DNA from: Candidatus Microsyncoccus archaeolyticus
Lineage (GTDB): Bacteria > Patescibacteriota > Minisyncoccia > Minisyncoccales > Minisyncoccaceae
Direction: 5' to 3'
DNA: 64,000 bases
Assembly (NCBI GenBank): GCA_036987155.1
Contig: BTXY01000003.1
Coordinates: 28,098-92,097 of the forward strand
Positions 1-64,000 of this stretch are shown here, one piece after another. The notes below the pieces were generated by a model, which ran no database searches, had not been told where the DNA came from, and saw nothing but the letters and a program-made list of their open reading frames with translations. Each line of letters begins with the position of its first letter. Position 1 is the stretch's first letter. Both the position numbers and the translations under genes were made by a program.

Positions 1-2
1 AT

Positions 3-2252
3 ACGTTTTCATTATTAAATGCAGACAATGTAAGCGGACTATGGGGCACTCCAAAACAAGAGAACAGCGAAAAGAAGGAAGAAGAATCTCAGGAAAATAA
101 TAATGAAGAAAATCAAGAAGAAAGCTTAGCTATTCCTTCATCTATATTAATTACTGAAATAAGCCTGGGGAAAGAAGACAATAATGAATATGTGGAAATA
201 TTTAATCAAACGGAAAACGAGGTTAATTTATGTTTAGATAAAAATAATTGTTATTATCTTTCTTATTTCGCTAATACTTTTAATGAAGAAGAAATAGCAA
301 ATCATTCTTGGGACGATCCAAGTTATAATTGGAAATTTCCAGACAACTTAACAATTGCTCCTAATTCATATATTTTAATTGATGTATTTGGTAATAGCGG
401 AGGTGATTTTAAGGTTGGAGAATATTCTTCTCAAAAATTAAGCAATTCTTCAGGGTCTTTATCTTTATTTTCAAATAATCCTATTTATGCTGGAGAAGAA
501 GAAAAGACTAAAGAAGAAAAAATTATTTATGCCAGACAATTAAAAATTGATGCAATTGCTTGGAATAAAGATGACAAGGAACCAGAAGTGAAAGAGGGAA
601 GCGCTTTCATTATTAATCAAGGAAATATTTTAGGAAGAAAATATTATTTAGGAAAATATATTGATAGTAATAACAATCTTAATGATTTTGAAGAGCAAAA
701 ACAAAGCATAAAAACTAGCCCTTCTTATCCACCGGAAGCTATTAATGATTTGTCTATTATTGCAGGAGATAAAAAGAATTCAGTTATTTTATCTTGGACA
801 TCACCGTTTGATAAAGATACCGAGAAAGAAGAATTAGATTATGAAATATATTATTCATTAAATAAAGAAATAGACATAAATAATTTAGTCAATATTAGCG
901 ATTATACAGAAATAAAAATTATAAGAAATGAAAATAATATCTCTGCTTCGATAAATGATCTATATTATGACTCTAGCTATTATTTTTCAGTTAAAGCAAA
1001 AGATAAAGAATTAAATTACTCTGAAATTTCAAATATTGTTAATTATTCTATTTCCAAAGCTGAACACATTAAAGCTTATCGTTATGTTGATCCAGGAAAA
1101 AGAAACAAAAGTTTTTTAGCAGGACCTACAAATGAAAGCTTTATTGAAAAGTCAGTATTTATAAAAGGCAAAGATCATACTGAAATGAATGATGAGCTTT
1201 CTCTTCCGCTTATTGATGAAAATGAAAACCTATATATATCTGGTAAGCTTGATGGTAATTCAGGTATATATGCTTTTGACAAAGAAGGAAACGAAAAATG
1301 GCATTATCTTTGTCAAACAGGAGAAAACTTTTTATTGGGTCAAGACGGAACCATTTACTTGTTTTGTGGAGAGAAATTAACAGGATTAAGTCCTTCGGGA
1401 AAATTAAAATGGCAAGAAGACATATATAATTTTACTGGTGAACTAACAATGGGTTATAATGGTAATATCTATATTATTTCTTATCCAGATAGTTCTTATT
1501 TAAATATTGTTGAAGATAGTGAAAACGCGGCAATATTAAAAAGAATTGATTTGGGAAGGAAGTATGATTTTTTTTCAAATATCGTAATAGATTCCGATAA
1601 TAATTTATATTTTTTTGCTGAGAGCACACTTTTTAAGTTCAATGGTTTGTCTAAAATTGGGGAGAGATCAATAGATCCTGTTTATGACGAAAACTATGAA
1701 GGAGAGAAAGATAAAATAGTAAGAATAAATGAATTAGGATTGTCTCAAAATGGAACTCTCTTGTTTAATATTTATAACGCTAAGTGGGATAGTAGTGGTA
1801 GAGGGCATTCTGTACTCTGTGGATTAAGTAAGGAAAATATTTCTTCAGATTTTTTATGGACCAAAGAAGACATGAGCTATAGTGTCATTGGAATAAATAC
1901 TGATGAATTTTATGTTCAAGCTGATCTATCAGGAGATTATGGTTGGTACCATCTTTATTTATATGGAATTAATATTTTAACTGGAGAGGTTAATTGGGGT
2001 AAGCATTGGTCTTCTAATGGTTCTCCTGTTTCTAAGGCGTCTTTTATTTTGTCAGATGTTAATAATAATATATATTTTATTCGTGGGGGAGAGATAGTGG
2101 GCTTTAATATAAAAGAAATAACAGATAATAACCCCTTGAATGATAAAATATTGTTAGTCTCGGGAATAGGTTATTCATCTAATTCAATTTCTTTAGGAAA
2201 GGATGCGACATATTTTACCGACGGAAGAACAATAAAAAAGATAAGCTTTTAA
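3..2252 (+). CDS. Secreted/surface protein, 5'-truncated by window edge: lamin-tail-like domain + FN3-like domain + PQQ-like beta-propeller repeats
   Basis: The frame of ORF 192..2252 stays open back to nt 3, so GTG at 192 is not the true start. ILITEISLGKEDNNEYVEIFN resembles a lamin-tail-domain core. SVILSWTSP...YYFSVKAKD is FN3-like. Repeated G.IY / NLYFF blade-like motifs occur in the C-terminal half. Confidence 0.6.
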   Translation, partial: TFSLLNADNVSGLWGTPKQENSEKKEEESQENNNEENQEESLAIPSSILITEISLGKEDNNEYVEIFNQTENEVNLCLDKNNCYYLSYFANTFNEEEIANHSWDDPSYNWKFPDNLTIAPNSYILIDVFGNSGGDFKVGEYSSQKLSNSSGSLSLFSNNPIYAGEEEKTKEEKIIYARQLKIDAIAWNKDDKEPEVKEGSAFIINQGNILGRKYYLGKYIDSNNNLNDFEEQKQSIKTSPSYPPEAINDLSIIAGDKKNSVILSWTSPFDKDTEKEELDYEIYYSLNKEIDINNLVNISDYTEIKIIRNENNISASINDLYYDSSYYFSVKAKDKELNYSEISNIVNYSISKAEHIKAYRYVDPGKRNKSFLAGPTNESFIEKSVFIKGKDHTEMNDELSLPLIDENENLYISGKLDGNSGIYAFDKEGNEKWHYLCQTGENFLLGQDGTIYLFCGEKLTGLSPSGKLKWQEDIYNFTGELTMGYNGNIYIISYPDSSYLNIVEDSENAAILKRIDLGRKYDFFSNIVIDSDNNLYFFAESTLFKFNGLSKIGERSIDPVYDENYEGEKDKIVRINELGLSQNGTLLFNIYNAKWDSSGRGHSVLCGLSKENISSDFLWTKEDMSYSVIGINTDEFYVQADLSGDYGWYHLYLYGINILTGEVNWGKHWSSNGSPVSKASFILSDVNNNIYFIRGGEIVGFNIKEITDNNPLNDKILLVSGIGYSSNSISLGKDATYFTDGRTIKKISF

Positions 2253-2319
2253 GCCTAATAAAATTTATTTTTTAAATAACGGGTGGTTTTTGTTATTGTT
2301 AAAAAATTTTACATAGACA

Positions 2320-2348
2320 TTGACAAAATCTTTTACATAATATATAAT
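2320..2348 (+). promoter_or_regulatory. sigma70-like promoter TTGACA-17nt-TATAAT; ATG 10 nt after the -10
   Basis: TTGACA 2320-2325, 17-nt spacer, TATAAT 2343-2348. Start codon of the antitoxin gene is at 2359. Confidence 0.65.
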
Positions 2349-2358
2349 GGTTTAAAAT

Positions 2359-3141
2359 ATGCTTTCAAACTTTATTAAACAATTAAGAGAAAAGAACAAT
2401 TTTAGTCAAGAATATATGGCTTCTAAAATTGGGATATCTAGACCAACATATGCTCAGATAGAATTGGGAAAAAGAGATCTAACCGTTATTGAGGCAAAAA
2501 TAATATCAGATATTTTTGGAATGTCTTTAAATGATTTTTTGCAAGAAAAAAAGTTGTTGGTTGATTTTCAGATTAAAAAATCAAAGAATAAAAATAAAAA
2601 GAAAAAAGAAGACATCAGAATAAGCATTCCTCAAGAAAAGATTGACAAATTCAAACAAGTGTTACTATATATTTTGGAAAAAGCAGGAGGAAAGCCAAAT
2701 GTTGGAATGACGGTTTTGTATAAACTCCTTTATTTTATTGATTTTGATTATTATGAAAAAAATGAGGAACAATTGATGGGACTTGTCTATATAAAAAATC
2801 ATTATGGACCAACGCCAATTTTATTTGATAGGGTAATTAAAGAAATGAATAAAAAAGGAGAGATAGAGGTTTTAAAAAGTAAATTTTATCAACACCCCCA
2901 AACTAAATATTTATTAAATCCTTCTATAATACCAGATTTGAAAATCTTGAATGGTAAAGAAAAAGAACACATTGACTGGGAATTGCAAAGACTATCTAAT
3001 CTAACAGCCACGGCTCTCTCTGATTTATCTCATAAAGATGTTCCATGGATTAGTGCTCAAGAAGGAAGACCAATAGATTATGAGTCGGTTTTTTATAGAA
3101 CCAATGATACATCTGTACGAAATTATGGAGAAGAAGATTGA
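2359..3141 (+). CDS. Antitoxin-like protein: N-terminal XRE-family HTH fused to Panacea/DUF4065 (SocA/GepA-like) domain
   Basis: The N-terminus QLREKNNFSQEYMASKIGISRPTYAQIELGKRDL is an HTH_3 pattern. The C-terminal half LLYILEKAGGKPNVGMTVLYKLLYFIDFDYY...HYGPTP is DUF4065-like. Confidence 0.7.
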   Translation: MLSNFIKQLREKNNFSQEYMASKIGISRPTYAQIELGKRDLTVIEAKIISDIFGMSLNDFLQEKKLLVDFQIKKSKNKNKKKKEDIRISIPQEKIDKFKQVLLYILEKAGGKPNVGMTVLYKLLYFIDFDYYEKNEEQLMGLVYIKNHYGPTPILFDRVIKEMNKKGEIEVLKSKFYQHPQTKYLLNPSIIPDLKILNGKEKEHIDWELQRLSNLTATALSDLSHKDVPWISAQEGRPIDYESVFYRTNDTSVRNYGEED

Positions 3142-3508
3142 ATATGTAGAAACAGCCCTTTTTAAAAAGGACATCAAAAAACTTCTCAAAAGATTTAGAA
3201 CCCTGGAAGAAGATTTAATAGTTGCAAAAAGAGACGCTATCGAGCTTTTTCATGTTAAAAATATTGATAACAGAAGTATTTTTCCTATTATTGGTTTTTG
3301 CAAAGAAGAAATAAAAGTTTATAAAATTAAAAAATTTGCTTGTAAGTCTATAAAGAATAGAGGAGCAATGAGCGGAATAAGAGTTATTTATGCTTTAAGA
3401 GAAAAAGATTTTATTGTTGATTTTATAGAAATTTATTTTAAAGGAGATAAAGAAAACGAAGATAAAGAAAGAATAAAATTATATTTAAAGAGCACAGAAA
3501 AAGAATAA
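3125..3508 (+). CDS. RelE/ParE-superfamily-like toxin (putative), overlapping the antitoxin stop by 17 nt
   Basis: ORF trimmed to in-frame ATG 3125 (MEKKIEYVET...). Small basic protein with F.KDIKKL.KR, GIRVIY and FIEIYFKGDKEN motifs typical of RelE/HigB-type toxins. It lies directly downstream of the antitoxin. Confidence 0.5.
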   Translation: MEKKIEYVETALFKKDIKKLLKRFRTLEEDLIVAKRDAIELFHVKNIDNRSIFPIIGFCKEEIKVYKIKKFACKSIKNRGAMSGIRVIYALREKDFIVDFIEIYFKGDKENEDKERIKLYLKSTEKE

Positions 3509-3529
3509 GGCATTTTTATTAAAAATAAT

Positions 3530-3558
3530 TTGACTAAATTAATTTTTTGGTTTATATT
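3530..3558 (+). promoter_or_regulatory. sigma70-like promoter TTGACT-17nt-TATATT; secD ATG 8 nt after the -10
   Basis: TTGACT 3530-3535, TATATT 3553-3558, ATG 3567. Confidence 0.55.
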
Positions 3559-3566
3559 TCAACAAT

Positions 3567-5027
3567 ATGACAAAAAAGCAGATAAACGTATCGTTTATAT
3601 TGATACTCCTTTTGGGAGTTGTTTCTGCTTGTTATTGTTTTCCTCAATATCCTAATATTTTAATTAATAATGCAAACAAAGCATATAGTTGGTCTATACC
3701 CCAAATACCAGACAACGGCTTTAAATTAGGACTAGATCTTAAGGGTGGGGTTCATTTAGAATATGAAGCTGATTTGACAGATATTCCAGAAGAAGAAAAA
3801 GAATCAGTAATGCAAGGATTAAGGGATTTGCTTGAAAGAAGAGTTAATACTTTTGGAGTTACTGAGTCGATTGTTCAAGTTTATGGTCAAGATAGAGTAG
3901 CTGTCGAGTTGCCAGGAGTAGAAAGCATTGAAAGTGCAATAGAATGGATTGGACAAACCCCATTATTGGAGTTTTGGGAAGAGTTGCCAGAAGAAGAAAT
4001 ACAAAAAATGAATGAGGTAAAACAAAAAGTATCTGAAGTTTACACTAACAATAAAGACAAAACCCAAGAAGAGATTCTTGCAGAAATACAGAAAATAGAT
4101 AATTGGATTTTGGCTTTTCAAAGTCCATATCAAAAAACAGAACTAACTGGTAGGTACTTAAAAAAAGCCACACTTGGCTATGATCAAATCACGTATGCTC
4201 CAATAGTTGAATTGCAATTCAATGACGAAGGGGCAAAAATATTTGAACAAGTAACAGAAAGAAATATTGGAAAAACTTTAGCCATATATTTAGATGGGGC
4301 ATCAATTATTGATACAAATGGTGATGGAAAAATTGATGGTAATGATTTATACGCTCCAAGAGTTAACGACAAAATAAGTGGGGGACAAGCAATGATTTCT
4401 GGGAATATGGATGTTAAGGAGGCAAAAACTTTAGTTCAAAGACTAAACCAAGGAGCTCTACCCGTTCCATTAGGGGAGCCAATAGCTCAGAAAAAAATAG
4501 GACCAACTTTAGGAGCAGTTTCTTTAACAAATGCAGTTAGAGCAGGAATGATAGGAGCAATAATGATAGTTGTTTTCTTGATTCTTTTTTATCGTTTGCC
4601 AGGTCTTTTAGCTGCAGTAGCATTATCTTTATATATTGTAATCTTACTTTCTTTAATGAAATTAGTACCAGTTACCTTAACTTTAGCTGGAATAGGCGGA
4701 TTTATTTTATCTATTGGTATGGCAGTTGATGCTAATATTTTAATATTTTCTAGAATGAGAGAAGAACTAAAACAAGGGAAAAGTGTTTTAACAAGTATTG
4801 AAGAAGGACTGAAAAGAGCTTGGCCATCTATTAGAGATGGAAACTTTACAACCCTTATTGTTGCTTTTGTTCTTTATTTTCTAGGAACAAGTTTTATTAA
4901 GGCATTTGCTTTTGCATTAATTTTAGGTATTTTTGTTAGCATGTTTTCAGCAGTTGTTGTTACAAATATTCTTCTTCAAATTTTTGCAAGAGGAAGATTA
5001 GAAAAGATAAGATTTATTTGGTCATAA
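3567..5027 (+). CDS. secD: Protein translocase subunit SecD
   Basis: LGLDLKGG, a periplasmic domain, and a C-terminal 6-TM block with GIGGFILSIGMAVDANILIFSRMREE. Confidence 0.9.
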   Translation: MTKKQINVSFILILLLGVVSACYCFPQYPNILINNANKAYSWSIPQIPDNGFKLGLDLKGGVHLEYEADLTDIPEEEKESVMQGLRDLLERRVNTFGVTESIVQVYGQDRVAVELPGVESIESAIEWIGQTPLLEFWEELPEEEIQKMNEVKQKVSEVYTNNKDKTQEEILAEIQKIDNWILAFQSPYQKTELTGRYLKKATLGYDQITYAPIVELQFNDEGAKIFEQVTERNIGKTLAIYLDGASIIDTNGDGKIDGNDLYAPRVNDKISGGQAMISGNMDVKEAKTLVQRLNQGALPVPLGEPIAQKKIGPTLGAVSLTNAVRAGMIGAIMIVVFLILFYRLPGLLAAVALSLYIVILLSLMKLVPVTLTLAGIGGFILSIGMAVDANILIFSRMREELKQGKSVLTSIEEGLKRAWPSIRDGNFTTLIVAFVLYFLGTSFIKAFAFALILGIFVSMFSAVVVTNILLQIFARGRLEKIRFIWS

Positions 5028-5029
5028 AT

Positions 5030-5938
5030 ATGGACTTCTTAAAACATTCAAAAATATATTTTTCAATAGGAATAATATTGATAATAGCAAGCTTATTTAG
5101 TTTATTTTATTACGGCTTGAATCTAGGAATTGATTTTGAGGGTGGAAGCTCTCTAAGCATAGAGTACAAAAACGAAAGGCCAGACACAGATAAAATTAAA
5201 GAAGCTTTAAATCAAGTAAAAGATATTAATAATTTTGAAGTTCAACCAACTGGTAATTTAGGAATTATTATTAAAATTTCTCAAAAAGATATTTCAAATG
5301 AGGTTTATGAAAACATAATTACCGAACTTCAAAAAACAGGGGAATTTGATGAATCATCAGCTGGAATAGAAACAATAAGTCCTCTTATAGGAAAAGAATT
5401 AAAACAAAAAACAATAGTTGTGGTTGTTGTTGCTCTTTTAGCAATGCTCTTGTATATTGCTTTTGCTTTTAGAAACGTCTCAAAACCAGTAACTTCTTTT
5501 CAATATGGATTTTCTTCTACTTTAATGCTTTTTCATGACATCATTATTCCTTTAGGGGTTTTAGCTTATTTGGGTCATGTGTCAGGAGCCCAATTAACAA
5601 TTCCTGTTATAACCGCTCTTTTAACTGTTGTTGGTTATTGTATTAACAATACAGTAGTTGTTTTTGATAGAATTAGGGAAAACTTAATTAAAAATAGGGG
5701 AAAGAGTTACGAAGAAATCGTAAACAAAAGTTTAAACGAAACATTGACTCGTTGTATTAATACTTCTTTAACCGTGTTATTTGCTTTGGGTTCTTTGTAT
5801 TACTTTTTTGCTAACGAGGAATCATTAAAATACTTTACTTTAACTGCTGGAATAGGTGTTTTTGTGGGCATCTTTTCCTCGGTGTTTTTAGCAAGCCCAC
5901 TGCTAGTTTATTGGCTTAAATATACAAAAAGGAAATAA
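5030..5938 (+). CDS. secF: Protein translocase subunit SecF
   Basis: GIDFEGGS motif and a VVFDRIREN TM block. Trimmed from the TTG at 5018 to ATG 5030, just after the secD stop. Confidence 0.9.
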   Translation: MDFLKHSKIYFSIGIILIIASLFSLFYYGLNLGIDFEGGSSLSIEYKNERPDTDKIKEALNQVKDINNFEVQPTGNLGIIIKISQKDISNEVYENIITELQKTGEFDESSAGIETISPLIGKELKQKTIVVVVVALLAMLLYIAFAFRNVSKPVTSFQYGFSSTLMLFHDIIIPLGVLAYLGHVSGAQLTIPVITALLTVVGYCINNTVVVFDRIRENLIKNRGKSYEEIVNKSLNETLTRCINTSLTVLFALGSLYYFFANEESLKYFTLTAGIGVFVGIFSSVFLASPLLVYWLKYTKRK

Positions 5939-5939
5939 T

Positions 5940-5968
5940 TTGACAAAAATCAAATAAAATGTTATAAA
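5940..5968 (+). promoter_or_regulatory. sigma70-like promoter TTGACA-17nt-TATAAA; ATG 9 nt after the -10
   Basis: TTGACA 5940-5945, TATAAA 5963-5968, ATG 5978. Confidence 0.55.
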
Positions 5969-5977
5969 TATCTAAAT

Positions 5978-7030
5978 ATGGAAACAGATTATAGAGATTT
6001 TATACAAAAAATATTAAAGGAAGTACCTGAAAGGACAAGGAAAGTATTGGTCCGCAGGTTTGGTTTAGAGAAAAAGGAAAAAGGAGAAACTCTTGAGGCT
6101 ATAGGTAAGAGCTATAATATAACCAGAGAAAGAGTTAGGCAAATAGAAAGAGATGGTATTAAGAGGGTTAAGAAGTTAATGGTTTCTCCAGCGTTTAAAA
6201 AAGATTTTGAGAAAATTAAAACTTTTTGTGAAAAAAAATTAAAACAATGTGGAGGAGTTAAAAAAGAAGAAAACTTACTTGCAGAGTTAGATTTATTCCC
6301 AACAAAAAATCAAACTTTTTTTATTTTAAATTTAATAGACAGTTTTAAAAGGGAGAAGTCAGATGATTATTTTCATGCTTTTTGGTATAGCGATTCTAAC
6401 CAAGCATCGAATGCTAAAAAAATTGCTACTGAATTTGTAGATAGTTTTAAAAATAAAAAGGAACCAGAAAATATAGAAAATGTTATAAAGGAATTTTCAA
6501 AGAAAGAAAATTTAAGCAAAGAAACCCTTCTTTCTTATTTAGAAATTTCAAAACAAATTTCTAGATCTATTGATGGCCAGAAAATAGGACTTGTTACTTT
6601 TTCTGAAATTAATCCCAAGACAGTTAAAGATAAGATAATATTAGTTTTAAATCAAAAGAAAAAGCCTCTTCACTTTAGAGAGATAACTGATTTGATTTTT
6701 TCGTTAAATAAAGATTTAGAGAAAAGAGACAGTCGCATTTTTAATCTTCATCCTCAAACAGTTCACAATGAATTAATTAGAAGTAATAATTTTGTTTTGG
6801 TGGGCAGAGGATTATATGCACTTAAAGATTGGGGATATAATCCAGGAAGAGTAAAGGATGTTATTGTTGGCGTTTTGAAAAGTGCTAATGAGCCCCTATC
6901 TAAAGAAGAAATTATAGAAGAAGTTTTAAAACAAAGAATGGTAAAAGAATCAACTGTCTTTTTAGGCCTTCAAGACAAGAAGATTTTTGATAAAGATCAA
7001 GAAGGAAAATACAAAGTACGAGAAGCTTAA
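5978..7030 (+). CDS. DNA-binding protein with sigma-70 region-4-like HTH (N-terminus) and HARE-HTH-like domain (C-terminus)
   Basis: ETLEAIGKSYNITRERVRQIERDGIKRVKK matches sigma region 4.2. The C-terminus KKPLHFREITDLI...VLVGRGLYALKDWGY resembles the HARE-HTH / RpoE-delta N-domain. Confidence 0.55.
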   Translation: METDYRDFIQKILKEVPERTRKVLVRRFGLEKKEKGETLEAIGKSYNITRERVRQIERDGIKRVKKLMVSPAFKKDFEKIKTFCEKKLKQCGGVKKEENLLAELDLFPTKNQTFFILNLIDSFKREKSDDYFHAFWYSDSNQASNAKKIATEFVDSFKNKKEPENIENVIKEFSKKENLSKETLLSYLEISKQISRSIDGQKIGLVTFSEINPKTVKDKIILVLNQKKKPLHFREITDLIFSLNKDLEKRDSRIFNLHPQTVHNELIRSNNFVLVGRGLYALKDWGYNPGRVKDVIVGVLKSANEPLSKEEIIEEVLKQRMVKESTVFLGLQDKKIFDKDQEGKYKVREA

Positions 7031-7040
7031 AAACATTTTA

Positions 7041-8375
7041 ATGTCTGATCAAGTTTTCATTAAAACATTTCAAGTTTTAGACTTATTTGGAGACGGATTG
7101 TCCCTTTGTTTTAATCTCTTTTTACAATTTGGCTGGTTTGTCCTGCCTTTTCTTTTATACAAACCATTAAGGTTTGCTTTCGTACTTTTTATAGAAACTA
7201 AATGGAATTTAAGTTTTAAAAGAATTGTTCTTGAAATAAAAATTCCTCAACATGTTACTAAGCCATTAAAAGCAATGGAGAATATTTTTAATAATATTTG
7301 GCCAATATATGATCCTCCTAGTGACTGGAAAGCAACATTTTTTGAAGGAAAAACCCTAATTAACGCTTCTTTTGAAGTAGCTGGAATTGATGGGGAGCCA
7401 CATTTTTTCATTAGAATTCCTGAGGGAAACAGAAAAATGATTGAATCAGCTATTTATTCTCAATATCCTGATGTAGAAATATTCGAGGTTCCTGATTATA
7501 CCAAAAACGTTCCAGAAGATATTCCCAATAAAGAATGGGATATGTGGGGTTGTGATTTTATGCCATTAAAAGAAGATGTTTATCCTTTGAAAACCTATAA
7601 AGATTTTTTTGAGGAAAACCCAGAAGCAAAGGACGAAAAAAGATTAGATCCTTTAGCTTCTTTGCTTGAGGTGATATCAACCCTTAAAAAGGGAGAACAA
7701 ATATGGATTCAAATGACAATAGTTCCTATTAGTGTTGCAGAAAATGATTATGTTAAAAGGGGAAAAGACATAATCGATGTTTTGTTAAAAAGAAAACAGA
7801 TTAAAAAAGAGTCAGATCCTGAACCAATAGTTTTTAGAGCAATATATACTTTTTTCCACTGGTTGATTACTGGTAGAAATCCAGAAAAACAAGAAGAAGA
7901 AAAAAAAGAAGAGTATCCTTATGAAATGCGTTTAACGCCCGGAGAAAAAGATGTTATTGCTGCTATTGAAAGGAAAACTTCTAAGACTTGTTATGTTTCT
8001 CGTTTAAGATATATTTATTTAGCAAAAAGAAATGTTTTCTTCGGAGGGGCAAAAGGATTTGGTCCTAGTTTTTTTTCTCAGTTTAACACTCAGAACTTAA
8101 ATGGTTTAAAGCCTTGGAAACCAACAATAACTAAAGTTCAGGCTCCAGACATTTTTACGAAAAGAAGACTTTATCTTAAAAAAAGAAATTTATTTAAAAA
8201 TTATGTTAACAGAAGCTCTGCTTTCGATCCTTTTCCTGGAGGAACCTTTATTTTATGTTCAGAAGAATTGGCAACAATTTTTCACTTCCCAGGAATTGAG
8301 GTTGCTCCAACACAAGCATTAAAGAGGATTGAAACAAAGAGAGGAGCGCCACCAATGAGTTTACCAATTGAATAA
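7041..8375 (+). CDS. Membrane protein of unknown function (two N-terminal TM helices + ~400-aa soluble domain), partner of the downstream ATPase
   Basis: Trimmed to ATG 7041, after the upstream stop at 7030. Hydrophobic LSLCFNLFLQFGWFVLPFLLY...FAFVLFI. Only a 6-nt gap to the next gene. Confidence 0.55.
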   Translation: MSDQVFIKTFQVLDLFGDGLSLCFNLFLQFGWFVLPFLLYKPLRFAFVLFIETKWNLSFKRIVLEIKIPQHVTKPLKAMENIFNNIWPIYDPPSDWKATFFEGKTLINASFEVAGIDGEPHFFIRIPEGNRKMIESAIYSQYPDVEIFEVPDYTKNVPEDIPNKEWDMWGCDFMPLKEDVYPLKTYKDFFEENPEAKDEKRLDPLASLLEVISTLKKGEQIWIQMTIVPISVAENDYVKRGKDIIDVLLKRKQIKKESDPEPIVFRAIYTFFHWLITGRNPEKQEEEKKEEYPYEMRLTPGEKDVIAAIERKTSKTCYVSRLRYIYLAKRNVFFGGAKGFGPSFFSQFNTQNLNGLKPWKPTITKVQAPDIFTKRRLYLKKRNLFKNYVNRSSAFDPFPGGTFILCSEELATIFHFPGIEVAPTQALKRIETKRGAPPMSLPIE

Positions 8376-8381
8376 TAATTT

Positions 8382-10013
8382 ATGGAAAAAGAAACAATAA
8401 CATTTTTTGGCAAAACAACTTTTAGAGGAGAAAAAAAGAAATTTGGAATAAAAGACGATGACAAAAGACGTCATGTTTATATTATTGGTAAAACAGGAAT
8501 GGGTAAAACCGAATTATTAAAAAACATGGTTGTCCAGGATATTTTAAATGGAAAAGGAGTTGGTTTTATTGATCCTCACGGGGAAGCAGCAGAAGAGCTT
8601 TTAAGATTTGTCCCCAAAGAAAGAATAAAAGATGTTGTTTATTTTAATCCAGCTGATATTGAAAATCCAATTGCGTTTAATATTATGGAAGACGTGAGCG
8701 CTGAATACAGACACTTGATTGCTGGTGGATTAATGGGTGTTTTCAAAAAGATTTGGCCAGATGTTTGGTCATCGAGAATGGAATATATTTTAAATAATTC
8801 TATACTTGCTTTATTAGAGGTTCCAGGATCAACACTACTTGGAGTTAATAGACTTTTGTCTGATCCAGAATGGAGAGAAAAAGTAGTAAATCAAGTTAAA
8901 GATCCAATTGTTAAGTCTTTTTGGGTAAAAGAATTTGCTAGATATACTCAAAGATACGAAGTAGAAGCAACTGCAGCAATTCAAAACAAAATCGGTCAAT
9001 TTATTTCTACGCCCTTGATTAGAAATATTATTGGTCAAGAAAAATCAAGTATTGATATTAGACAAGTCATGGATAGCGAAAAGATTTTAATCATGAATCT
9101 TTCTAAGGGTAAGATAGGGGAAGATAATTCTAGACTATTAGGGGCACTTCTTGTGACAAAACTACAATTAGCTGCAATGTCTAGAGTAGACACTGCTGAA
9201 CAAGAGAGAAAAGATTTTGTATTATATATTGATGAATTTCAGAATTTTTCTACAGATTCTTTTGCTAACATTTTATCAGAAGCTAGAAAGTATCGTTTAT
9301 CTTTAATTTTAGCTCATCAATATATTGCTCAAATGGAAGAAAAGGTAAGAGATGCAGTTTTTGGAAACGTTGGGACAATGATTACTTTTAGAATCGGAGC
9401 TGATGATGCAGAGTTTTTAGAAAAAGAATTTTCTCCTGAATTTTTTATTGAAGACATGGTTAATCTTCCCAAGCAAAACATTATTGTTAAGTTAATGATT
9501 AACGGTGTTACCTCAAGGCCTTTTTCTGCTGAAACACTTCCTCCAGTGAAAAAGCAAGAAGAGTCTTTTGAAGATGAGATAGTAGGATTTTCTCAGAAAA
9601 AATACGGAAATGATAGATCTATTGTGGAAAAGAAAATTTCTGATGATTCAGGAATAGACTCTTTTATACCAATTATTAAAAAGAATAATAATATTGAGTT
9701 GCATGATGCAGTTTGTCAGAGTTGTGGTAAGAAATTTAAAGCACCATTTAAGCCAGACGGTAAAAGGCCTGTTTATTGTAAAACATGCTTAAAGAATAAA
9801 GAAGAATCTTCGAGTAGTTTCAATTCTTTACCAACAATTTCTTTAAAAGAATCAGCTAAAGATTTCGTACCACTGGTAAAGAAAAAAGAGGAAAGCATAA
9901 ATAAAAAAGAAATAGATTTGGTTGGGTTAAAAGAGGTTATCAAGAAAGCTAAACTAGAAACAAAAAAAGAAAAAGGAGTTATTCATCCAGGAGAAACTAT
10001 AAAGTTTGACTAA
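8382..10013 (+). CDS. TraD/TraG/VirD4-like (type IV coupling protein family) P-loop ATPase lacking TM segments, with C-terminal CxxC-x17-CxxC zinc ribbon
   Basis: Walker A YIIGKTGMGKT. Walker B plus TraG-D_C-like block LYIDEFQNFS...ARKYRLSLILAHQYIAQM. C-terminal CQSC-17aa-CKTC. Confidence 0.65.
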   Translation: MEKETITFFGKTTFRGEKKKFGIKDDDKRRHVYIIGKTGMGKTELLKNMVVQDILNGKGVGFIDPHGEAAEELLRFVPKERIKDVVYFNPADIENPIAFNIMEDVSAEYRHLIAGGLMGVFKKIWPDVWSSRMEYILNNSILALLEVPGSTLLGVNRLLSDPEWREKVVNQVKDPIVKSFWVKEFARYTQRYEVEATAAIQNKIGQFISTPLIRNIIGQEKSSIDIRQVMDSEKILIMNLSKGKIGEDNSRLLGALLVTKLQLAAMSRVDTAEQERKDFVLYIDEFQNFSTDSFANILSEARKYRLSLILAHQYIAQMEEKVRDAVFGNVGTMITFRIGADDAEFLEKEFSPEFFIEDMVNLPKQNIIVKLMINGVTSRPFSAETLPPVKKQEESFEDEIVGFSQKKYGNDRSIVEKKISDDSGIDSFIPIIKKNNNIELHDAVCQSCGKKFKAPFKPDGKRPVYCKTCLKNKEESSSSFNSLPTISLKESAKDFVPLVKKKEESINKKEIDLVGLKEVIKKAKLETKKEKGVIHPGETIKFD

Positions 10014-10040
10014 GACGATTTAATTGGATATCATTAATCA

Positions 10041-11204
10041 ATGAAAAGCATAAAAGATTTTGACATAAAAGGTAAAAGAGTTTTAGTAAGGTGTGATTTA
10101 AACGTTCCATTAGATGATAATGGAAAAGTAGCTGAAGATTTTAGAATAATTCAAATTTTACCTCTGCTTAATTATCTAAGAGAAAAAGGAGCAAGAATTG
10201 TTCTTATTAGCCATTTAGGAGACCCTAAGGGAATAAAGGATCCTAAATATTCTTTAAGACCAGTTGCAGAAAAACTATGGGAATTAATAGGTGGAGTTAA
10301 GTTCATAAACGAAGCAATTGGAACAAAAGTTGAATTACAGACAACTCTTTTGAAAGAAGGAGAAATTCTTTTATTAGAAAATTTAAGATTTTACAAAGAA
10401 GAGGAAAATAATGATTTAGAGTTTGCCCAAAAACTTTCTAATTTAGGAGATTTTTTTATTCAAGAAGGATTTGGAGTTTGCCATAGAAACCACGCTTCTG
10501 TAGTAAGTGTTCCTAAATTTTTAATTAGTTTTCCAGGATTTTTAGTAAAAAAAGAAATAGATGTTTTGTCTTGGCTTATGACCACCCCTGAAAGACCTTT
10601 TGTTTCAATAGTTGGTGGCGCCAAGATTTTAACAAAAACAAGGGTTATAGAAAAACTTGTTAATAAATCGGATCATGTTCTAGTTGGAGGGAAAATTGCA
10701 AATTCGATTTTAACTGTAAAGGGGATTTGCGTAAGAGATCGATGGACAGAAGAGGAGCTTAAATTAAAAGAAGATCTAGAAACATTAAATTTAACTAGTC
10801 CGAAACTTCATTTACCAATTGATGGAGTAATTTCTTTATCTTCTCTTGATGAAAATTATTTAAGAATAGGAGGAGTGGGAACATTAAGAAAAGACGAAGA
10901 CATTTTTGATATAGGTCCAGAAACAGTAGAAAAGTATAAAGCTATAATTTCTACAGCTAAAACAGTAATATGGAACGGACCGCTTGGATTTTATGAAAAA
11001 GAAGAGTTTCAAGAAGGGACAATGGGAATTATGAATGCTATGATTAACCAAGAAGCTTTTACTGTTGCTGGTGGTGGAGAGACAACAGAGATAATAATTA
11101 GAGAAGGATTAAATGATAAATTTGATCATTTATCATCAGGGGGAGGTGCAATGCTTGATTATATTGCTGAAGGTAATTTGCCAGGACTAAAAGTTTTAGA
11201 ATAA
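10041..11204 (+). CDS. pgk: Phosphoglycerate kinase
   Basis: KRVLVRCDLNVP, SHLGDPKG, NGPLGFYE and GGGETT motifs. Confidence 0.95.
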   Translation: MKSIKDFDIKGKRVLVRCDLNVPLDDNGKVAEDFRIIQILPLLNYLREKGARIVLISHLGDPKGIKDPKYSLRPVAEKLWELIGGVKFINEAIGTKVELQTTLLKEGEILLLENLRFYKEEENNDLEFAQKLSNLGDFFIQEGFGVCHRNHASVVSVPKFLISFPGFLVKKEIDVLSWLMTTPERPFVSIVGGAKILTKTRVIEKLVNKSDHVLVGGKIANSILTVKGICVRDRWTEEELKLKEDLETLNLTSPKLHLPIDGVISLSSLDENYLRIGGVGTLRKDEDIFDIGPETVEKYKAIISTAKTVIWNGPLGFYEKEEFQEGTMGIMNAMINQEAFTVAGGGETTEIIIREGLNDKFDHLSSGGGAMLDYIAEGNLPGLKVLE

Positions 11205-11205
11205 A

Positions 11206-12351
11206 ATGAAAATTAAAAATATTGACAAAGCAGCGGAAAGGATTAAAGAAGCAACCATTCAAAAAGAACAGATAATAATATTTGCTGATTCTGATTTAGA
11301 CGGTGCTGCCTCAGCTACAATTTTAAAAGAAACAATTGATAATTTAAACTATTCTGTAAGTGCGGTTCTTTTTCCAGATAGAAAAAAAGAGGGTTATGGA
11401 TTGAATAAAGACGTCTTACAAATTATTATATCTAAGTTTAAAAAAGGATTATTGATAACCCTTGATTGCGGAATTACTAATTACGAAGAAGTAAAAACCG
11501 CGAGAGAAAATGGTTTTGATGTGATAATTATTGATCACCACAAAGAAATAGGGAACAAGCTTCCCGAAGCTAATATTATAGTTGACCCAAAACAAAAAAC
11601 AGATGAGTCTCTTTTTAAAGAATATGCTAATGCAGGCGTTACCTTCAAATTGGCCGAGGAAATATTGGGTGAAAACATGTCTAACATGCTTAAAGAAAGT
11701 TTTTTAGAGCTTGTTGCCTTGGCCACTATTTCTGATATGATGATAGAGATAGAAGAAAACAAAGAATTCATAATTCAAGGACTACTAAATATTGAAAATA
11801 GCGAGCGTCCGGCACTTAAAGCAATTATGTCTTTTTTGGGAGAATTTAATTCAAAGCGTGACATGGTTTCAAAAATTAATAGTGTTTTAAATTCAGCAAG
11901 AATTAATGATCATGTTATAGCTTCGTATTTGCTTTTAACAGAATCAAATTTAGATAAAGCAAAAATATTAGCCAAAGATTTAATAGAAGAAACTGAAAGT
12001 AAGCATAGAGAAATTAATGCTTTAACAGAAAATGTTAAAAGTAAGTTCTTAAACAATAAATCAGAAATTATTTTTGATGGTAATCCTGATTGGCAAATTG
12101 AATATTTGGGCTCTGTTGCTTCTAGACTTTGTAATTATTTTGACAAACCAATATTTTTATACCAAAGATACGAAGATTTCAGTAGGGGAACAGTGAGAGT
12201 TCCAAAAATACATGATGCAGTTAAGGCAATGGAAAATTGTAGGGAATTGTTAAAAACATTCGGAGGACATGCTCCAGCAGCTGGGTTTACAATTAAGAAT
12301 GAAAACATTGAGAAGTTTGAAAAATGTTTAGTGGAGTACTTTAAGAAATAA
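11206..12351 (+). CDS. DHH/DHHA1 phosphoesterase, RecJ-like (short form)
   Basis: DSDLDGAAS, DCGITN, IIIDHH and GGHAPAAGF motifs. Confidence 0.75.
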   Translation: MKIKNIDKAAERIKEATIQKEQIIIFADSDLDGAASATILKETIDNLNYSVSAVLFPDRKKEGYGLNKDVLQIIISKFKKGLLITLDCGITNYEEVKTARENGFDVIIIDHHKEIGNKLPEANIIVDPKQKTDESLFKEYANAGVTFKLAEEILGENMSNMLKESFLELVALATISDMMIEIEENKEFIIQGLLNIENSERPALKAIMSFLGEFNSKRDMVSKINSVLNSARINDHVIASYLLLTESNLDKAKILAKDLIEETESKHREINALTENVKSKFLNNKSEIIFDGNPDWQIEYLGSVASRLCNYFDKPIFLYQRYEDFSRGTVRVPKIHDAVKAMENCRELLKTFGGHAPAAGFTIKNENIEKFEKCLVEYFKK

Positions 12352-12360
12352 AAAGAGCCT

Positions 12361-12504
12361 TTAATCGTTTTCGATTATTGGCTCAGATGGGTTTTGCGCT
12401 TTCTTAAAAGCGCGATGTGATGCTTCAATCTTTGCTTCCATTTCTTGCTCGTGGTCAGCATCAATTAAGATGCGACCGTCAAATTTTCTTTCAGCCTGTT
12501 TCAT
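12361..12504 (-). CDS. Small hypothetical protein (47 aa), not in the ORF track
   Basis: Minus-strand ATG at 12504..12502 gives MKQAERKFDGRILIDADHEQEMEAKIEASHRAFKKAQNPSEPIIEND, with the stop at 12363..12361. The region is locally GC-richer. It is preceded by a consensus promoter. Confidence 0.35.
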   Translation of the reverse strand: MKQAERKFDGRILIDADHEQEMEAKIEASHRAFKKAQNPSEPIIEND

Positions 12505-12521
12505 GTTAAATACCTATAAAT

Positions 12522-12550
12522 ATTATAACAAATAATTAAATAATTGTCAA
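12522..12550 (-). promoter_or_regulatory. Minus-strand consensus promoter TTGACA-17nt-TATAAT
   Basis: Reverse complement reads TTGACA (12550..12545), a 17-nt spacer, then TATAAT (12527..12522). The -35 abuts the rnhA ATG on the opposite strand. Confidence 0.55.
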
Positions 12551-12551
12551 T

Positions 12552-12989
12552 ATGAAAATAATAGTAAATACAGATGGGGCTTCAAGAGGTAATCCAGGTA
12601 TTGGTTCTGTTGGAGTTGTAATTTCTAATGATAAAGGAGAAGTTATTAAGAAATATGGAGAATATCTTGGAGAAAGAGTTACAAATAATGAGGCCGAATA
12701 CGAGGCCGTTATATTCTCTTTTAGAAAAATGAAGCTTTTGTTTGGAAAAGACAAAGTTAAGAAATTAGAAATAGAGTTTAGATCTGATTCAGAACTGTTA
12801 GTTAATCAAATGAATGGAAGATATAAAGTTACGGAAAAGCATCTTCAAGAGTTATTTATGACTATTTGGAATCTTAAAACTGATTTTGGAAAAGTTGAAT
12901 TTAGTCATGTCCCTAGGGAAAAGAATAAAGAAGCAGATGCACTCGCTAACCAGGCTTTAGATAATAATTTAAAAAAATCTTTATTTTAA
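12552..12989 (+). CDS. rnhA: Ribonuclease HI
   Basis: TDGASRGNPG, NNEAEYEA, SDSELLVNQMNG.YKV and REKNKEADALAN motifs. Confidence 0.85.
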   Translation: MKIIVNTDGASRGNPGIGSVGVVISNDKGEVIKKYGEYLGERVTNNEAEYEAVIFSFRKMKLLFGKDKVKKLEIEFRSDSELLVNQMNGRYKVTEKHLQELFMTIWNLKTDFGKVEFSHVPREKNKEADALANQALDNNLKKSLF

Positions 12990-12993
12990 ACAA

Positions 12994-13025
12994 AAACACC
13001 CTTGGTTAAAAGGATGTTTTTCATG
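12994..13025 (+). terminator. Hairpin + T-run after rnhA (lies between the convergent rnhA and rnpB)
   Basis: AAACACCCTT-loop-AAGGATGTTT (9/10 bp) followed by TTTT. Confidence 0.4.
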
Positions 13026-13034
13026 TTTTCTTTA

Positions 13035-13367
13035 CCTTAATAAACCCATAAGCCGAATTCTGTTTTAGGTGATTATCTATCTAAGGCCAAAGATCTCTCT
13101 TTGGCTCAAGCGAACTACTTTTTCTCTTATACAAGAGTTTGTTCTTGCTGCCAACAAGAATTTAGCCGTTTCACCTTTGGAATTACTTCCAAACTAATCC
13201 TTTTTAAGGGGATTCCTTAATTATTTCTAATTAAAGCGTCTCTGTTCGCATCTCTATCAAGATTTCTCTTGACGGTGGGCATTACCCACTGCTTTTTAGA
13301 CCTTAAATCAGGAATGGCAGTTCGGACTTTCCTCTCCAAATTGGAGCAATCACCCGGTTTATTAAGG
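13035..13367 (-). ncRNA. rnpB: RNase P RNA (bacterial type A-like)
   Basis: The reverse complement contains GAGAGGAAAGUCCGAAC (P4 5' strand), GGUGAAACGGC and ACAGAAUUCGGCUUAU (P4 3' strand). Terminal P1 pairing is CCUUAAUAAACC / GGUUUAUUAAGG. Confidence 0.9.
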
Positions 13368-13373
13368 CAATTA

Positions 13374-13402
13374 ATTTTAACTAATATGTATCAATGTGTC
13401 AA
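13374..13402 (-). promoter_or_regulatory. Minus-strand promoter TTGACA-17nt-TAAAAT placed to start transcription at the rnpB 5' end
   Basis: Reverse complement reads TTGACA (13402..13397) and TAAAAT (13379..13374). There are 6 nt between the -10 and the first P1 nucleotide. Confidence 0.6.
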
Positions 13403-13444
13403 GGTTTGAAAATTGATGGTTATTGTGAGATAATAAACAATAAA

Positions 13445-15034
13445 ATGGATTTTAATGGTATTCTAAATTCGAAACAAAAAGGAATTAAAAAAGCAACCCT
13501 AATAATGGTTGTCTCGGTTTTGATTAGTAGAGTATTAGGATTATTAAGAGATAGGTTTCTAGCTGGATATTTTGGCGCTTCAATTGATTTAGACATATAT
13601 TTTACTGCCTTTAGAATTCCTGATTTAGTTTACAGTATAATATTTGCTGGAGGAATAACGGTTTCTTTCCTTCCAATTTTTTCAGATTATTTAAAGAAAA
13701 ATAAAGATGAGGCATGGAAAATAGTTAATTATATTTTAAATCTATTTTTTGTTTTATATGCTTTATTCCTTTTGATTTTTATTATTTTTACTCCACAATT
13801 AATATCATATCTAGCTCCTGGTTTTGATGTGGTTTCTCAGCAAACAACAGTTGACTTAACAAGATTAGTATTTATAAGTGTTTTATTTTTTGGAATATCT
13901 TCTGTAATGGCTGCAATTTTAAATTATTTTAACAATTTTCTTGCTTTTTCAATTGCCCCAATTTTATACAATTTAGGTATTATATTCGGTATAATATTTT
14001 TATCACCCTATTTTGGAATATTTGGTGCTGGAATTGGTGTTGTGTTTGGCTCTATTCTTTATTTGTTAGTTCAAATTCCAGGAGCAGTAAATAATGGATT
14101 TAGATATAGGCCTATCATTTCTTTAAAACATAAGGCAATCAAAGAATTTTTTGATATGGTTGGTCCAAGAATTATTTCTTCTTCGTCTGTACAATTTGGA
14201 ATGGCAATAGTTACATTAATTGCTTCAGGAATTGGGGCTGGAGCGATTGCAGTATTTAATTTATCAAACAATTTAAGATATTTACCAATTGGAATAATTG
14301 GTATTCCTTTTGCTACAGCTGTTTTTCCAGCTTTATCTAAATCATGGGTTGATGGAAACAAAGATGAGTTTTTTAAAAAATTTAAATCAGTTTTTGAATC
14401 CATATTATATTTTTCTTTTCCAGTCGGAATTTTATTATTCATGCTCCGTGAGCAAATAGTAAGAATCGTTTTCGAGACAGGTTCTTTTGGAGCAGAAGCA
14501 GTTGCAATTACTTCTGCTGCATTAGGTCTATATCTATTAAGTACGGTTGCCCAGTGTTTAGGACCTATTCTTTTAAGAGGGTTTTTTAGTTTAAAAGATT
14601 CTAAGACCCCAACGATTATTGCTTTGTTTTTTGTTGCTTTTAATTCTTTGATTTGTTATTTTTTTGTTTCTTTTGGAGAAAATTTTATTAATCTTTCAGA
14701 AATTATTTTTGGAATATCTGATTTGTCCCAAGTTAAAATACTAGCATTGGTTTTTGGATTTAATTTAAGTTTATTCGCAGAGTTTTTCCTTTTATTGTTT
14801 TTATTTTATCGAAAAGTTGGAGATTTTGGGATTAAAGAAATTTCTATGTATTTCTTAAAAGTAATATTTTCTACAGGAGCCATGGTTTTAAGTGTTCTAA
14901 TGACGATTAGTTTTTGGCCAAACTCATTGCCATTGATTTATGATTTAATTTGGTTTTCAATTATTTGTCTTGTAGCTGGAGCCACATATGTTGCTTTTTC
15001 TTTTTTATGTGGTATTAATATTTTTAAAAAATGA
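13445..15034 (+). CDS. murJ: Lipid II flippase MurJ (MviN family)
   Basis: SRVLGLLRDRFLAGYFGAS...DIYFTAFRIPD and about 14 TM helices. Trimmed to ATG 13445. Confidence 0.85.
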   Translation: MDFNGILNSKQKGIKKATLIMVVSVLISRVLGLLRDRFLAGYFGASIDLDIYFTAFRIPDLVYSIIFAGGITVSFLPIFSDYLKKNKDEAWKIVNYILNLFFVLYALFLLIFIIFTPQLISYLAPGFDVVSQQTTVDLTRLVFISVLFFGISSVMAAILNYFNNFLAFSIAPILYNLGIIFGIIFLSPYFGIFGAGIGVVFGSILYLLVQIPGAVNNGFRYRPIISLKHKAIKEFFDMVGPRIISSSSVQFGMAIVTLIASGIGAGAIAVFNLSNNLRYLPIGIIGIPFATAVFPALSKSWVDGNKDEFFKKFKSVFESILYFSFPVGILLFMLREQIVRIVFETGSFGAEAVAITSAALGLYLLSTVAQCLGPILLRGFFSLKDSKTPTIIALFFVAFNSLICYFFVSFGENFINLSEIIFGISDLSQVKILALVFGFNLSLFAEFFLLLFLFYRKVGDFGIKEISMYFLKVIFSTGAMVLSVLMTISFWPNSLPLIYDLIWFSIICLVAGATYVAFSFLCGINIFKK

Positions 15035-16797
15035 AAATAAAGAATTTTGTTATTATCAGTCACATTGATCATGGAAAGTCAACTTTAGCTGACCGTCTTT
15101 TAGAAATTACAGAAACTATTAAAAAAGACAAAATGAAGCCTCAGTATTTAGACTCAATGGATTTAGAAAGAGAAAAGGGTATTACTATTAAAATGACACC
15201 AGTGAGAATGGAATACAATAATTTTATTTTAAATTTAATTGATACTCCTGGACACATTGATTTTAATTATGAGGTCTCAAGGAGCTTAGCAGCAGTTGAG
15301 GGAGCGATTCTTTTAGTTGATGCAACAAAAGGAATACAAGCTCAGACAATAACTAATCTAGAGTTAGCTAAAAAAGAAGGATTGATTATTGTCCCTGCGT
15401 TAAATAAGATAGATTCGCCTCAAGCAAGAATAGAAGATGTTAAAAAAGAAATAAAAGACATTCTTGATTTTAAAGAAGAAGAAATTCTTTTGATATCAGC
15501 TAAAACAGGGGAGAATGTAGAGAATTTATTAAATATAGTTATAGAAAGAGTTCCAGAAGCAGAAGATAACTCTAATAAGCCTTTAAGAGCATTAATATTT
15601 GATTCAAAATATGATTCTTTCTTGGGCGTTGTTGCTTATGTTAGAATTATTGATGGCAATGTTAAAACAGGAGACAAATTATATTTTGTTAATTCTAAAG
15701 CAGAAGGAAGTGTTAAAGAATTAGGATTTTTTAAACCAGGCATGACTCAATCTCAAAATTTGAAAGCAGGAGAAATAGGGTATATTGCCACAGGAATAAA
15801 AGATCCTGAGAAAATTAGAATTGGAGACACGATTGTTTTGAAGGGACAAGAGAACATTATTAAATCTTTAGAAGGATACAAAAATCCAGAGCCAAAAATT
15901 TTTGTTTCTCTTTATCCAAAAGCTCAAGAAGATTTTGAGTTATTAAAAACAGCACTACTCAAATTAAAACTTAATGATTCTGCATTATTTTTTGAACAAC
16001 AGAATTTTCATGTTTTTGGTCGTGGCTTTCTTTGCGGTTTTTTAGGATCTCTTCACACTGAAATCACAATGGAAAGATTAAAAAGGGAGTTTGATTTAGA
16101 AATCGTAATTAGTTCTCCTCAAGTACTGTTTAAAGCAGAAGATTCGAGAGGCAGGGAAGTTTTGATATATAATCCAGTTAATTGGTCAGATAATTTTAGA
16201 AATTTTTCAGAACCCTGGGCTGAAGTAAGGTTAATTATTGGTTCATCATATTTGGGTAGAGTGTTTGATTTTTTAAATGAATTAGAGGGAAGTCATATTG
16301 ATTCCAAGCCTTTTGGAGAAACAAGATATTTAATTGTTTATGAAATGCCCTTAAGGGAGATTATTGGAAAGTTTTATGAAAATCTTTTGAACATTACTCA
16401 AGGTTTTGCTTCTTTGACTTTTAAAGAAATTGGTTATAGAAAAGCAGATTTGGTCAAGTTGGAAATTTTAATTAATGGAAAGACAGAAGAAGCTTTTTCA
16501 AGAATATTGCCTCAAAGCAAGGTTAACTATGAGGCGAGAAGAATGGTTGAGAAAATTAAAGAAGTTTTACCAAAACAATCATTTAGTGTTCCTATTCAAG
16601 GGAAAATTGGAGGAAAGATAATTAGTAGAGAAACATTAACTGCAACCAGAAAAGACGTTACGGCACCACTTTATGGAGGAGACTATACTAGAAAGAGAAA
16701 GTTGCTAGAAAAGCAAAAAGAAGGTAAAAAGAAGTTAAAAGAAAAAGGAGAGGTGAGAATTCCTCCCGAAGTTTTTCTTAAGGTTTTTGGATCTTAA
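15031..16797 (+). CDS. lepA: Elongation factor 4 (LepA)
   Basis: [21 protein letters not shown]-type G domain, DTPGHIDF and NKID, plus the LepA C-terminal domain. Confidence 0.95.
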   Translation: [588 protein letters not shown]

Positions 16798-16895
16798 AAT
16801 CCTATATAAGCAAGAGATATTACCATGGATATTGCCACAAGAGACACAAGCACTATCCAAACAATCCTGAAAAGTTTTTTAGATTTTTTAGACAT
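16794..16895 (-). CDS. Small single-TM protein (33 aa), not in the ORF track
   Basis: Minus-strand MSKKSKKLFRIVWIVLVSLVAISMVISLAYIGF has a basic N-terminus and one TM helix. Its stop overlaps the lepA stop tail-to-tail. Confidence 0.35.
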   Translation of the reverse strand: MSKKSKKLFRIVWIVLVSLVAISMVISLAYIGF

Positions 16896-16903
16896 ATATT
16901 ATT

Positions 16904-17299
16904 ATGATAGCAAAAAATAATAAAAAAGTGAAGGGGATCATTAATGACCTAAAAAGAAAGGTCATTTTAGGCGGATTAATATTTTTAGTTGTTTTTATGC
17001 TATATACGAATATCAAGATATTAGAAGAGCGAAAAAGAGCAGAAAAAGAATTATTTAAGATAGAAGAGCAAATAAAGGAGGAGGAAAAAGAAAAAGATAA
17101 GTATAATTTTCAATTAGGAAAAAGCAACACAGAGGAATATTTAGAAAAAGTTGCGAGAGAGGAGTTAGGACTTCAAAAACCAGGAGAGCAAGTAGTAATA
17201 ATTAAAAAACAGGAGGAAGAGAAAAGCTCAGAGCAGATTGAAGATCAGGGTTTTGTAGAAAAGATATTTAATTGGTTTAGAGAGTTGTTGCCAGAGTAG
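16904..17299 (+). CDS. Septum formation initiator family protein (FtsB/DivIC-like)
   Basis: N-terminal TM helix, a coiled coil, and EEYLEKVAREELGLQKPGEQVVII. The stop TAG lies inside the downstream tRNA. Confidence 0.6.
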   Translation: MIAKNNKKVKGIINDLKRKVILGGLIFLVVFMLYTNIKILEERKRAEKELFKIEEQIKEEEKEKDKYNFQLGKSNTEEYLEKVAREELGLQKPGEQVVIIKKQEEEKSSEQIEDQGFVEKIFNWFRELLPE

Positions 17300-17361
17300 C
17301 TTAACGGCAAAGCAATTCTTTCGTAAAGAAGAGATTGCGAGTTCGATTCTCGCCTCTGGCT
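17290..17361 (+). tRNA. tRNA-Thr (anticodon CGU)
   Basis: Cloverleaf: acceptor GCCAGAG/CTCTGGC, D-stem GCTT/AAGC, anticodon loop TTCGTAA, T-arm GCGAG-TTCGATT-CTCGC. Confidence 0.85.
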
Positions 17362-17364
17362 CAT

Positions 17365-17393
17365 TTGCGTCTTTGATTATTTTTTGATATAAT
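17365..17393 (+). promoter_or_regulatory. Promoter TTGCGT-17nt-TATAAT; prfB ATG 7 nt after the -10
   Basis: TATAAT 17388-17393, ATG 17401. Confidence 0.45.
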
Positions 17394-17400
17394 TTTAAAC

Positions 17401-18478
17401 ATGGAAAAAGAAAAGCAATTAGAAGAATTATTTTCTAGAGTCCTCTCATTAGAGGACCGGCTTTGACTTAGATAATATTGAAAAGAAGAAAAAAGAGCTT
17501 AAAGAAAAAACAGAAAAATCTGATTTTTGGGACGACAATGTTAAAGCAGCAAAAATAAGTCAGGAGCTATCAGAGATAGAAGAAGAATTAGAATGGTTTA
17601 AGGAAACTAAAAAAGATTTAAAGGATATAGAAGAATTGCTTTCTTTAATTGAAAATGATGAAGAACTGGAAGAAAAAATAGACAATTTGAGTAGAAGAAT
17701 AAAGAAGAAAGAGCAGGAAGCATATTTTAATGATAAGCACGACAAAGGAAATGCAATTCTTAGTATTTTTTCAGGAGCAGGAGGACAGGACGCAGAAGAC
17801 TGGGCAGCTATGCTCTTAAGAATGTATAATAGGTATTGCGAAAGAAAGGGATTCAAAGTAATAGTGATAGACGAATCTTTGGGAGAAGAAGGAGACGAGA
17901 GGAAAGGAATAAAATCAGTAATATTTGAGATTAAGGGTAAATATGCATACGGCCTTTTAAAAAAAGAAACAGGAGTGCATAGATTAGTTAGAATTTCTCC
18001 ATTTTCAGCACAAAAACTTAGGCATACATCGTTTGCTTTAGTGGAAGTGTTACCTGAAATTACTGATAATAAAGAAATAGAAGTTAAAGAAGAGGATGTC
18101 AGAGTAGATTATTATAGAGCATCGGGTCCAGGAGGTCAGTACGTTAATAAAAGAGACTCAGCAGTGAGAATAACCCATGTCCCGACTGGAATTGTTGTGT
18201 CTTGTCAGTCAGAGAGACTACAAGGAAAAAACAAAGAAAAAGCAATAAGTGTTTTAATGAGTAAGTTGTATGCTTTTGAAAAAGAAAAACAAGAAAAAGA
18301 GTTGTCAAAAATAAAAGGGGATAAAGTTTCAGCAAGTTGGGGAAATCAAATCCGTTCGTATGTATTGCACCCATATAAACTAGTTAAAGATTTAAGAACC
18401 AATATTGAATCAACTCAGCCAGATAAAGTTTTAGATGGAGAATTGGATGAGTTTATAGAAGAAGAAATTAAATTATGA
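17401..18478 (+). CDS. prfB: Peptide chain release factor 2, requires programmed +1 frameshift (join 17401..17463, 17465..18478)
   Basis: Frame 0 encodes MEKEKQLEELFSRVLSLEDRL and then hits TGA within CTT TGA C. The +1 frame continues DLDNIEKKK... into the 17636 ORF. SPF and GGQ motifs are present. Confidence 0.9.
17452..17467 (+). promoter_or_regulatory. RF2 autoregulatory +1 frameshift site (GAGGACCGG CTT TGA C)
   Basis: CUU UGA C slippery/stop context at 17461-17467, identical to the canonical prfB site. Confidence 0.85.
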
Positions 18479-19170
18479 TAGAGTTTAAAAACGTTAATAA
18501 AAAATATCCAGCAAACTCTTTTAGAGAAGAAAAAATGGCATTAGATAATGTTTCTTTTGGTATTAAAGAAGGGGAATTTGTTACTCTTTGTGGAAGATCT
18601 GGAGCAGGGAAAACAACAATTCTTAAACTTATTTCCTGTGAAGAAAAGCCATCTTCAGGTGAAGTATTGTTTGAGAATCAAAGTATGTGTGATATTAGAA
18701 AAAGCGAGGCGTGTTTTTTAAGGCAGAAAGTTGGTTCAATTTTTCAAGATTATAAATTGTTATCTTATAAAACAGTTTTTGAAAATGTGGCATATGCTTT
18801 AGAGGCTTTTGATTTTGACGAGAACAAAATAGAGGAAGAGGTAATTCAGGTTTTAGATTTGGTTGGGTTAAAAGATAAGGTAAATTGTTTCCCAAGAGAA
18901 CTATCAGGAGGAGAAAAGCAAAGAGTTTCTATTGCCAGAGCATTGATTCATAGACCAAAAGTAATATTAGCTGATGAGCCAACAGGAAATTTAGATCCAT
19001 ATCATTCAAGAGACGTAGTTAAGGTTTTACTTAAAATAAATGAAGCTGGTTCAACGATTATTTTATCAACTCATAGTAAAGAAATTGTTAATGCTCTTAA
19101 AAAAAGAGTAATAACTCTTGAAGATGGAAGAATAATAAGAGATGAAGAAAAAGGAAGATTCTTTTTATGA
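18475..19170 (+). CDS. ftsE: Cell division ATP-binding protein FtsE
   Basis: GRSGAGKTT, LSGGEKQRVSIARAL and ILADEPTGNLD motifs. Confidence 0.9.
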   Translation: MIEFKNVNKKYPANSFREEKMALDNVSFGIKEGEFVTLCGRSGAGKTTILKLISCEEKPSSGEVLFENQSMCDIRKSEACFLRQKVGSIFQDYKLLSYKTVFENVAYALEAFDFDENKIEEEVIQVLDLVGLKDKVNCFPRELSGGEKQRVSIARALIHRPKVILADEPTGNLDPYHSRDVVKVLLKINEAGSTIILSTHSKEIVNALKKRVITLEDGRIIRDEEKGRFFL

Positions 19171-20072
19171 TTAAATATATCATTAAAATATTTAAAAGCG
19201 GATGGATTAATTTAAAAAGGCAAGGCTTTTTAACTTTAGCGACTTCTATCGTTATTTTCATTGCTGTTCTTTTGGGAACCTTTTTATACATGTTTCAAGG
19301 AGGAATGTCTTTTCTAACAGAAGCAATAAAAGACAAAATTGATGTTTCAATATATTTTAATGAACAAGTATCAAGAGAAGAAATATTAAAAATAAGGGAA
19401 GAAGTGGCCAAGTTAGAAGAGGTAAACAAAGTAAGTTATGTTTCTCCAGAAGAAGCTTATGAAAACTTTGTCAAAACTCATGAAAATGATCCTTATTTAG
19501 AATCATTAAAAGCAATAGAGATTAATCCTTTTTTACCCTCACTTGTTATTCAAACAAAGGAGCCCTCACAGTATAAAGTAGTTTCAGAGTTTTTTAAAAA
19601 AGAAGAATATTCGTCGCTAGTTTATGAAATAGATGATTATAAGAGGGGAACTATAATTGATAGAATTTCTAGTCTTTCTTCTGGAATTAGAAATATTGGA
19701 ATGGTTTTGACCTTATTTCTAGGTCTTATTGCTATAATAGTTACTTTCAATACATTAAGAGTTAGCATTTATTCTCAAAGAGAAGAAATAGAAATAATGA
19801 GATTAGTTGGTGCAAAAAATAGTTTTGTTCGTGGCCCATTTTTAATTCAAGGAGTTCTTTGCGGGCTTTTTGCAGCAATCCTTTGCTTTGTTTTTTCTTT
19901 ATTACTACTATTTTTATTAAAATCAAACCTAGAAAATCTTTTTATGGGTTTTGATATGTTTGGTTTTTATAAAGACCATATAATAATTATATTATTGCTT
20001 CAATTGTTTATTGGGGTGGGATTGGGCTTGATTTCTAGCTTCTTTGCTGTTAGAAAGTATTTAAAAGACTGA
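19167..20072 (+). CDS. ftsX: Cell division permease FtsX
   Basis: Follows ftsE with a 4-nt overlap. 4 TM helices, an extracellular domain, and EIEIMRLVGA. Confidence 0.85.
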   Translation: MIKYIIKIFKSGWINLKRQGFLTLATSIVIFIAVLLGTFLYMFQGGMSFLTEAIKDKIDVSIYFNEQVSREEILKIREEVAKLEEVNKVSYVSPEEAYENFVKTHENDPYLESLKAIEINPFLPSLVIQTKEPSQYKVVSEFFKKEEYSSLVYEIDDYKRGTIIDRISSLSSGIRNIGMVLTLFLGLIAIIVTFNTLRVSIYSQREEIEIMRLVGAKNSFVRGPFLIQGVLCGLFAAILCFVFSLLLLFLLKSNLENLFMGFDMFGFYKDHIIIILLLQLFIGVGLGLISSFFAVRKYLKD

Positions 20073-20143
20073 TCGGGGGTCGTCTAATGGTAGGACGCCA
20101 GGTTCTGACCCTGGAAATTGGGGTTCGAGTCCCTACGCCCGAA
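20073..20143 (+). tRNA. tRNA-Gln (anticodon CUG)
   Basis: U1:A72 acceptor TCGGGGG/CGCCCGA (one mismatch), anticodon arm CCAGG-TTCTGAC-CCTGG, T-arm TGGGG-TTCGAGT-CCCTA. Starts immediately after the ftsX TGA. Confidence 0.85.
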
Positions 20144-20204
20144 CATTTATGTATATTGTCTTGAATAAATTGATAATTAATAGTACTATTATATATAATA
20201 ATTT

Positions 20205-20236
20205 AACCAGATAATATTAGAAAATTCTGGTTTTTT
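20205..20236 (+). terminator. Hairpin AACCAGA-14nt-TCTGGTT + T-run
   Basis: 7-bp inverted repeat followed by TTTTT, downstream of tRNA-Gln. Confidence 0.4.
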
Positions 20237-20266
20237 AGCAGATAACAAGCATTAATTTTCATTATT

Positions 20267-21046
20267 ATGACTAAAGAATTGAAATCAGTGTATATTACTT
20301 TTTTGTTTAGCGTTGTTTCAATTATCACGCATAATTATCTTTATTTTAAATTAGGAAAAGAAGAGGGCGTGTTTTTTGTTCTTTCTTTTCTTTCTCTGGT
20401 GGCTTTTGTTTTTGCAATAATCGCAGCACTTACAAAAATTGTATCAGAAAAGAAAACAGATGATTTATGGCTAATAGGCTTTTTGGGCATTTTGGGCTTT
20501 TTAGGATTGGTTCCTGAAATAGGGATTATTTTCTTTGGATTCTTTGGATTTTTCTTTTTCTTTCTTCTAAAGTTTGGCTATGATTCTTATATTAATTTGA
20601 AAAATATCTGTCTTGCTATTGCTTTGATAAGCACTGTTGGTGCACTATGTTTTAGTTTTTATCAATCGATTTATAATAATCAAGATAATGTTTATGAATT
20701 GTTTAAATTTATGCAGGAAGAGGAGATGCTTAAAGAAATAGATTTTACTGAAGTAGAAAGAATAACGTTTTATTGGCCTTCTAAGACTGATCCAATAAAA
20801 GGTAAGGGATTTAAAGAAATGACGATTACAACTGATGAATATGATACTTTGAGAAATTTTTTTGATGCAGCTGGATTTGAAATGGATTTTTTTGATATAG
20901 AATCAACAACCAATGCCGGTGTTTCTGGATACAAAAAAGAAAATGTTTGGTGTGTTCTAAAAGCGGGTCTTTATTATGATGAAAACGGAGACCCAATTCC
21001 AGAAGACAGAATGAGATGTAATATATATTGTGCTCAAATAGATTAA
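20267..21046 (+). CDS. Hypothetical membrane protein (N-terminal multi-TM, C-terminal soluble domain)
   Basis: Hydrophobic helices through about residue 140. No recognisable motif. Confidence 0.6.
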   Translation: MTKELKSVYITFLFSVVSIITHNYLYFKLGKEEGVFFVLSFLSLVAFVFAIIAALTKIVSEKKTDDLWLIGFLGILGFLGLVPEIGIIFFGFFGFFFFFLLKFGYDSYINLKNICLAIALISTVGALCFSFYQSIYNNQDNVYELFKFMQEEEMLKEIDFTEVERITFYWPSKTDPIKGKGFKEMTITTDEYDTLRNFFDAAGFEMDFFDIESTTNAGVSGYKKENVWCVLKAGLYYDENGDPIPEDRMRCNIYCAQID

Positions 21047-21048
21047 TT

Positions 21049-21459
21049 ATGGATAATTGTATATTTTGTAAAATTATTAACAATGAAATACCTTCGTATA
21101 AAATATATGAAGATGATTTAGTTTTAGCTTTCTTAGATATTAATCCAGTTGTTTTGGGGCACACCTTGATTATTCCTAAAAAGCATTTTGATAATATATG
21201 TGAGATCGAAGATAATTATCTAGAAAGAATAATTGTTGTTTCAAAAAAAATATCATTAAAAATGAAAGAAACCTTAGGGGTAGAGGGGATTAATCTTTAT
21301 CAGGCTAACGGCTCTGTTGCTGGTCAAACTGTTTTTCATTTTCATTTGCATGTTTTAGGAAGGAACAGCGGAGATGGATTAAAAGGAATAGAAGAAGGAG
21401 CAAAAAGAGTTCCAGTTAATAATTTGGAAGAAATTAAGAACAAATTAAAATTATGTTAG
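21049..21459 (+). CDS. HIT family (histidine triad) protein
   Basis: CIFCKII...P and the HFHLHVLG histidine triad. Trimmed to ATG 21049. Confidence 0.85.
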   Translation: MDNCIFCKIINNEIPSYKIYEDDLVLAFLDINPVVLGHTLIIPKKHFDNICEIEDNYLERIIVVSKKISLKMKETLGVEGINLYQANGSVAGQTVFHFHLHVLGRNSGDGLKGIEEGAKRVPVNNLEEIKNKLKLC

Positions 21460-22400
21460 ATATAGGGCAATACATATTAGGAGCACTTATATTTATAGTT
21501 TCTGCTTATGTTATAACAATAATTAAGTCTTTTTTGGTTAGATTTTTCCAAGACAAATCAAAAGATTTTCCTTTGAAGCTGGTTAAACAATTTGGTTGGC
21601 CATTTACTGTTTTTATTTCTCTAGTAATATCAATTCAATTTTTTGATATTTCTTTTATTCCTGAAGAATACTTATTTTTGATTCCATTTATAATTATTTC
21701 TTATTACTCATTAAAAATTGTTCAATTATTTTTAGATTTATTATTAAAACCCAAAGACGAAGAATTTGCTTTAATAGTTAAATTCGTTAGACATTCAATA
21801 ACGTGGGTTATTTGGTTTATTATTATTGTTTTAGTTCTTAAGAACTTAGGATTTAATATTTCGACTCTTTTAACTAGTTTTGGAATACTGACTATAGTTA
21901 TTGCTTTTACTGTTCAGAATATTTTGATGGACGTTTTTGCTTATATTTTTATTCATTTAGACAAACCATTCAAAATAGGTGACTTTATAATCGTTGGTAG
22001 TGAAAGCGGGACCGTTAAAAAGATAGGATTAAGATCAACTAGAGTGCTTTCTTTAAAAGGAGAAGAATTGATTTTTTCTAACAGAAAATTAACTGAAAAT
22101 GTTATTCACAATTATAGAAGGATGGTGAAAAGAAGGAAGACTTTTGAGATTAGGGTTTCTCAAAGCACTTCTTTGGAGGATTTGAAAAAACTACTTCAAG
22201 AAATTAAAAATATAATAAAAGAAGAAGAATTAGCTGAAACAGAAAGGGTTCATCTAAGAGACATAGAGGGTTCCTCTTTTATTTTTGAGGCTGTTTACTA
22301 TATTAAATCAAGCGACTATAATATATATATGGATGTTCAAGAAAACATTAATTTTAAAATTAAGGAATTTTTAGACAAAAAGAATATTAAATTAGTTTAA
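21453..22400 (+). CDS. Mechanosensitive ion channel (MscS family)
   Basis: TM helices followed by PFKIGDFIIVGSESGTVKKIGLRSTRV. Confidence 0.8.
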   Translation: MLDIGQYILGALIFIVSAYVITIIKSFLVRFFQDKSKDFPLKLVKQFGWPFTVFISLVISIQFFDISFIPEEYLFLIPFIIISYYSLKIVQLFLDLLLKPKDEEFALIVKFVRHSITWVIWFIIIVLVLKNLGFNISTLLTSFGILTIVIAFTVQNILMDVFAYIFIHLDKPFKIGDFIIVGSESGTVKKIGLRSTRVLSLKGEELIFSNRKLTENVIHNYRRMVKRRKTFEIRVSQSTSLEDLKKLLQEIKNIIKEEELAETERVHLRDIEGSSFIFEAVYYIKSSDYNIYMDVQENINFKIKEFLDKKNIKLV

Positions 22401-22401
22401 T

Positions 22402-23661
22402 ATGAAAAAGAAAACTAAAAAACAAAAGAAAATAATTGTAAAAAAACAAAAGAAAAAATCGACTGTCAAAAAAGAAAAGAAGACTGTTTCTAAAAAGGAA
22501 AATGAAGATGCTTTAATTAAGAAAGTCAAAATTAAGGTTATTGGTATAGGTGGGGGAGGAGGAAACATTGTTTCAGAGCTATCTAAGAAATTAAAAGATT
22601 TTTCTTCCCAAAAAGTAGAATTTGTTGCTGCTAATACTGATAATCAGGCTTTGGGTGTTTTAAGTAAAAACATTAAGGTTTTTCCTTTTGGACAAAAATT
22701 AACTAGAGGATTGGGTGCAGGAAGAGACGTCTCGATTGGAGAGAGAGCTGTGAGGGAAGATGTTGAAAGAATAAAAACTTTGTTTTCAGACAATAAAGAT
22801 TTATATATTATTGTTTCTTCTTTAGGAGGAGGAACAGGAACTGGGGCTACTCCGGCTTTTCTTAAAATTGCTTCGCAAATGAATTTAATGTGTCTTGGTA
22901 TTTTTACTCTGCCTTTTTCTTTCGAAGGAAAAAAGAAAATGGATTTGGCTTTAGATTCCATAGATCAAATGAAGGACAATTTAAATGCATACATGGTTTT
23001 GCCCAATGAAAAGATATTTGGTTTAACAAAAGAAGAAGTTTCTTTTACAGATTCATTAAATTTACTTAACAATCACTTAGCTAATTGTTTGGAAGGACTA
23101 CTCCGAACAATTTATTCTCCAGGAGTTATTAATATTGACTGGGCAGATATTAGGACAATTTTAGAAGGAAAAAGAAGCTTAGCCTACCTTAATGTGGCAA
23201 AAAGCAAAGGATCTCAAAACCTTGAGGAGCTCTTGAAAAAACTTATTAAAAATCCTATTCTGGATTATAACTTTGAGAATGCAGATAATATAATGTTTAA
23301 CATAGATGGATCAAAAGAAATGTCCCTTCAGTCCTTGTCTTTAATTAGCGAGAAGATAAGCGAATTGTCCCCCAATGCTAGAATAATATTTGGATTAACC
23401 AGTAATCCTAAGATGAAAAATGAAATTAAGGTTACAATTTTATCTACTGGTAGTCATGATAAAAGAGAGTTGAAAAAACACAAAAAATTAAAGAAACAAA
23501 AAAAAGAAGAGAAAAAAGAAGAAGTGGTCGAAGAGAAAATCAGGAGAACTGCTGTTGAGGTAAAAGAAGCAGAAAAGAAAAAGCAACAACAAGAAGAGGA
23601 GGATGAAAAAATATTTGAAATACCAGCGTTTTTAAGAAAAACTAAAAAGAAAAAAACATGA
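22402..23661 (+). CDS. ftsZ: Cell division protein FtsZ with a ~45-aa lysine-rich N-terminal extension
   Basis: GIGGGGGNIV, GGGTGTGA, and the C-terminal peptide IFEIPAFLRK. Confidence 0.9.
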   Translation: MKKKTKKQKKIIVKKQKKKSTVKKEKKTVSKKENEDALIKKVKIKVIGIGGGGGNIVSELSKKLKDFSSQKVEFVAANTDNQALGVLSKNIKVFPFGQKLTRGLGAGRDVSIGERAVREDVERIKTLFSDNKDLYIIVSSLGGGTGTGATPAFLKIASQMNLMCLGIFTLPFSFEGKKKMDLALDSIDQMKDNLNAYMVLPNEKIFGLTKEEVSFTDSLNLLNNHLANCLEGLLRTIYSPGVINIDWADIRTILEGKRSLAYLNVAKSKGSQNLEELLKKLIKNPILDYNFENADNIMFNIDGSKEMSLQSLSLISEKISELSPNARIIFGLTSNPKMKNEIKVTILSTGSHDKRELKKHKKLKKQKKEEKKEEVVEEKIRRTAVEVKEAEKKKQQQEEEDEKIFEIPAFLRKTKKKKT

Positions 23662-24536
23662 AAGAAATAAAAAAAGCAATATTTCCCATTGCGGGACTAG
23701 CAACAAGATTTTTGCCATTTTCAAAAGCAGTTTCAAAAGAATTGATTCCTTTAGTTGACAAGCCTCTTATTCATTACAACGTGGAAGAAGCTTTACTTTC
23801 TGGAATAAAGCAAATAGAATTTGTAGCAAGACCAAAACAAAAAGATTTTTTAAATTATTTTAATAGAGATATTGAATTAGAAAAGTTTTTAGAGGAAAAG
23901 CATAAAAAAGATGAATTAAAATACTTAAAGGAAGTAGAAGATTATTTTAAGGCTATTAATTTTTCTGTTTCAACTCAAAAAAAAGCATCTGGAGACACCA
24001 ATGCGATTTTTCAATCTAGAAAGTTTGTTGGAAAAGATCCTTGCGGAGTTTTCTTTTGCGATGACATAGTTAAATCAGAGGAACCATGTTTTTCTCAATT
24101 AGTGCAGGTTTTTAAAACTTGTAATAGGCCAGTTTTAGCATTAATGCAAATGCCCGACAATAGACTCTCTAGCTACGGTGTTGTTAGTGTTGAAAAAATT
24201 GCGAATAGTTTCTATAAAATAAAAAAAGTTGTTCAAAAGCCAAAACAAGGAGAAGCTCCTTCTAATTTGGCAATTTTAGGAAGAATGATTTTAACTCCAG
24301 ATGTTTTTGAATTTATAGCTTCTGATAAAAAAATGATTGCTAATGATTTTTCAATTACTCAAGTTCTAGGTAAAATGGCTGAAGAAGGAAAGCCAGTTTA
24401 TGGTTATGAAATAAAAGGAGAGTGGTTAGAATGTGGAAACAAGAAACTTTGGTTAGAATCTTTTATTACTCTTTTATTAGATGACCCAGAATTTGGTTTG
24501 GAAATTAGAAAAAAACTAAGAGACATGAAAATATAA
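23658..24536 (+). CDS. galU: UTP--glucose-1-phosphate uridylyltransferase
   Basis: KAIFPIAGLATRFLPFSKAVSKELIPLVDKPLI. Confidence 0.8.
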   Translation: MKEIKKAIFPIAGLATRFLPFSKAVSKELIPLVDKPLIHYNVEEALLSGIKQIEFVARPKQKDFLNYFNRDIELEKFLEEKHKKDELKYLKEVEDYFKAINFSVSTQKKASGDTNAIFQSRKFVGKDPCGVFFCDDIVKSEEPCFSQLVQVFKTCNRPVLALMQMPDNRLSSYGVVSVEKIANSFYKIKKVVQKPKQGEAPSNLAILGRMILTPDVFEFIASDKKMIANDFSITQVLGKMAEEGKPVYGYEIKGEWLECGNKKLWLESFITLLLDDPEFGLEIRKKLRDMKI

Positions 24537-25441
24537 TGATATACGATTTAATCATTATTGGCGGTGGATCAGCTGGAATTACTGCTGGTATTTATGCAGC
24601 AAGACAAAAAATGAAGACCTTGCTTTTAACAAAGTCTTTTGGTGGTCAGATGGTTCATAAATCTGTAGATATTGAGAACTATCCTGGGTTTGATAAGATT
24701 TCTAGTTTTGAATTAATCCAAAGATTTGAGAATCAGTTAAGAAGTAAAGATGTTGAAATTGAAACAGATAGGGTTTTGTCTGTGATTAAAAAAGAATATT
24801 TTGAAATATCAACTGAATCTAATAAAAAATATGAGTCTAAAGCATTAATTATTGCTACCGGCTCTGAGCCAAGAAGATTAAACATTAAAGGTGAAAAAGA
24901 GTTTTTAGGAAAAGGGGTAAGTTATTGTGCTACTTGCGACGGTCCATTTTTTTCAAATAAAAGAGTAGTAGTTATTGGTGGTGGAGAGGCTGGATTTGAA
25001 ACAGCAATGTTTTTAAATAAATATGCTTTAGAAATAATAATTTTAGAACAAGGAAGTTTTTCAAAAGCGAGTAAAGAAATTCAAGAAAAAGCATTTGAAA
25101 CAGGAATAAAATTAATCGTTAATGCAGAGGTTAAAGAGATTAAGGGAAATGATTTTGTAGAAGAAGTTTTATACAACAATGAGATAATTAAGACCGATGG
25201 TGTGTTTATTCAAATCGGATATGTGCCAGATGCTTCTTTTGCCAAGGATTTAATTGATGTTAATGAAAAAGGAGAAATACTGATTAATTTTGAAACATTA
25301 GAAACTAAAACTCCTGGTCTTTTTGCAGCAGGAGACATTAATGCGGGTAAAGTTAAGCAAATAGTTACTGCTTGTGGAGAAGGTGCTCAAGCAGCAATGT
25401 ATGCATATAATTATTTAATAAAAGAATATGGCAATAATTAA
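24536..25441 (+). CDS. trxB: Thioredoxin-disulfide reductase
   Basis: IIGGGSAG, redox-active CATCDG, and GGGEAG. Confidence 0.85.
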   Translation: MIYDLIIIGGGSAGITAGIYAARQKMKTLLLTKSFGGQMVHKSVDIENYPGFDKISSFELIQRFENQLRSKDVEIETDRVLSVIKKEYFEISTESNKKYESKALIIATGSEPRRLNIKGEKEFLGKGVSYCATCDGPFFSNKRVVVIGGGEAGFETAMFLNKYALEIIILEQGSFSKASKEIQEKAFETGIKLIVNAEVKEIKGNDFVEEVLYNNEIIKTDGVFIQIGYVPDASFAKDLIDVNEKGEILINFETLETKTPGLFAAGDINAGKVKQIVTACGEGAQAAMYAYNYLIKEYGNN

Positions 25442-26681
25442 AGAAATTAAAGCCAGAGAAATTCTTGATTCAAGGGGAAACCCAACAATTGAAGTAGAAT
25501 GCGTTACTGATGATGGTATTTTTATTGATAGTGTTCCTTCCGGAGCTTCAAAGGGAGAAAGAGAAGCTTTAGAACTAAGAGATAATGGAATAGAGTATAG
25601 AGGCAAGGGCGTTTCAAAAGCAGTAGATGCAGTTAATAAAATAATTGCTTCTGAAATAATAGGCCTTGATTCTGAAGATCAGCAAAACATTGATAAGCTA
25701 ATGATTGATTTAGATGGAACACCCAACAAATCAAAACTAGGAGCTAATAGTATTTTAGGTGTATCAATGGCTGTTTGCAGAGCAGGTGCCAAATCAAAAA
25801 ATCTTCAACTGTATGAATACATATCTTTTCTTTGTTTTGATAGGTATAAAAGAAAATATAAAATACCCAAATGTTGTTTTAATGTAATTAATGGGGGAAA
25901 GCACGCGGGAAACAATCTTAGTTTTCAGGAATTTATGATTGTTCCTTTTTCTAATAGTTTTAAAGAAGAATTGAGAATGGCTTCTGAAATTTATTATAAT
26001 CTTAAATCTAAGTTAAAGAAAAATTATTCTTCAAATGCAATTAATGTCGGAGACGAAGGAGGATTTGCTCCTCCAATTGATGTTCCAGAGGTTGCTTTAG
26101 GAAATATTACAGGAGCAATAGAATCTTCTGGATATAATGACAACACAAAGATTATACTTGATGTAGCAGCAACTAGTTTTTTTAAGGATGGATATTATTC
26201 TTTGAGCACAGGAGGATATAATACTAGTGAACTTATAGAATATTACAATAATCTAATTAAGGGCTATCCAATTATTGGCATAGAAGACCCTCTAGAAGAA
26301 AACGACTGGAATGGTTTTAAAGAAATAACCAAAACAATAGGGAAAGACATAATTATTATTGGAGACGATTTGCTTGTAAGCAATATTGAGTACATTAAAA
26401 AAGCTAATGAGGAAAATGCTTGCAATGCAGTACTACTTAAATTAAATCAAGTGGGAACAGTAACTGAACTTATTGCTTCAGCTAATTTAGCTAAAAAATA
26501 TGGCTGGAAAACAATTGTTTCGCATCGTTCAGGAGAAACAACCGATGATTTTATATCCGATCTAGCAGTAGGAATTGATTCTGATTACATGAAATCAGGC
26601 GCTCCTGCAAGGGGTGAAAGAGTATGTAAATACAATCGCTTGCTTAAAATAGAGGAAATGATAAAATATTTAATAGATTAA
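25428..26681 (+). CDS. eno: Enolase
   Basis: AREILDSRGNPTIEVE, SHRSGETTD and KYNRLLKIEE. Confidence 0.95.
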   Translation: MAIIKEIKAREILDSRGNPTIEVECVTDDGIFIDSVPSGASKGEREALELRDNGIEYRGKGVSKAVDAVNKIIASEIIGLDSEDQQNIDKLMIDLDGTPNKSKLGANSILGVSMAVCRAGAKSKNLQLYEYISFLCFDRYKRKYKIPKCCFNVINGGKHAGNNLSFQEFMIVPFSNSFKEELRMASEIYYNLKSKLKKNYSSNAINVGDEGGFAPPIDVPEVALGNITGAIESSGYNDNTKIILDVAATSFFKDGYYSLSTGGYNTSELIEYYNNLIKGYPIIGIEDPLEENDWNGFKEITKTIGKDIIIIGDDLLVSNIEYIKKANEENACNAVLLKLNQVGTVTELIASANLAKKYGWKTIVSHRSGETTDDFISDLAVGIDSDYMKSGAPARGERVCKYNRLLKIEEMIKYLID

Positions 26682-26698
26682 AATAAATTAGTAAAAAA

Positions 26699-26935
26699 AT
26701 GAAAGTTAGATTATTTTCAACACCAATCTGTCCATATTGTTTGACATTAAAAAGGTTTTTAGAAGAAAAGGGAATAGAAGTAGAAGTAATTGATGTTTCT
26801 ATAGACGAGGCTGCTAGAAATGAATTAGTTGAAAAAACAAAACAAACAACTCTTCCTGTTCTAGACGTTGAAGGAGAATTTATTGTTGGTTTTGATAGAA
26901 AAAAGATTTGTGAAAAATTAGGAATAGAAGATTAA
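26699..26935 (+). CDS. Glutaredoxin/NrdH-like small thiol-disulfide protein
   Basis: 78 aa, CPYC active site, TLPV. Confidence 0.7.
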   Translation: MKVRLFSTPICPYCLTLKRFLEEKGIEVEVIDVSIDEAARNELVEKTKQTTLPVLDVEGEFIVGFDRKKICEKLGIED

Positions 26936-26953
26936 ATTTTAAAAAACAAAAAT

Positions 26954-27949
26954 ATGGCAAAAATAGCAATAAATGGTTTTGGAAGAATTGGAAGGTGCGT
27001 TTTAAAAATTATCCTAGAAAAAAAACTTGACTTAGAGGTTGTTGCAATTAATGATTTGACTGATTCAGAAACTTTATCCCATCTTTTTAAATATGATTCT
27101 GCTTACGGAAGGTTTAAGGGAGATGTTTCTGTAAGTGGTAATGAGATAGTGATTAATAATAAGAAAATAAAGATTTTTTCTGAAAAAGATCCAGAGAAAT
27201 TACCTTGGAAGGATTTAGGAGTCGATGTTGTTTTAGAGTGTACAGGAGTTTTTACTGATAAGGATGGAGCTTCTAAACATATCAAAGCTGGGGCTAAAAA
27301 AGTAATCATTTCTGCTCCTGCTAAATCAGATGACATTCCTTCATATGTTTTAGGCGTTAATGCTAATGAATATAAAGGAGAAGAAATAATTGATATGGGA
27401 TCATGTACAACTAATTGCTTAGCGCCTCTAGTTAAAGTTATTGAAGAAGAGTTAGGAATTGTTAAAGGATTTATGACCACAATCCATTCCTATACCAATG
27501 ACCAAAGAGTTCTAGACTTGCCTCATAAAGATTTAAGAAGAGCAAGAACCGCAGCAACTAATATTATTCCAACAACAACAGGAGCTGCTAAAGCAATTGG
27601 AAAAGTAATTCCTTCAGTTTCAGGAAAGTTAGATGGAATTGCAGTAAGGGTTCCTACGCCAGTTGTTTCACTTGTTGATTTAGTTTGTGAAATTAAAAGA
27701 GAAACAACAATAGAAGAAATAAATAATATTTTTAAAAAATATTCTGACAAGGGAGACTTAAAGGGAATTCTTTACGCAGAAGAAGATCCATTGGTTTCCT
27801 CTGATTTTATTGGTAATACTTTTTCTTCAATATTTGATTTAGAATTTACTAGAGTTAATGGAAACATGATTAAAGTAATGTCTTGGTATGATAATGAATG
27901 GGGCTATTCATCAAGATTAGCTGAAATAGCTTTGTTTATTTCTAAATAA
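26954..27949 (+). CDS. gap: Glyceraldehyde-3-phosphate dehydrogenase
   Basis: INGFGRIGR, SCTTNCLAP and WYDNEWGYS. Confidence 0.95.
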   Translation: MAKIAINGFGRIGRCVLKIILEKKLDLEVVAINDLTDSETLSHLFKYDSAYGRFKGDVSVSGNEIVINNKKIKIFSEKDPEKLPWKDLGVDVVLECTGVFTDKDGASKHIKAGAKKVIISAPAKSDDIPSYVLGVNANEYKGEEIIDMGSCTTNCLAPLVKVIEEELGIVKGFMTTIHSYTNDQRVLDLPHKDLRRARTAATNIIPTTTGAAKAIGKVIPSVSGKLDGIAVRVPTPVVSLVDLVCEIKRETTIEEINNIFKKYSDKGDLKGILYAEEDPLVSSDFIGNTFSSIFDLEFTRVNGNMIKVMSWYDNEWGYSSRLAEIALFISK

Positions 27950-29175
27950 TGAATAACAAATCTTTCACCCTAATTGAAATCCTAACCGTGATCCTCATAG
28001 TAGGAATTCTTTCTGGAGTAATTATTGTAGCAACAAACAATGTGATTGATTCTACCCAGGATGCAAAGAGGAAAAAGGATCTAGACTCAATATCCAAAGC
28101 ACTCATGGAATACGGAGTAATGACAGGTTCTTACCCAGTAGAAGCTTCTGAGTGTGACATAGGGGATGGAACGTGTTTGGATGAATTAATTGATTCTGGA
28201 TATGCCAAAGGGTTTCCTCTAGACCCTTCTGGAGATAGGTACAAGTATACTTCTGATGGAATAACCTATACAATCAAGGCAACCCTGTCTGATAATCAAA
28301 CCTTAGCTTACAATCCTGATTCTGGTTATTCACAATACACTGGATTAGTAGGGTATACTAAGAGAAAGTCAATTACAATCAATTCCTCTGCAGCATTAAC
28401 AGACTACCAGGTCAAGATAGATGTTACTTATGACTCTGACATGCAAGCTGACTTTGATGATTTGAGGTTTACCTTGTCTAATGGTACTACTGAGCTTAGT
28501 CATTGGTTAGAATCAAAAACAGATTCTGTTTCTGCAGTATTCTGGGTTAAGGTTCCTTCCTTGTCTATTGGAGACAATACAATCTACGCATACTATGGCA
28601 ATGCTTCTGCTTCTACTGGTTCTAATGGGGATAATACGTTTGAGTTCTTTGATGGGTTTGAGGGAAGTTCTGTGGATACAAATAAATGGGAAGGTCACTT
28701 TGATCATATTTCTATTTCCAATAGCATAATTAGCTTGACATATGATAGCAACATAGAATCTTTACCTTCTTTGTCGCTTACAAGACCTTTAATTTTAGAA
28801 TCTAGATTTAAATCTAGTTCTAACAGTTACAGAACATGGATAACGCTATCTAACGAGACATTGTCTACTGATTTGGGTTTTGATTGGCAGCTATTATCTT
28901 CTACATGCTATTCCAGAGGAACGAATTATGTAGCAATTGGTACTGGATATACTGATTGGAACAGATATACAACGAAATGGACCACGACTAATGTTTTAAA
29001 TTATATAAATGGATCTTTGGTTCAAAATCATTCAGGTTCTCCCTCTGAAAATTTAGAAATAAATGTTTGGGCATGGACATCTGGAGCGAATCCACAATTA
29101 GACTGGATTGCAATTCGCAAGTACACTGCCACCGAACCCTCTATCTCTTCCTGGGGAACAGAAGAATATATTTAA
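27949..29175 (+). CDS. Type IV pilin-like protein (prepilin N-terminal methylation motif) with DUF2341 and lectin/LamG-like C-terminal domains
   Basis: MNNKS|FTLIEILTVILIVGIL. DUF2341-like YQVKIDVTYDSDMQADFDDLRF...WVKVPSL..GDNTIYAYYGN. The ATG shares one nt with the gap stop (TAATG). Confidence 0.7.
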   Translation: MNNKSFTLIEILTVILIVGILSGVIIVATNNVIDSTQDAKRKKDLDSISKALMEYGVMTGSYPVEASECDIGDGTCLDELIDSGYAKGFPLDPSGDRYKYTSDGITYTIKATLSDNQTLAYNPDSGYSQYTGLVGYTKRKSITINSSAALTDYQVKIDVTYDSDMQADFDDLRFTLSNGTTELSHWLESKTDSVSAVFWVKVPSLSIGDNTIYAYYGNASASTGSNGDNTFEFFDGFEGSSVDTNKWEGHFDHISISNSIISLTYDSNIESLPSLSLTRPLILESRFKSSSNSYRTWITLSNETLSTDLGFDWQLLSSTCYSRGTNYVAIGTGYTDWNRYTTKWTTTNVLNYINGSLVQNHSGSPSENLEINVWAWTSGANPQLDWIAIRKYTATEPSISSWGTEEYI

Positions 29176-29184
29176 TTTTTATAC

Positions 29185-29214
29185 TTGTCTCAAATAGATT
29201 TTTAATGATATAAT
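29185..29214 (+). promoter_or_regulatory. Promoter TTGTCT-18nt-TATAAT; ATG 6 nt after the -10
   Basis: TATAAT 29209-29214, ATG 29221. Confidence 0.5.
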
Positions 29215-29220
29215 ATACTC

Positions 29221-29844
29221 ATGGAAATATTAAGCTTTAAAGAAGCCAAAGATATTCTTTTGAAATACAAGATGCCTTTTTGCCAGACAGAAATTTTTGA
29301 TTCTTTAAGCAAAGCATTAACTTATGCAGAGGAAATAAAATTTCCCGTTGTTTTAAAGGCCTATGGTAAAAATATATTTCATAGAACAGAGAAGAATGGT
29401 GTTGCAACCAATATTAAAACAAAAGAAGAGTTTAGGAATGAGTGGAATAATATTTATGATAATTCTAAGGAGATAGAGGGTATTTTAGTTCAAGAAATGG
29501 TTAAGGGAAAAGAATTTATAATTGGTATGAATAGGGACGAGCAGTTTGGTCCTGTTTTAATATTTGGAATGGGCGGAATTTATACAGAATTGTATAAAGA
29601 TGTTTCTTTGAGATTGCCTCCAGTCTCGAGAAAAGATATTTCAGATATGATAAGGGAAACAAAAGCATATGAAATTATAAGAGGATTTAGGGGAGAAGCT
29701 ATAGATGAAGAAAAAATGATTGATTTAATATTAAAATTATCAAATCTTTCACTCAAAGAAAGAAGAATTAAATCAATTGATTTCAATCCTGTTATAGGAA
29801 ACAAAAAAGAACTATTAATAGTTGATTTTAAGATTGTTGTATGA
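29221..29844 (+). CDS. ADP-forming acetyl-CoA synthetase (acetate--CoA ligase), beta subunit (ATP-grasp)
   Basis: ATP-grasp_5-like FPVVLKAY...GILVQEM...GPVLIFGMGGIYTE. 4-nt overlap with the alpha subunit gene. Confidence 0.7.
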   Translation: MEILSFKEAKDILLKYKMPFCQTEIFDSLSKALTYAEEIKFPVVLKAYGKNIFHRTEKNGVATNIKTKEEFRNEWNNIYDNSKEIEGILVQEMVKGKEFIIGMNRDEQFGPVLIFGMGGIYTELYKDVSLRLPPVSRKDISDMIRETKAYEIIRGFRGEAIDEEKMIDLILKLSNLSLKERRIKSIDFNPVIGNKKELLIVDFKIVV

Positions 29845-31175
29845 ATTTAGAAAACATACTCGACCCACAAAGTATTGCTATTATTGGTGCAAGCGGAGAA
29901 CCCAAGACAGTTGGCATGGGCTTGGTTAATAACCTGATCGACAGTCAGAAAAAAGTTTATTACATCAACCCTTTTAAAGAAGAAGTTTTAGGTACTAAAA
30001 CCTTTAAAAATATAAATGATGTTAAAGAAAAAATTGATTTAGCGATTATTGCTGTTCCGGCAAAAGTAGTATTAGAAGTATTAAATGATTGCATTAATAA
30101 AAAAGTAAAAGGCATAATTGTAATATCTAGTGGTTTTGGAGAAACAGGAGAAAAAGGAAAAGAATTAGAAATTCAATTAAAAGAATTAGCTGATAAAGCT
30201 AAGATTCCTTTAATCGGTCCTAATTGTTTGGGAATCATGAATCTTAATAAAGACCTTAATGCTTCTTTTGCACCCCTTACTCCTAAAAAAGGCAACATTG
30301 CTCTTGTTTCTCAGTCCGGAGCCCTTATAGACGCTTTAATTGATGTTAGCACTAAAACAAATCTAGGGTTTTCTAAGATTATTTCTTATGGTAACGAATC
30401 TCAAGTTGATCTACTTGAATTTCTTGAATACTTGAAAAAAGACAAAGAAACTAAAGTCATTCTTTTATACTTAGAAGGAGTAAAGGATGGTAAAAGATTT
30501 TTTGAGATTGCTAAAGATGTTTCTAAGGAAAAGCCAATTATTGTTTTGAAATCAGGAAAGAGCAAGCTAGGAGAAAAAGCAATATCAACCCATACTGGTT
30601 CTTTAGCTGGAGGATATGATGTTTACAGGGCAGTTTTTAAACAAACAGGATTAATTGAGGTTGATTCGATTGAAGAATTATTAGATGTTGGTAAAGCTTT
30701 ATCATTTTTAAATAGGCCCAAAAAAGGAATTGGAATTATTACAAATGGTGGAGGACTAGGAGTGTTAGCTGTTGATTATTGTGAAAAATATGGAATAGAA
30801 ATTAAAGAATTAAGCAAAGAAACAACTGAAAAATTAGACAAAGAACTAGAAAAAGTTTTAATTAAAAGAAATCCTTTAGATGTTTTAGGAGATGCTGATT
30901 CAGAAAGATATGAAATAGGAATAAAAAGTCTTTTAGAGCAAAAAGATATTAATACATTAGTTGTTATTCAGGCAATGCAAGTAATGACAGATCCAGATAA
31001 AAATGCTAAAATTGTTGTAGAATTAAAAAAACAATTCCCCTTAAAAACAATTATTTGTTGTTTTGTAGGAGAAGGACTAGTTAAAAATGCAGTTGATTAT
31101 TTAGAAGAAAATAATATTCCTAATTATTCTGATCCTAAAAGGGCAATCAAAGTAATCAAGGATTTGTGTTTATGA
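29841..31175 (+). CDS. ADP-forming acetyl-CoA synthetase, alpha subunit (CoA-binding + ligase-CoA domains)
   Basis: PQSIAIIGAS, GPNCLGI, and STHTGSLAG (phosphohistidine loop). Confidence 0.75.
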   Translation: MNLENILDPQSIAIIGASGEPKTVGMGLVNNLIDSQKKVYYINPFKEEVLGTKTFKNINDVKEKIDLAIIAVPAKVVLEVLNDCINKKVKGIIVISSGFGETGEKGKELEIQLKELADKAKIPLIGPNCLGIMNLNKDLNASFAPLTPKKGNIALVSQSGALIDALIDVSTKTNLGFSKIISYGNESQVDLLEFLEYLKKDKETKVILLYLEGVKDGKRFFEIAKDVSKEKPIIVLKSGKSKLGEKAISTHTGSLAGGYDVYRAVFKQTGLIEVDSIEELLDVGKALSFLNRPKKGIGIITNGGGLGVLAVDYCEKYGIEIKELSKETTEKLDKELEKVLIKRNPLDVLGDADSERYEIGIKSLLEQKDINTLVVIQAMQVMTDPDKNAKIVVELKKQFPLKTIICCFVGEGLVKNAVDYLEENNIPNYSDPKRAIKVIKDLCL

Positions 31176-31268
31176 ATATTTTAGTATTTCTTTTAGATTT
31201 AATCTTTATAATCTTTTTTTTAATATTATCATTAATAACGCTTTTCGGCGGTTAAATATATATTGCTT

Positions 31269-33626
31269 ATGAAAAATATTTTATGGTTTTCTGAATTAAG
31301 AAAAACAGATGTTAATGAGGTTGGAGGCAAAAGTGCATCTCTTGGAGAAATGTATTCAATGCTAACTCCGAAAGGAATCAATATTCCCAATGGTTTTTCA
31401 ACTACTGCTCATGCATATTTAAGTTTTCTTGAGTACAATGGATTTGATAAAAAATTAAAGGAAATATTTTCTACTTTTAACCCTGATGATTTGAGTAATC
31501 TTCAGGAAACAGGAAGAAAAGCAAGAAATTTGCTTTTATCTGGAAAGTTTCCTCCAGAATTAGAAAAGGAGATAGTCGAAGCTTATGCAAAACTTTGCAA
31601 AGAATATGGTCCTAATTGTGATGTAGCAGTTAGATCTTCTGCTACTGCTGAAGACTCTGTTTCAGCTTCTTTTGCAGGACAACACGAAACATATCTTAAT
31701 ATCAGAGGAAAGAAAGAAGTTTTAAAAGCAGTAATTAAATCGTTTTCGTCATTGTTTACTGACAGATCTATTTCATATAAGAATGAGAAAGGGTTTGATC
31801 AATTAGGAGTGTATTTAGCTTCTTGTGTTATGAAGATGGTTAGAAGCGATTCTTCTTCATCTGGAATAATGTTTACATTAGACACTGAAACAGGATTTAA
31901 GGATGTTGTACATATTAGTTCCATATTTGGTGTGGGAGAACTAATTGTAAAAGGAAGAATCACTCCTGATGATTTTTATGTTTTTAAACCAACCCTTAAA
32001 AAAGGATTTAAATCAGTGATAATTAAAAATATTGGTAGAAAAACTAGAAAATATATTTATGGAACAGAGGGAGGATTAAAAGACGTGCCAACAACTAAAA
32101 AAGAAGAAAGCAGTTTTTCTTTAACAGAAGACGAAGTATTAACACTAGCAAAATGGGGGTGCATTGTTGAAGAGCATTATGGAATTGCACAAGACATTGA
32201 ATGGGCAAAGGACGGAAAAACAAAAAAGCTTTTTATTGTTCAGTCCCGTCCTGAAACAGTTCACAATGCTGGAGATAGTAATGTTTATGAAGAATATGAG
32301 ATTGATATTAGTAGTGAGCCAATAGTAACGGGAATCGCTATTGGAGAAAAAATTGGTTCTGGAAGAGTTAGAGTAATATCAGATATTAAAAAAATGAAAG
32401 AGTTTGAAGAAGGAGAGGTTTTGGTTACCAAGATGACTGATCCTGATTGGAATAGTATTATGGTTAAAGCATCGGCAATTATTACCGATGAAGGAGGAAA
32501 GACATGTCATAGCGCAATTATTTCAAGAGAATTAGGTATCCCTTGTATTGTTGGTAGCAGAGATGCGACTAAAAAATTGAAAACAGGAATGAAAGTAACT
32601 GTTGATTGTACTCAAATGAAAGGAAGAGTGTTCAATGGAGAAATTCCTTTTAATGTCAAGAAATATGATTTAAAAGAAATTCCTTCTCTTCCAATGAAAA
32701 TAATGCTTAATATTGGAACACCAGAATCAGCATTTAAGTCATCGTTTTTACCTGTTTCTGGAGTAGGATTAGCAAGAGAAGAATTTATTATCGCTGAAAA
32801 AATAAAAGCTCATCCTTTAGCCTTGGTTCATTTTAATAAACTAAAGTCAAAGATGTCTAAAGAAGAGATATCTAAAATTGAAGACTTAACAGTTGGATAT
32901 AAAAACAAAACAGATTTCTATATCAATGAACTATCAGAAGGAATAAGTCAAATAGGAGCAGCTTTTTATCCAAAACCAGTAATTGTTAGATTTTCTGATT
33001 TCAAAAGCAATGAATATAATAACCTAATTGGAGGAAAATATTTTGAGGACGAAGAATCTAATCCAATGATTGGTTTTAGGGGTGCATGTAGATATGTTGA
33101 TCCTAAATTTCAGCCAGCTTTTGAGTTAGAATGCAAAGCAATTAAAAAAGCTAGAGAAATATTTGGATTAACTAATATTGCTGTTATGGTTCCTTTTTGC
33201 AGAACAGTAGAAGAAGGAAAAAAGGTAAGAGAGCTAATGAAAGAATTTGGTTTAAAAGATAGTTCTTTAAAGGTTTACGTTATGTGTGAGATTCCTTCGA
33301 ATGTAATTTTAGCAAATAAATTTTTAAATGTTTTTGATGGAATGAGTATTGGATCAAACGATTTAACTCAGTTAGTTTTAGGATTAGACAGGGATAATGG
33401 TAAAATAGCATATGTTGGTAATGAAAAGAACGAAGCAGTAATGAAATTAATAAAAGAAGTGATTAAAAAGTGCAAGCAACATAGAAAATATTGTGGTATT
33501 TGCGGACAAGCTCCTTCTGATTATCCTGAATTTGCCAAGTTTTTAATGAAAGAGGGGATTGAAAGTGCATCTCTTAATCCAGATACAGTTATTAAGACAA
33601 TATTAAAGTTGACTAACAAGCTTTAA
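31269..33626 (+). CDS. ppsA: Phosphoenolpyruvate synthase
   Basis: VGGKSASLGEM, GGKTCHSAIISRELGIPCIVG (swivel His) and GSNDLTQ. Trimmed to ATG 31269. Confidence 0.9.
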   Translation: MKNILWFSELRKTDVNEVGGKSASLGEMYSMLTPKGINIPNGFSTTAHAYLSFLEYNGFDKKLKEIFSTFNPDDLSNLQETGRKARNLLLSGKFPPELEKEIVEAYAKLCKEYGPNCDVAVRSSATAEDSVSASFAGQHETYLNIRGKKEVLKAVIKSFSSLFTDRSISYKNEKGFDQLGVYLASCVMKMVRSDSSSSGIMFTLDTETGFKDVVHISSIFGVGELIVKGRITPDDFYVFKPTLKKGFKSVIIKNIGRKTRKYIYGTEGGLKDVPTTKKEESSFSLTEDEVLTLAKWGCIVEEHYGIAQDIEWAKDGKTKKLFIVQSRPETVHNAGDSNVYEEYEIDISSEPIVTGIAIGEKIGSGRVRVISDIKKMKEFEEGEVLVTKMTDPDWNSIMVKASAIITDEGGKTCHSAIISRELGIPCIVGSRDATKKLKTGMKVTVDCTQMKGRVFNGEIPFNVKKYDLKEIPSLPMKIMLNIGTPESAFKSSFLPVSGVGLAREEFIIAEKIKAHPLALVHFNKLKSKMSKEEISKIEDLTVGYKNKTDFYINELSEGISQIGAAFYPKPVIVRFSDFKSNEYNNLIGGKYFEDEESNPMIGFRGACRYVDPKFQPAFELECKAIKKAREIFGLTNIAVMVPFCRTVEEGKKVRELMKEFGLKDSSLKVYVMCEIPSNVILANKFLNVFDGMSIGSNDLTQLVLGLDRDNGKIAYVGNEKNEAVMKLIKEVIKKCKQHRKYCGICGQAPSDYPEFAKFLMKEGIESASLNPDTVIKTILKLTNKL

Positions 33627-34489
33627 TGAATAAATCATTCACGTTAATAGAGATACTAGTGGTAATAATTGTAGTAGGAATCCTTTCTTCCTTTATTCTC
33701 GTTGGAATGAGTTCAATATCAGAAAGTGCTAATATTGCTAAATCTAAGGCTTTTTCTGATTCACTCAGAAATTCTTTATTAACTAACCTTGTTTCAGAGT
33801 GGAAACTAGACGAAGGAACAGGAACTACTGCCTATGACTCTTGGGGAACCAACAATGGAACTCTAACTAACGGACCTACATGGGTTACTTCTGGTTGTGT
33901 GTCAAACAACTGTCTTTCCTTTGATGGGACGGATGATTATATTAGTATCAATCCTTTTTCTCTTTCTGGAGATAAGCTTACATTTGAATTTTGGTTAAAA
34001 TGTTCTCAGCAGTCTTATCACCAAACAATTCTAGGAGATGGTTCACAAAGTAATACGGTGGGATATATTTTTATATACAGGGAATCAACTGGAAGAGCTA
34101 TACTTTTTCAATTTGCTGATGGAACAGCTTGGAGATATGTTAGTTCTGGTAATTTTTTTATAGGATCAGAAAACGTATTAGTCCATTTAACAATAACTTC
34201 TGATTACACAAATAGGATTATTAAGTTTTATAAAAACGGTGTTCTTTTTTCTCAACCCGTAGTATCTTATCCAATGCTTTTTCCTTCCGTTTCTAGAACA
34301 AGATATTTGGGATCTTATAATTCAGGAAGCCATAGATTCAATGGTTTAATGGATGATATCCGAATTTATAATGATATTGTTTCTTCTTTGAAAATAAAAC
34401 AAAATTATTATTCTGGCTTGAATAATTTAATTGTTAGAGATAATATAAACAATGAAGAATATACAAATAAATTAATGGCAATAAAATAA
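33626..34489 (+). CDS. Type IV pilin-like protein with LamG (laminin-G_3/concanavalin-like) domain
   Basis: MNKS|FTLIEILVVIIVVGIL. The LamG_3 pattern is WKLDEGTGTTAYDS...LSFDGTDDYI...GLMDDIRIYN. The ATG shares one nt with the ppsA stop (TAATG). Confidence 0.7.
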   Translation: MNKSFTLIEILVVIIVVGILSSFILVGMSSISESANIAKSKAFSDSLRNSLLTNLVSEWKLDEGTGTTAYDSWGTNNGTLTNGPTWVTSGCVSNNCLSFDGTDDYISINPFSLSGDKLTFEFWLKCSQQSYHQTILGDGSQSNTVGYIFIYRESTGRAILFQFADGTAWRYVSSGNFFIGSENVLVHLTITSDYTNRIIKFYKNGVLFSQPVVSYPMLFPSVSRTRYLGSYNSGSHRFNGLMDDIRIYNDIVSSLKIKQNYYSGLNNLIVRDNINNEEYTNKLMAIK

Positions 34490-34491
34490 AT

Positions 34492-35481
34492 ATGTTTGAT
34501 ATAATTACATTCGGTTCAGCAACTTGGGATATATCTCTTAAAATCTCACCTAAAAGAGTAAAAGATGAGGCTGATTTAATATTAGACAGAGGGATATTCT
34601 TTAATCTTGGATCAAAAATAGACGTTGATGATATGTATTTTAGCTTTGGTGGAGGTGGAATTAATACAGGAACGTCTTTTAAAAATCAAGGGTTTAAAGT
34701 GGCTTATTGTGGTTCGGTTGGAGACGATATTCCTGGTAGAGAAATAATAGAATATTTGAAAAATAATAAAATTGATTATTCTCTTGTTGTTAAAAAAGAA
34801 AAACCGACAAATAATTCCGTTATATTCCACATTTACAATGAAGACAGAACTGTTTTAGCTTATAGGGGAGCATCAGAGCTATTAAGTAAAAACGACATTA
34901 ATTTTGATAAATTAAAAGCCTCTTGGTTCTATTTAGCACCCTTATCAGGAAAATTAAGTTTTATGACAGAGGAGATTGTTAATTTTGCTAAAAAACAGGG
35001 AATCAAGGTTTTAATTAATTTTGGAAATTCTCAATTAAAAATGAGCAAGAGTAAATTAAAGAACATATTAAATAAATCAGACATTCTCTTGCTAAACAAA
35101 GAAGAAGCAGCTTTTTTAACTAAAGTTAAATACGAAAAAGAAGAAGAAATAATTAAAGAGATTAATAAATTACACAAAGGAATAAATGTAATAACCAAAG
35201 GAGAAGAAGGTGTAGTTGTTTCAGATGGAAAACATATTTACGAAGCTAAGTTAAAAAGATTTAAGATTGTTGACAAAACAGGTGCAGGGGATTCTTTTGG
35301 TTCGGGATTTCTTTCGGGTTTTATTAAATCAAAAGGAGATATTGAATGCGCAATAAAGTTTGGATTGGTTAATTCTAAAAATTGTTTACTAGTAAAGGGG
35401 GCAACTAATGGACTATTAAAAGAAGAAGATAATTATTTAATTGCTAGGGAGAATATAAAGATTGAGACAAGGTATATTTAA
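34492..35481 (+). CDS. PfkB-family carbohydrate kinase
   Basis: GGGGINT and DKTGAGDSFGSGF. Confidence 0.8.
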   Translation: MFDIITFGSATWDISLKISPKRVKDEADLILDRGIFFNLGSKIDVDDMYFSFGGGGINTGTSFKNQGFKVAYCGSVGDDIPGREIIEYLKNNKIDYSLVVKKEKPTNNSVIFHIYNEDRTVLAYRGASELLSKNDINFDKLKASWFYLAPLSGKLSFMTEEIVNFAKKQGIKVLINFGNSQLKMSKSKLKNILNKSDILLLNKEEAAFLTKVKYEKEEEIIKEINKLHKGINVITKGEEGVVVSDGKHIYEAKLKRFKIVDKTGAGDSFGSGFLSGFIKSKGDIECAIKFGLVNSKNCLLVKGATNGLLKEEDNYLIARENIKIETRYI

Positions 35482-35485
35482 ACAC

Positions 35486-35514
35486 TTGCCAGAGAAAAAA
35501 ATAAATTGTATAAT
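35486..35514 (+). promoter_or_regulatory. Promoter TTGCCA-17nt-TATAAT
   Basis: TTGCCA 35486-35491, TATAAT 35509-35514. The next ATG is at 35541. Confidence 0.5.
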
Positions 35515-35540
35515 CAATATATAATAATATATAAATTATT

Positions 35541-36002
35541 ATGAGCAGAAGAAAAGCGTTTTATACTATATTGTTTATACTTTTAATTTTTTCTGTTATC
35601 TTTTATTTCTATGCAATGAGTAAAATATCTAAGCCCATAGATTATGATGAATTATCTATTGTTACGAGTAAGCAAGAATATAGTGCTGAAGAAAAAGCAG
35701 TAATTACTATTGAAAACAATTCTGAAAAGAAAGCATGTTTTTCTTCTTGCTATCCTTTTTACGTCCAAATACAAAATCCAGAAAAAAAGTTTTACAATTA
35801 TGAAGAATGTCCGTATGAAGATATTGCTAATATATGCATTGATCCTTATCAAAAGAAATCGTTTGAAATTGATTTAAAGGGTCAAGCAATGATAGTCCCT
35901 GCAGATTATCGTCTTGTAGTGTCTGCTTGTTTGAGTTGTAATTTAGGAGACGCATTTAAAAGAGAAGAATTCTTTTTTTCTAATGAATTTAGAGTAAAAT
36001 AA
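35541..36002 (+). CDS. Hypothetical membrane-anchored Cys-containing protein
   Basis: N-terminal TM helix. No recognisable motif. Confidence 0.5.
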   Translation: MSRRKAFYTILFILLIFSVIFYFYAMSKISKPIDYDELSIVTSKQEYSAEEKAVITIENNSEKKACFSSCYPFYVQIQNPEKKFYNYEECPYEDIANICIDPYQKKSFEIDLKGQAMIVPADYRLVVSACLSCNLGDAFKREEFFFSNEFRVK

Positions 36003-36003
36003 T

Positions 36004-36621
36004 ATGTTAAAAATAGAAGCAAAAATAAGAAATAATAAACATGTTGATGAGGGAAACGTTCCTGCAGTTCTTTATGGTCCGGGACTGGAAAATATTATTC
36101 TTCAAGTAGAAAAGAATGCTTTTGATAAGGTTTTTAAAGAAGCAGGAGAAACATTAATTGATTTAAAAGTTGGGGAAAAGGTTTATTCTGTTCTAATTTA
36201 TGATACACAAAAACATCCTTATACTGGTGAATTAATTCATATTGATTTTTACCAGCCAAACCTTAAAGAAGAAGTAGAGACCGAAGTTCCTTTAGAAATA
36301 GAGGGTGAAGCACCAGCAGTTAAAAATCTTGGAGGAACTTTAATTACCAACATTAAAGAATTGAGCGTTAAGGCTTTGCCAAAAGACTTGCCAAATAAAA
36401 TTAAGATTAATGTAGACAATCTGAATACTTTTGAAGATTTTATTCTTGTTAAAGATATAAAAATGCCAACAGGAGTTGTGGTGTTAGATAATCCAGAAGA
36501 AATAGTGGTTCAGGTGGTTGAACCAGAAAAAGTAGAGGAAGAGCTTGCTAAGCCGTTGGAAGAAAAATTGCCAGAAGTTGTAGAAAAGAAAGAGGAGGCA
36601 AAGCAAGAAGAGGAAAAATAA
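36004..36621 (+). CDS. rplY: 50S ribosomal protein L25 (Ctc form)
   Basis: GNVPAVLYGPG...; HIDFYQP; acidic C-terminal tail. Confidence 0.85.
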   Translation: MLKIEAKIRNNKHVDEGNVPAVLYGPGLENIILQVEKNAFDKVFKEAGETLIDLKVGEKVYSVLIYDTQKHPYTGELIHIDFYQPNLKEEVETEVPLEIEGEAPAVKNLGGTLITNIKELSVKALPKDLPNKIKINVDNLNTFEDFILVKDIKMPTGVVVLDNPEEIVVQVVEPEKVEEELAKPLEEKLPEVVEKKEEAKQEEEK

Positions 36622-36634
36622 TTTATTAATTCAA

Positions 36635-38056
36635 ATGTTCAGTTTTTTAAAAAGTAAAATCATTATTCTATTATTTGTATTAGGATTTTTTATCCCAGTT
36701 TTTACTTTGGCTGAATATGATTTGGAGAAATTATGTGAATCTGGCGGATGGGAAACAGAATGTAACAATTTATCTCAAAAAGAGTGTGAGAATCTATGCA
36801 ATCAGTGTCTTGATTATTTAAATCAAAAAGCAGCTAAAGTACAACAGGAAATATCAGAAACAGGGCAAAAGAAAACAACTCTTCAAAATCAAATTACAAC
36901 TCTGAATAAAAAAATTAAAGACATTGATTATCAAATATATCAATCAAACATATCTATTAAGAGTTTGGGTTTTCAAATAGATGATACGGAAAAATCAATA
37001 GGTGAAACATCTTTAAGTGTTGAAGATCAAAGGAAAAAAGTAGCAGAAATTTTGAGGGCAGTTGAGAAAGAAGATAAAAAACCGTTTTTCGAGATATTAA
37101 TTTCTAGCGAAAGCCTGTCTGATTTTTTTGATAATTTAATTTATTTAGAAACACTAAGCGCGAAAAATAGAGAAGTATTGTCAAACCTTCAGGATCTTGA
37201 AAGCAGTTTAAGAACAAAAAAGGTAAATTTAGAAGAAGAAACAGATGAATTAAAAAATTTAGTTATTGTTCAGGCGATTAAAAAAGAAGAAAGTGCAAAA
37301 ATAAAAGAAGAAAGACAGTATTATTTAAATTTAACTGAAAAAGAATATCAAGCCAAACTTCAAGAAAAAAGTGCAATAGATAAACAAGCAGCAGAAATTA
37401 GTCAAAGAATATTCGAACTTATTGGAGTCAAAGAGGGGGGAATTGAGTTTGGAGAAGCAGTTGAAATAGCAAAGTCAGTTGAGAAAATAACAGGAGTAAG
37501 AGCAGCTTTTCTTTTAGCTATAATTCATCAAGAATCATATAATAAGGGTAAGTTTGGAGGAAATGTTGGACAATGTTATGTTACTAATTTTACAACTGGA
37601 TCAGGAACTGATTTAAAGGGCAATCCAAAAACTAGAGTTATGAGTCCTACAACTCAAATTCAATTGTTTATACAATTAACTAAAGATTTAGGAATGGAAG
37701 CAACAAAAACAGCAGTTTCCTGCTGGTTGCCACTTTATTCAAAAGGAGTTCCTTATGGATGGGGAGGAGCAATGGGTCCCGCACAATTTATTCCTTCTAC
37801 CTGGAATGCATATAGGAAGAGCGTGGAAGCTGTTACTGGTAGACCTGCTAATCCTTGGAATATTAATGATGCCTTTTTAGCTTCAGGCTTTTTATTAAGA
37901 GATAATGGAGCGGCAAGTAATGAGTTTAGAGCAGCAATGATGTATTTTTCTGGTGCATCATGGACAAAGCAAGAAGAGTTTTATGGAAGAAGCGTTGTTG
38001 CTAAAGCAGCAGAATTTGCTAAAGATATTGCAATATTAGAACAAGCTCAAAAATAA
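36635..38056 (+). CDS. Secreted coiled-coil protein with C-terminal lytic-transglycosylase-like peptidoglycan hydrolase domain
   Basis: Signal peptide and a long heptad-rich region. C-terminal LLAIIHQES...MGPAQFIPSTW resembles the SLT_2/MltB-type catalytic region. Confidence 0.6.
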   Translation: MFSFLKSKIIILLFVLGFFIPVFTLAEYDLEKLCESGGWETECNNLSQKECENLCNQCLDYLNQKAAKVQQEISETGQKKTTLQNQITTLNKKIKDIDYQIYQSNISIKSLGFQIDDTEKSIGETSLSVEDQRKKVAEILRAVEKEDKKPFFEILISSESLSDFFDNLIYLETLSAKNREVLSNLQDLESSLRTKKVNLEEETDELKNLVIVQAIKKEESAKIKEERQYYLNLTEKEYQAKLQEKSAIDKQAAEISQRIFELIGVKEGGIEFGEAVEIAKSVEKITGVRAAFLLAIIHQESYNKGKFGGNVGQCYVTNFTTGSGTDLKGNPKTRVMSPTTQIQLFIQLTKDLGMEATKTAVSCWLPLYSKGVPYGWGGAMGPAQFIPSTWNAYRKSVEAVTGRPANPWNINDAFLASGFLLRDNGAASNEFRAAMMYFSGASWTKQEEFYGRSVVAKAAEFAKDIAILEQAQK

Positions 38057-38067
38057 GAAGAAGCAGA

Positions 38068-38409
38068 TTAATTTGTTTCTGCTTCTTTGATAAGTTTTGA
38101 TGCATCATTAATGAGCATCATAATAAACCTTTCTCTATCTTGAGGGGAGAAATATCCATCAAGTATGATTTTTTTGCTTCCATCAGGGGATAGCTCTTGA
38201 TGAATGTCGTTCACAATCTGACCCATCTGGCTGTACCAGGCAAGGGGCATTTTTTGTGTACATATTTTTCCCTCAACAAAGTCTAAAATTTCTTTTAGCA
38301 CCCTGTAGTGATAAAGAGAAGGATCTTCGATAGAGGCTTTGTGAGTTACCTCTGGCCTAATGGAATCAATGCTTGATTCCATTTTTTTGATAGCGATTCC
38401 AACGTACAA
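38068..38409 (-). CDS. Hypothetical protein (start uncertain: TTG 38409 or ATG 38382)
   Basis: Minus-strand ORF. The upstream part of the 136-aa track ORF overlaps prfA and was trimmed. Confidence 0.45.
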   Translation of the reverse strand: MYVGIAIKKMESSIDSIRPEVTHKASIEDPSLYHYRVLKEILDFVEGKICTQKMPLAWYSQMGQIVNDIHQELSPDGSKKIILDGYFSPQDRERFIMMLINDASKLIKEAETN

Positions 38410-38449
38410 TTTAATCACCTCTAATATAATAATATAAATTATAGATTTG

Positions 38450-39187
38450 TCAAGATTGAACTTTCCCCATGGCGCCAATCATTTTTTCTATTCTGCCATC
38501 CATTATTGATTCAATATCGTGCCAGCTTTTATTAATTCTGTGGTCAGTAACTCTATCTTGAGGGAAATTATACGTCCTTATTTTTTCTTCTCTTCCAGCG
38601 CTACCGATTTGAGATCTTCTTGCTCCACCCAATTCTTTTTCTAGTTCTTTTTCTTTTTGTTCTAATAATCTTGCAGCTAAAATAGCTAAAGCGTTTTCTT
38701 TATTTTGTTGTAAGCTTCTTTCTGATTGAGAGGTAACAGCCATATTAGTAGGAATATGAACAATTCTAATAGCTGTCATTCTTTTATTAATATATTGTCC
38801 TCCTGCTCCAGAAGCTTTACATGTTTCTGTTCTAATATCTTGAGGCCTAATATCTATTTGGGTTTTTGATGGCTTAGGAAGTACAGCTACTGTTGCAGTG
38901 GAGGTATGAATTCTCCCGGATTTTTCTGTTTTTGGTATTCTTTGAACCCTATGAACACCTGCTTCATATTTGAATTTTTCATAAACATTATCACCATCTA
39001 TTTCAATAATCACACTTTTTATGCCATTAATATCTGTTTGATTAATATCTAATACTTGAGTCTTTAATCCTTGATTTTGAGCATAACGAGAATACATTCT
39101 TAAAAGGTCATTAGCAAAAAGAGCGGCTTCTTCTCCGCCTACTCCAGCTCTAATCTCCATGATTACAGCATTAAACTTCTGTTCCAT
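38450..39187 (-). CDS. prfA: Peptide chain release factor 1, N-terminally truncated form (domains 2-4 only)
   Basis: Begins at the equivalent of E. coli RF1 residue ~105-110 (NAVIMEIRAGVGGEEAALFANDLLRMYSRYA). PKT tripeptide at the P(A/x)T position, and the GGQ motif. The rpmE stop is 2 nt upstream, which leaves no room for domain 1. Confidence 0.85.
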   Translation of the reverse strand: MEQKFNAVIMEIRAGVGGEEAALFANDLLRMYSRYAQNQGLKTQVLDINQTDINGIKSVIIEIDGDNVYEKFKYEAGVHRVQRIPKTEKSGRIHTSTATVAVLPKPSKTQIDIRPQDIRTETCKASGAGGQYINKRMTAIRIVHIPTNMAVTSQSERSLQQNKENALAILAARLLEQKEKELEKELGGARRSQIGSAGREEKIRTYNFPQDRVTDHRINKSWHDIESIMDGRIEKMIGAMGKVQS

Positions 39188-39189
39188 AG

Positions 39190-39396
39190 TTATTTTTTCT
39201 TCGCCATTCTTTGCTTAAACTTTTGAACTCTTCCTACCTGGTCAGAACTTCTTTCTTTTCCAGTATAGAAAGGGTGGCATTTTGAACATATTTCAACCTC
39301 TAGATTTTCTTGAGTTGAGCCTATTTCAAAAACTGCTCCACAAGAACAGCGAGCTTTAGCTTTTTCAAAATATTTTGGATGAATATCCTTTTTCAT
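39190..39396 (-). CDS. rpmE: 50S ribosomal protein L31
   Basis: MKKDIHPKY...CSCG...[11 protein letters not shown]. Confidence 0.9.
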
Positions 39397-39455
39397 ATTG
39401 GAATTATACTATCAGAAAACTATTTTTTAATCAAGAGGTGTGTTATAATAAAAAA

Positions 39456-39950
39456 ATGATAAAAGAAATTAATAATTATGCATACATTGATGGAAACAAT
39501 CTTTACAGAGGAGTAAATTCTTTGGGTTGGAAAATTGATTATAAGAGATTTAGAGTTTGGTTAAAAGATAAATATAGCATTAATAAAGCTTATATATTTA
39601 TAGGATTGGTTCCAAAATATAAAGATCTTTATACTTCTTTACAAGAAGCTGGGTTTACTTTGATTTTTAAAGAAACTGTATATGACGGAAATGGAAAAAT
39701 AAAAGGCAATTGCGATGCAGACTTAGTTCTAAGATCTTTAGTAGATTTCTATGAAGAGAAAATAAATAGTATTATAATCGTTACAAGTGATGGTGATTAT
39801 GCTGGTTTAATTAAATTTTTAAAAGAAAAAGGAAAATTAAGGGTTGTCTTGTCTCCTTCTCTAGAAAAAAAGTGCTCAATACTTATCAAAAGATTAAATC
39901 CTGCTATTGTTTATCTTGATAATATTAAAGAAAAGATAAGATTAAAATAA
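39456..39950 (+). CDS. NYN domain (LabA-like) protein
   Basis: YIDGNNLY...NCDADLV...IVTSDGDYAGLIKFL. Trimmed to ATG 39456. Confidence 0.75.
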   Translation: MIKEINNYAYIDGNNLYRGVNSLGWKIDYKRFRVWLKDKYSINKAYIFIGLVPKYKDLYTSLQEAGFTLIFKETVYDGNGKIKGNCDADLVLRSLVDFYEEKINSIIIVTSDGDYAGLIKFLKEKGKLRVVLSPSLEKKCSILIKRLNPAIVYLDNIKEKIRLK

Positions 39951-39957
39951 AAAAGCC

Positions 39958-39991
39958 CCCATTAAGGACAAAACCTTAAAAGGGTCTTTTT
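39958..39991 (+). terminator. Imperfect hairpin CCC.TTAAGG-loop-CCTTAA..GGG + T-run
   Basis: Seen directly after the NYN gene stop. Confidence 0.4.
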
Positions 39992-40039
39992 CGTGGTTAT
40001 GTTTTTATTATATCAACAAATCAAAATTAGTCAAGGTAC

Positions 40040-40068
40040 TTGTCATTAATTTTTAATTATGCTATATA
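40040..40068 (+). promoter_or_regulatory. Promoter TTGTCA-17nt-TATATA upstream of rpsB (42-nt leader with small TCGCT/AGCGA hairpin)
   Basis: TTGTCA 40040-40045, TATATA 40063-40068. Confidence 0.5.
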
Positions 40069-40110
40069 CATAGTATATTTATTAACTCGCTTTTAAGCGA
40101 TATTTCAATT

Positions 40111-40806
40111 ATGGACACAGAAACAGCAAAAACACAATATGGTATTTTGATAGACGACATGATTAAAGCTGGTCTTGGTTTTGGTCATCAAAAATCAAAA
40201 CTTCATCCTAAAATGAAGGATTATACTGCAAAGATTAAAGATAAAGTATATTTAATCGATTTAGAAAAAACAGCAATAAAATTAGCAGAAAGTTTGGATT
40301 TGTTAAAATCATTAAAACAAGAAGGCAAAGGAATCATTTTTGTGGGAACAAAAGTTGCTACAAGAAAACTAATAGAAGAAATAGCTAAGAGTTCCAAAGC
40401 GTATTATGTTAATGAAAGATGGATAGGGGGAACATTTACTAATTTTAAAGAAATAAGGAAAAGAATAAATTATTGGAAGGAATTAGAGAACAGAACAAAA
40501 GATCCTGATTACGAAAAGAAATATGTTAAGAAAGAAAGATTAACTATTCAAAAAGAAATAGACAGAATGAAAATGAAATTCGAAGGAATAAAAGACATGG
40601 AAGAATTGCCTGGTGCTCTAGTTGTTTTAAGCGCTGACAAAGAAAGTATTGCTGTAAAAGAAGCTAAAAAATCTGGAATTAAAGTAATTGGAGTAGTAGA
40701 CACTAATACTGATCCTACGCCAATAGATTATGTTATTCCAGCTAATGACGATGCTTTTACCTCAATCGAATATATATTGTATAAAATGCAAGAAGTATTA
40801 AAATAA
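40111..40806 (+). CDS. rpsB: 30S ribosomal protein S2
   Basis: AGLGFGHQKSKLHPKM, WIGGTFTNF, VVDTNTDP. Confidence 0.95.
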   Translation: MDTETAKTQYGILIDDMIKAGLGFGHQKSKLHPKMKDYTAKIKDKVYLIDLEKTAIKLAESLDLLKSLKQEGKGIIFVGTKVATRKLIEEIAKSSKAYYVNERWIGGTFTNFKEIRKRINYWKELENRTKDPDYEKKYVKKERLTIQKEIDRMKMKFEGIKDMEELPGALVVLSADKESIAVKEAKKSGIKVIGVVDTNTDPTPIDYVIPANDDAFTSIEYILYKMQEVLK

Positions 40807-40820
40807 TATATAAATAAATT

Positions 40821-41405
40821 ATGGCAGAAGTTGAATTAATTAAAAAACTTCGAGAAGAGACAGGGATTTCCTTGTCTGATTGTAAAAAAGCCTTGGAAGA
40901 ATCAGGAAATGATATTGAAAAGGCAAAAGAATATTTAAGAAAAAGGGGAGAAGCAGTAGCTCTTAAAAAAGGAGAGAGAACTGTTGGAGCTGGAATTATT
41001 GATGCTTATGTTCATCAAAACAAAAGATTGGGAGTAATGATTGAGCTTGCTTGTGAAACTGATTTTGTTTCTCGTGGAGAAGATTTTAATAACCTAGCTC
41101 ACGAAATATGTTTGCAGATTGCCTCAATGAAACCTCTTTTCATAAAAGAAGAAGATATTCCAGAAGAGATATTGCAAAAGGAAAAAGCAATTTATGAAGA
41201 ACAAGCTAAAGAGTTAAATAAGCCAGAAGAAATTGTTCAAGGAATAATTAAGGGGAAACTAGAAAAGTTTAAAAAAGAAAACTGCTTGATTAATCAGTTA
41301 TGGATTAAAGATGACAGTAAGACAATTCAGAATTTAATAAATGAATACATTGCTAAAACAGGAGAAAATATTTTAGTAAAAAGATTTGCAAGATATGAAT
41401 TCTGA
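40821..41405 (+). CDS. tsf: Elongation factor Ts (short form)
   Basis: IKKLREETGISLSDCKKALEESGNDIEKA and ELACETDFV. Confidence 0.9.
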   Translation: MAEVELIKKLREETGISLSDCKKALEESGNDIEKAKEYLRKRGEAVALKKGERTVGAGIIDAYVHQNKRLGVMIELACETDFVSRGEDFNNLAHEICLQIASMKPLFIKEEDIPEEILQKEKAIYEEQAKELNKPEEIVQGIIKGKLEKFKKENCLINQLWIKDDSKTIQNLINEYIAKTGENILVKRFARYEF

Positions 41406-41760
41406 TCTTATTCTACAAATAACTTTTCTTTTAAGTTTTGCTGGGGTTGTTGGTTTTGCTTTAAGGAAGAGTCCTCAAGTAGCACAGCTTCCCGAGAAGG
41501 AATGTTTTTATTCAAGAATTGTTAATAATTCAAAAGAAAATTTTCTTGAAGTAAAAAATAACTTAAAAAAGAAAACAGAAAATTGGGAGAATTCATTGCA
41601 CAAATTTCTTTTCAAAACAAGAATTTTATTTTTAAAAGCAGATAACAAAACATTAGATTTAATTAAGAAATTAAAGCAGCGATCAGAGAAAAGAAAGGGA
41701 GACGATGGATATTGGAAAGATATTAAAAAATCAATTAAGAAGAAAAATAAGCCGGCATAG
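41386..41760 (+). CDS. Hypothetical small membrane protein with lysine-rich tail; stop TAG lies inside tRNA-Thr
   Basis: One TM helix (ILQITFLLSFAGVVGFAL). The start is uncertain (ATG 41386 or 41395). Confidence 0.45.
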   Translation: MQDMNSDLILQITFLLSFAGVVGFALRKSPQVAQLPEKECFYSRIVNNSKENFLEVKNNLKKKTENWENSLHKFLFKTRILFLKADNKTLDLIKKLKQRSEKRKGDDGYWKDIKKSIKKKNKPA

Positions 41761-41822
41761 CTCAGTGGTAGAGCAACTGTTTTGTAAACAGTAGGTCGGG
41801 GGTTCGAATCCGTCTGCCGGCT
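41751..41822 (+). tRNA. tRNA-Thr (anticodon UGU)
   Basis: Acceptor GCCGGCA/TGCCGGC, D-arm GCTC-AGTGGTA-GAGC, anticodon arm ACTGT-TTTGTAA-ACAGT, T-loop TTCGAAT. Confidence 0.85.
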
Positions 41823-41833
41823 CACGATGTGTA

Positions 41834-41862
41834 TTGACAATTATAAAGAAGCAGAGTAAGAT
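41834..41862 (+). promoter_or_regulatory. Candidate rrs promoter TTGACA-17nt-TAAGAT
   Basis: TTGACA 41834-41839, TAAGAT 41857-41862, about 70 nt upstream of the 16S. Confidence 0.5.
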
Positions 41863-41904
41863 GTTTTTACTTGAAAGATCCTTGAAATTTTATTGTAGGT
41901 TTTT

Positions 41905-41921
41905 TAGAGTTGTTTCGTAAA
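41905..41921 (+). repeat. 5' half of the pre-16S processing stem (TAGAGTTGTTTCGTAAA)
   Basis: Perfect reverse complement of 43494..43510. Confidence 0.8.
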
Positions 41922-41932
41922 TTTTTATTTTT

Positions 41933-43409
<1,477 letters not shown>

Positions 43410-43426
43410 ATTTTTAGTTTGTCGGC

Positions 43427-43463
43427 AAGAATTAATTCGCGAGTGATCACTGAATTAATTCTT
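43427..43463 (+). repeat. Spacer hairpin: 12-bp perfect inverted repeat AAGAATTAATTC / GAATTAATTCTT
   Basis: Arms 43427-43438 and 43452-43463, 13-nt loop. Confidence 0.6.
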
Positions 43464-43493
43464 AAGTGTTGGTCTTGTCACTTTAAAAAGACC

Positions 43494-43510
43494 TTTACGA
43501 AACAACTCTA
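43494..43510 (+). repeat. 3' half of the pre-16S processing stem (TTTACGAAACAACTCTA)
   Basis: Perfect reverse complement of 41905..41921. Confidence 0.8.
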
Positions 43511-43523
43511 AGAGACTTATACT

Positions 43524-44096
43524 ATGATATTCTACTCCCTTTTTAAAGGGTTATACAAAAGAGCAGCCCGGAAAATGATTAAGGACTGCGAAGGTTTTAT
43601 TAGAAACAATTCAGAATTATTAGATTTTGGCTGTGGTTCAGGAATAGTTGCCAGTGAATTTGAAAAACATTTTAATTTAAAAATTAAAGGAGTAGACATT
43701 ATAGACAATAGGGTTGAAAATATTTCTTTTGAGTTGTATAATGGCAAAGACCTTTCTTTTTTTAATGATAATAGCTTTGACACGGTTTTAGTAAGTTATG
43801 TTTTACATCACACCAAAAACCCTTTAGAACTTTTTAAAGAAATTAAAAGAGTAAGCAAAGATATAGTTATTATTTATGAGAGTCCTTGTGATGGATTGTT
43901 TTACAGGATAATGTGTTCAATACATGGAATATCATTTGCAAAATATTTTCAGAAAAACAAAAATAAAGGAAAGTTTTTCACAACAAAAGAATGGAAAAAA
44001 ATATTTAAAGAAAATGGGTTTAATGTCGTTAAAGAGAAAATAGTTGGATATTTTCCTTTAAAGAACACGCTTTTCATTTTAAAGAAGGGTGTGTAG
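43524..44096 (+). CDS. Class I SAM-dependent methyltransferase (Methyltransf_11-like) embedded between 16S and tRNA-Ile
   Basis: LLDFGCGSGIVA (motif I), GVDIIDN, FDTVLVSYVLHH. The stop TAG lies inside tRNA-Ile. Confidence 0.75.
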   Translation: MIFYSLFKGLYKRAARKMIKDCEGFIRNNSELLDFGCGSGIVASEFEKHFNLKIKGVDIIDNRVENISFELYNGKDLSFFNDNSFDTVLVSYVLHHTKNPLELFKEIKRVSKDIVIIYESPCDGLFYRIMCSIHGISFAKYFQKNKNKGKFFTTKEWKKIFKENGFNVVKEKIVGYFPLKNTLFILKKGV

Positions 44097-44160
44097 CTCA
44101 GCTGGTTAGAGCGCGTCACTGATAATGACGAGGTCCCTGGTTCAAGTCCAGGCATACCCA
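44087..44160 (+). tRNA. tRNA-Ile (anticodon GAU)
   Basis: Acceptor GGGTGTG/CATACCC, anticodon arm CGTCA-CTGATAA-TGACG, T-arm CCTGG-TTCAAGT-CCAGG. Confidence 0.9.
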
Positions 44161-44168
44161 CAGTATAT

Positions 44169-44241
44169 GGGCCCATGGCGCAGTTGGTAGCGCGCCTCTT
44201 TTGCAAAGAGGAGGTCAGGAGTTCGAATCTCCTTGGGTCCA
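44169..44241 (+). tRNA. tRNA-Ala (anticodon UGC)
   Basis: Acceptor GGGCCCA/TGGGTCC with the G3:U70 identity pair, anticodon arm CCTCT-TTTGCAA-AGAGG. Confidence 0.9.
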
Positions 44242-44246
44242 CAAAA

Positions 44247-44270
44247 AACCTTCCATAAACGGAAGGTTTT
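44247..44270 (+). terminator. Rho-independent terminator AACCTTCC-ATAAAC-GGAAGGTT + TT
   Basis: 8-bp perfect stem immediately after tRNA-Ala. Confidence 0.75.
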
Positions 44271-44327
44271 ATATTTGTAAACATATTTGATATAATAATA
44301 TTGATAACAATAAATTATAATAAAAAC

Positions 44328-45155
44328 ATGAATAATAGAATTTTGTTAATTATTTTAATTTTTATTTTTATATCTACTGGTTTTGTTATTGCAGCAAATA
44401 ATAGTGGAGCTCAATCTTCGCAACAGCAAACATCTAATCAAGGAGAGGGGAATCAAATTCAAAACAATGAGAATAATCCTGGCAATGGTGTCCAAGAACA
44501 AAATCAAGTTCAAACTCAAGAACAATTACAAGATGGAAGTGGAGACAATAACCAAGAACAAAATCAAGAGCAGTCTGGTAATGGAAATGGTTCTCAAAAT
44601 CAACAACAAACATCTAATCAAGGAGAGGGGAATCAAATTCAAAATAATGAGAATAATCCTGGTAATGGCGCTCAAGAACAAAATCAAGTTCAAACTCAAG
44701 AACAACAAGGAACACAAAGTCAAAATGGTTTAAATAATGCTGAACAAAGAAGGAGTCAAGTAGCTAATGCTGTTCAAGAAATGCTTCAAGTAGCTGATAG
44801 AGCTGGTGGAATTGGAGAGCAAGTAAGAGTAATTGCTCAAGCTCAAAATCAAAACCAGGAACAGATAGAGCAAAGCCTAGAAAAGGTTCAAAAAAGAAAT
44901 ACTTTTGTTAAATTTTTAATTGGACCCAACTATGGAGAAATTAAGAATACAGAAAGATTATTAGAACAAAACCAAGAAAGAGTTAACCAATTAAATCAGA
45001 TTCAAAATCAACTCATTAATCAGGCAGATCAGCAAGCTTTAATGGAGCAGGTTCAAGTTTTAGAGCAAGCAAATTTAGCAATCCAAAACTCTCTCAATGC
45101 TGCTCAAAAAGGATTTAGTTTGTTTGGGTGGATGTTTAGACTATTTTCAAGATAA
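44328..45155 (+). CDS. Secreted Gln/Asn-rich repeat protein with C-terminal coiled-coil-like region
   Basis: Signal peptide MNNRILLIILIFIFISTGFVIA. The 35-aa unit QQQTSNQGEGNQIQNNENNPGNG.QEQNQVQTQEQ occurs twice. Trimmed to ATG 44328. Confidence 0.6.
   Translation: MNNRILLIILIFIFISTGFVIAANNSGAQSSQQQTSNQGEGNQIQNNENNPGNGVQEQNQVQTQEQLQDGSGDNNQEQNQEQSGNGNGSQNQQQTSNQGEGNQIQNNENNPGNGAQEQNQVQTQEQQGTQSQNGLNNAEQRRSQVANAVQEMLQVADRAGGIGEQVRVIAQAQNQNQEQIEQSLEKVQKRNTFVKFLIGPNYGEIKNTERLLEQNQERVNQLNQIQNQLINQADQQALMEQVQVLEQANLAIQNSLNAAQKGFSLFGWMFRLFSR
44421..44526 (+). repeat. Copy 1 of a ~106-bp intragenic direct repeat
   Basis: Near-identical to 44601..44706, offset exactly 180 bp (60 codons). Confidence 0.85.
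44601..44706 (+). repeat. Copy 2 of a ~106-bp intragenic direct repeat
   Basis: A handful of substitutions relative to copy 1. Confidence 0.85.
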
Positions 45156-45168
45156 ATTTTATAAAAGA

Positions 45169-45192
45169 CAGCCCCTTAAGGGGTTGTTTTTT
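45169..45192 (+). terminator. Rho-independent terminator CAGCCCC-TTAA-GGGGTTG + TTTTTT
   Basis: 7-bp GC-rich stem and a T-run. Confidence 0.7.
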
Positions 45193-45246
45193 AATTGTTT
45201 GTATGCTATTTTTATTTCGGTTCTTAAACAACCTGGAGGAACAGAA

Positions 45247-45672
45247 TTGGTTGAAAGAAAAAAGTATTTAGAGATTATTAAAGCTGATTATATTGGAGAT
45301 ATCAGCACATATGGAGATATTGTTATTAACCAAGGGGTTTTTGTTAGGGGTAGCGTGTTTGCTGCTTCTGGCAGTATTTTCATAGAGCCTGGAGCGGTTA
45401 TCCAGGGTAGAGTTGAAGCTGGTATCAACATATATATTGGCAAGAAGGCCGAAATTATTGGTCAAGTAAAGGCATTTCATGTTGAAAACAGAGGAGAGAT
45501 AAAAGGAGACGTGAATAACGTTAATTTCTTCAGAAGTTTTGGAGGGAAAAGCACAGGGGAAATTGAAGCAACGCACGTTCTCATAGGAGAATACGGTATC
45601 CATAATGGGCCAATAATTTCAATGTGTACAAAAATTGATGATCAAGGAAGACATTTTAAAGATGGCGCTTAA
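45247..45672 (+). CDS. Bactofilin-like (beta-helical repeat) protein; start uncertain
   Basis: The track ORF begins upstream of the terminator, so it was trimmed to TTG 45247. Repetitive G.V/I.G pattern: GDIVINQGVFVRGSVFAASGSIFIEPGAVIQGRVEAGINIYIGKKAEIIGQV. Confidence 0.45.
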   Translation: MVERKKYLEIIKADYIGDISTYGDIVINQGVFVRGSVFAASGSIFIEPGAVIQGRVEAGINIYIGKKAEIIGQVKAFHVENRGEIKGDVNNVNFFRSFGGKSTGEIEATHVLIGEYGIHNGPIISMCTKIDDQGRHFKDGA

Positions 45673-45688
45673 GCGTCATTGTTTTTTT
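45662..45688 (+). terminator. Hairpin ATGGCGC-TTAA-GCGTCAT spanning the stop codon + T-run
   Basis: 7-bp stem (one G:U) followed by TGTTTTTTT. Confidence 0.55.
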
Positions 45689-45714
45689 ATTTTTTTGTAG
45701 TATAATTTCATTAT

Positions 45715-46635
45715 ATGCTTTTAGAATCTCTAGTGATAATTATTGGACTTTGTGTATTTGAAACTATTTGCAGTATTGATAATGCGATTATTAATGCTCA
45801 TGTTTTAAAAACAGTTTCCGAGAAATACAGAAAAATATTCCTTTTTTGGGGAATAATTTTTGCTGTATTTATTGTTAGAGGGGTATTACCTTTTTTGATT
45901 GTTTGGATTACCAGTCCTTCTTTGTCTGTTGTTGATGTTTTTTCTTCTGCTTTTTCTTCTAATGAATTGGTTGCAGAATCTTTAGAAAAATCCAAACCAT
46001 TGCTTCTGTTAGGCGGAGGAGCATATTTGTTTTTAGTATTTTTATCTTGGTTGTTTCTAGAAGAAAAGAAGTGTGTTTTTTTAGTTGAAAGATTTATTCA
46101 TCGCCAAGGAGTTTGGTTTTATGCAATTGCTTCTATTTTTACGACAATAACAGTATATTTTGCCTTAAAAGTAAATCCTATTTTAGCCTTAGCATTAACT
46201 ATTGGAGTTAGTGCTTTTTTCATAACAGATGGTTTTAAAAAAAGCGCAGAAGAAAAAGAAAAAGAACTAATGCAAGGAAACTTAAGTGCTTGGAGTAAAC
46301 TTTTATACTTAGAGGTATTAGATGCTTCTTTTTCAATTGATGGAGTAATTGGTGCTTTTGCTTTTACCATGTCAATTCCTTTAATTATTATTGGGAATGG
46401 TTTAGGTGCTTTTATTGTTAGGGATTTGACTATTAAAGGAATAGACAAGATTAGCAAGTATGCCTATTTAAAAAATGGTGCTATGTATTCTATTGGACTA
46501 ATGGGTTCTCTAATGGTTTTAGAAAGTTTCGGTCAGGAATTTCCTTTTTGGTTGGTTCCTTTAAATACACTTATTATTTTAACTTTTTTTCTCTATTTAT
46601 CAATTAAAGAGAATAATACTTGTATTAAGGGTTAG
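45715..46635 (+). CDS. Integral membrane protein, DUF475/TerC-like
   Basis: SIDNAIINA and LEVLDASFSIDGVIGAFAFT motifs; multi-TM. Confidence 0.55.
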   Translation: MLLESLVIIIGLCVFETICSIDNAIINAHVLKTVSEKYRKIFLFWGIIFAVFIVRGVLPFLIVWITSPSLSVVDVFSSAFSSNELVAESLEKSKPLLLLGGGAYLFLVFLSWLFLEEKKCVFLVERFIHRQGVWFYAIASIFTTITVYFALKVNPILALALTIGVSAFFITDGFKKSAEEKEKELMQGNLSAWSKLLYLEVLDASFSIDGVIGAFAFTMSIPLIIIGNGLGAFIVRDLTIKGIDKISKYAYLKNGAMYSIGLMGSLMVLESFGQEFPFWLVPLNTLIILTFFLYLSIKENNTCIKG

Positions 46636-46760
46636 GGTGTTGACAAAAATATAGATTTTTTAAAATTACTTTGATATAATAATAAAATGGTCGTTTTAAA
46701 TAAATAATTAATAATTATTAATGCCTTTATTCTTTAATTTAAAGAATAGGGAAAATTTTT

Positions 46761-47438
46761 ATGGTAGACTGGACAGGTATAACTATTCTCGCATTGCAAC
46801 AAGCATGGGAGAGTATTATAGGGTTCTTGCCATTACTTTTAGGAGCTTTTATTATCTTCATCATTGGATGGGTAGTCTCTATTTGGATTGGAAAATTGGT
46901 AGCAGGAGTTTTAAGTGCACTAAAATTTGATAAGATATTCGAGGGTGGTGGATGGAGAGAAGCTTTTGAAAAAGCAGAAATTAAAGTATCTCCATCAGAT
47001 TTTATCGGAGCAATAGTTAAATGGATTTTGATTGTAGTATTCTTGATTGTTGCTGCTGATATATTAGGTTGGGTAGCATTTGCTTCGATATTAGCAAAAC
47101 TATTAGCTTGGATACCTAATTTAATAGTGTCTATTGCTATTTTTGTTGTTGCTGTGGTTGTTGCAGATATTTTAGGCAAAATGGTTAAAGCTTCAGTTAA
47201 GAAAATGGGAGTAAGCTTGACTAATTTTGTTGGATCAGCTGTAAAATGGTCAATATATGTTTTTGCAATTTTTGCAATATTGTTACAACTAGGAATTGCT
47301 GCTCCGATTGTTAACACCTTGGTTACTGGTTTTGTTGCAACACTTACAATAGCTTTTGGTTTAGCATTTGGTTTAGGAGGAAAAGAAGCTGCTGCCAGAG
47401 TAATTGAAGAAGCAAAAAACAAGCTTTCTGACAAATAA
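46761..47438 (+). CDS. Membrane protein with repeated conserved-TM-helix motif (MscS-associated type)
   Basis: Repeated hydrophobic helices with a K-rich loop. Flanked by a downstream terminator in + orientation. The antisense 231-aa ORF is judged a shadow ORF. Confidence 0.5.
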   Translation: MVDWTGITILALQQAWESIIGFLPLLLGAFIIFIIGWVVSIWIGKLVAGVLSALKFDKIFEGGGWREAFEKAEIKVSPSDFIGAIVKWILIVVFLIVAADILGWVAFASILAKLLAWIPNLIVSIAIFVVAVVVADILGKMVKASVKKMGVSLTNFVGSAVKWSIYVFAIFAILLQLGIAAPIVNTLVTGFVATLTIAFGLAFGLGGKEAAARVIEEAKNKLSDK

Positions 47439-47450
47439 TTTATACTTTAA

Positions 47451-47478
47451 ACACGCCTCTTTATGGGGTGTGTTTTTT
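47451..47478 (+). terminator. Rho-independent terminator ACACGCC-loop-GGTGTGT + TTTTT
   Basis: 7-bp stem and a T-run. Confidence 0.6.
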
Positions 47479-47480
47479 GT

Positions 47481-47509
47481 TTGACCGTTTCTGTATTTTC
47501 TAGTATATT
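47481..47509 (+). promoter_or_regulatory. Promoter TTGACC-17nt-TATATT; alaS ATG 6 nt after the -10
   Basis: TTGACC 47481-47486, TATATT 47504-47509, ATG 47516. Confidence 0.55.
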
Positions 47510-47515
47510 TAGAAT

Positions 47516-49309
47516 ATGACATCCGAAGAATTAAGGAAAAACTTCTTAGATTTTTTTAAAAAAAGAGGGCACATTGTAGTTCCTTCTTCTTCTCTTTTGC
47601 CGAGCGATAAAACAGTATTGTTTACTACTGCTGGAATGCAGCAGTTTTCTTTGTATTTAGCTGGAGAAAAAGATCCAGTTAAAGATTTTGGTTCAAGACA
47701 TTTAACTTCTTCTCAAAAATGCTTTAGAACTGATGATATTGAAGAAGTAGGAGACGATACCCATCATACTTTTTTCGAAATGCTTGGAAATTGGTCTATT
47801 GGACAAGATGATAAAGGATATTTTAAAGAAGGAGCAATTAAATACGCTTTAGAGTTTTTAGAGGAGTTGGGTTTGGATAAAAATAGACTGTATATTACTG
47901 TTTTTAAAGGAGAAGGGAATATTCCTAAAGATAAAGAAGCAATTGATTTATGGATTAAGAATGGGATTCCTGCTGAGAGAATAAGAGAATATGAAAAAAA
48001 AGATAATTTTTGGGGACCAGTTGGAGAAACAGGTCCTTGCGGGCCATGTTCAGAGTTGCATTATGATAGAGGAGAAAAATATGGCTGTGGTGGAGCTAAT
48101 TGCGGACCCAATTGTGATAATTGCAAAAGATTTGTTGAAATATGGAATTTGGTTTTTATGCAATACTTTAAAAACGACAAAGGGGAATATGAGCTACTTT
48201 CTCAAACAAACATTGATACTGGAATTGGTTTTGAAAGATTAGTTTCTTTGCTTCAAGAAAAGAATTCTAGCTATGAAACAGATTTATTTAAAGACGTAAT
48301 ATCTAAGATTGAAGAAGAGTCTAATAAAAAATATGAGGATAATAAAAAAGAGTTTAGGGTTATTGCTGATCACTCAAGAGCAATAGTATTTTTAACCAGT
48401 GAGGGGATTATTCCTTCTAATGTTTCTCAAGGATATGTTTTAAGAAGATTAATTAGAAGATCAATTAGGTATTCTAAATTAATAGGTTTTAATTTTGATC
48501 AATTTTATTTTTTATTAGATATTATTGTAGATAAGTATAAAGATATATATCCTGAGGTTGTAAATAAGAAATACAATATTATTAAGGAAGAAGAAGAAAA
48601 GTTTGCAAAAACAATAGAAAAAGGATTATTAATGATTGAAAAATTAATTACAGAGAAAAAAGACAGGACCATAACTGGAGAAGAAGCTTTTGACTTGTAC
48701 CAAAGCTATGGTTTCCCTTTAGAATTAGTTGAAGAAATTGCCAACGAGAAAGATTTTCTTGTTGATAAAAGTGGTTTCAATGAAGCTTTAAAAAAACATC
48801 AGGATGTTTCTAGAGAGGGAATGGAAAAGAAATTTGGAGGTGTAGGTAAAGATTCAGGAGAGATGGGAGTAAAATATCATACCTTAACTCATTTATTGCA
48901 CGCTGCCTTAAGAAAAGTATTAGGGGATCACGTTAAGCAAATGGGTTCAGACATTAACTCTGAGCGCTTAAGGTTTGATTTTGCTCATGGTATTAAAATG
49001 ACAGAAGAAGAAATCAAGAAAGTAGAAGATTTAGTTAATGAAAAAATTAAAGAAGGACTAATTGTTGAAAAACAAGAGATGTCCCTTGATAAAGCGATAA
49101 ATGATGGGGCATTAGCGTTTTTTAAAGATAAATACGGAGAAATGGTTTTTGTTTGGACAATTTTTAATCCCCAAACAAAAGAGGTTTTTTCTAAAGAAGT
49201 TTGTGGGGGTCCTCATGTCGAGACCTTGAAAGATTTAGGAATATTTAAGATAATAAAAGAAGAAAGTTCAAGTGCAGGAGTTAGAAGAATAAAAGCAATA
49301 TTAAAATGA
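47516..49309 (+). CDS. alaS: Alanine--tRNA ligase, short form (catalytic + tRNA-recognition + editing domains; no C-Ala domain)
   Basis: FTTAGMQQF, FFEMLGNWS, WGPVGETGPCGPCSE, editing-site HTLTHLLHAAL and CGGPHV. Confidence 0.9.
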   Translation: MTSEELRKNFLDFFKKRGHIVVPSSSLLPSDKTVLFTTAGMQQFSLYLAGEKDPVKDFGSRHLTSSQKCFRTDDIEEVGDDTHHTFFEMLGNWSIGQDDKGYFKEGAIKYALEFLEELGLDKNRLYITVFKGEGNIPKDKEAIDLWIKNGIPAERIREYEKKDNFWGPVGETGPCGPCSELHYDRGEKYGCGGANCGPNCDNCKRFVEIWNLVFMQYFKNDKGEYELLSQTNIDTGIGFERLVSLLQEKNSSYETDLFKDVISKIEEESNKKYEDNKKEFRVIADHSRAIVFLTSEGIIPSNVSQGYVLRRLIRRSIRYSKLIGFNFDQFYFLLDIIVDKYKDIYPEVVNKKYNIIKEEEEKFAKTIEKGLLMIEKLITEKKDRTITGEEAFDLYQSYGFPLELVEEIANEKDFLVDKSGFNEALKKHQDVSREGMEKKFGGVGKDSGEMGVKYHTLTHLLHAALRKVLGDHVKQMGSDINSERLRFDFAHGIKMTEEEIKKVEDLVNEKIKEGLIVEKQEMSLDKAINDGALAFFKDKYGEMVFVWTIFNPQTKEVFSKEVCGGPHVETLKDLGIFKIIKEESSSAGVRRIKAILK

Positions 49310-50532
49310 AAAAAATATATGACATTGTTCCACCAAGCAAGGTGGAAAGCGTGTTAAAGCCAAAAGAAAATACAATTCACACTCCTCAAAAGAAAAGAAA
49401 GTTTCCTTTCAGAATTATTTTAGTTTTTTTAGTCGGTATTATTCTTTATGGATTTTTTATGGATGGACATGCTCAGGTTATAATCTATCCTAAAACTAAT
49501 AGCTCTAATGGAGAAGAAACAATGACAGTTAATTTAAAACAAGGAACAATTGATTTAGAGAATAAAATTGTATCTGGCATTATATTTTCCAATGCCCAAG
49601 ATTTTGTTCAAGAATATCAAGCAACAGGGAAAAGCGACAAAGACAAAAAAGCAACGGGAACAATTAGAGTTTTCAATAAATTAAATCCAGGTAAACCATT
49701 GACTTTAGTTAAAGGAACTAGATTTCTTGAAGGGAATGGAGATTTAATTTATAGGGCTGTCTCTGGATTTACAATTCCTCAGGCTAAAACAATCGATGGT
49801 AAATTTACTAATGGATATGTTGATATAAAAGTTGAAGCAGACGAAGCTGGAGAAGAATATAATATTAGCTCAGGAACATTTTCAGTTCCAGGACTTAGTG
49901 GAACAGAATATTTTTCTGGAATTTGGGGAGAAGTAATTAGTCCAATGACTGGAGGAACTACTTCTGAGGTAAGTGTTGTTTTATCTAGTGATTTAGAAGC
50001 AGCAGAAGAAGATTTTAGAGATAAATTTCAGATTAAGAACAAAGAAGATTTAAAAAATAGCATTCCTTCAAACTATATTTTCTATGAAGAAGGTTTCATA
50101 ACTGAATTTGAAAATATTGTAATTGGAGCCAAGAAAGGAGAAGAGGTTGCTTCTTTTACTGTTTCAGGAAAGGTTAAAACAGAAGTAATGGCTTTTAGAA
50201 AAGAAGACGTGGAAAGTGTTCTTAAAAATACTATATTGGGGCAAACATCAGAACTTATTGTTCCTGATAGTTTAAAGTATAATTTGGTAGAAAAGAAAAA
50301 TAAAGAGGGGGGAATGGAGATAAAAATTTCTTATGAAGGGAAAAGTTACTGGCTTCCGGATAATGAATTTCTTTTACAAAGTGTACTAGGTAAAGAAAAA
50401 AGCTATTCTCTTTCTTTATTACAAAACATACCAGAAGTAGAAAGAGCGGAAATTAATCTCAGCCCCTTTTTTAAGACAAAGAATCCAAATAGTAAGAATA
50501 ACATTGAAATTAAACTGGAATTTGGTCAATAA
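49306..50532 (+). CDS. Hypothetical membrane-anchored protein
   Basis: N-terminal TM helix (FPFRIILVFLVGIILYGFF). 4-nt overlap with alaS. Confidence 0.6.
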   Translation: MKKIYDIVPPSKVESVLKPKENTIHTPQKKRKFPFRIILVFLVGIILYGFFMDGHAQVIIYPKTNSSNGEETMTVNLKQGTIDLENKIVSGIIFSNAQDFVQEYQATGKSDKDKKATGTIRVFNKLNPGKPLTLVKGTRFLEGNGDLIYRAVSGFTIPQAKTIDGKFTNGYVDIKVEADEAGEEYNISSGTFSVPGLSGTEYFSGIWGEVISPMTGGTTSEVSVVLSSDLEAAEEDFRDKFQIKNKEDLKNSIPSNYIFYEEGFITEFENIVIGAKKGEEVASFTVSGKVKTEVMAFRKEDVESVLKNTILGQTSELIVPDSLKYNLVEKKNKEGGMEIKISYEGKSYWLPDNEFLLQSVLGKEKSYSLSLLQNIPEVERAEINLSPFFKTKNPNSKNNIEIKLEFGQ

Positions 50533-50555
50533 AGCACATAAAAGAGCTTAATCTC

Positions 50556-50584
50556 TTGACCAAAATCAAAAATTCTGATAATGT
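50556..50584 (+). promoter_or_regulatory. Candidate promoter TTGACC-17nt-TAATGT upstream of infA
   Basis: TTGACC 50556-50561, TAATGT 50579-50584. Confidence 0.4.
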
Positions 50585-50606
50585 TTTATTATCTCAAAAT
50601 TAAACA

Positions 50607-50828
50607 ATGAAAAATGACGATAAAATAAAGAAAGAGGGGACAGTAACAGAAAGTCTTCCAGATGGTTTTTTTAGAGTTAAGCTTGATGATGAAGATTTTG
50701 AAGTTTTAGCTCACTTGGCCGGAAAATTAAGGATATACAAGATTAAAATCCTAGCTGGAGATAGGGTTACTGTTGAAATGACTCCTTATGATAAAAAAAG
50801 AGGGAGAATCATTTTTAGAAAGAAATAA
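50607..50828 (+). CDS. infA: Translation initiation factor IF-1
   Basis: [19 protein letters not shown]...[10 protein letters not shown]...I..GD.V.VEMTPYD..RGRI. Confidence 0.95.
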
Positions 50829-50830
50829 TT

Positions 50831-50950
50831 ATGAAAGTAAAGCCATCAATTAAGAAAATTTGCAAAGATTGTAAGATCGTCAAAAGAGAAGGTCGTATTT
50901 ATGTTATTTGTAAGAAAAATCCTAAGCACAAACAAAGACAGGGTGCATAA
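50831..50950 (+). CDS. rpmJ: 50S ribosomal protein L36 (not in the ORF track)
   Basis: [39 protein letters not shown]. Confidence 0.9.
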
Positions 50951-50955
50951 AATTT

Positions 50956-51345
50956 ATGGCAAGAGTTGTAGGTGTAAACATACCAGATGAAAAATCAATA
51001 TTGATCGGTCTCACATATATCTATGGGATTGGTTTATCTTTAAGTAAAAAGATATTAGAACAAGCAAAAATTGATGGAAATAAAAAAGCAAAAGAATTAA
51101 CACCAGATGATTTAAATGTTTTAAAGCAAATTATTGAAAAGAATTACAGAGTTGAAGGAGAATTGAAGAGAGATATAATGACTAATATTAAAAGATTGAG
51201 AGATATTTCTTCTTGGAGAGGACATAGACATGCTAAGGGATTACCTGTAAGAGGACAGACAACAAGGATAAACAGCAGGACAGTAAGGGGCAATGTAAGA
51301 AAAACAGTTGGCTCAGGAAGAAAAGCTCCACCATCACCTAAATAA
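50956..51345 (+). CDS. rpsM: 30S ribosomal protein S13
   Basis: MARVVGVNIP...GIGLS...RGHRHAKGLPVRGQ.T. Confidence 0.95.
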   Translation: MARVVGVNIPDEKSILIGLTYIYGIGLSLSKKILEQAKIDGNKKAKELTPDDLNVLKQIIEKNYRVEGELKRDIMTNIKRLRDISSWRGHRHAKGLPVRGQTTRINSRTVRGNVRKTVGSGRKAPPSPK

Positions 51346-51353
51346 TAATTACT

Positions 51354-51803
51354 ATGGGGAAAAAACACGTTATTGCGAAAACTGAAGAAGAGATGATTAA
51401 AGAAGGCGAAGCTGTTGAAAAAGCTATTGCCAAAGATGTAAAAGTTTCAAAGACTTCTGGAAAAGAGGGTAGATTTTATATCTTTAGTTCTTACAACAAT
51501 ACAATTATTACTTTAACAGATGAAAGTGGAAACGTTTTAGCTTCTCGTTCAGCTGGTAGAATAGGATTCAAAGGAACAAAGAAATCAACTCCTTTTGCTG
51601 CTTCGAAAACAGCTGAAACAGTGGGTCAAATCGCTGAAAAAATGGGAGTAAAAAAAGTTCATATAGTTGTAAAAGGTATTGGGTCTGGAAGAGATTCAGC
51701 GATAAGATCAATTGCCAATCAAGGATTCGAAGTTTATTCAATAAAAGACACGACACCAGTTCCACACAATGGCTGTCGTCCTAAAAAACCAAGAAGATTG
51801 TAA
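51354..51803 (+). CDS. rpsK: 30S ribosomal protein S11
   Basis: NNTIITLTD..GN...SAG..GFKG.KKSTPFAA...D.TPVPHNGCRP.K.RR. Confidence 0.95.
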   Translation: MGKKHVIAKTEEEMIKEGEAVEKAIAKDVKVSKTSGKEGRFYIFSSYNNTIITLTDESGNVLASRSAGRIGFKGTKKSTPFAASKTAETVGQIAEKMGVKKVHIVVKGIGSGRDSAIRSIANQGFEVYSIKDTTPVPHNGCRPKKPRRL

Positions 51804-51804
51804 T

Positions 51805-52434
51805 ATGCAAACAAAAAACTGTAAAATTTGTAGAAGGCTAGGAGAAAAGCTTTTCTTAAAAGGAGAAAGATGCATGTCAGCTAAATGCGCAATGATTAAG
51901 AGACCTTTTCCTCCAGGACAAAAACCTAAAAAAAGAAGAGGGGCTTTTTCTGAATATGGAAAAGAATTAAGAGAAAAGCAAAAGATGAAAAAATGGTATA
52001 ATTTAAGTGAGCGTCAAATGGAAAAATATGTTAATGATGTTGCAGAAAAAAGAGCAAAGACTGAAAACGTTGCAGACGCTTTAATTGAAAAAATAGAAAG
52101 TAGACTAGATAATATTATTTTTCGTTTGGGACTTGCTAAATCAAGAGCTCAGGCATCTAAATTGGTTTCTCATGGGCATTTTATGGTTAATGGAAGAAAA
52201 GTTGACATTCCTTCGTATGAAGTAAAAATTGGAGACGTAATATCAATAAGGCCTGGATCAAAGAAAAAGGAACCATTAAAAGATTTAGATGCTTTAATGA
52301 AGAATTATAAAATGCCTAAATGGCTTGATTTTGATAAAGAAAAAGGAGAGGGCAAGTTTGTTAAAAAACCTGGTTCAGCTGATGTTCAGTTGCCAGTTGA
52401 GATTGCCACTCTTTTTGAGCATTATTCAAGATAA
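51805..52434 (+). CDS. rpsD: 30S ribosomal protein S4 (zinc-ribbon type)
   Basis: CKICRRLGEKLFLKGERC..AKC and the S4 domain RLDNIIFRLGLAKSRAQASKLVSHGHFMVNGRKVDIPSY. Trimmed to ATG 51805. Confidence 0.95.
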   Translation: MQTKNCKICRRLGEKLFLKGERCMSAKCAMIKRPFPPGQKPKKRRGAFSEYGKELREKQKMKKWYNLSERQMEKYVNDVAEKRAKTENVADALIEKIESRLDNIIFRLGLAKSRAQASKLVSHGHFMVNGRKVDIPSYEVKIGDVISIRPGSKKKEPLKDLDALMKNYKMPKWLDFDKEKGEGKFVKKPGSADVQLPVEIATLFEHYSR

Positions 52435-52450
52435 TAATAAAAAAATAATT

Positions 52451-53197
52451 ATGATTCCATTACCAACATCAATAAAAGGTAAAAAAATAAAGGATAATTG
52501 TGAAGTATTTGAAATAGAATCCTTGTATCCAGGATATGGTGTGACTATTGGTAATGCCTTAAGAAGGGTTCTTTTGTCATCTTTAAACGGTGCAGCAGTA
52601 ACTGAAGTAAAGATTAAAGATGCTCCTCATGAATTTTCAACTCTTTCAGGGATAAAGGAAGATGTTTTGCATATCTTAATGAATTTAAAACAATTAAGAT
52701 TTAAGATTTTTACTGACGAACCTCAAGTAGCAATTTTAAAAATAAAAGGCGAAAAAGAAGCAAAAGGTTCTGATTTTGAATATTCTCCAGAATTAAAATT
52801 AGCAAACCCAGATTTATATATTGCTCAATTAACAGATAAGAGTGCAGAACTAGAAATTGAAATTAAAGTTGAAAAAGGAGTAGGATATGTTTTTCAAGAA
52901 GAAAAAGATGAAAAGAAAGGAATAGGTGTGATTGGACTAGATGCAGCTTTTACTCCTATTGTAAAAGCAAATTATGTTGTTGAAAACATGAGAGTTGGGC
53001 AAAGAACTGATTTTGAAAAAATTTCTTTAGAAATTGAAACAGATGGAACTATTTCTCCTTCAGAAGCATTGAAAGAATCATTAAGTATCTTGATTTCTCA
53101 CTTCAACTTTTTAGATGAAGAGCTTAAAGTAGAAAAAACAGACGAGATTGTAGAAGAAAAGAAAAAAACTACAAAAAAAACAACAAAGAAAAAATAA
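52451..53197 (+). CDS. rpoA: DNA-directed RNA polymerase alpha subunit, N-terminal domain only (no alpha-CTD)
   Basis: LYPGYGVTIGNALRRVLLSSLNGAAVTEVKI. 248 aa ending in a K/T-rich tail. Trimmed to ATG 52451. Confidence 0.85.
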   Translation: MIPLPTSIKGKKIKDNCEVFEIESLYPGYGVTIGNALRRVLLSSLNGAAVTEVKIKDAPHEFSTLSGIKEDVLHILMNLKQLRFKIFTDEPQVAILKIKGEKEAKGSDFEYSPELKLANPDLYIAQLTDKSAELEIEIKVEKGVGYVFQEEKDEKKGIGVIGLDAAFTPIVKANYVVENMRVGQRTDFEKISLEIETDGTISPSEALKESLSILISHFNFLDEELKVEKTDEIVEEKKKTTKKTTKKK

Positions 53198-53198
53198 T

Positions 53199-53546
53199 AT
53201 GAACAAGCAGAAGAAAGGAAGAAAATTTAATAGAAAGACAGATCAAAGAAGGGCCTTATTAAAAACGTTGGCCACCTCTTTGATTTTAAAAGGAAAGATA
53301 AAAACAACAGAAGCTAAAGCAAAAGAATTGTCTCGCTTTATTGAAAAGAAAATTACTAAAGCTAAGAAGAGCGGAGTTGCTACACTGAGATATTTAAGAG
53401 GATATTTTTCAGAAAGGACTGCTAAGAAATTAATGGAAGAAGTTGCTCCAAAATATAAAGAAAGAAAAGGAGGATATACAAGAGTTATTAAAATGGGTCA
53501 AAGAAAGTCAGATAGCGCTAAAATGGCAATAATAGAATTAGTTTAA
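53199..53546 (+). CDS. rplQ: 50S ribosomal protein L17
   Basis: RALLKTLATSLI..GKIKTTEAKAKE...GGYTRVIK.G.R..D.A.MAIIELV. Confidence 0.9.
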   Translation: MNKQKKGRKFNRKTDQRRALLKTLATSLILKGKIKTTEAKAKELSRFIEKKITKAKKSGVATLRYLRGYFSERTAKKLMEEVAPKYKERKGGYTRVIKMGQRKSDSAKMAIIELV

Positions 53547-53551
53547 AAATT

Positions 53552-53911
53552 ATGGAAAAGACAAAGACAAAAAAAGAATTCATAGTTGACGCAAAAGGAA
53601 AGGTATTAGGAAGATTGGCCACAGAGATAGCATTGATTCTTCAAGGAAAGAACAGTGTTGATTATATGCCCAATAAAGATTTGGAGCACTTTGTAGTTGT
53701 TAAGAATATCAAGAAAATAAAAGTTACAGGAAGAAAAATGGAAGATAAGATATATTTTAGCCATTCTGGTTTTCTGGGAGGAGACAAATATACGCCGATG
53801 AAAGTTATTTTTGATAAAAAGCCAGGAGAAATTTTAATTAAAGCAGTATCTGGCATGCTTCCTAAAAATAGATTAAGAGATAGAAGAATAAAAAGAATAA
53901 AGTTTGAATAG
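53552..53911 (+). CDS. rplM: 50S ribosomal protein L13 (short)
   Basis: VDAKGKVLGRLATEIA..L.GK...Y.P...D.V.V.N...I.VTG.K...K.Y..HSG..GG and MLPKN.L. Confidence 0.85.
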   Translation: MEKTKTKKEFIVDAKGKVLGRLATEIALILQGKNSVDYMPNKDLEHFVVVKNIKKIKVTGRKMEDKIYFSHSGFLGGDKYTPMKVIFDKKPGEILIKAVSGMLPKNRLRDRRIKRIKFE

Positions 53912-53912
53912 T

Positions 53913-54422
53913 ATGGTTAAAGAAAAAGAAGAAAAAACAAAAAAGAAAGCCCCTGTTAAAAAAAGAGTTGTTAAAAAGAAAGAAACAGAAGAAGTCGTTC
54001 AGGAGGAACCAATAATTAAAGAAAAGAATAGCGCAGAATATTATCAGGGAATAGGGAGGAGAAAAACTTCTGTAGCTAGGGTTAGATTGTATAACAAAAA
54101 GAATGGATCAGCGTCTATTAATGGAAAGAAACTAGAACAGTATTTTTTAACAGAAGCGCTTCAAAAAACAGCTATATCTCCTTTAGATAAAATGAAATCA
54201 TTAGATAGGTTTGAAATTAAAGTTGTGGTTAAAGGAGGGGGAATTAATTCTCAAGCAGAAGCAGTAAGGCATGGAATAGCAAGAGCATTAGTTGTATTTA
54301 ATCAAGAATACAAAAAAAGATTAAGGAAAGCCGGTCTTTTAACAAGAGACTCGAGAATGAAAGAAAGAAAGAAATTTGGTTTAAAAAGAGCTAGAAGAGC
54401 TCCACAGTGGTCAAAAAGATAA
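53913..54422 (+). CDS. rpsI: 30S ribosomal protein S9 with lysine-rich N-terminal extension
   Basis: GIGRRKTSVARVRL...GGGINSQAEAVRHGIARAL...LTRDSRMKERKKFGLKRARRAPQWSKR. Confidence 0.9.
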   Translation: MVKEKEEKTKKKAPVKKRVVKKKETEEVVQEEPIIKEKNSAEYYQGIGRRKTSVARVRLYNKKNGSASINGKKLEQYFLTEALQKTAISPLDKMKSLDRFEIKVVVKGGGINSQAEAVRHGIARALVVFNQEYKKRLRKAGLLTRDSRMKERKKFGLKRARRAPQWSKR

Positions 54423-54447
54423 AAAAGAGGGGTTCCCTCTTTTTTTT
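54421..54447 (+). terminator. Rho-independent terminator AAAAAAGAGGG-GTT-CCCTCTTTTTTTT
   Basis: GC-cored stem flanked by an A-run and a T-run right after rpsI. Confidence 0.75.
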
Positions 54448-54508
54448 GACAAATTTAACAATATATATTATTGTCTTTTTAGCACATTATAGTATCAGGG
54501 AGAGAAAA

Positions 54509-54766
54509 ATGGAAAAAATTATTAGTCTTAAAAAAGCTGCCACTCTGTTGGGTTTTAGTAGCGTAGCTAAGGTATTGGAATTGATTAGAAAAGGAAATCT
54601 CAATGGAAAAATTGAGAATAAAAGGTATGTTGTTATTGTTGATGAAAAATTAAAAGCTCTTTCATCTCCAGCTAAACACAAAAATATTTTAAAAAGTCAT
54701 AGGCTTTTTCAAGACCCTCATTACCGTAAAAGGTGGCCGAGACTATTAAATCAAATTTCTCGCTAA
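54509..54766 (+). CDS. Small stand-alone HTH protein (excisionase/MerR-like HTH, putative)
   Basis: MEKIISLKKAATLLGFSSVAKVLELIRKGNLNGK. Trimmed to ATG 54509. The gene is bracketed by two terminators. Confidence 0.4.
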   Translation: MEKIISLKKAATLLGFSSVAKVLELIRKGNLNGKIENKRYVVIVDEKLKALSSPAKHKNILKSHRLFQDPHYRKRWPRLLNQISR

Positions 54767-54772
54767 AAATAT

Positions 54773-54797
54773 CCTCTATTCGTTTTAGAGGTTTTTT
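54773..54797. terminator. Bidirectional hairpin CCTCTA-TTCGTT-TAGAGG + T-run between convergent genes
   Basis: 6-bp stem followed by TTTTTTT. Confidence 0.55.
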
Positions 54798-56110
54798 TAT
54801 GGATTAAATTCATTAGAATTATACATTTTACCATCACTTAAAACATATAGTATTTTTTTATTAAACCAGATTTTTTCTATTGGTAATGGGGACAATTGGA
54901 AAGTATTGATATTGTCTCTATTGTCAATTTCACTTACAAACACATTTTTATTTATCGAATAAAAGAAATAGTCATCATTGAACCATGCCAAATTTTTTAT
55001 TTCAGAGGAGAATCTTGATAAAAAAATCAAAGAACCACTTTTTTTAAAAAATGGAGTTTCAAAATCTTTTAGTAAAAGAAGCCATAATTCTGATCCTGTG
55101 TTGAATATTATTTTGTCGGGTAGAACATCATAACTTATATCCTTTGTTTTTAAAAAGAATTCGAATTCTTTTTTATTTTCATTAAACAAGTATAGCGAAG
55201 AGGCGTCTTGAGCAAATATTTTTCCAGATGTTATTAATAGGCTATAATCAATAATAGTTATTTCTTTTTCACTTAAGATGGTTTCTTTTTTGTTGTCTAT
55301 TTTAATCAATATATTATTTTCAACAGAATAGATGGTATCGTTTTCCATAGCAAAAACATCAACACTAGTTCTTAATACAGGCGATTTCTTAGTAGATAAT
55401 GAATATTCAATAATATTATTTTTATTTTGATAAACAATACTGTTTTCTTTTAAATAAAAATTATTTGCTGATTCAAGAAAATTAAGATTATTTAATATTA
55501 GAGTATCCAAGCTTAAATAGTAATAGGTTGTTTTGTTTTGGAGGTTTTTTCCTTTTATTAGTATATTTTTAAGGTCAGGAAAAAATTTAATATCTTCTAT
55601 GCTGGAAAAATATTTTTTAGATTCGGTTTCTTTTAAAATAGTAGAATTATTATATATTATTTCTTGATTATTAGTTAAATAAACAATGTTTTGTTTGTTT
55701 TTCGAAAGAAAGAAATTATTTATATTGTCCTTATATTGGTTTATCGGATTATTTTCTGGAAATAGATAAATATTTTCTGCTTTGGTTACTTTTTGTCCTT
55801 CTACTCGAAGAGTTTTGCTCCAAGAGTGATAATTTTCTTTTTCTACTCTTATGTTATATTCTTCTGGAATTAATTTTTGGATTAAAAGATCTTTAGAAAA
55901 TGGAGCTGTTTTATTTTTATACTCGTTATTAATAAAAACATTAACATCTGGTATTATAGATTTAATGCTTATCCCTCCCAATTTGACAAACTCTCTTTTT
56001 TTAAAATCAAAGCCATATCCTTGGGCATCGAGTATTAGAAATGGAGCAACAATTAAGAATACGGAAACTAAAGAAAAGAAGGCTATTTTTTTAATTAATA
56101 ATTTGTTCAT
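54797..56110 (-). CDS. Membrane-anchored PEGA-domain protein followed by a beta-rich region
   Basis: N-terminal TM helix. PEGA-like ISIKSIIPDVNVFINNEYKNKTAP...LIPEEYNIRVEKENYHSW. Trimmed to ATG 56110. Confidence 0.55.
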   Translation of the reverse strand: MNKLLIKKIAFFSLVSVFLIVAPFLILDAQGYGFDFKKREFVKLGGISIKSIIPDVNVFINNEYKNKTAPFSKDLLIQKLIPEEYNIRVEKENYHSWSKTLRVEGQKVTKAENIYLFPENNPINQYKDNINNFFLSKNKQNIVYLTNNQEIIYNNSTILKETESKKYFSSIEDIKFFPDLKNILIKGKNLQNKTTYYYLSLDTLILNNLNFLESANNFYLKENSIVYQNKNNIIEYSLSTKKSPVLRTSVDVFAMENDTIYSVENNILIKIDNKKETILSEKEITIIDYSLLITSGKIFAQDASSLYLFNENKKEFEFFLKTKDISYDVLPDKIIFNTGSELWLLLLKDFETPFFKKSGSLIFLSRFSSEIKNLAWFNDDYFFYSINKNVFVSEIDNRDNINTFQLSPLPIEKIWFNKKILYVLSDGKMYNSNEFNP

Positions 56111-56196
56111 TTTTAATATATTGTTATACAATTTTGAATAAAAAGCAAGTGTTTGACTATATTGTTTTTATGGTTTATATAATAAAAAAATAACAC

Positions 56197-56225
56197 TTGC
56201 CAATTTGGATTTTATTGGCTAGAAT
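56197..56225 (+). promoter_or_regulatory. Promoter TTGCCA-17nt-TAGAAT; mreB ATG 7 nt after the -10
   Basis: TTGCCA 56197-56202, TAGAAT 56220-56225, ATG 56233. Confidence 0.55.
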
Positions 56226-56232
56226 GACTTAT

Positions 56233-57234
56233 ATGAAAATTGGAATTGATTTAGGAACTAAAAATTCACTAGTATTCATACCTCATAAGGGAGTTGTTTT
56301 AAACGAGCCATCAGTTGTTGCGGTTTCTTTAATAGAAAATAAGGTTTTAGCTGTAGGAAAAGAAGCTAAGGAGATGATTGGAAGAACTCCTGATAGTATT
56401 AAAGTTTATAGGCCCCTTAAAGAAGGAGTGATTGCTGATTACAGGACGACTCAAGCAATGTTAAAACACTTTATTGAAAAAGTTAACACTGGAATAAATA
56501 GATTTTTTAAGCCAGAACTTTTAGTTGGTGTTCCAGCAGGGATAACATCAACAGAAAAGAGAGCGGTAATCGAGTCTGGAATGATGGCTGGTGCAAAAGA
56601 AGTATTTTTAGCTAAAGAGCCGATATTATCAGCTATTGGAGCGGGGATTCCCATTAATTCTTCTTCTGGGCACTTAATAATTGATATTGGTGGAGGAACA
56701 ACTGAAGTAGCAGTAATATCTTTAGGAGGAATTGTTACTTTTCAGTCTTTGAGGGTTGCAGGAGATAAGTTAGATCAGGCTATTGCTGATTATATTAAAG
56801 AAAAACATAATTTAGCAGTAGGAGAACAAACATCAGAAGAAATAAAAATGAAAATTGGAACTGCTGTAATCGAAAAAGATCCAAAGAACCTAGAAATTAG
56901 AGGTAGAGATTTAGTATTGGGATTGCCCAAGACGATTAAGATTACATCAAACGAAATTTGCACAGCAATTGATGAACCGATGAAAGAAATTATTCAATGC
57001 ATCAAAAATGTATTAAGAGAAACCCCCCCAGAATTATCAGCCGACATAATGGATAAGGGTATGGTTGTTGCCGGAGGAGGTGCTTGTTTAAGAAACATTG
57101 CATCTTTGATTTCTATTTCTACGGGTGTTCCTTGTTTTATTGCTGATGATCCATTAAGTTGTGTTGCCAAAGGAACAGGTGTTGTTTTAGACAATCTTGA
57201 TATCTACAAGAAAAGCGTTATGTCTAAAAAATAA
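56233..57234 (+). CDS. mreB: Rod shape-determining protein MreB (paralog 1)
   Basis: MKIGIDLGTKNS, EPSVVAV, IIDIGGGTTEVAVISLGG and VVAGGGACLRN. The start was chosen from the promoter geometry. Confidence 0.9.
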   Translation: MKIGIDLGTKNSLVFIPHKGVVLNEPSVVAVSLIENKVLAVGKEAKEMIGRTPDSIKVYRPLKEGVIADYRTTQAMLKHFIEKVNTGINRFFKPELLVGVPAGITSTEKRAVIESGMMAGAKEVFLAKEPILSAIGAGIPINSSSGHLIIDIGGGTTEVAVISLGGIVTFQSLRVAGDKLDQAIADYIKEKHNLAVGEQTSEEIKMKIGTAVIEKDPKNLEIRGRDLVLGLPKTIKITSNEICTAIDEPMKEIIQCIKNVLRETPPELSADIMDKGMVVAGGGACLRNIASLISISTGVPCFIADDPLSCVAKGTGVVLDNLDIYKKSVMSKK

Positions 57235-57236
57235 TT

Positions 57237-58517
57237 ATGGACGAAGAAAAATTAGTAATTATAGGTAAAAAGAAAATAGAGGGAGAGATTAGCGCTTTTG
57301 GAGCAAAAAACGCTGCCTTCCCAGTTTTAATTTCTGCTTTATTAACCGATGAAGATTGTATTATTGAAAATGTTCCTTTAATTGAGGACGTATATAGACT
57401 TTTAGAAATATTTCAAAGCATGAAAGTTAAGGTTGAATGGATTGGAAAAAGAAAAGTAAAAATTAATGCTAAAAATATTGATCCTAAAAAAATTAAATAT
57501 GATCTTGTTCTAAAATTTAGAGGCGCTGTTCTTTTAATGGGTGCGCTTTTAGCAAGATTTAATAAAGCTACCTTGCCTCAACCAGGTGGTTGCATAATTG
57601 GAGTAAGGCCAATTGATACTCATTTAGATGCTTTTTCTCAACTAGGAGTTAATATTAAAGAGAAAAAGAAAAAGTTTATTTTAACAGGACCAGAAAAAAT
57701 TAAAGATAACATTGTTATTTTGGATGAGTTCAGCGTTACCACTACTTCTAACATAATGCTTTATGCTTCTAGAATTAAGGAAGAAATCACAATTAAGGTA
57801 GCTGATGGAGATTATCCCAATCAAGAATTAGCTAAGGTCTTGAAAAAGATGGGAGTTAAAGTCAAAGGAGCAGGTGGACACACGTTAAAAATAAAAGGAA
57901 GTCAAAAATTAAAAGGATTTAAGCATTTTCTAATGTATGATCCAATAGAAGCCGGAACTTTTATTATTTTAGCTTTAGCTACCCATGGAAATGTTTTAGT
58001 AAAAAATGTTGAATATGAATTTCTAGAATTTCCTTTAAAAAAACTAGAAGATTATGGTGCTAGGTTTGAAATAAAAAACAGAAAAAATGGAAGAGTTGAT
58101 GTTCATGTTATGCCTTCTAAAAACATGAAAATAAGAAAAATTCAAAGCTTGCCATATCCCGGATTTCCTTCTGATTTATTGTCTGTCTTGGGTGTTTTGG
58201 CAACGCAGACAAGGGGGGTAACTTTAATACATGATCCACTTTATGAGGGAAGATTAAAATATTTAGATGGCTTAACTAAAATGGGAGCAGATGTTTTCTT
58301 TTCTGATCCTCACAGGGCAACAATTAACGGTATCACTAAATTATATGGAGCTGATTTGGGCTCATTTGACTTAAGAGGAGGAGCTTCTCTCATTATTGCT
58401 GGACTTATTGCTGAAGGAAAAACCACAATTAGAAACATTTATCAAATAGACAGGGGTTATGAAAAAATAGAAGAGAGACTAAGCAGGTTGGGAGCAGACA
58501 TTAAAAGATTAAAATAA
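57237..58517 (+). CDS. murA: UDP-N-acetylglucosamine 1-carboxyvinyltransferase
   Basis: GAKNAAFPVLISALL, the PGGCIIGVRPID active-site Cys, and IDRGYEKIEERL. Confidence 0.9.
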   Translation: MDEEKLVIIGKKKIEGEISAFGAKNAAFPVLISALLTDEDCIIENVPLIEDVYRLLEIFQSMKVKVEWIGKRKVKINAKNIDPKKIKYDLVLKFRGAVLLMGALLARFNKATLPQPGGCIIGVRPIDTHLDAFSQLGVNIKEKKKKFILTGPEKIKDNIVILDEFSVTTTSNIMLYASRIKEEITIKVADGDYPNQELAKVLKKMGVKVKGAGGHTLKIKGSQKLKGFKHFLMYDPIEAGTFIILALATHGNVLVKNVEYEFLEFPLKKLEDYGARFEIKNRKNGRVDVHVMPSKNMKIRKIQSLPYPGFPSDLLSVLGVLATQTRGVTLIHDPLYEGRLKYLDGLTKMGADVFFSDPHRATINGITKLYGADLGSFDLRGGASLIIAGLIAEGKTTIRNIYQIDRGYEKIEERLSRLGADIKRLK

Positions 58518-59365
58518 TGGAAATTATTGGCCACAAAAAACAAAAAGAGATATTATCTAGGCTTACTAAAAGTCAAAATGTTCCCCATGCAATTCTTTTT
58601 TCTGGACCAGAGAAGATAGGAAAAAAGGAAATAGCAATCGAATTCAGCAAAGAATTGTTAGGTGGAAACATTAATACAGATTTCTTTTTACTTGAGCCAG
58701 AAGATAATATTATTAAGATAGAAGAATTAAGAAATCTTCAAGAAAAATTATCTTTAAAACCATATAATCATAATTTTAAAATAGGAATTATTGACAATGT
58801 TCACTTAATGAGAAAAGAAGTTCAAAATGCTTTTTTAAAAACATTAGAGGAGCCAAGAGGAAATTCAATTTTAATTTTAATAACCCATTTTCCATCAATG
58901 CTTTTAGAAACAATATTGTCTAGAGTTCAGGAAATTAAATTTTCTTTAGTCTCAAGAGAAGATATAGAAAAATATTTAATTGAATCAGGTGCAAAAAAAG
59001 AACAAGCAAAAGAAATTTCTTTAATATCTTCAGGACAGATTGGTAAAGCAATAGAATACTTTAAAAACCCAGAAAAACTAGAAATTTTTAATGAAGCTAT
59101 AAAAGATATTTCTTCTTTAGCAAGAGTTGATTATTATCAAAGATTCAATTATGCTAAGAAAATATCAGAGCTGGACAATGTTGATGAAATAATAGATATA
59201 TGGCAAAGGTATTTTAGAAGAGAGATGATTCTTATGGCCAATAAAGGAAATGATTTAACGAAAACAAAAGAATTAATCAAGTATATTGATAAAACTAGGT
59301 ACTTAATCAATTCAACCAATGCTAATAAAAAATTAGTTTTAGAAAATTTATTATTAAGAATATAA
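58517..59365 (+). CDS. holB: DNA polymerase III delta' subunit
   Basis: HAILFSGPEKIGK and NAFLKTLEEP. Confidence 0.75.
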   Translation: MEIIGHKKQKEILSRLTKSQNVPHAILFSGPEKIGKKEIAIEFSKELLGGNINTDFFLLEPEDNIIKIEELRNLQEKLSLKPYNHNFKIGIIDNVHLMRKEVQNAFLKTLEEPRGNSILILITHFPSMLLETILSRVQEIKFSLVSREDIEKYLIESGAKKEQAKEISLISSGQIGKAIEYFKNPEKLEIFNEAIKDISSLARVDYYQRFNYAKKISELDNVDEIIDIWQRYFRREMILMANKGNDLTKTKELIKYIDKTRYLINSTNANKKLVLENLLLRI

Positions 59366-59369
59366 AAAT

Positions 59370-59924
59370 ATGCACGAAGAAATAATAAAAAAAATAGAAC
59401 CAGAATTAGAAAAAGCAGTTGATTTTGTTCAAAAGAAATTGTCTTCGGTTAGAACTGGAAGAGCTTCTCCAACTTTAGTTGAAGAAATTAAAGCAGATTG
59501 TTTTGGAGACATGCTTCCTATTAAACAATTAGGCGCAATTTCAATTCCTTCGCCAAGGCAAATAATGATTCAGCCTTGGGATAGATCTTACATTGAGTCA
59601 ATTGAAAAAGCTTTATTAAGAGAAGCTTCAGGATTGTCTCCAATTGTTGAAGGTCCGAATATTATTATTAATCTTCCTGCAATGTCAGAAGAGCTAAGAA
59701 AAGAATTAGCTAAATCTATTTCTCAAACAGAAGAAGGAGCTAAGCAAACAATTAGAAAGTTTAGAGATGAAGCATGGTCAGAAATACAAGAAAAAACAAG
59801 AGAAGGCGTAGTTAGAGAAGATGATAAATTTAGAGCAAAAGATAAGCTTCAAGAAATGGTTGACAAGTATAATAAAAAAATAGATGAAATAGTAGAAAGA
59901 AAGAAAAAAGAATTAGAAGTATAA
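59370..59924 (+). CDS. frr: Ribosome recycling factor
   Basis: SSVRTGRASPTLVE, I.PWD and IRKFRDEA. Confidence 0.95.
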   Translation: MHEEIIKKIEPELEKAVDFVQKKLSSVRTGRASPTLVEEIKADCFGDMLPIKQLGAISIPSPRQIMIQPWDRSYIESIEKALLREASGLSPIVEGPNIIINLPAMSEELRKELAKSISQTEEGAKQTIRKFRDEAWSEIQEKTREGVVREDDKFRAKDKLQEMVDKYNKKIDEIVERKKKELEV

Positions 59925-59928
59925 TTTT

Positions 59929-61047
59929 ATGTTAATTTTAGATTTAATAATATTTATAATAGTTTTGAGTAGCGTTGTAATAGTCCATGAATTCGGTCAT
60001 TTCTTTTTTGCTAAAAAAACAGGTGTTAAGGTTGAAGAATTCGGTATTGGTTTTCCTCCAAAGATTTGGAAGAAAGTAAAAAATGGAACAGAGTATTTTA
60101 TTGGTGCAATTCCTTTCGGGGGATTAAATAAAATATATGGCATGGATGAAATTGATGAAGAAAAAGATAAAGACCCTCAAAGCTATGAAGCCAAGGGGCC
60201 GATAGCCAAATCATTGATTTGTTTGGGTGGTATATTTATGAATTTAATTTTTGCTTTTGTTCTTTTCTATATTTTATTATTTTCTTCTTCTTTTATAATG
60301 TCTCAAAACATGATTTTATCTGATTATTCTTTTCCTTTTGGAGAACAGGAAAAATATACTTATGTGACCAAAGTTTATGAAGGCACTCCTGCATATAATT
60401 CAGGATTAAATCCCAAAGACGCAATTGTTTCTTTTAATAACGAGAAAATATTAAATCCAGAATCTTTTGACGAAAAAGTTACTAATAGTGTGGGAAAAGA
60501 AATTACTTTGGGAATAATGGATCTAAAAACCCAAAAAATTAAAAATATTAAAGTATTATTATCAGAAAACACAGAGCACCCACTAGGTATTGCTTATGGG
60601 GAAGTGTCTTTAATTGACTACAATAACAACAAAATATTTTCAGGAATAGCTCACTCAATAAATATTCTTGATTATTCTTTTAATGTTTTGGGAAATTTAA
60701 TTTCGTATTCTTTTAAGAATAAAACAGCAGAACCATTAAGTTATTCGATGACAGGACCGGTTGGAATTTATGCTGTTACAAAAGTAATGGCTCAGGATGG
60801 ATTGTTTCAGATAGTTAATTTAATTGCCATTCTTTCTTTGGGGTTAGCTTTATCTAACTTTTTGCCTTTACCAGCATTGGACGGAGCTAAGTTTTTATAT
60901 ATAATTTTAGCAACAATTAATAAAAAAGTATTTTCTAAAAAATTAGAAATGGTAATAGAAAGTTTTGGAATGTATTTTCTTATTGGTTTAGCAATAGTAA
61001 TTGTTTTAAAGGATTTTTTTCAATTTAAAGATATTATTTTTAAATAA
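59929..61047 (+). CDS. rseP: RIP metalloprotease RseP (site-2 protease, M50)
   Basis: VHEFGHFFFAKKTGVKVEEFGIGFPP, a PDZ-like segment, and NFLPLPALDG. Confidence 0.85.
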   Translation: MLILDLIIFIIVLSSVVIVHEFGHFFFAKKTGVKVEEFGIGFPPKIWKKVKNGTEYFIGAIPFGGLNKIYGMDEIDEEKDKDPQSYEAKGPIAKSLICLGGIFMNLIFAFVLFYILLFSSSFIMSQNMILSDYSFPFGEQEKYTYVTKVYEGTPAYNSGLNPKDAIVSFNNEKILNPESFDEKVTNSVGKEITLGIMDLKTQKIKNIKVLLSENTEHPLGIAYGEVSLIDYNNNKIFSGIAHSINILDYSFNVLGNLISYSFKNKTAEPLSYSMTGPVGIYAVTKVMAQDGLFQIVNLIAILSLGLALSNFLPLPALDGAKFLYIILATINKKVFSKKLEMVIESFGMYFLIGLAIVIVLKDFFQFKDIIFK

Positions 61048-61050
61048 AAT

Positions 61051-62259
61051 ATGAAACAATCAAATCTTTTTACAAAAACAATTAAAGAAAATCCAAAAGA
61101 CGAAAAAAGTCTTAATTCGCAGTTATTAATAAGAGCTGGTTTTATTGACAAGCTTTCTTCGGGCATTTATACTTTTCTTCCATTAGGATTAAAAGTAGTT
61201 AAAAATATTGAAAAAATAGTGAGAGAAGAAATGAATGAAATTGAAGCCCAAGAAATATTAATGCCAGCACTCCACCCTAAAGATAACTGGGAAAAAACAG
61301 GGAGATGGGACGTAAAGGAAATGTTTAAAATAGAAGATGAAGAATTGGGGTTAGGTTGGACTCACGAAGAAATTATTACACCTCTTATGAAAAGACATAT
61401 TTTGTCTTATAGGGATTTACCAAAATATATTTATCAAATTCAAACCAAGTTTAGAAATGAGCCAAGGGCTAAATCAGGATTGTTAAGAGGAAGAGAATTT
61501 ATAATGAAAGATCTTTATTCTTTTCATGAAAATGAAGATGATTTAGACGTTTATTATGAAAAAGTAAAACAAGCATATTTTAAAATATATGAAAGGTGTG
61601 GACTTAAAGAAAAAACATATTTAACATTAGCTTCTGGTGGAACCTTTTCAGAATATTCTCATGAATTTCAAACAATAACTCCGGCTGGAGAAGATATGAT
61701 ATATATTTGCAATAAATGTGGTTTAGCTATTAATAAAGAAATTAAAGGAGACACTTGCCCTAATTGTAATAGCAAGGACTTAAAAGAAGAAAAAGCTATT
61801 GAGGTCGGAAACATTTTTAAACTTAATAAAAAATATTCAGAACCCTTTAATTTGAAAGATGAAAAAGGAAAAGAAATTTTAATGGGTTGCTATGGATTTG
61901 GAATCACAAGGGCGATGGGAGCAATCGTTGAAACATCAAACGATGAAAAAGGAATGGTCTGGCCTTTTGAAGTTTCTCCTTTCCAGATTCACTTAATAGA
62001 CCTAGATAATAAGGAAATTTCAGAGAAAATTTATGATATTTTACAAAATGAAAATTATGAAGTATTATACGATGACAGGGAAGACAAAACAGCGGGAGAA
62101 AAGTTTAATGATTGTGATTTAATAGGAATTCCTTTAAGGATAGTAGTGAGCAAAAAAACAGGAGAAGATAAGGTAGAGATAAAGAAAAGAAACGAAGAAA
62201 AAATTGAATTAATAAATATTAAAGATTTAATAAAAAATGTGGAAAGATTCTTTAAGTAA
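61051..62259 (+). CDS. proS: Proline--tRNA ligase, short bacterial-type form lacking the INS editing domain, with an inserted CxxC...CxxC element
   Basis: LLIRAGFI..LSSGIYTFLPLG, FRNEPRAKSGLLRGREF.MKD.YSF, CNKCG-x15-CPNC, and GCYGFG..R. Confidence 0.85.
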   Translation: MKQSNLFTKTIKENPKDEKSLNSQLLIRAGFIDKLSSGIYTFLPLGLKVVKNIEKIVREEMNEIEAQEILMPALHPKDNWEKTGRWDVKEMFKIEDEELGLGWTHEEIITPLMKRHILSYRDLPKYIYQIQTKFRNEPRAKSGLLRGREFIMKDLYSFHENEDDLDVYYEKVKQAYFKIYERCGLKEKTYLTLASGGTFSEYSHEFQTITPAGEDMIYICNKCGLAINKEIKGDTCPNCNSKDLKEEKAIEVGNIFKLNKKYSEPFNLKDEKGKEILMGCYGFGITRAMGAIVETSNDEKGMVWPFEVSPFQIHLIDLDNKEISEKIYDILQNENYEVLYDDREDKTAGEKFNDCDLIGIPLRIVVSKKTGEDKVEIKKRNEEKIELINIKDLIKNVERFFK

Positions 62260-63313
62260 ATTTATTTCAGGTTTGTCTCAAGACATTGCAATTGATTTAG
62301 GGACAGCAAACTGTCTCGTTTATGTTAGAGGAAGAGGGATAATTTTATCAGAACCTTCAGTTGTTGCGGTTAACAAGAAAACTAATCAAGTTTTAGCAAT
62401 TGGAAGAGAAGCAGAAAAAATGGTTGGAAAAACTCCTGGGCACATTGTTGCGATTAAACCTTTAGTATCCGGCGTTATCTCAGATTTTGAAGTAACAGAG
62501 CAAATGTTAAGATATTTAATTCAGAGAGCAACCCAGGAGAAATTTTATTTATTAAAACCAAGGGTTATTGTTGGAATTCCTTCAGGCGTAACAGAAGTAG
62601 AAAAAAAGGCAGTAATAGATGCTACGAAATCAGCAGGAGCAAGAGAAGTATTTCTAATAGAAGAACCAATGGCAGCAGCAATTGGAGCAAGAATGCCAGT
62701 TCATGAACCAGCAGGTAATTTTATGGTTGATATTGGCGGAGGGACAACGGAAGTAGCAGTAATTTCTTTGGGCGGCATTGTTGTTGCGAAAAGCCTAAGA
62801 ATTGCAGGAAATAAATTAAATCAAGATATTGTTACTTATGCTCAAGATAAGTATAAGTTATTGATAGGAGAAAGAACAGCAGAAAGAATTAAGATTAGTA
62901 TTGGTGTTGTTTTTTTTGAAAAAGAACCGTCTAAAAGCGAGATTAAAGAAATGCCAATGAGAGGAAGAAATTTAGTTAGTGGTCTTCCAGAAGAAATTGT
63001 AATTAATCAAACAGATGTTAAAAAAGCAATGGATAGATCTGTTAATCAAATAATTACTGAAATTAAAAACACAATAGAAATTACACCACCAGAATTATTA
63101 TCAGACATTATGAAAAAGGGAATTTGTCTTGCTGGTGGAGGAGCATTATTAAGGGGTTTAGATAAAATGATTACCAAAGAAACTAAAATGCCTTGTTATA
63201 TTGTTGAAGACCCAATGACAGCCGTAGCAAGAGGAGCAGGACTGGTTTTAGAAAACATAGATGAATATCATGATGTTTTGGTAGAAATAGAAGAATTGCA
63301 GCCACCAAAATAG
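62237..63313 (+). CDS. mreB: Rod shape-determining protein MreB (paralog 2)
   Basis: IAIDLGTANCLVYV, EPSVVAV, MVDIGGGTTEVAVISLGG and LAGGGALLRG. Overlaps the proS 3' end by 23 nt. Confidence 0.9.
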   Translation: MWKDSLSKFISGLSQDIAIDLGTANCLVYVRGRGIILSEPSVVAVNKKTNQVLAIGREAEKMVGKTPGHIVAIKPLVSGVISDFEVTEQMLRYLIQRATQEKFYLLKPRVIVGIPSGVTEVEKKAVIDATKSAGAREVFLIEEPMAAAIGARMPVHEPAGNFMVDIGGGTTEVAVISLGGIVVAKSLRIAGNKLNQDIVTYAQDKYKLLIGERTAERIKISIGVVFFEKEPSKSEIKEMPMRGRNLVSGLPEEIVINQTDVKKAMDRSVNQIITEIKNTIEITPPELLSDIMKKGICLAGGGALLRGLDKMITKETKMPCYIVEDPMTAVARGAGLVLENIDEYHDVLVEIEELQPPK

Positions 63314-63314
63314 T

Positions 63315-63343
63315 TTGACGTTTATCTAATTTTTATGTATAAA
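63315..63343 (+). promoter_or_regulatory. Candidate promoter TTGACG-17nt-TATAAA
   Basis: TTGACG 63315-63320, TATAAA 63338-63343. Confidence 0.4.
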
Positions 63344-63346
63344 AAA

Positions 63347-63367
63347 GCTACGAGAATTTCTCGTGGC
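63347..63367 (+). other. 9-bp hairpin GCTACGAGA-ATT-TCTCGTGGC (mreB terminator or 5'-leader structure)
   Basis: Inverted repeat followed by TTGTTCGTTT. It lies between the candidate promoter and the next ATG. Confidence 0.4.
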
Positions 63368-63403
63368 TTGTTCGTTTAAAATTAACCAAGGAGAAAGTTA
63401 AAA

Positions 63404-64000
63404 ATGGCGTTCCGTATTACTACTGGTAGAAATGGTTTTCATGATCTAGAAGAAATTTATAGAATGGCTGGTTTACCAATTAATTCTCAAACAAAAATAG
63501 ATCTTTTAAGAGAGCTTATTATTAAGGCAAGAACAACAGAGCAAATAGAGGAATTAAGGCCTCATGTGGTTACTCTTAAGAAATACGAGAATGAAAATAA
63601 TCAAAAGATTAAATCATACATAATAGGAACAATAGATCTCTTTCAAAAAAGAAAACAATTGATTGATGATAATTCAGGCAAATTAGGTCCTCCAGAAGAA
63701 GAGCATATTAAAAAGTTTTTTGAAGCAAAAGGTTCTCGTTCAAAAGGAAAAGTTTTTAAAAAGATTAAAAATATGGATATCCCTTTTGATGATTTACTGG
63801 AATTATTTAATAAATACAATAAAAGAAACTATTTAATAAATAGAATTTTGTGGGACCTATTGATAGATAAAGCCAAGACCCAAGAAGAAAAAATAATTCT
63901 ATATAATCTTTCTGAGAGAAGAAGGAGAGGAGAACTTTTAAAATTAGATTCTTTTGCTGATTTTAGAGAAGAAAAACCAGTTAAAACAGAAGAGACAGGA
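63404..64000 (+). CDS. Hypothetical protein, 3'-truncated by window edge (not in the ORF track)
   Basis: ATG 63404 (MAFRITTGRNGFHDLEEIYRMAG...) is open for 199 codons to the window end. Preceded by AAGGAG at 63388-63393. Confidence 0.55.
   Translation, partial: MAFRITTGRNGFHDLEEIYRMAGLPINSQTKIDLLRELIIKARTTEQIEELRPHVVTLKKYENENNQKIKSYIIGTIDLFQKRKQLIDDNSGKLGPPEEEHIKKFFEAKGSRSKGKVFKKIKNMDIPFDDLLELFNKYNKRNYLINRILWDLLIDKAKTQEEKIILYNLSERRRRGELLKLDSFADFREEKPVKTEETG

Follow-up and report, generated by a model that had tools for sequence, protein, structure and literature searches.

What do the three closely packed genes between secF and pgk in Candidatus Microsyncoccus archaeolyticus build together, and does their product move DNA or nucleoprotein across the cell envelope? 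The original prediction saw in them an orphan module and a possible undescribed translocation device. The 64-kb stretch of DNA analysed here (the window) carries the three genes, G1, G2 and G3, in that order, with the following features:

5940..5968, + strand: promoter-like site TTGACA-17 nt-TATAAA, read from the sequence (weak evidence)
5978..7030, + strand: G1, a 350-aa soluble DNA-binding protein (Pfam, PDB sequence search, ortholog alignment)
about 5984-6187, + strand: sigma-70 region 4.1/4.2 of G1 (aa 3-70)
6620-6832, + strand: HARE-HTH domain of G1 (aa 215-285; Pfam)
G1 aa about 290-350, + strand: conserved C-terminal region
7041..8375, + strand: G2, a 444-aa DUF8128 protein (homologue search, Pfam on orthologues, AlphaFold2, Foldseek, hydropathy)
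7098-7193, + strand: hydrophobic N-terminal helix of G2 (aa about 20-51; hydropathy)
8382..10013, + strand: G3, a 543-aa VirD4/TrwB-type P-loop ATPase without a transmembrane (TM) segment (Pfam, NCBIfam, PDB profile search, Foldseek)
8487-8510, + strand: Walker A of G3, GKTGMGKT (aa 36-43, G36-T43)
G3 aa about 107-231, + strand: helical insert
9231-9242, + strand: Walker B of G3, DEFQ (aa 284-287, D284-Q287)
G3 aa 301-313, + strand: ARKYRLSLILAHQ
9696-9800, + strand: treble-clef zinc finger of G3, CxxC-x17-CxxC (aa 439-473)

The tight packing is borne out by the ORF coordinates, with spacers of 10 nt between G1 and G2 and 6 nt between G2 and G3, where the junction reads TAA TAA TTT ATG and both genes share one frame. 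A single consensus promoter had also been proposed for the trio. A site is indeed present in the 39-nt spacer between secF and G1, but it matches 11 of 12 consensus positions, and because the last base of its -10 hexamer is A it is absent from the output of our consensus scan. That scan revealed no enrichment of promoter-like sites in this AT-rich stretch (41 versus 34.9 +/- 5.9 expected), and no terminator-like site was detected between secF, the trio and pgk; a single promoter for the trio is therefore unproven.

G3 was rightly recognised as a coupling-protein-family ATPase lacking a TM segment. Alongside its Walker motifs it shows Pfam matches to TrwB_AAD_bind, TraG-D_C, T4SS-DNA_transf and zf_Tbcl_2, with no Pfam match to FtsK_SpoIIIE; its charged tail terminates in PGETIKFD, and hydropathy analysis detects no hydrophobic segment in G3 or in any of 74 orthologues (74/74). 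A PDB profile search returns TrwB (9e-6), DotL (8.5e-5) and HerA (0.02), while the best 23 Foldseek matches are all coupling proteins (DotL, Cagbeta, TrwB), above VirB4 and HerA. Judged by sequence profiles and modelled fold, G3 is thus nearest to coupling proteins, with VirB4 and HerA more distant, and it groups with neither HerA nor FtsK. Canonical TrwB (R388), VirD4, DotL and Cagbeta, its top sequence and fold matches, share with G3 an all-alpha insert in the nucleotide-binding domain, yet identity over the fold alignments is 11-16%, and these proteins carry their own two-helix TM domain, have no VirB4-N-terminal-like domain, and are encoded with a relaxase or a type IV secretion system (T4SS).

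G2 departs further from its original description. Its size is as predicted (444 aa from the ATG, or 462 aa if the TTG at 6987 is used), but the two supposed N-terminal TM helices reduce to a single borderline hydrophobic stretch at aa 20-51 (Kyte-Doolittle maximum 1.83), and 48 of 80 orthologues reach the hydropathy threshold of 1.6. Nor is the soluble domain unrecognisable, as had been thought: orthologues carry PF26449 (DUF8128), homologues number 3,004 (2,436 clusters at 50% identity), and an EELATIFHFPG motif is conserved close to the C-terminus. Beyond the N-terminal helix, the AlphaFold2 model (pLDDT 70.6) describes a mixed alpha/beta domain, predicted to be cytoplasmic, with a VirB4-N-terminal-like fold. 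The VirB4 N-terminal domain is the sole solved fold that matches G2 in the PDB, where the best 13 Foldseek matches are all TrwK/VirB4 (probability 0.95-1.0, E 1.7e-4 to 2e-3); the fold comparisons yield low TM-scores (about 0.33-0.5, and about 0.33 for G2 against VirB4/TrwK), and no sequence-level similarity to the VirB4/TrwK N-terminal domain was found. The model also matches VirB4-like gp155 of phage G (E 1.5e-7). Although the modelled fold of G2 resembles the N-terminal domain of VirB4/TrwK, its partner ATPase, G3, belongs to the VirD4 and not to the VirB4 type.

We consider it likely that G2 and G3 together have the architecture of a coupling-type motor in two pieces. The family phrog_5156 spans both, and the 825-aa gp156 of Bacillus phage G is collinear with G2 and then G3, its N-terminal part matching G2 (hhalign probability 93.5%, Foldseek E 5e-18) and its C-terminal part matching G3 (tblastn). 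More broadly, G2 matches the N-terminal half of fused ~800-aa Bacillus phage ATPases, and such halves are the best BFVD matches of its model (Foldseek). The fused phage proteins (phage G gp156, phrog_5156, phage JL) keep the same module order, which shows that G2 and G3 belong to a single unit. Unlike G2 and G3, the fused relatives of phages and plasmids are single polypeptides on mobile elements, beside VirB4-like ATPases and conjugation-type genes (PrgI, cell-wall hydrolase, replication-relaxation); they are just 23-31% identical to G3, and no G1-like gene was noted next to them. G2-like and G3-like parts are joined as one protein of ~700-900 aa in Bacillus phages, and probably also on actinomycete and Bradyrhizobium plasmids. 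The plasmid proteins (~700-810 aa, 'T4SS DNA transfer family') resemble G3 by ATPase match only, and the DUF8128-like nature of their N-terminal halves is assumed from length and position, because those of the Embleya and Bradyrhizobium proteins do not match G2 significantly (hhalign probability 4.3% and 0.3%). An N-terminal TM segment is present in the Embleya protein and absent from the phage proteins. The notion of a split coupling protein is thus supported by fusion, by adjacency and by the TM-less G3, but it needs amending: what G2 contributes is, on its model, not merely TM helices but a whole VirB4-N-terminal-like domain of ~400 aa, absent from canonical VirD4 and TrwB.

A split arrangement of this kind is also not without precedent. 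The TM-less coupling protein TraJ of pIP501 has a small membrane partner, TraI, encoded directly upstream (PMC12857230), and in pSK41 the 154-aa TrsJ, with two TM helices, directly precedes TrsK, which has none; homologues of coupling proteins (T4CPs) unlinked to virB4 have likewise been catalogued in Patescibacteria (PMC12102498). Like G3 with G2, TraJ and the TrsK of pSK41/pGO1 have Walker A near the ATPase start, no TM segment and a membrane gene immediately upstream. TrsK aa 30-367 are collinear with G3 aa 27-349, and the best NCBIfam match of G3 is the CD1115 model ('VirD4-like, CD1115 family'), at 52.9 bits against a 250-bit cut-off. In contrast to these systems, the G2-G3 module is part of the core chromosome, with no T4SS or relaxase linked to it; G3 bears a C-terminal zinc finger; and G2, with its large DUF8128 domain, has no detectable similarity to the far shorter TrsJ. 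A further parallel is crenarchaeal CedD, a VirD4-like ATPase encoded apart from the rest of the Ced system, required for DNA import and not export, with some orthologues lacking a TM segment (PMC11823120); it differs in being archaeal and in having neither a DUF8128 partner nor a sigma-like one.

Comparison with 80 relatives at the species level shows how firmly the genes travel together. In 69 of 73 related loci G3 comes immediately after G2, in 71 of 74 G1 is the gene just before G2, and 65 of 69 show both adjacencies. The trio sits in a syntenic block, secD-secF-G1-G2-G3-pgk-recJ, within fixed housekeeping surroundings (secDF, pgk, murJ, lepA, divIC, ftsEX, ftsZ). It nevertheless stays intact at 16 GTDB loci despite different flanks, and at three more distant loci (L091, L095, L096) with unrelated flanks. 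G3 is under strong purifying selection: its median identity is 62%, versus 43-49% for secD, secF, pgk and the recJ-like gene, and in 32 of 33 loci it ranks as the best conserved of the seven genes in synteny. The trio is a vertically inherited core chromosomal module of Patescibacteria, at least of Paceibacteria-type lineages and Komeilibacteria.

The domains predicted for G1 are both found in Pfam, Sigma70_r4 at aa 13-66 (E 4.6e-14) and HARE-HTH (E 3.7e-8). From its sequence, region 4 is primary-sigma-like and retains the -35-contacting motif TRERVRQIE, which a PDB sequence search finds identical to RpoS/RpoD region 4.2; residues R50, E51, R52, R54 and Q55 are invariant across 22 aligned orthologues. 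No sigma region 2 was detected in G1, and its scores against NCBIfam sigma models fall far under their cut-offs.

To our knowledge, relaxases are almost missing from the phylum. As had been noted for VirB4 and relaxase genes, phmmer found no VirB4-like, PrgI-like, T4SS-pilin or replication-relaxation homologue in the 64-kb window, and no T4SS genes were found within +/-10 kb of the module in relatives; the window is too short to show that a T4SS is absent from the genome. VirB4-type T4SSs are present in about 80% of Patescibacteria assemblies and T4CP homologues in 2,918 of 3,035 (96%), and of 5,713 VirD4-type homologues counted, only 148 lie near virB4 (PMC12102498). The patescibacterial T4SS cluster has been described as having no recognisable coupling protein (PMC10633639). 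In Southlakia epibionticum, an unlinked t4cp, which may not be a G3 orthologue, was reported to be non-essential and the T4SS genes essential (PMC12102498). The label of orphan therefore fails, given the core syntenic trio, the T4SSs encoded elsewhere and the limits of the window, and a link between the G2-G3 motor and a T4SS can be put forward tentatively.

Several of these observations pull away from a two-piece G2-G3 motor that serves a T4SS: T4CP homologues are commoner than VirB4, T4SS genes are missing near the module, the S. epibionticum t4cp is reportedly dispensable, relaxases are scarce, the TM prediction for G2 is borderline and its TM-scores low, and to be better conserved than SecD or Pgk, as G3 is, is uncommon in a conjugation-type component and fits a housekeeping role better. 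G2-G3 might instead be a DNA translocase independent of any T4SS, for example in FtsK-like support of segregation or dimer resolution, in ComFA- or CedD-like DNA uptake, or in nucleoid-membrane anchoring, with G1 giving sequence-directed loading on -35-like DNA. The housekeeping surroundings and the example of CedD, unlinked to its partner genes (PMC11823120), agree with this, as does a CedD model match of G3 (E 1.4e-8, but 33.9 bits against a curated cut-off of 600). We nonetheless regard it as unlikely: FtsK and HerA both stand further from G3 than conjugative coupling proteins do, its fused relatives are housed in conjugation-like clusters, and FtsK is mentioned in the literature as present in Saccharibacteria at least. 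It is very improbable that the module serves anti-phage defence or is what remains of an integrated mobile element. G3 does match PADLOC mad8 (E 5e-18) and HerA models, G1 matches the MzaA model (E 4e-7), HARE-HTH domains and HerA-/T4CP-like ATPases recur in defence systems, and plasmids and phages carry homologues; but the module occupies one chromosomal position in nearly all relatives, G3 is under very strong purifying selection, nothing typical of an island, such as an integrase or transposase, was found beside the module, and no G2 relative was found in IMG/VR or on plasmids.

Whether G1 belongs to the machine can be weighed separately. It could be an unrelated transcription factor or RNA-polymerase-associated protein, the latter with sigma region 4 joined to a delta-like HARE-HTH, and be simply a conserved neighbour of a two-protein motor. 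Its linkage comes from gene order alone, which is weak evidence where the entire block is syntenic; G1 is absent at two loci (L067, L089) that retain G2-G3; neither G2 nor G3 was seen fused to G1; and RNA-polymerase-binding proteins are known to contain both of its domains. Yet G1 keeps its place beside G2-G3 amid wholly different neighbours, and its spacer to G2 is short here and frequently under 25 nt in relatives. Mere neighbourhood thus seems to us rather improbable, and membership of G1 in the machine somewhat favoured.

Overall, our preferred reading is a core three-gene coupling-type motor module serving a T4SS channel, and taken whole we hold it to be about evenly balanced. G2 and G3 would be two halves of one motor, made separately and assembling at the membrane: G3 a soluble ATPase of the VirD4/TrwB/TrsK kind, hexameric by family analogy, and G2 a membrane-associated adaptor. 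In T4SSs, the VirB4 N-terminal domain docks its ATPase onto the inner-membrane complex, on VirB3 and VirB8; the cytoplasmic domain of G2 would be folded alike. G1, by analogy with the accessory DNA-binding proteins TrwA and TraM, may act as substrate receptor or regulator. Such a motor would spend ATP passing DNA or nucleoprotein to an envelope-spanning channel, or receiving it from one, and the likeliest channel would be the patescibacterial type IV secretion/pilus apparatus, encoded elsewhere in a cluster of its own that lacks a coupling protein.

Overall, we believe that the trio is best read as a coupling-type motor in two pieces, G3 being the ATPase and G2 a membrane adaptor, together with a DNA-binding partner, G1. 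The three ORFs are real, as the original prediction held, and are separated by gaps of 10 nt (G1/G2) and 6 nt (G2/G3):

5978-7030, + strand: G1, 350-aa sigma-region-4/HARE-HTH protein
7041-8375, + strand: G2, 444-aa DUF8128 protein
8382-10013, + strand: G3, 543-aa VirD4/TrwB-type ATPase

G2 and G3 share a reading frame, with only TAA TAA TTT before the G3 ATG (window 8373-8384), and this double stop argues against a read-through fusion of the two. The consensus promoter proposed ahead of the genes carries less weight than was thought; the actual sequence is TTGACA-17-TATAAA, which is not distinctive in DNA as AT-rich as this, and no terminator-like site bounding the trio was found in the sequence. 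The window is low in GC (about 30%), codes almost wholly on the + strand, and is rich in housekeeping genes: secD, secF, pgk, a recJ-like DHH gene, RNase H, murJ, lepA, a DivIC-like gene, prfB, ftsE, ftsX, ftsZ, eno, gap, rpoA, murA and two mreB genes, along with the 16S rRNA gene, ribosomal protein genes and others. Homologues of G1, G2 and G3 carry the names Paceibacteria, Parcubacteria or Minisyncoccales, which places the organism in the Patescibacteria (candidate phyla radiation).

The identity of G3 is the firmest part of this reading. Its Pfam matches, TrwB_AAD_bind (9.5e-10; aa 26-337), TraG-D_C (3.7e-7) and T4SS-DNA_transf (1.3e-5), all exceed the Pfam cut-offs, and a treble-clef zinc finger is matched at its C-terminus. 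A profile of 21 G3 orthologues searched against the PDB returned TrwB (9e-6), DotL (8.5e-5) and then HerA (0.02), with VirB4 absent from the matches. In a Foldseek search with the AlphaFold2 model of G3, which is of moderate confidence (pLDDT 65), ranks 1-23 were all coupling proteins (DotL, Cagbeta, TrwB), followed by VirB4 at 1.2e-3 and by HerA at 9e-3, ranked 27th or lower. Thus both sequence profiles and structure comparison place the ATPase with coupling proteins and not in the HerA/FtsK clades that would have told against the original prediction. Judged by the features that define a type IV coupling protein (T4CP), G3 is a P-loop ATPase of the FtsK-HerA superfamily closest to coupling proteins, and it has the all-alpha domain inserted in the nucleotide-binding domain, seen in the same moderate-confidence model as a helical block (aa 107-231) that separates Walker A from Walker B. 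It carries no N-terminal transmembrane domain of its own; the cited Walker motifs are present, with Walker A at residue 36, and no hydrophobic segment is found in G3, as had been claimed, nor in any of 74 orthologues (0/74). Linkage to a VirB4-type type IV secretion system (T4SS) and/or relaxase is also absent, and VirB4-like, PrgI, pilin and replication-relaxation genes gave no match within the 64-kb window and none within +/-10 kb of the relatives' loci.

Narrower family assignments for G3 fared less well. Among NCBIfam models the VirD4-like CD1115 family scores best, with TraD models and CedD next, and none of them reaches its family cut-off; membership of the CD1115 family itself (TrsK/TraJ type) can be set aside at 52.9 bits against a 250-bit cut-off. 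G3 matches the VirB4 model TIGR00929 with an E of 0.0045 (15 bits, cut-off 643), and Foldseek ranks VirB4 under the coupling proteins, so that neither G2 nor G3 is taken to be a VirB4. FtsK/SpoIIIE identity was rejected with no FtsK_SpoIIIE Pfam match, and HerA identity on a DUF87 (HerA central domain) match that only just passes its cut-off (26.1 bits vs 23.2) and is weaker than the coupling-protein models. A PGExIxF motif that might have served as a conserved C-terminal docking peptide is present in only 32 of 64 complete orthologues, and its presence is uncoupled from G1; we no longer count it among the defining features.

G2 is read as the membrane half of the motor. The original prediction gave G2 two transmembrane helices and an unrecognisable soluble domain; we find one borderline hydrophobic stretch (aa 20-51), and by sequence orthology G2 is assigned to a named Pfam family, DUF8128 (PF26449), precomputed matches to which are carried by many orthologues 45-62% identical to it. 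Scanned directly, G2 had no match in Pfam (in a copy without PF26449), NCBIfam or PADLOC, and a sequence-profile search of the PDB returned nothing. G2 has 3,004 detectable homologues, and a clustered search gave 2,436 clusters at 50% identity, the best 150 of which are all stand-alone proteins of 293-552 aa, mostly 400-550; no relatives were found on plasmids by tblastn or in IMG/VR. The AlphaFold2 model of G2, again of only moderate confidence (pLDDT 70.6, pTM 0.68), has a long helix at the N-terminus and then alpha/beta domains. Against solved structures Foldseek puts TrwK/VirB4 of the R388 secretion system in all 13 top places (E 1.7e-4 to 2e-3, probability 0.95-1.0, with a low TM-score of ~0.33), and the predicted fold matches the VirB4 N-terminal domain. 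Against predicted viral structures it is fused phage ATPases that match best, namely Bacillus phage G gp156 (E 5e-18, TMq 0.51) and those of phages JL and Slash, and the VirB4-like gp155 matches as well.

The fused phage proteins provide the link between the two genes. When the G2 profile was aligned by hhalign to single sequences, only phage G gp156 was significant (93.5% probability), with G2 aa 104-235 corresponding to gp156 aa 46-162, that is, to its N-terminal part; pSK41 TrsD and TrsJ, phage G gp155, CampHawk_129 and the Embleya and Bradyrhizobium fused proteins were not. By tblastn, G3 matches the C-terminal half of gp156, and in the 824-position family phrog_5156, positions 73-288 cover G2 and 388-806 cover G3. 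G2 and G3 are therefore collinear with single proteins elsewhere. In both phage G and an Embleya plasmid a VirB4-like ATPase precedes the fused protein, which on the plasmid adjoins PrgI, an NlpC/P60 hydrolase and a replication-relaxation gene, a conjugation-type cluster. Together these arrangements link VirB4-like and VirD4-like architectures in a natural series of fissions or fusions. A split of this general kind is also known from plasmid pSK41, where the gene for TrsJ (154 aa, with two hydrophobic helices) runs into the start of the one for TrsK; like G3, TrsK starts with Walker A, and neither G3 nor TrsK has a transmembrane segment. The gene arrangement of this CD1115-type pair is analogous to that of G2-G3, but G2 is unrelated to TrsJ and three times longer.

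G1 carries two recognizable domains, Sigma70_r4 (aa 13-66) and HARE-HTH (aa 215-285). Residues 3-70 align to regions 4.1 and 4.2 of RpoS and RpoD, with TRERVRQIE identical, and a profile of 22 G1 orthologues matches primary-sigma region 4 structures at ~1e-18. R50, E51, R52, R54 and Q55 are invariant in the same 22 orthologues; in sigma region 4.2 bound to -35 DNA, as is well established, it is these positions that touch the -35 hexamer. Regardless of this resemblance, G1 is not a sigma-70 family sigma factor, because region 2 is missing and the NCBIfam sigma models, whose match is confined to region 4 (aa 3-76), all score far under their cut-offs (RpoD, for example, at 53.9 bits vs 555), the only sigma domain matched in Pfam being Sigma70_r4. 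Nor is it an RNA polymerase delta subunit, which is recognized by an N-terminal HARE-HTH and an acidic C-terminal tail; TIGR04567 scores 26.5 bits against a 42-bit cut-off, and the HARE-HTH of G1 is internal. Only gene order suggests that G1 is a partner of the motor.

That gene order is strongly conserved. Our scan, with one genome per GTDB species, gave at least 538 loci, of which 80 were kept. G3 comes immediately after G2 in 69 of the 73 loci that had room for it, G1 immediately before G2 in 71 of 74, and both adjacencies are kept in 65 of 69; the exceptions are insertions and a few loci without G1. For example, in the cultivated Minisyncoccus archaeiphilus (L017 7384-10878) a 1,164-aa pilin-like gene sits exactly between the DUF8128 and ATPase genes, at locus L064 a Fic-like gene (by eye) follows G2, and one lineage has secDF-DUF8128-T4CP-T4CP with no G1-like gene, its second tandem ATPase (L089 8650-11980) being 482 aa long, without zinc finger, and matching G3 at E 8e-121. 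The inserted L017 protein has a type IV prepilin-like N-terminus (FTLIEIL...) of the same kind as the products of two genes in our window (27949-29175 and 33626-34489). A secD-secF-G1-G2-G3-pgk-recJ block is syntenic in 32 loci, the trio persists in 16 loci that differ in one flank or both, and a distant subgroup with longer DUF8128 proteins, one cluster of which is from Komeilibacteria, keeps it amid unrelated neighbours (murC + murB, DUF1361, or pentose-phosphate genes). Among the seven syntenic genes G3 shows the highest conservation in 32 of 33 loci, with a median identity to the window of 62%, against 49% for secD, 46% for secF, 45% for the recJ-like gene, 43% for pgk, 43% for G2 and 42% for G1. 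The trio is a vertically inherited core part of these genomes, and a protein more conserved than SecD and phosphoglycerate kinase can be argued to have a function central to the cell. In a separate setting, a Sulfitobacter plasmid (L006, NZ_CP081110.1, 6980-8167) encodes a stand-alone 395-aa ATPase 40% identical to G3 (E 9e-90), far closer to G3 than any conjugative coupling protein, with no adjoining DUF8128 gene and surrounded by recombinase and transposase genes.

Several other features of the window deserve mention. Directly upstream of secD (2359-3508), a 142-aa ORF is overlapped by the gene for a 260-aa protein whose N-terminus looks, by eye, like an XRE-type HTH; the two resemble a toxin-antitoxin pair, and nothing else in the neighbourhood is so poorly conserved. 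On the - strand, RNase P RNA (class A, 112 bits) occupies 13033-13365, flanked by the RNase H gene and murJ; the window has very few other minus-strand features. GC skew is ~0 only at 38-40 kb, where two minus-strand ORFs lie (38068-39187), one of them a 245-aa release-factor-like protein whose N-terminus seems short; a second release-factor-like ORF (17636-18478, TTG start, 280 aa) is also short, and a programmed frameshift or misassigned start may explain this. After the full-length 16S rRNA gene (41930-43409) come, in this order, a 190-aa ORF, methyltransferase-like by eye (43524-44096), tRNA-Ile (44087-44161) and tRNA-Ala (44169-44242), so that a coding ORF sits in the rRNA spacer and overlaps the tRNA-Ile start. 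No 23S rRNA gene follows tRNA-Ala, its place being taken by a Q/N-rich 284-aa ORF (44301-45155), and the rRNA genes therefore appear to be unlinked. Two MreB-like paralogues, 5 kb apart (56197-57234 and 62237-63313), are encoded in a member of a group that is generally portrayed as ultra-small cocci or rods.

What, then, might such a motor do? We see two main candidates. In one, it would be the missing coupling ATPase of the patescibacterial T4SS, as suggested by the family membership of G3, by fused relatives in conjugation-like clusters, and by a T4SS cluster that has no coupling protein of its own; the essential T4SS cluster of Southlakia epibionticum is without recognisable coupling and relaxase proteins (PMC10633639). 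In the other, it would be a housekeeping DNA translocase independent of any T4SS, to which the conservation of G3 beyond SecD and Pgk, the housekeeping gene context and a distribution wider than that of VirB4 all point. A 2025 survey found VirB4 in 2,417 of 3,035 Patescibacteria assemblies and 5,713 VirD4-type homologues in 2,918, only 148 of them near virB4, and it reported the unlinked t4cp of S. epibionticum to be not essential, its use for other functions not being excluded (PMC12102498). In the Sulfolobales, CedD, a VirD4-like ATPase required for DNA import, has its gene away from the rest of the ced genes, and some of its orthologues are without a transmembrane segment (PMC11823120). The distribution and conservation of the trio make a defence system or the remnant of a mobile element unlikely. 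The boldest version of the housekeeping alternative, to which we give rather long odds, is a phylum-wide, unrecognised DNA machine without a T4SS, in which G1 would read -35-like dsDNA sites and load a membrane-anchored two-piece VirD4-type motor, for chromosome handling (segregation or membrane anchoring) or for DNA import. If true, this would be a coupling protein permanently co-opted for a core function in ultra-small cells.

Our literature searches on DUF8128/PF26449 found no paper mentioning DUF8128, those on HARE-HTH with sigma, on FtsK in Parcubacteria/Patescibacteria and on Parcubacteria TraG/TraD found nothing describing the trio, and in the literature searched neither DUF8128 nor the sigma-region-4/HARE-HTH protein is tied to a T4CP homologue. 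With the two-piece motor proposed here, DUF8128 gains a structural identity, that of a VirB4-N-terminal-like adaptor, and the candidate motor has two named partners, DUF8128 and the sigma-region-4/HARE-HTH protein. Among uncultivated bacteria the Patescibacteria account for a large share, and in the one species tested a T4SS/pilus apparatus is essential to the epibiotic lifestyle, yet its cluster is without a coupling ATPase and relaxase. In this context, the trio offers a specific candidate, which could be the missing motor or else a distinct machine for handling DNA.

Follow-up and report, generated by a model that had tools for sequence, protein, structure and literature searches.

Promoter-adjacent start codons suggest leaderless mRNAs in a Parcubacteria relative whose 16S rRNA lacks the anti-Shine-Dalgarno sequence

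Leaderless initiation is already known in other bacteria, and no new mechanism is involved here. A Pribnow box 6–8 nt from the start is an established computational signature of leaderless genes (PMC6028130; also PMC3160421). The locus described below resembles GeneMarkS-2 group C (Actinobacteria, Deinococcus-Thermus) and the "TA-led" genes (Zheng 2011), in which the -10 lies 6–8 nt from an operon-first start codon, the start is AUG, a leadered class coexists and 25–50% of operons are affected (PMC6028130, PMC3160421). The -10 distance, the limit to first genes and an AUG with no Shine-Dalgarno (SD) sequence between it and the promoter, by which such genes are recognized, are all found here. 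In those phyla, however, the other genes use canonical SD sequences and the 16S rRNA keeps its anti-SD, whereas here there is no SD system; their signal is usually a bare TANNNT with a weak -35 in a GC-rich genome, whereas in this 30% GC genome both hexamers come close to the E. coli consensus.

Anti-SD loss itself has been published for a Parcubacteria subgroup (Tsurumaki et al. 2022, PMC9297842), which our organism resembles in a 16S 3' tail without CCUCC; its apparent nearest relatives are Paceibacterota, Nealsonbacteria and Minisyncoccales. The L11/L1 region, which bears on overlap with the uL1-lacking group, lies outside the window. The published study is confined to the loss in the rRNA, with no mRNA-side analysis and without ever using the word "leaderless", whereas we describe the mRNA-side layout. 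Flavobacteriia/Bacteroidetes and insect endosymbionts that lack or do not use the anti-SD (Lim 2012; Amin 2018, PMC6107228; GeneMarkS-2 group B) likewise show no SD enrichment and have A-rich, G-poor upstream regions, but their mRNAs are described as leadered, every gene being preceded by a non-SD motif, whereas the signal here is of promoter type and confined to operon-first genes. Few leaderless genes have been reported in Bacteroidetes/Chlorobi (1 of 37 genomes; PMC3160421). In Haloferax volcanii most transcripts are leaderless and the leadered ones have no SD (PMC3986360), but its promoters are archaeal TATA/BRE elements about 26 nt upstream, used with archaeal initiation factors, and those here are of the bacterial sigma70 type. 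The phage lambda cI mRNA made from PRM, the classic single-gene example of 70S ribosomes translating a 5'-terminal AUG (PMC10491246), is by contrast an isolated case in an otherwise SD-dependent organism. Our literature search found no paper describing leaderless genes in Patescibacteria, Saccharibacteria or CPR, and none tying the leaderless signature to anti-SD loss in CPR. Start-codon choice by ribosomes that lack the anti-SD is incompletely understood, and the literature on the Parcubacteria subgroup ends at the rRNA observation.

The whole stretch of DNA analysed, hereafter the window, is 64 kb long and, to judge from its sequence, comes from a Parcubacteria (CPR) relative with a small genome; its AlaRS has its best matches in Ca. 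Paceibacterota (71%), Ca. Nealsonbacteria (63%) and Minisyncoccales (63%), and the identical AlaRS is present in GCA_030154545.1 and in run DRR381268. A preliminary description of this DNA had noted that the anti-SD is missing, and this is confirmed by the 16S 3' end, GGAUCAAUUAUUUU, which has no CCUCC and was aligned to the end of the Rfam SSU model (positions 1-1533).

43395..43409, plus strand: 16S rRNA 3' tail, reading GGATCAATTATTTT; anti-Shine-Dalgarno CCTCC absent

Among 162 loci, a 16S 3' end is present only in the window and in the relative L003, whose tail, GGATCATTTATTTT, is also without CCUCC and differs in sequence from that of the window. GGAG or GAGG occurs at positions -20 to -5 of 0 of 61 gene starts, versus 5.7±2.3 at random positions, and the duplex energies of the canonical anti-SD against upstream regions indicate avoidance, not attraction. 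One might suppose that the new AU-rich 16S tail has formed a compensatory, non-canonical SD/anti-SD pair that directs initiation, with leaderless starts incidental, since the tail AUUAUUUU could pair with AAAAUAAU-like strings, which are common before ATGs. However, the duplex energies of the window's own tail against upstream regions are no better than those of scrambled tails at any position, and the tail is not the same in the window and L003; we rejected such pairing on the energy profile and regard it as extremely improbable.

Of approximately 25 transcription units within the window, 11 (~40–45%) begin with a -35/-10 pair set immediately before the ATG of the first gene. These are given below with the gap between the -10 and the ATG in nt.

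2320..2361, plus strand: HTH/Panacea-domain antitoxin-like gene; TTGACA-17-TATAAT, gap 10, ATG 2359; 13.7 bits, the window's best
3530..3569, plus strand: secD; TTGACT-17-TATATT, gap 8, ATG 3567; 10.8 bits
5940..5980, plus strand: Sigma70_r4/HARE-HTH protein; TTGACA-17-TGtTATAAA, gap 9, ATG 5978
10006..10043, plus strand: pgk; TTGACT-17-TATCAT, gap 6, ATG 10041; 11.5 bits
13406..13447, plus strand: murJ; TTGAAA-17-TGaGATAAT, gap 10, ATG 13445, the likely true start; 8.3 bits
17365..17403, plus strand: prfB; TTGCGT-17-TGaTATAAT, gap 7, ATG 17401; 9.3 bits
29185..29223, plus strand: ATP-grasp_5 protein; TTGTCT-18-TGaTATAAT, gap 6, ATG 29221; 8.9 bits
39394..39434, minus strand: rpmE (L31); TTGATT 39434..39429, 17-nt spacer, TGaTAGTAT 39411..39406 (gap 9), ATG 39396; 7.1 bits
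45679..45717, plus strand: TerC/DUF475 gene; weak TTGTTT, 16-nt spacer, TATAAT 45701-45706, gap 8, ATG 45715; 5.9 bits
47481..47518, plus strand: alaS promoter and start; TTGACC 47481-47486, 17-nt spacer, TATATT 47504-47509, gap 6, ATG 47516; 12.1 bits
56197..56235, plus strand: mreB; TTGCCA-17-TAGAAT, gap 7, ATG 56233; 12.4 bits

We consider it likely that these are real sigma70-type promoters, with transcription beginning at the A of the ATG itself (gap 6) or 1–4 nt before it (gaps 7–10) and giving leaderless or near-leaderless mRNAs. "Leaderless" here means a predicted 5'UTR of 0–4 nt, reckoned solely from the position of the -10. RNA polymerase would start about 7 nt past the -10, which at gap 6 places the canonical +1 on the A of the ATG, as predicted for alaS (ATG 47516); gaps of 9–10 nt predict a 5'UTR of 3–4 nt (~3–4 nt for the gene at 2359) and hence an AUG that is not strictly 5'-terminal. 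The gaps of the 11 genes are 6, 6, 6, 6/9, 7, 7, 8, 8, 9, 10 and 10, and the start codon is ATG in every one. The double value belongs to rpmE, where a second -10, TATAAT at 39408..39403 (gap 6), overlaps TGaTAGTAT. An extended -10 (TGn) is present at 17401, 29221 and 5978. In the promoter at 5978 the final base of the -10 is A where T is near-invariant, making it one of two weak members; 45715, with its poor -35, is the weakest of the set.

Eight of these pairs, with gaps of 6–10 nt to the ATG, had been listed in the preliminary description, and all eight recur at the same coordinates with the same gaps; pgk at 10041, murJ at 13445 and the minus-strand rpmE at 39396 are additions. Its term "near-consensus" is fair for six of the eight and generous for 17365 (-35 with 3 of 6 matches) and 45715 (weak -35), and its 17–18 nt spacers hold in seven pairs, 45715 having a 16-nt spacer to a weak TTGTTT. 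The -10-to-ATG distance plot that it had suggested, run on the window, gives a sharp peak of strong pairs with its mode at gap 6. Its leaderless interpretation is supported, in that every computational prediction open to test came out as expected, among them the peak at gap 6, the limit to operon-first genes, the ATG starts and their Pfam support, the terminators, the conservation, and the absence of SD sequences and anti-SD.

The layout might instead be a coincidence of an AT-rich, densely packed genome, with pairs selected by eye. We scored the window with a sigma70-type PWM, at a threshold of at least 8.5 bits (the top 0.06% of positions). Matches at this level stand at gaps 6–10 of 7 of the 63 plus-strand starts (3, 2, 1, 0 and 1 at gaps 6, 7, 8, 9 and 10) and at gaps 11–60 of 3, and the expectation from non-start ATGs is 0.06 at gaps 6–10. 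Among the 25 operon-first genes, 7 have a promoter scoring 8.5 bits or more at gap 5–10, versus 0.10 (maximum 2 in 2000) in dinucleotide shuffles of their upstream regions; at the lower thresholds of 7.5 and 6 bits, 9 and 10 are observed versus 0.22 and 0.64. Against the two nulls, this unbiased scan finds 30 to 100 times as many matches at gaps 6–10 as expected. The gap distribution is bimodal (6–10 nt, then at least 17 nt), and of the ten highest-scoring plus-strand promoter matches that the window contains, five end 6–10 nt before an annotated ATG. In its total count, loose promoter-like sequence is no commoner than in shuffles (63 vs 55.5; 86 vs 76.8), as chance would predict, and we dropped that count as evidence, position relative to the ATG alone being informative. 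Since loose matches are not in excess and the strong ones are ATG-adjacent, the signal is the placement of the strongest matches, not their number. Given this excess and the conservation of the layout at orthologs (below), we give chance almost no credence. The same PWM recovers the promoters of the rRNA and of RNase P RNA, so the consensus is valid in this organism; the latter served as positive control.

13374..13402, minus strand: RNase P RNA promoter; TTGACA-17-TAAAAT, ending 8 nt before the RNA 5' end (13365)

The murJ promoter stands back-to-back with this one. Searched against Rfam for an sRNA that a perfect minus-strand promoter might serve, the 12352-12551 gap gave nothing credible.

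The matches of at least 8.5 bits at gaps 6–10 are all operon-first, following an intergenic gap, a terminator or a tRNA; the prfB promoter, for example, begins 3 nt past tRNA-Thr. A terminator scan found intrinsic terminators directly upstream of two members.

45661-45680: terminator directly adjoining the terC promoter upstream
47449..47475, plus strand: intrinsic terminator of the mechanosensitive-channel-like gene (46761-47438); 11-pair stem and T run

The T-tail of the second continues into the alaS -35, and a hairpin occupies the equivalent position upstream of alaS in L003 and L083. The alaS layout is kept with diverged spacers in L003, L083 and L005 (gap 6) and in L084 (gap 7), and mreB has TTGCCA-17-TACAAT in L003 (gap 8) and L083 (gap 7). 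The relatives' contigs likewise peak at 6–7 nt.

These observations bear on the possibility that the TATAAT-like element is no promoter but acts in translation, as an SD-independent, A/U-rich signal for ribosome binding or enhancement of the GeneMarkS-2 group B kind, in genes read from longer transcripts. The organism has neither SD nor anti-SD, and the sequence upstream of all gene starts is A/T-rich and G-poor, with A at -3 in 71%. The pgk -35 runs over the stop codon of the gene before it; as the promoter overlaps that gene's end, read-through transcripts with a "leader" probably exist too. However, a TTGACA-like box at 17±1 nt has no translation role, terminators stand directly upstream of two members, and the hexamers are conserved where the spacers have diverged. 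Moreover, group B expects its motif at first and internal genes alike, whereas none of the high-scoring matches in our scan falls at a tightly coupled internal operon gene; internal genes share the generic A/T-rich context and the A at -3, not the -35/-10 signal. We therefore regard an A/U-rich translation signal as unlikely and retain the promoter reading.

The promoters might also be real and the starts mis-assigned, a downstream ATG being used on leadered mRNAs. Our starts are inferred, and two ORFs were indeed revised: for murJ, 13394 falls within the RNase P promoter and was discarded in favour of 13445, and the TTG at 44301 (gap 4) was rejected as a leaderless start for ATG 44328, which has a signal-peptide-like N-terminus and a 31-nt gap. 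Against mis-assignment, Pfam profiles start within 1–6 residues of the proposed Met in PGK (profile 1-377 on residues 4-376), MreB (3-325 on residues 2-325), ATP-grasp and HTH_3 (from residue 6 at 2359). The alaS N-terminus, MTSEELRKNFLDFF, is the canonical AlaRS start, that of RF2 (prfB, read via a +1 frameshift site) is canonical too, and orthologs in relatives use the same start residue. The chosen ATG is the first possible ORF start in most members. Mis-assigned starts are thus very unlikely to explain the layout. An in-frame TTG at 56197 was rejected as the mreB start, being the -35 box. Gene callers that assume a ribosome-binding site will misplace such starts, as this TTG and murJ 13394 vs 13445 illustrate.

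If the promoter-adjacent starts are leaderless, a 5'-terminal AUG would be bound directly by 70S ribosomes, or by 30S subunits with IF2 and fMet-tRNA, without 16S rRNA pairing, and downstream cistrons, mostly -4 to +8 nt apart, would be reached by termination-reinitiation or 70S scanning. Seven members (alaS, pgk, prfB, mreB, secD, murJ and rpmE) are essential housekeeping genes, so their expression is required, presumably by the leaderless route. Other first genes (infA, rpsB and those at 35541, 44328 and 20267) would form a second class, initiating on A/U-rich, G-poor leaders with A at -3.

50556..50609, plus strand: infA; TTGACC-17-TGaTAATGT, gap 22, ATG 50607; predicted 5'UTR of ~16 nt
40040..40113 (approximate), plus strand: rpsB; TTGTCA-17-TATATA, ~36-nt leader, hairpin tcgcttttaagcga, ATG 40111

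For infA, both L003 and L004 retain the promoter and the leader, and the rpsB ortholog of L003 keeps both promoter and hairpin. The sequence evidence thus supports the coexistence of two initiation classes, leaderless and conserved-leader, as the preliminary description had suggested from these two genes. The window offers a candidate mRNA-side answer for one organism without an anti-SD, in which first cistrons would start at promoter-adjacent AUGs, the others would depend on tight coupling, and a few leaders are conserved.

More tentatively, this Parcubacteria lineage, and possibly much of CPR, may be fully SD-independent, with anti-SD-less ribosomes starting mainly at 5'-terminal AUGs (~45% of units, near the top of the bacterial range), reinitiation across -4 to +8 nt for nearly all other cistrons, and another route for the few conserved A/U-rich leaders (infA, rpsB). 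Such a regime would parallel, in bacteria, that of haloarchaea and would explain the tolerance of anti-SD loss; a leaderless model should then be applied when start codons are called in thousands of CPR MAGs. The hypothesis is open to testing in thousands of existing CPR genomes and in metatranscriptomes. By crude proxies, low SD use and the leaderless signature occur in all sampled CPR loci, and a crude scan finds the same signature in Saccharibacteria, Uhrbacteria and Microgenomates loci and, more weakly, in non-CPR loci. The preliminary description had held that leaderless starts fit the missing anti-SD; the loss is real, but this wider spread weakens the causal link. The layout also appears evolutionarily labile, since in L004 alaS is without the promoter and the ortholog of the gene at 5978 keeps its promoter, including TGtTATAAA, at a gap of 23 nt.

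The preliminary description had named eight genes at which a -35/-10 pair ends 6–10 nt before the start codon (ATGs at 2359, 3567, 5978, 17401, 29221, 45715, 47516 and 56233), and every one of these pairs lies where it was said to lie, with the gap reported for it between the end of the -10 hexamer and the A of the ATG. That observation is confirmed and extended, as a scan with a sigma70-type position weight matrix (PWM; E. coli-like -35 and -10 frequencies plus a spacer penalty) yielded three further members, pgk, murJ and rpmE, so that the short-gap type accounts for about 11 of 25 transcription units and roughly 16% of genes. The members with a weak -35 (ATGs at 17401, 29221 and 5978) are supported by an extended -10 TGn. 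The focal site and the three additions are as follows.

47481–47516, plus strand: alaS promoter, TTGACC (47481–47486), 17 nt, TATATT (47504–47509), tagaat, ATG 47516; read from the sequence
ATG 10041, plus strand: pgk promoter, TTGACT-17-TATCAT, gap 6; PWM scan
ATG 13445, plus strand: murJ promoter, TTGAAA-17-TGaGATAAT, gap 10; PWM scan
ATG 39396, minus strand: rpmE promoter, TTGATT-17-TGaTAGTAT, gap 9, overlapped by TATAAT, gap 6; PWM scan

The gene at 47516 is alaS, as it matches Pfam tRNA-synt_2c and tRNA_SAD and has a canonical N-terminus, MTSEELRKNFLDFF.

Loose consensus counts are uninformative in this AT-rich DNA, where 63 and 86 promoter-like sites compare with 55.5 and 76.8 in the shuffled sequence. 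With the PWM, five of the ten best plus-strand matches in the whole 64 kb end 6–10 nt ahead of an annotated ATG, and the rest of the ten include rRNA promoters upstream of 16S. Promoters of at least 8.5 bits (the top 0.06% of positions) precede 3, 2, 1, 0 and 1 gene starts at gaps of 6, 7, 8, 9 and 10 nt, and only three at gaps 11–60; the expectation from 1091 non-start ATGs is 0.06. When the 60-nt regions upstream of the 25 operon-first genes were shuffled 2000 times with dinucleotides preserved, the mean short-gap counts at thresholds of 8.5, 7.5 and 6 were 0.10, 0.22 and 0.64 (maxima 2, 3 and 5); the observed counts are 7, 9 and 10.

Several features bear on whether these are promoters and true starts. 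Intrinsic terminators lie directly upstream of the alaS (47449–47475) and terC (45661–45680) promoters, the prfB promoter starts 3 nt past tRNA-Thr, and the short-gap signal is absent from internal genes that are tightly coupled. On the minus strand, the PWM also detects TTGACA-17-TAAAAT ending 8 nt ahead of the RNase P RNA 5' end, which gives an internal positive control for the distance from promoter to +1. For PGK, MreB, ATP-grasp_5 and HTH_3, the proposed Met and the beginning of the Pfam profile lie no more than a few residues apart, and in most short-gap members the ATG is the earliest possible start in the ORF. Two other starts were rejected: an in-frame TTG at 56197 (mreB) is the -35 box itself, and 13394, which would lengthen the murJ ORF, falls within the divergent RNase P promoter.

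At alaS, the order of terminator, -35, 17 nt, -10, 6–7 nt and ATG is kept, with diverged spacers, in loci of the closest relative (L003) and of three others (L083, L084 and L005); it is not retained in L004 or more distant relatives. The mreB promoter TTGCCA-17-TACAAT is kept with a gap of 8 in L003 and 7 in L083. The promoter of the 5978 gene, including TGtTATAAA, is kept in L004, but there its gap is 23 nt, so the layout can switch between leaderless and leadered. A scan of -10-to-ATG distances, proposed earlier as a check, gave a peak at 6–8 nt when run on the window and the relatives' loci. In start-agnostic histograms the matches at gaps 5–10 versus 11–60 number 6 versus 9 in close genome relatives, 6 versus 13 in metagenome relatives, 25 versus 78 in other candidate phyla radiation (CPR) loci and 32 versus 147 in non-CPR loci; the peak is common to the first three groups and weaker in the last.

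The host has a GC content of about 30% in the window and nearly all genes on the plus strand. Its AlaRS, of which an identical protein occurs in a metagenome assembly, is closest among genomes to those of Ca. Paceibacterota (71% identity), Ca. Nealsonbacteria (63%) and Minisyncoccales (63%), which points to a Parcubacteria (CPR/Patescibacteria) bacterium. The reported absence of an anti-Shine-Dalgarno (anti-SD) sequence is real: the 16S rRNA (41930–43409), aligned to the full Rfam model, ends in GGAUCAAUUAUUUU where GGAUCACCUCCUU is expected. Since that of L003 ends in GGAUCAUUUAUUUU, also without an anti-SD, the loss is a lineage property. GGAG/GAGG at -20 to -5 occurs at 0 of 61 starts (5.7±2.3 at random positions), G frequency at -8 to -1 is 4–6%, and no hybridisation minimum lies upstream of starts, whether for the canonical anti-SD or for the AU-rich tail of this organism. 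In a crude survey of first-ATG ORFs, an SD-like motif stands upstream of 7% of those in CPR loci (L007–L078, including Saccharibacteria and Uhrbacteria) and of 29% of those in non-CPR loci. This is a hint that CPR as a whole may make little use of SD, beyond the subgroup without an anti-SD, and the crude comparison suggests that low SD use and the leaderless signature are common to all sampled CPR loci. Outside the short-gap set, A stands at -3 in 71% of genes and T at -1 in 63%, a Kozak-like context, low in G and without SD, at which canonical anti-SD duplex energies are positive (avoided) at -12 to -6.

Promoter-like elements adjoin the AUG of first cistrons, SD and anti-SD are both missing, and a leadered class exists. 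The latter had been proposed as a second initiation class, and it is borne out by conservation of the infA promoter and leader (about 16 nt) and of the hairpin in the rpsB leader. Its promoters have gaps of 17 nt and up, so that together with the short-gap members the distribution is bimodal.

infA promoter: gap 22 nt
promoter of a 47-aa ORF, minus strand: gap 17 nt
35541 promoter: gap 26 nt
44328 promoter: gap 31 nt
rpsB promoter: gap about 42 nt
20267 promoter: gap 67 nt
46761 promoter: gap 80–94 nt

From their sequence, the short-gap promoters probably give leaderless or near-leaderless mRNAs. With +1 at the seventh nt after the -10, transcripts would begin on the A of AUG at gap 6 and carry 5' UTRs of 1–4 nt at gaps 7–10. 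The 5'-terminal AUG would be bound directly, either by a 70S ribosome or by a 30S subunit with IF2 and fMet-tRNA, and downstream cistrons would be reached through reinitiation, which fits the spacing of internal genes, most of which start -4 to +8 nt from the stop codon before them. Leadered genes would initiate on A/U-rich, unstructured leaders.

Computationally, bacterial leaderless genes are defined by a Pribnow box lying 6–8 nt from the start (PMC6028130; Zheng et al. 2011, PMC3160421, build on it too). The short-gap genes share this signature with GeneMarkS-2 group C, found chiefly among Actinobacteria and Deinococcus-Thermus, where 25–50% of operons are of this type (PMC6028130). A subgroup of Parcubacteria has been reported to have lost the anti-SD, with mRNA architecture not addressed (PMC9297842); earlier anti-SD surveys stress Bacteroidetes, Mycoplasma and endosymbionts (PMC6107228). 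Our full-text literature search found no paper linking leaderless mRNAs to Patescibacteria or CPR. The signature itself is known and novelty is moderate; distinctive here is that near-consensus -35 and -10 boxes, an AT-rich genome and a high predicted share of leaderless genes occur together, while the other genes have no SD system.

Some minor observations concern individual loci. AlaRS (47516–49309) has only 597 aa, apparently without its C-terminal domain (the E. coli enzyme has about 875 aa); short forms predominate among matches from CPR, Spirochaetes, Clostridia and DPANN-labelled MAGs. The last -10 position is a near-invariant T in general; the hexamers of the 5978 gene (TATAAA, 5963–5968, preceded by TGn) and rpsB (TATATA, about 40063–40068) end in A, kept in L004 and L003, respectively. 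prfB (RF2, 17401–18478) contains, at codon 22 (about 17458–17467), the programmed +1 frameshift site CTT TGA C in its classic form, with tagaGGAccgg just before it. In E. coli RF2, frameshifting is promoted when an SD-like element pairs with the anti-SD; the window's own 16S has no anti-SD. After rpmE, a class-I release factor gene (38450–39187, minus strand) encodes only 245 aa, its Pfam PCRF match covering profile positions 100–194 with the RF-1 domain next and the N-terminal domain apparently missing; a 136-aa ORF (38068–38478) overlaps its end. The rRNA locus (41751–44270) runs tRNA-Thr, 16S, a SAM-methyltransferase gene (190 aa, 43524–44096; the insertion is kept in L003), tRNA-Ile, tRNA-Ala and a terminator (44245–44270), and then protein genes, and is not followed by a 23S gene. 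Within 13033–13445 the RNase P RNA (minus) and murJ (plus) promoters stand back-to-back, their -35 boxes 3 nt apart. The window's only 12/12 consensus promoter with TG, TTGACA-17-TGtTATAAT (12550..12522, minus strand), points into an "intergenic" gap of 200 nt. The unannotated 47-aa ORF (12504..12361, MKQAERKFDGRILIDADHEQEM...) starts 17 nt past this promoter, and no RNA family turned up when the gap (12361–12550, minus strand) was searched with Rfam.
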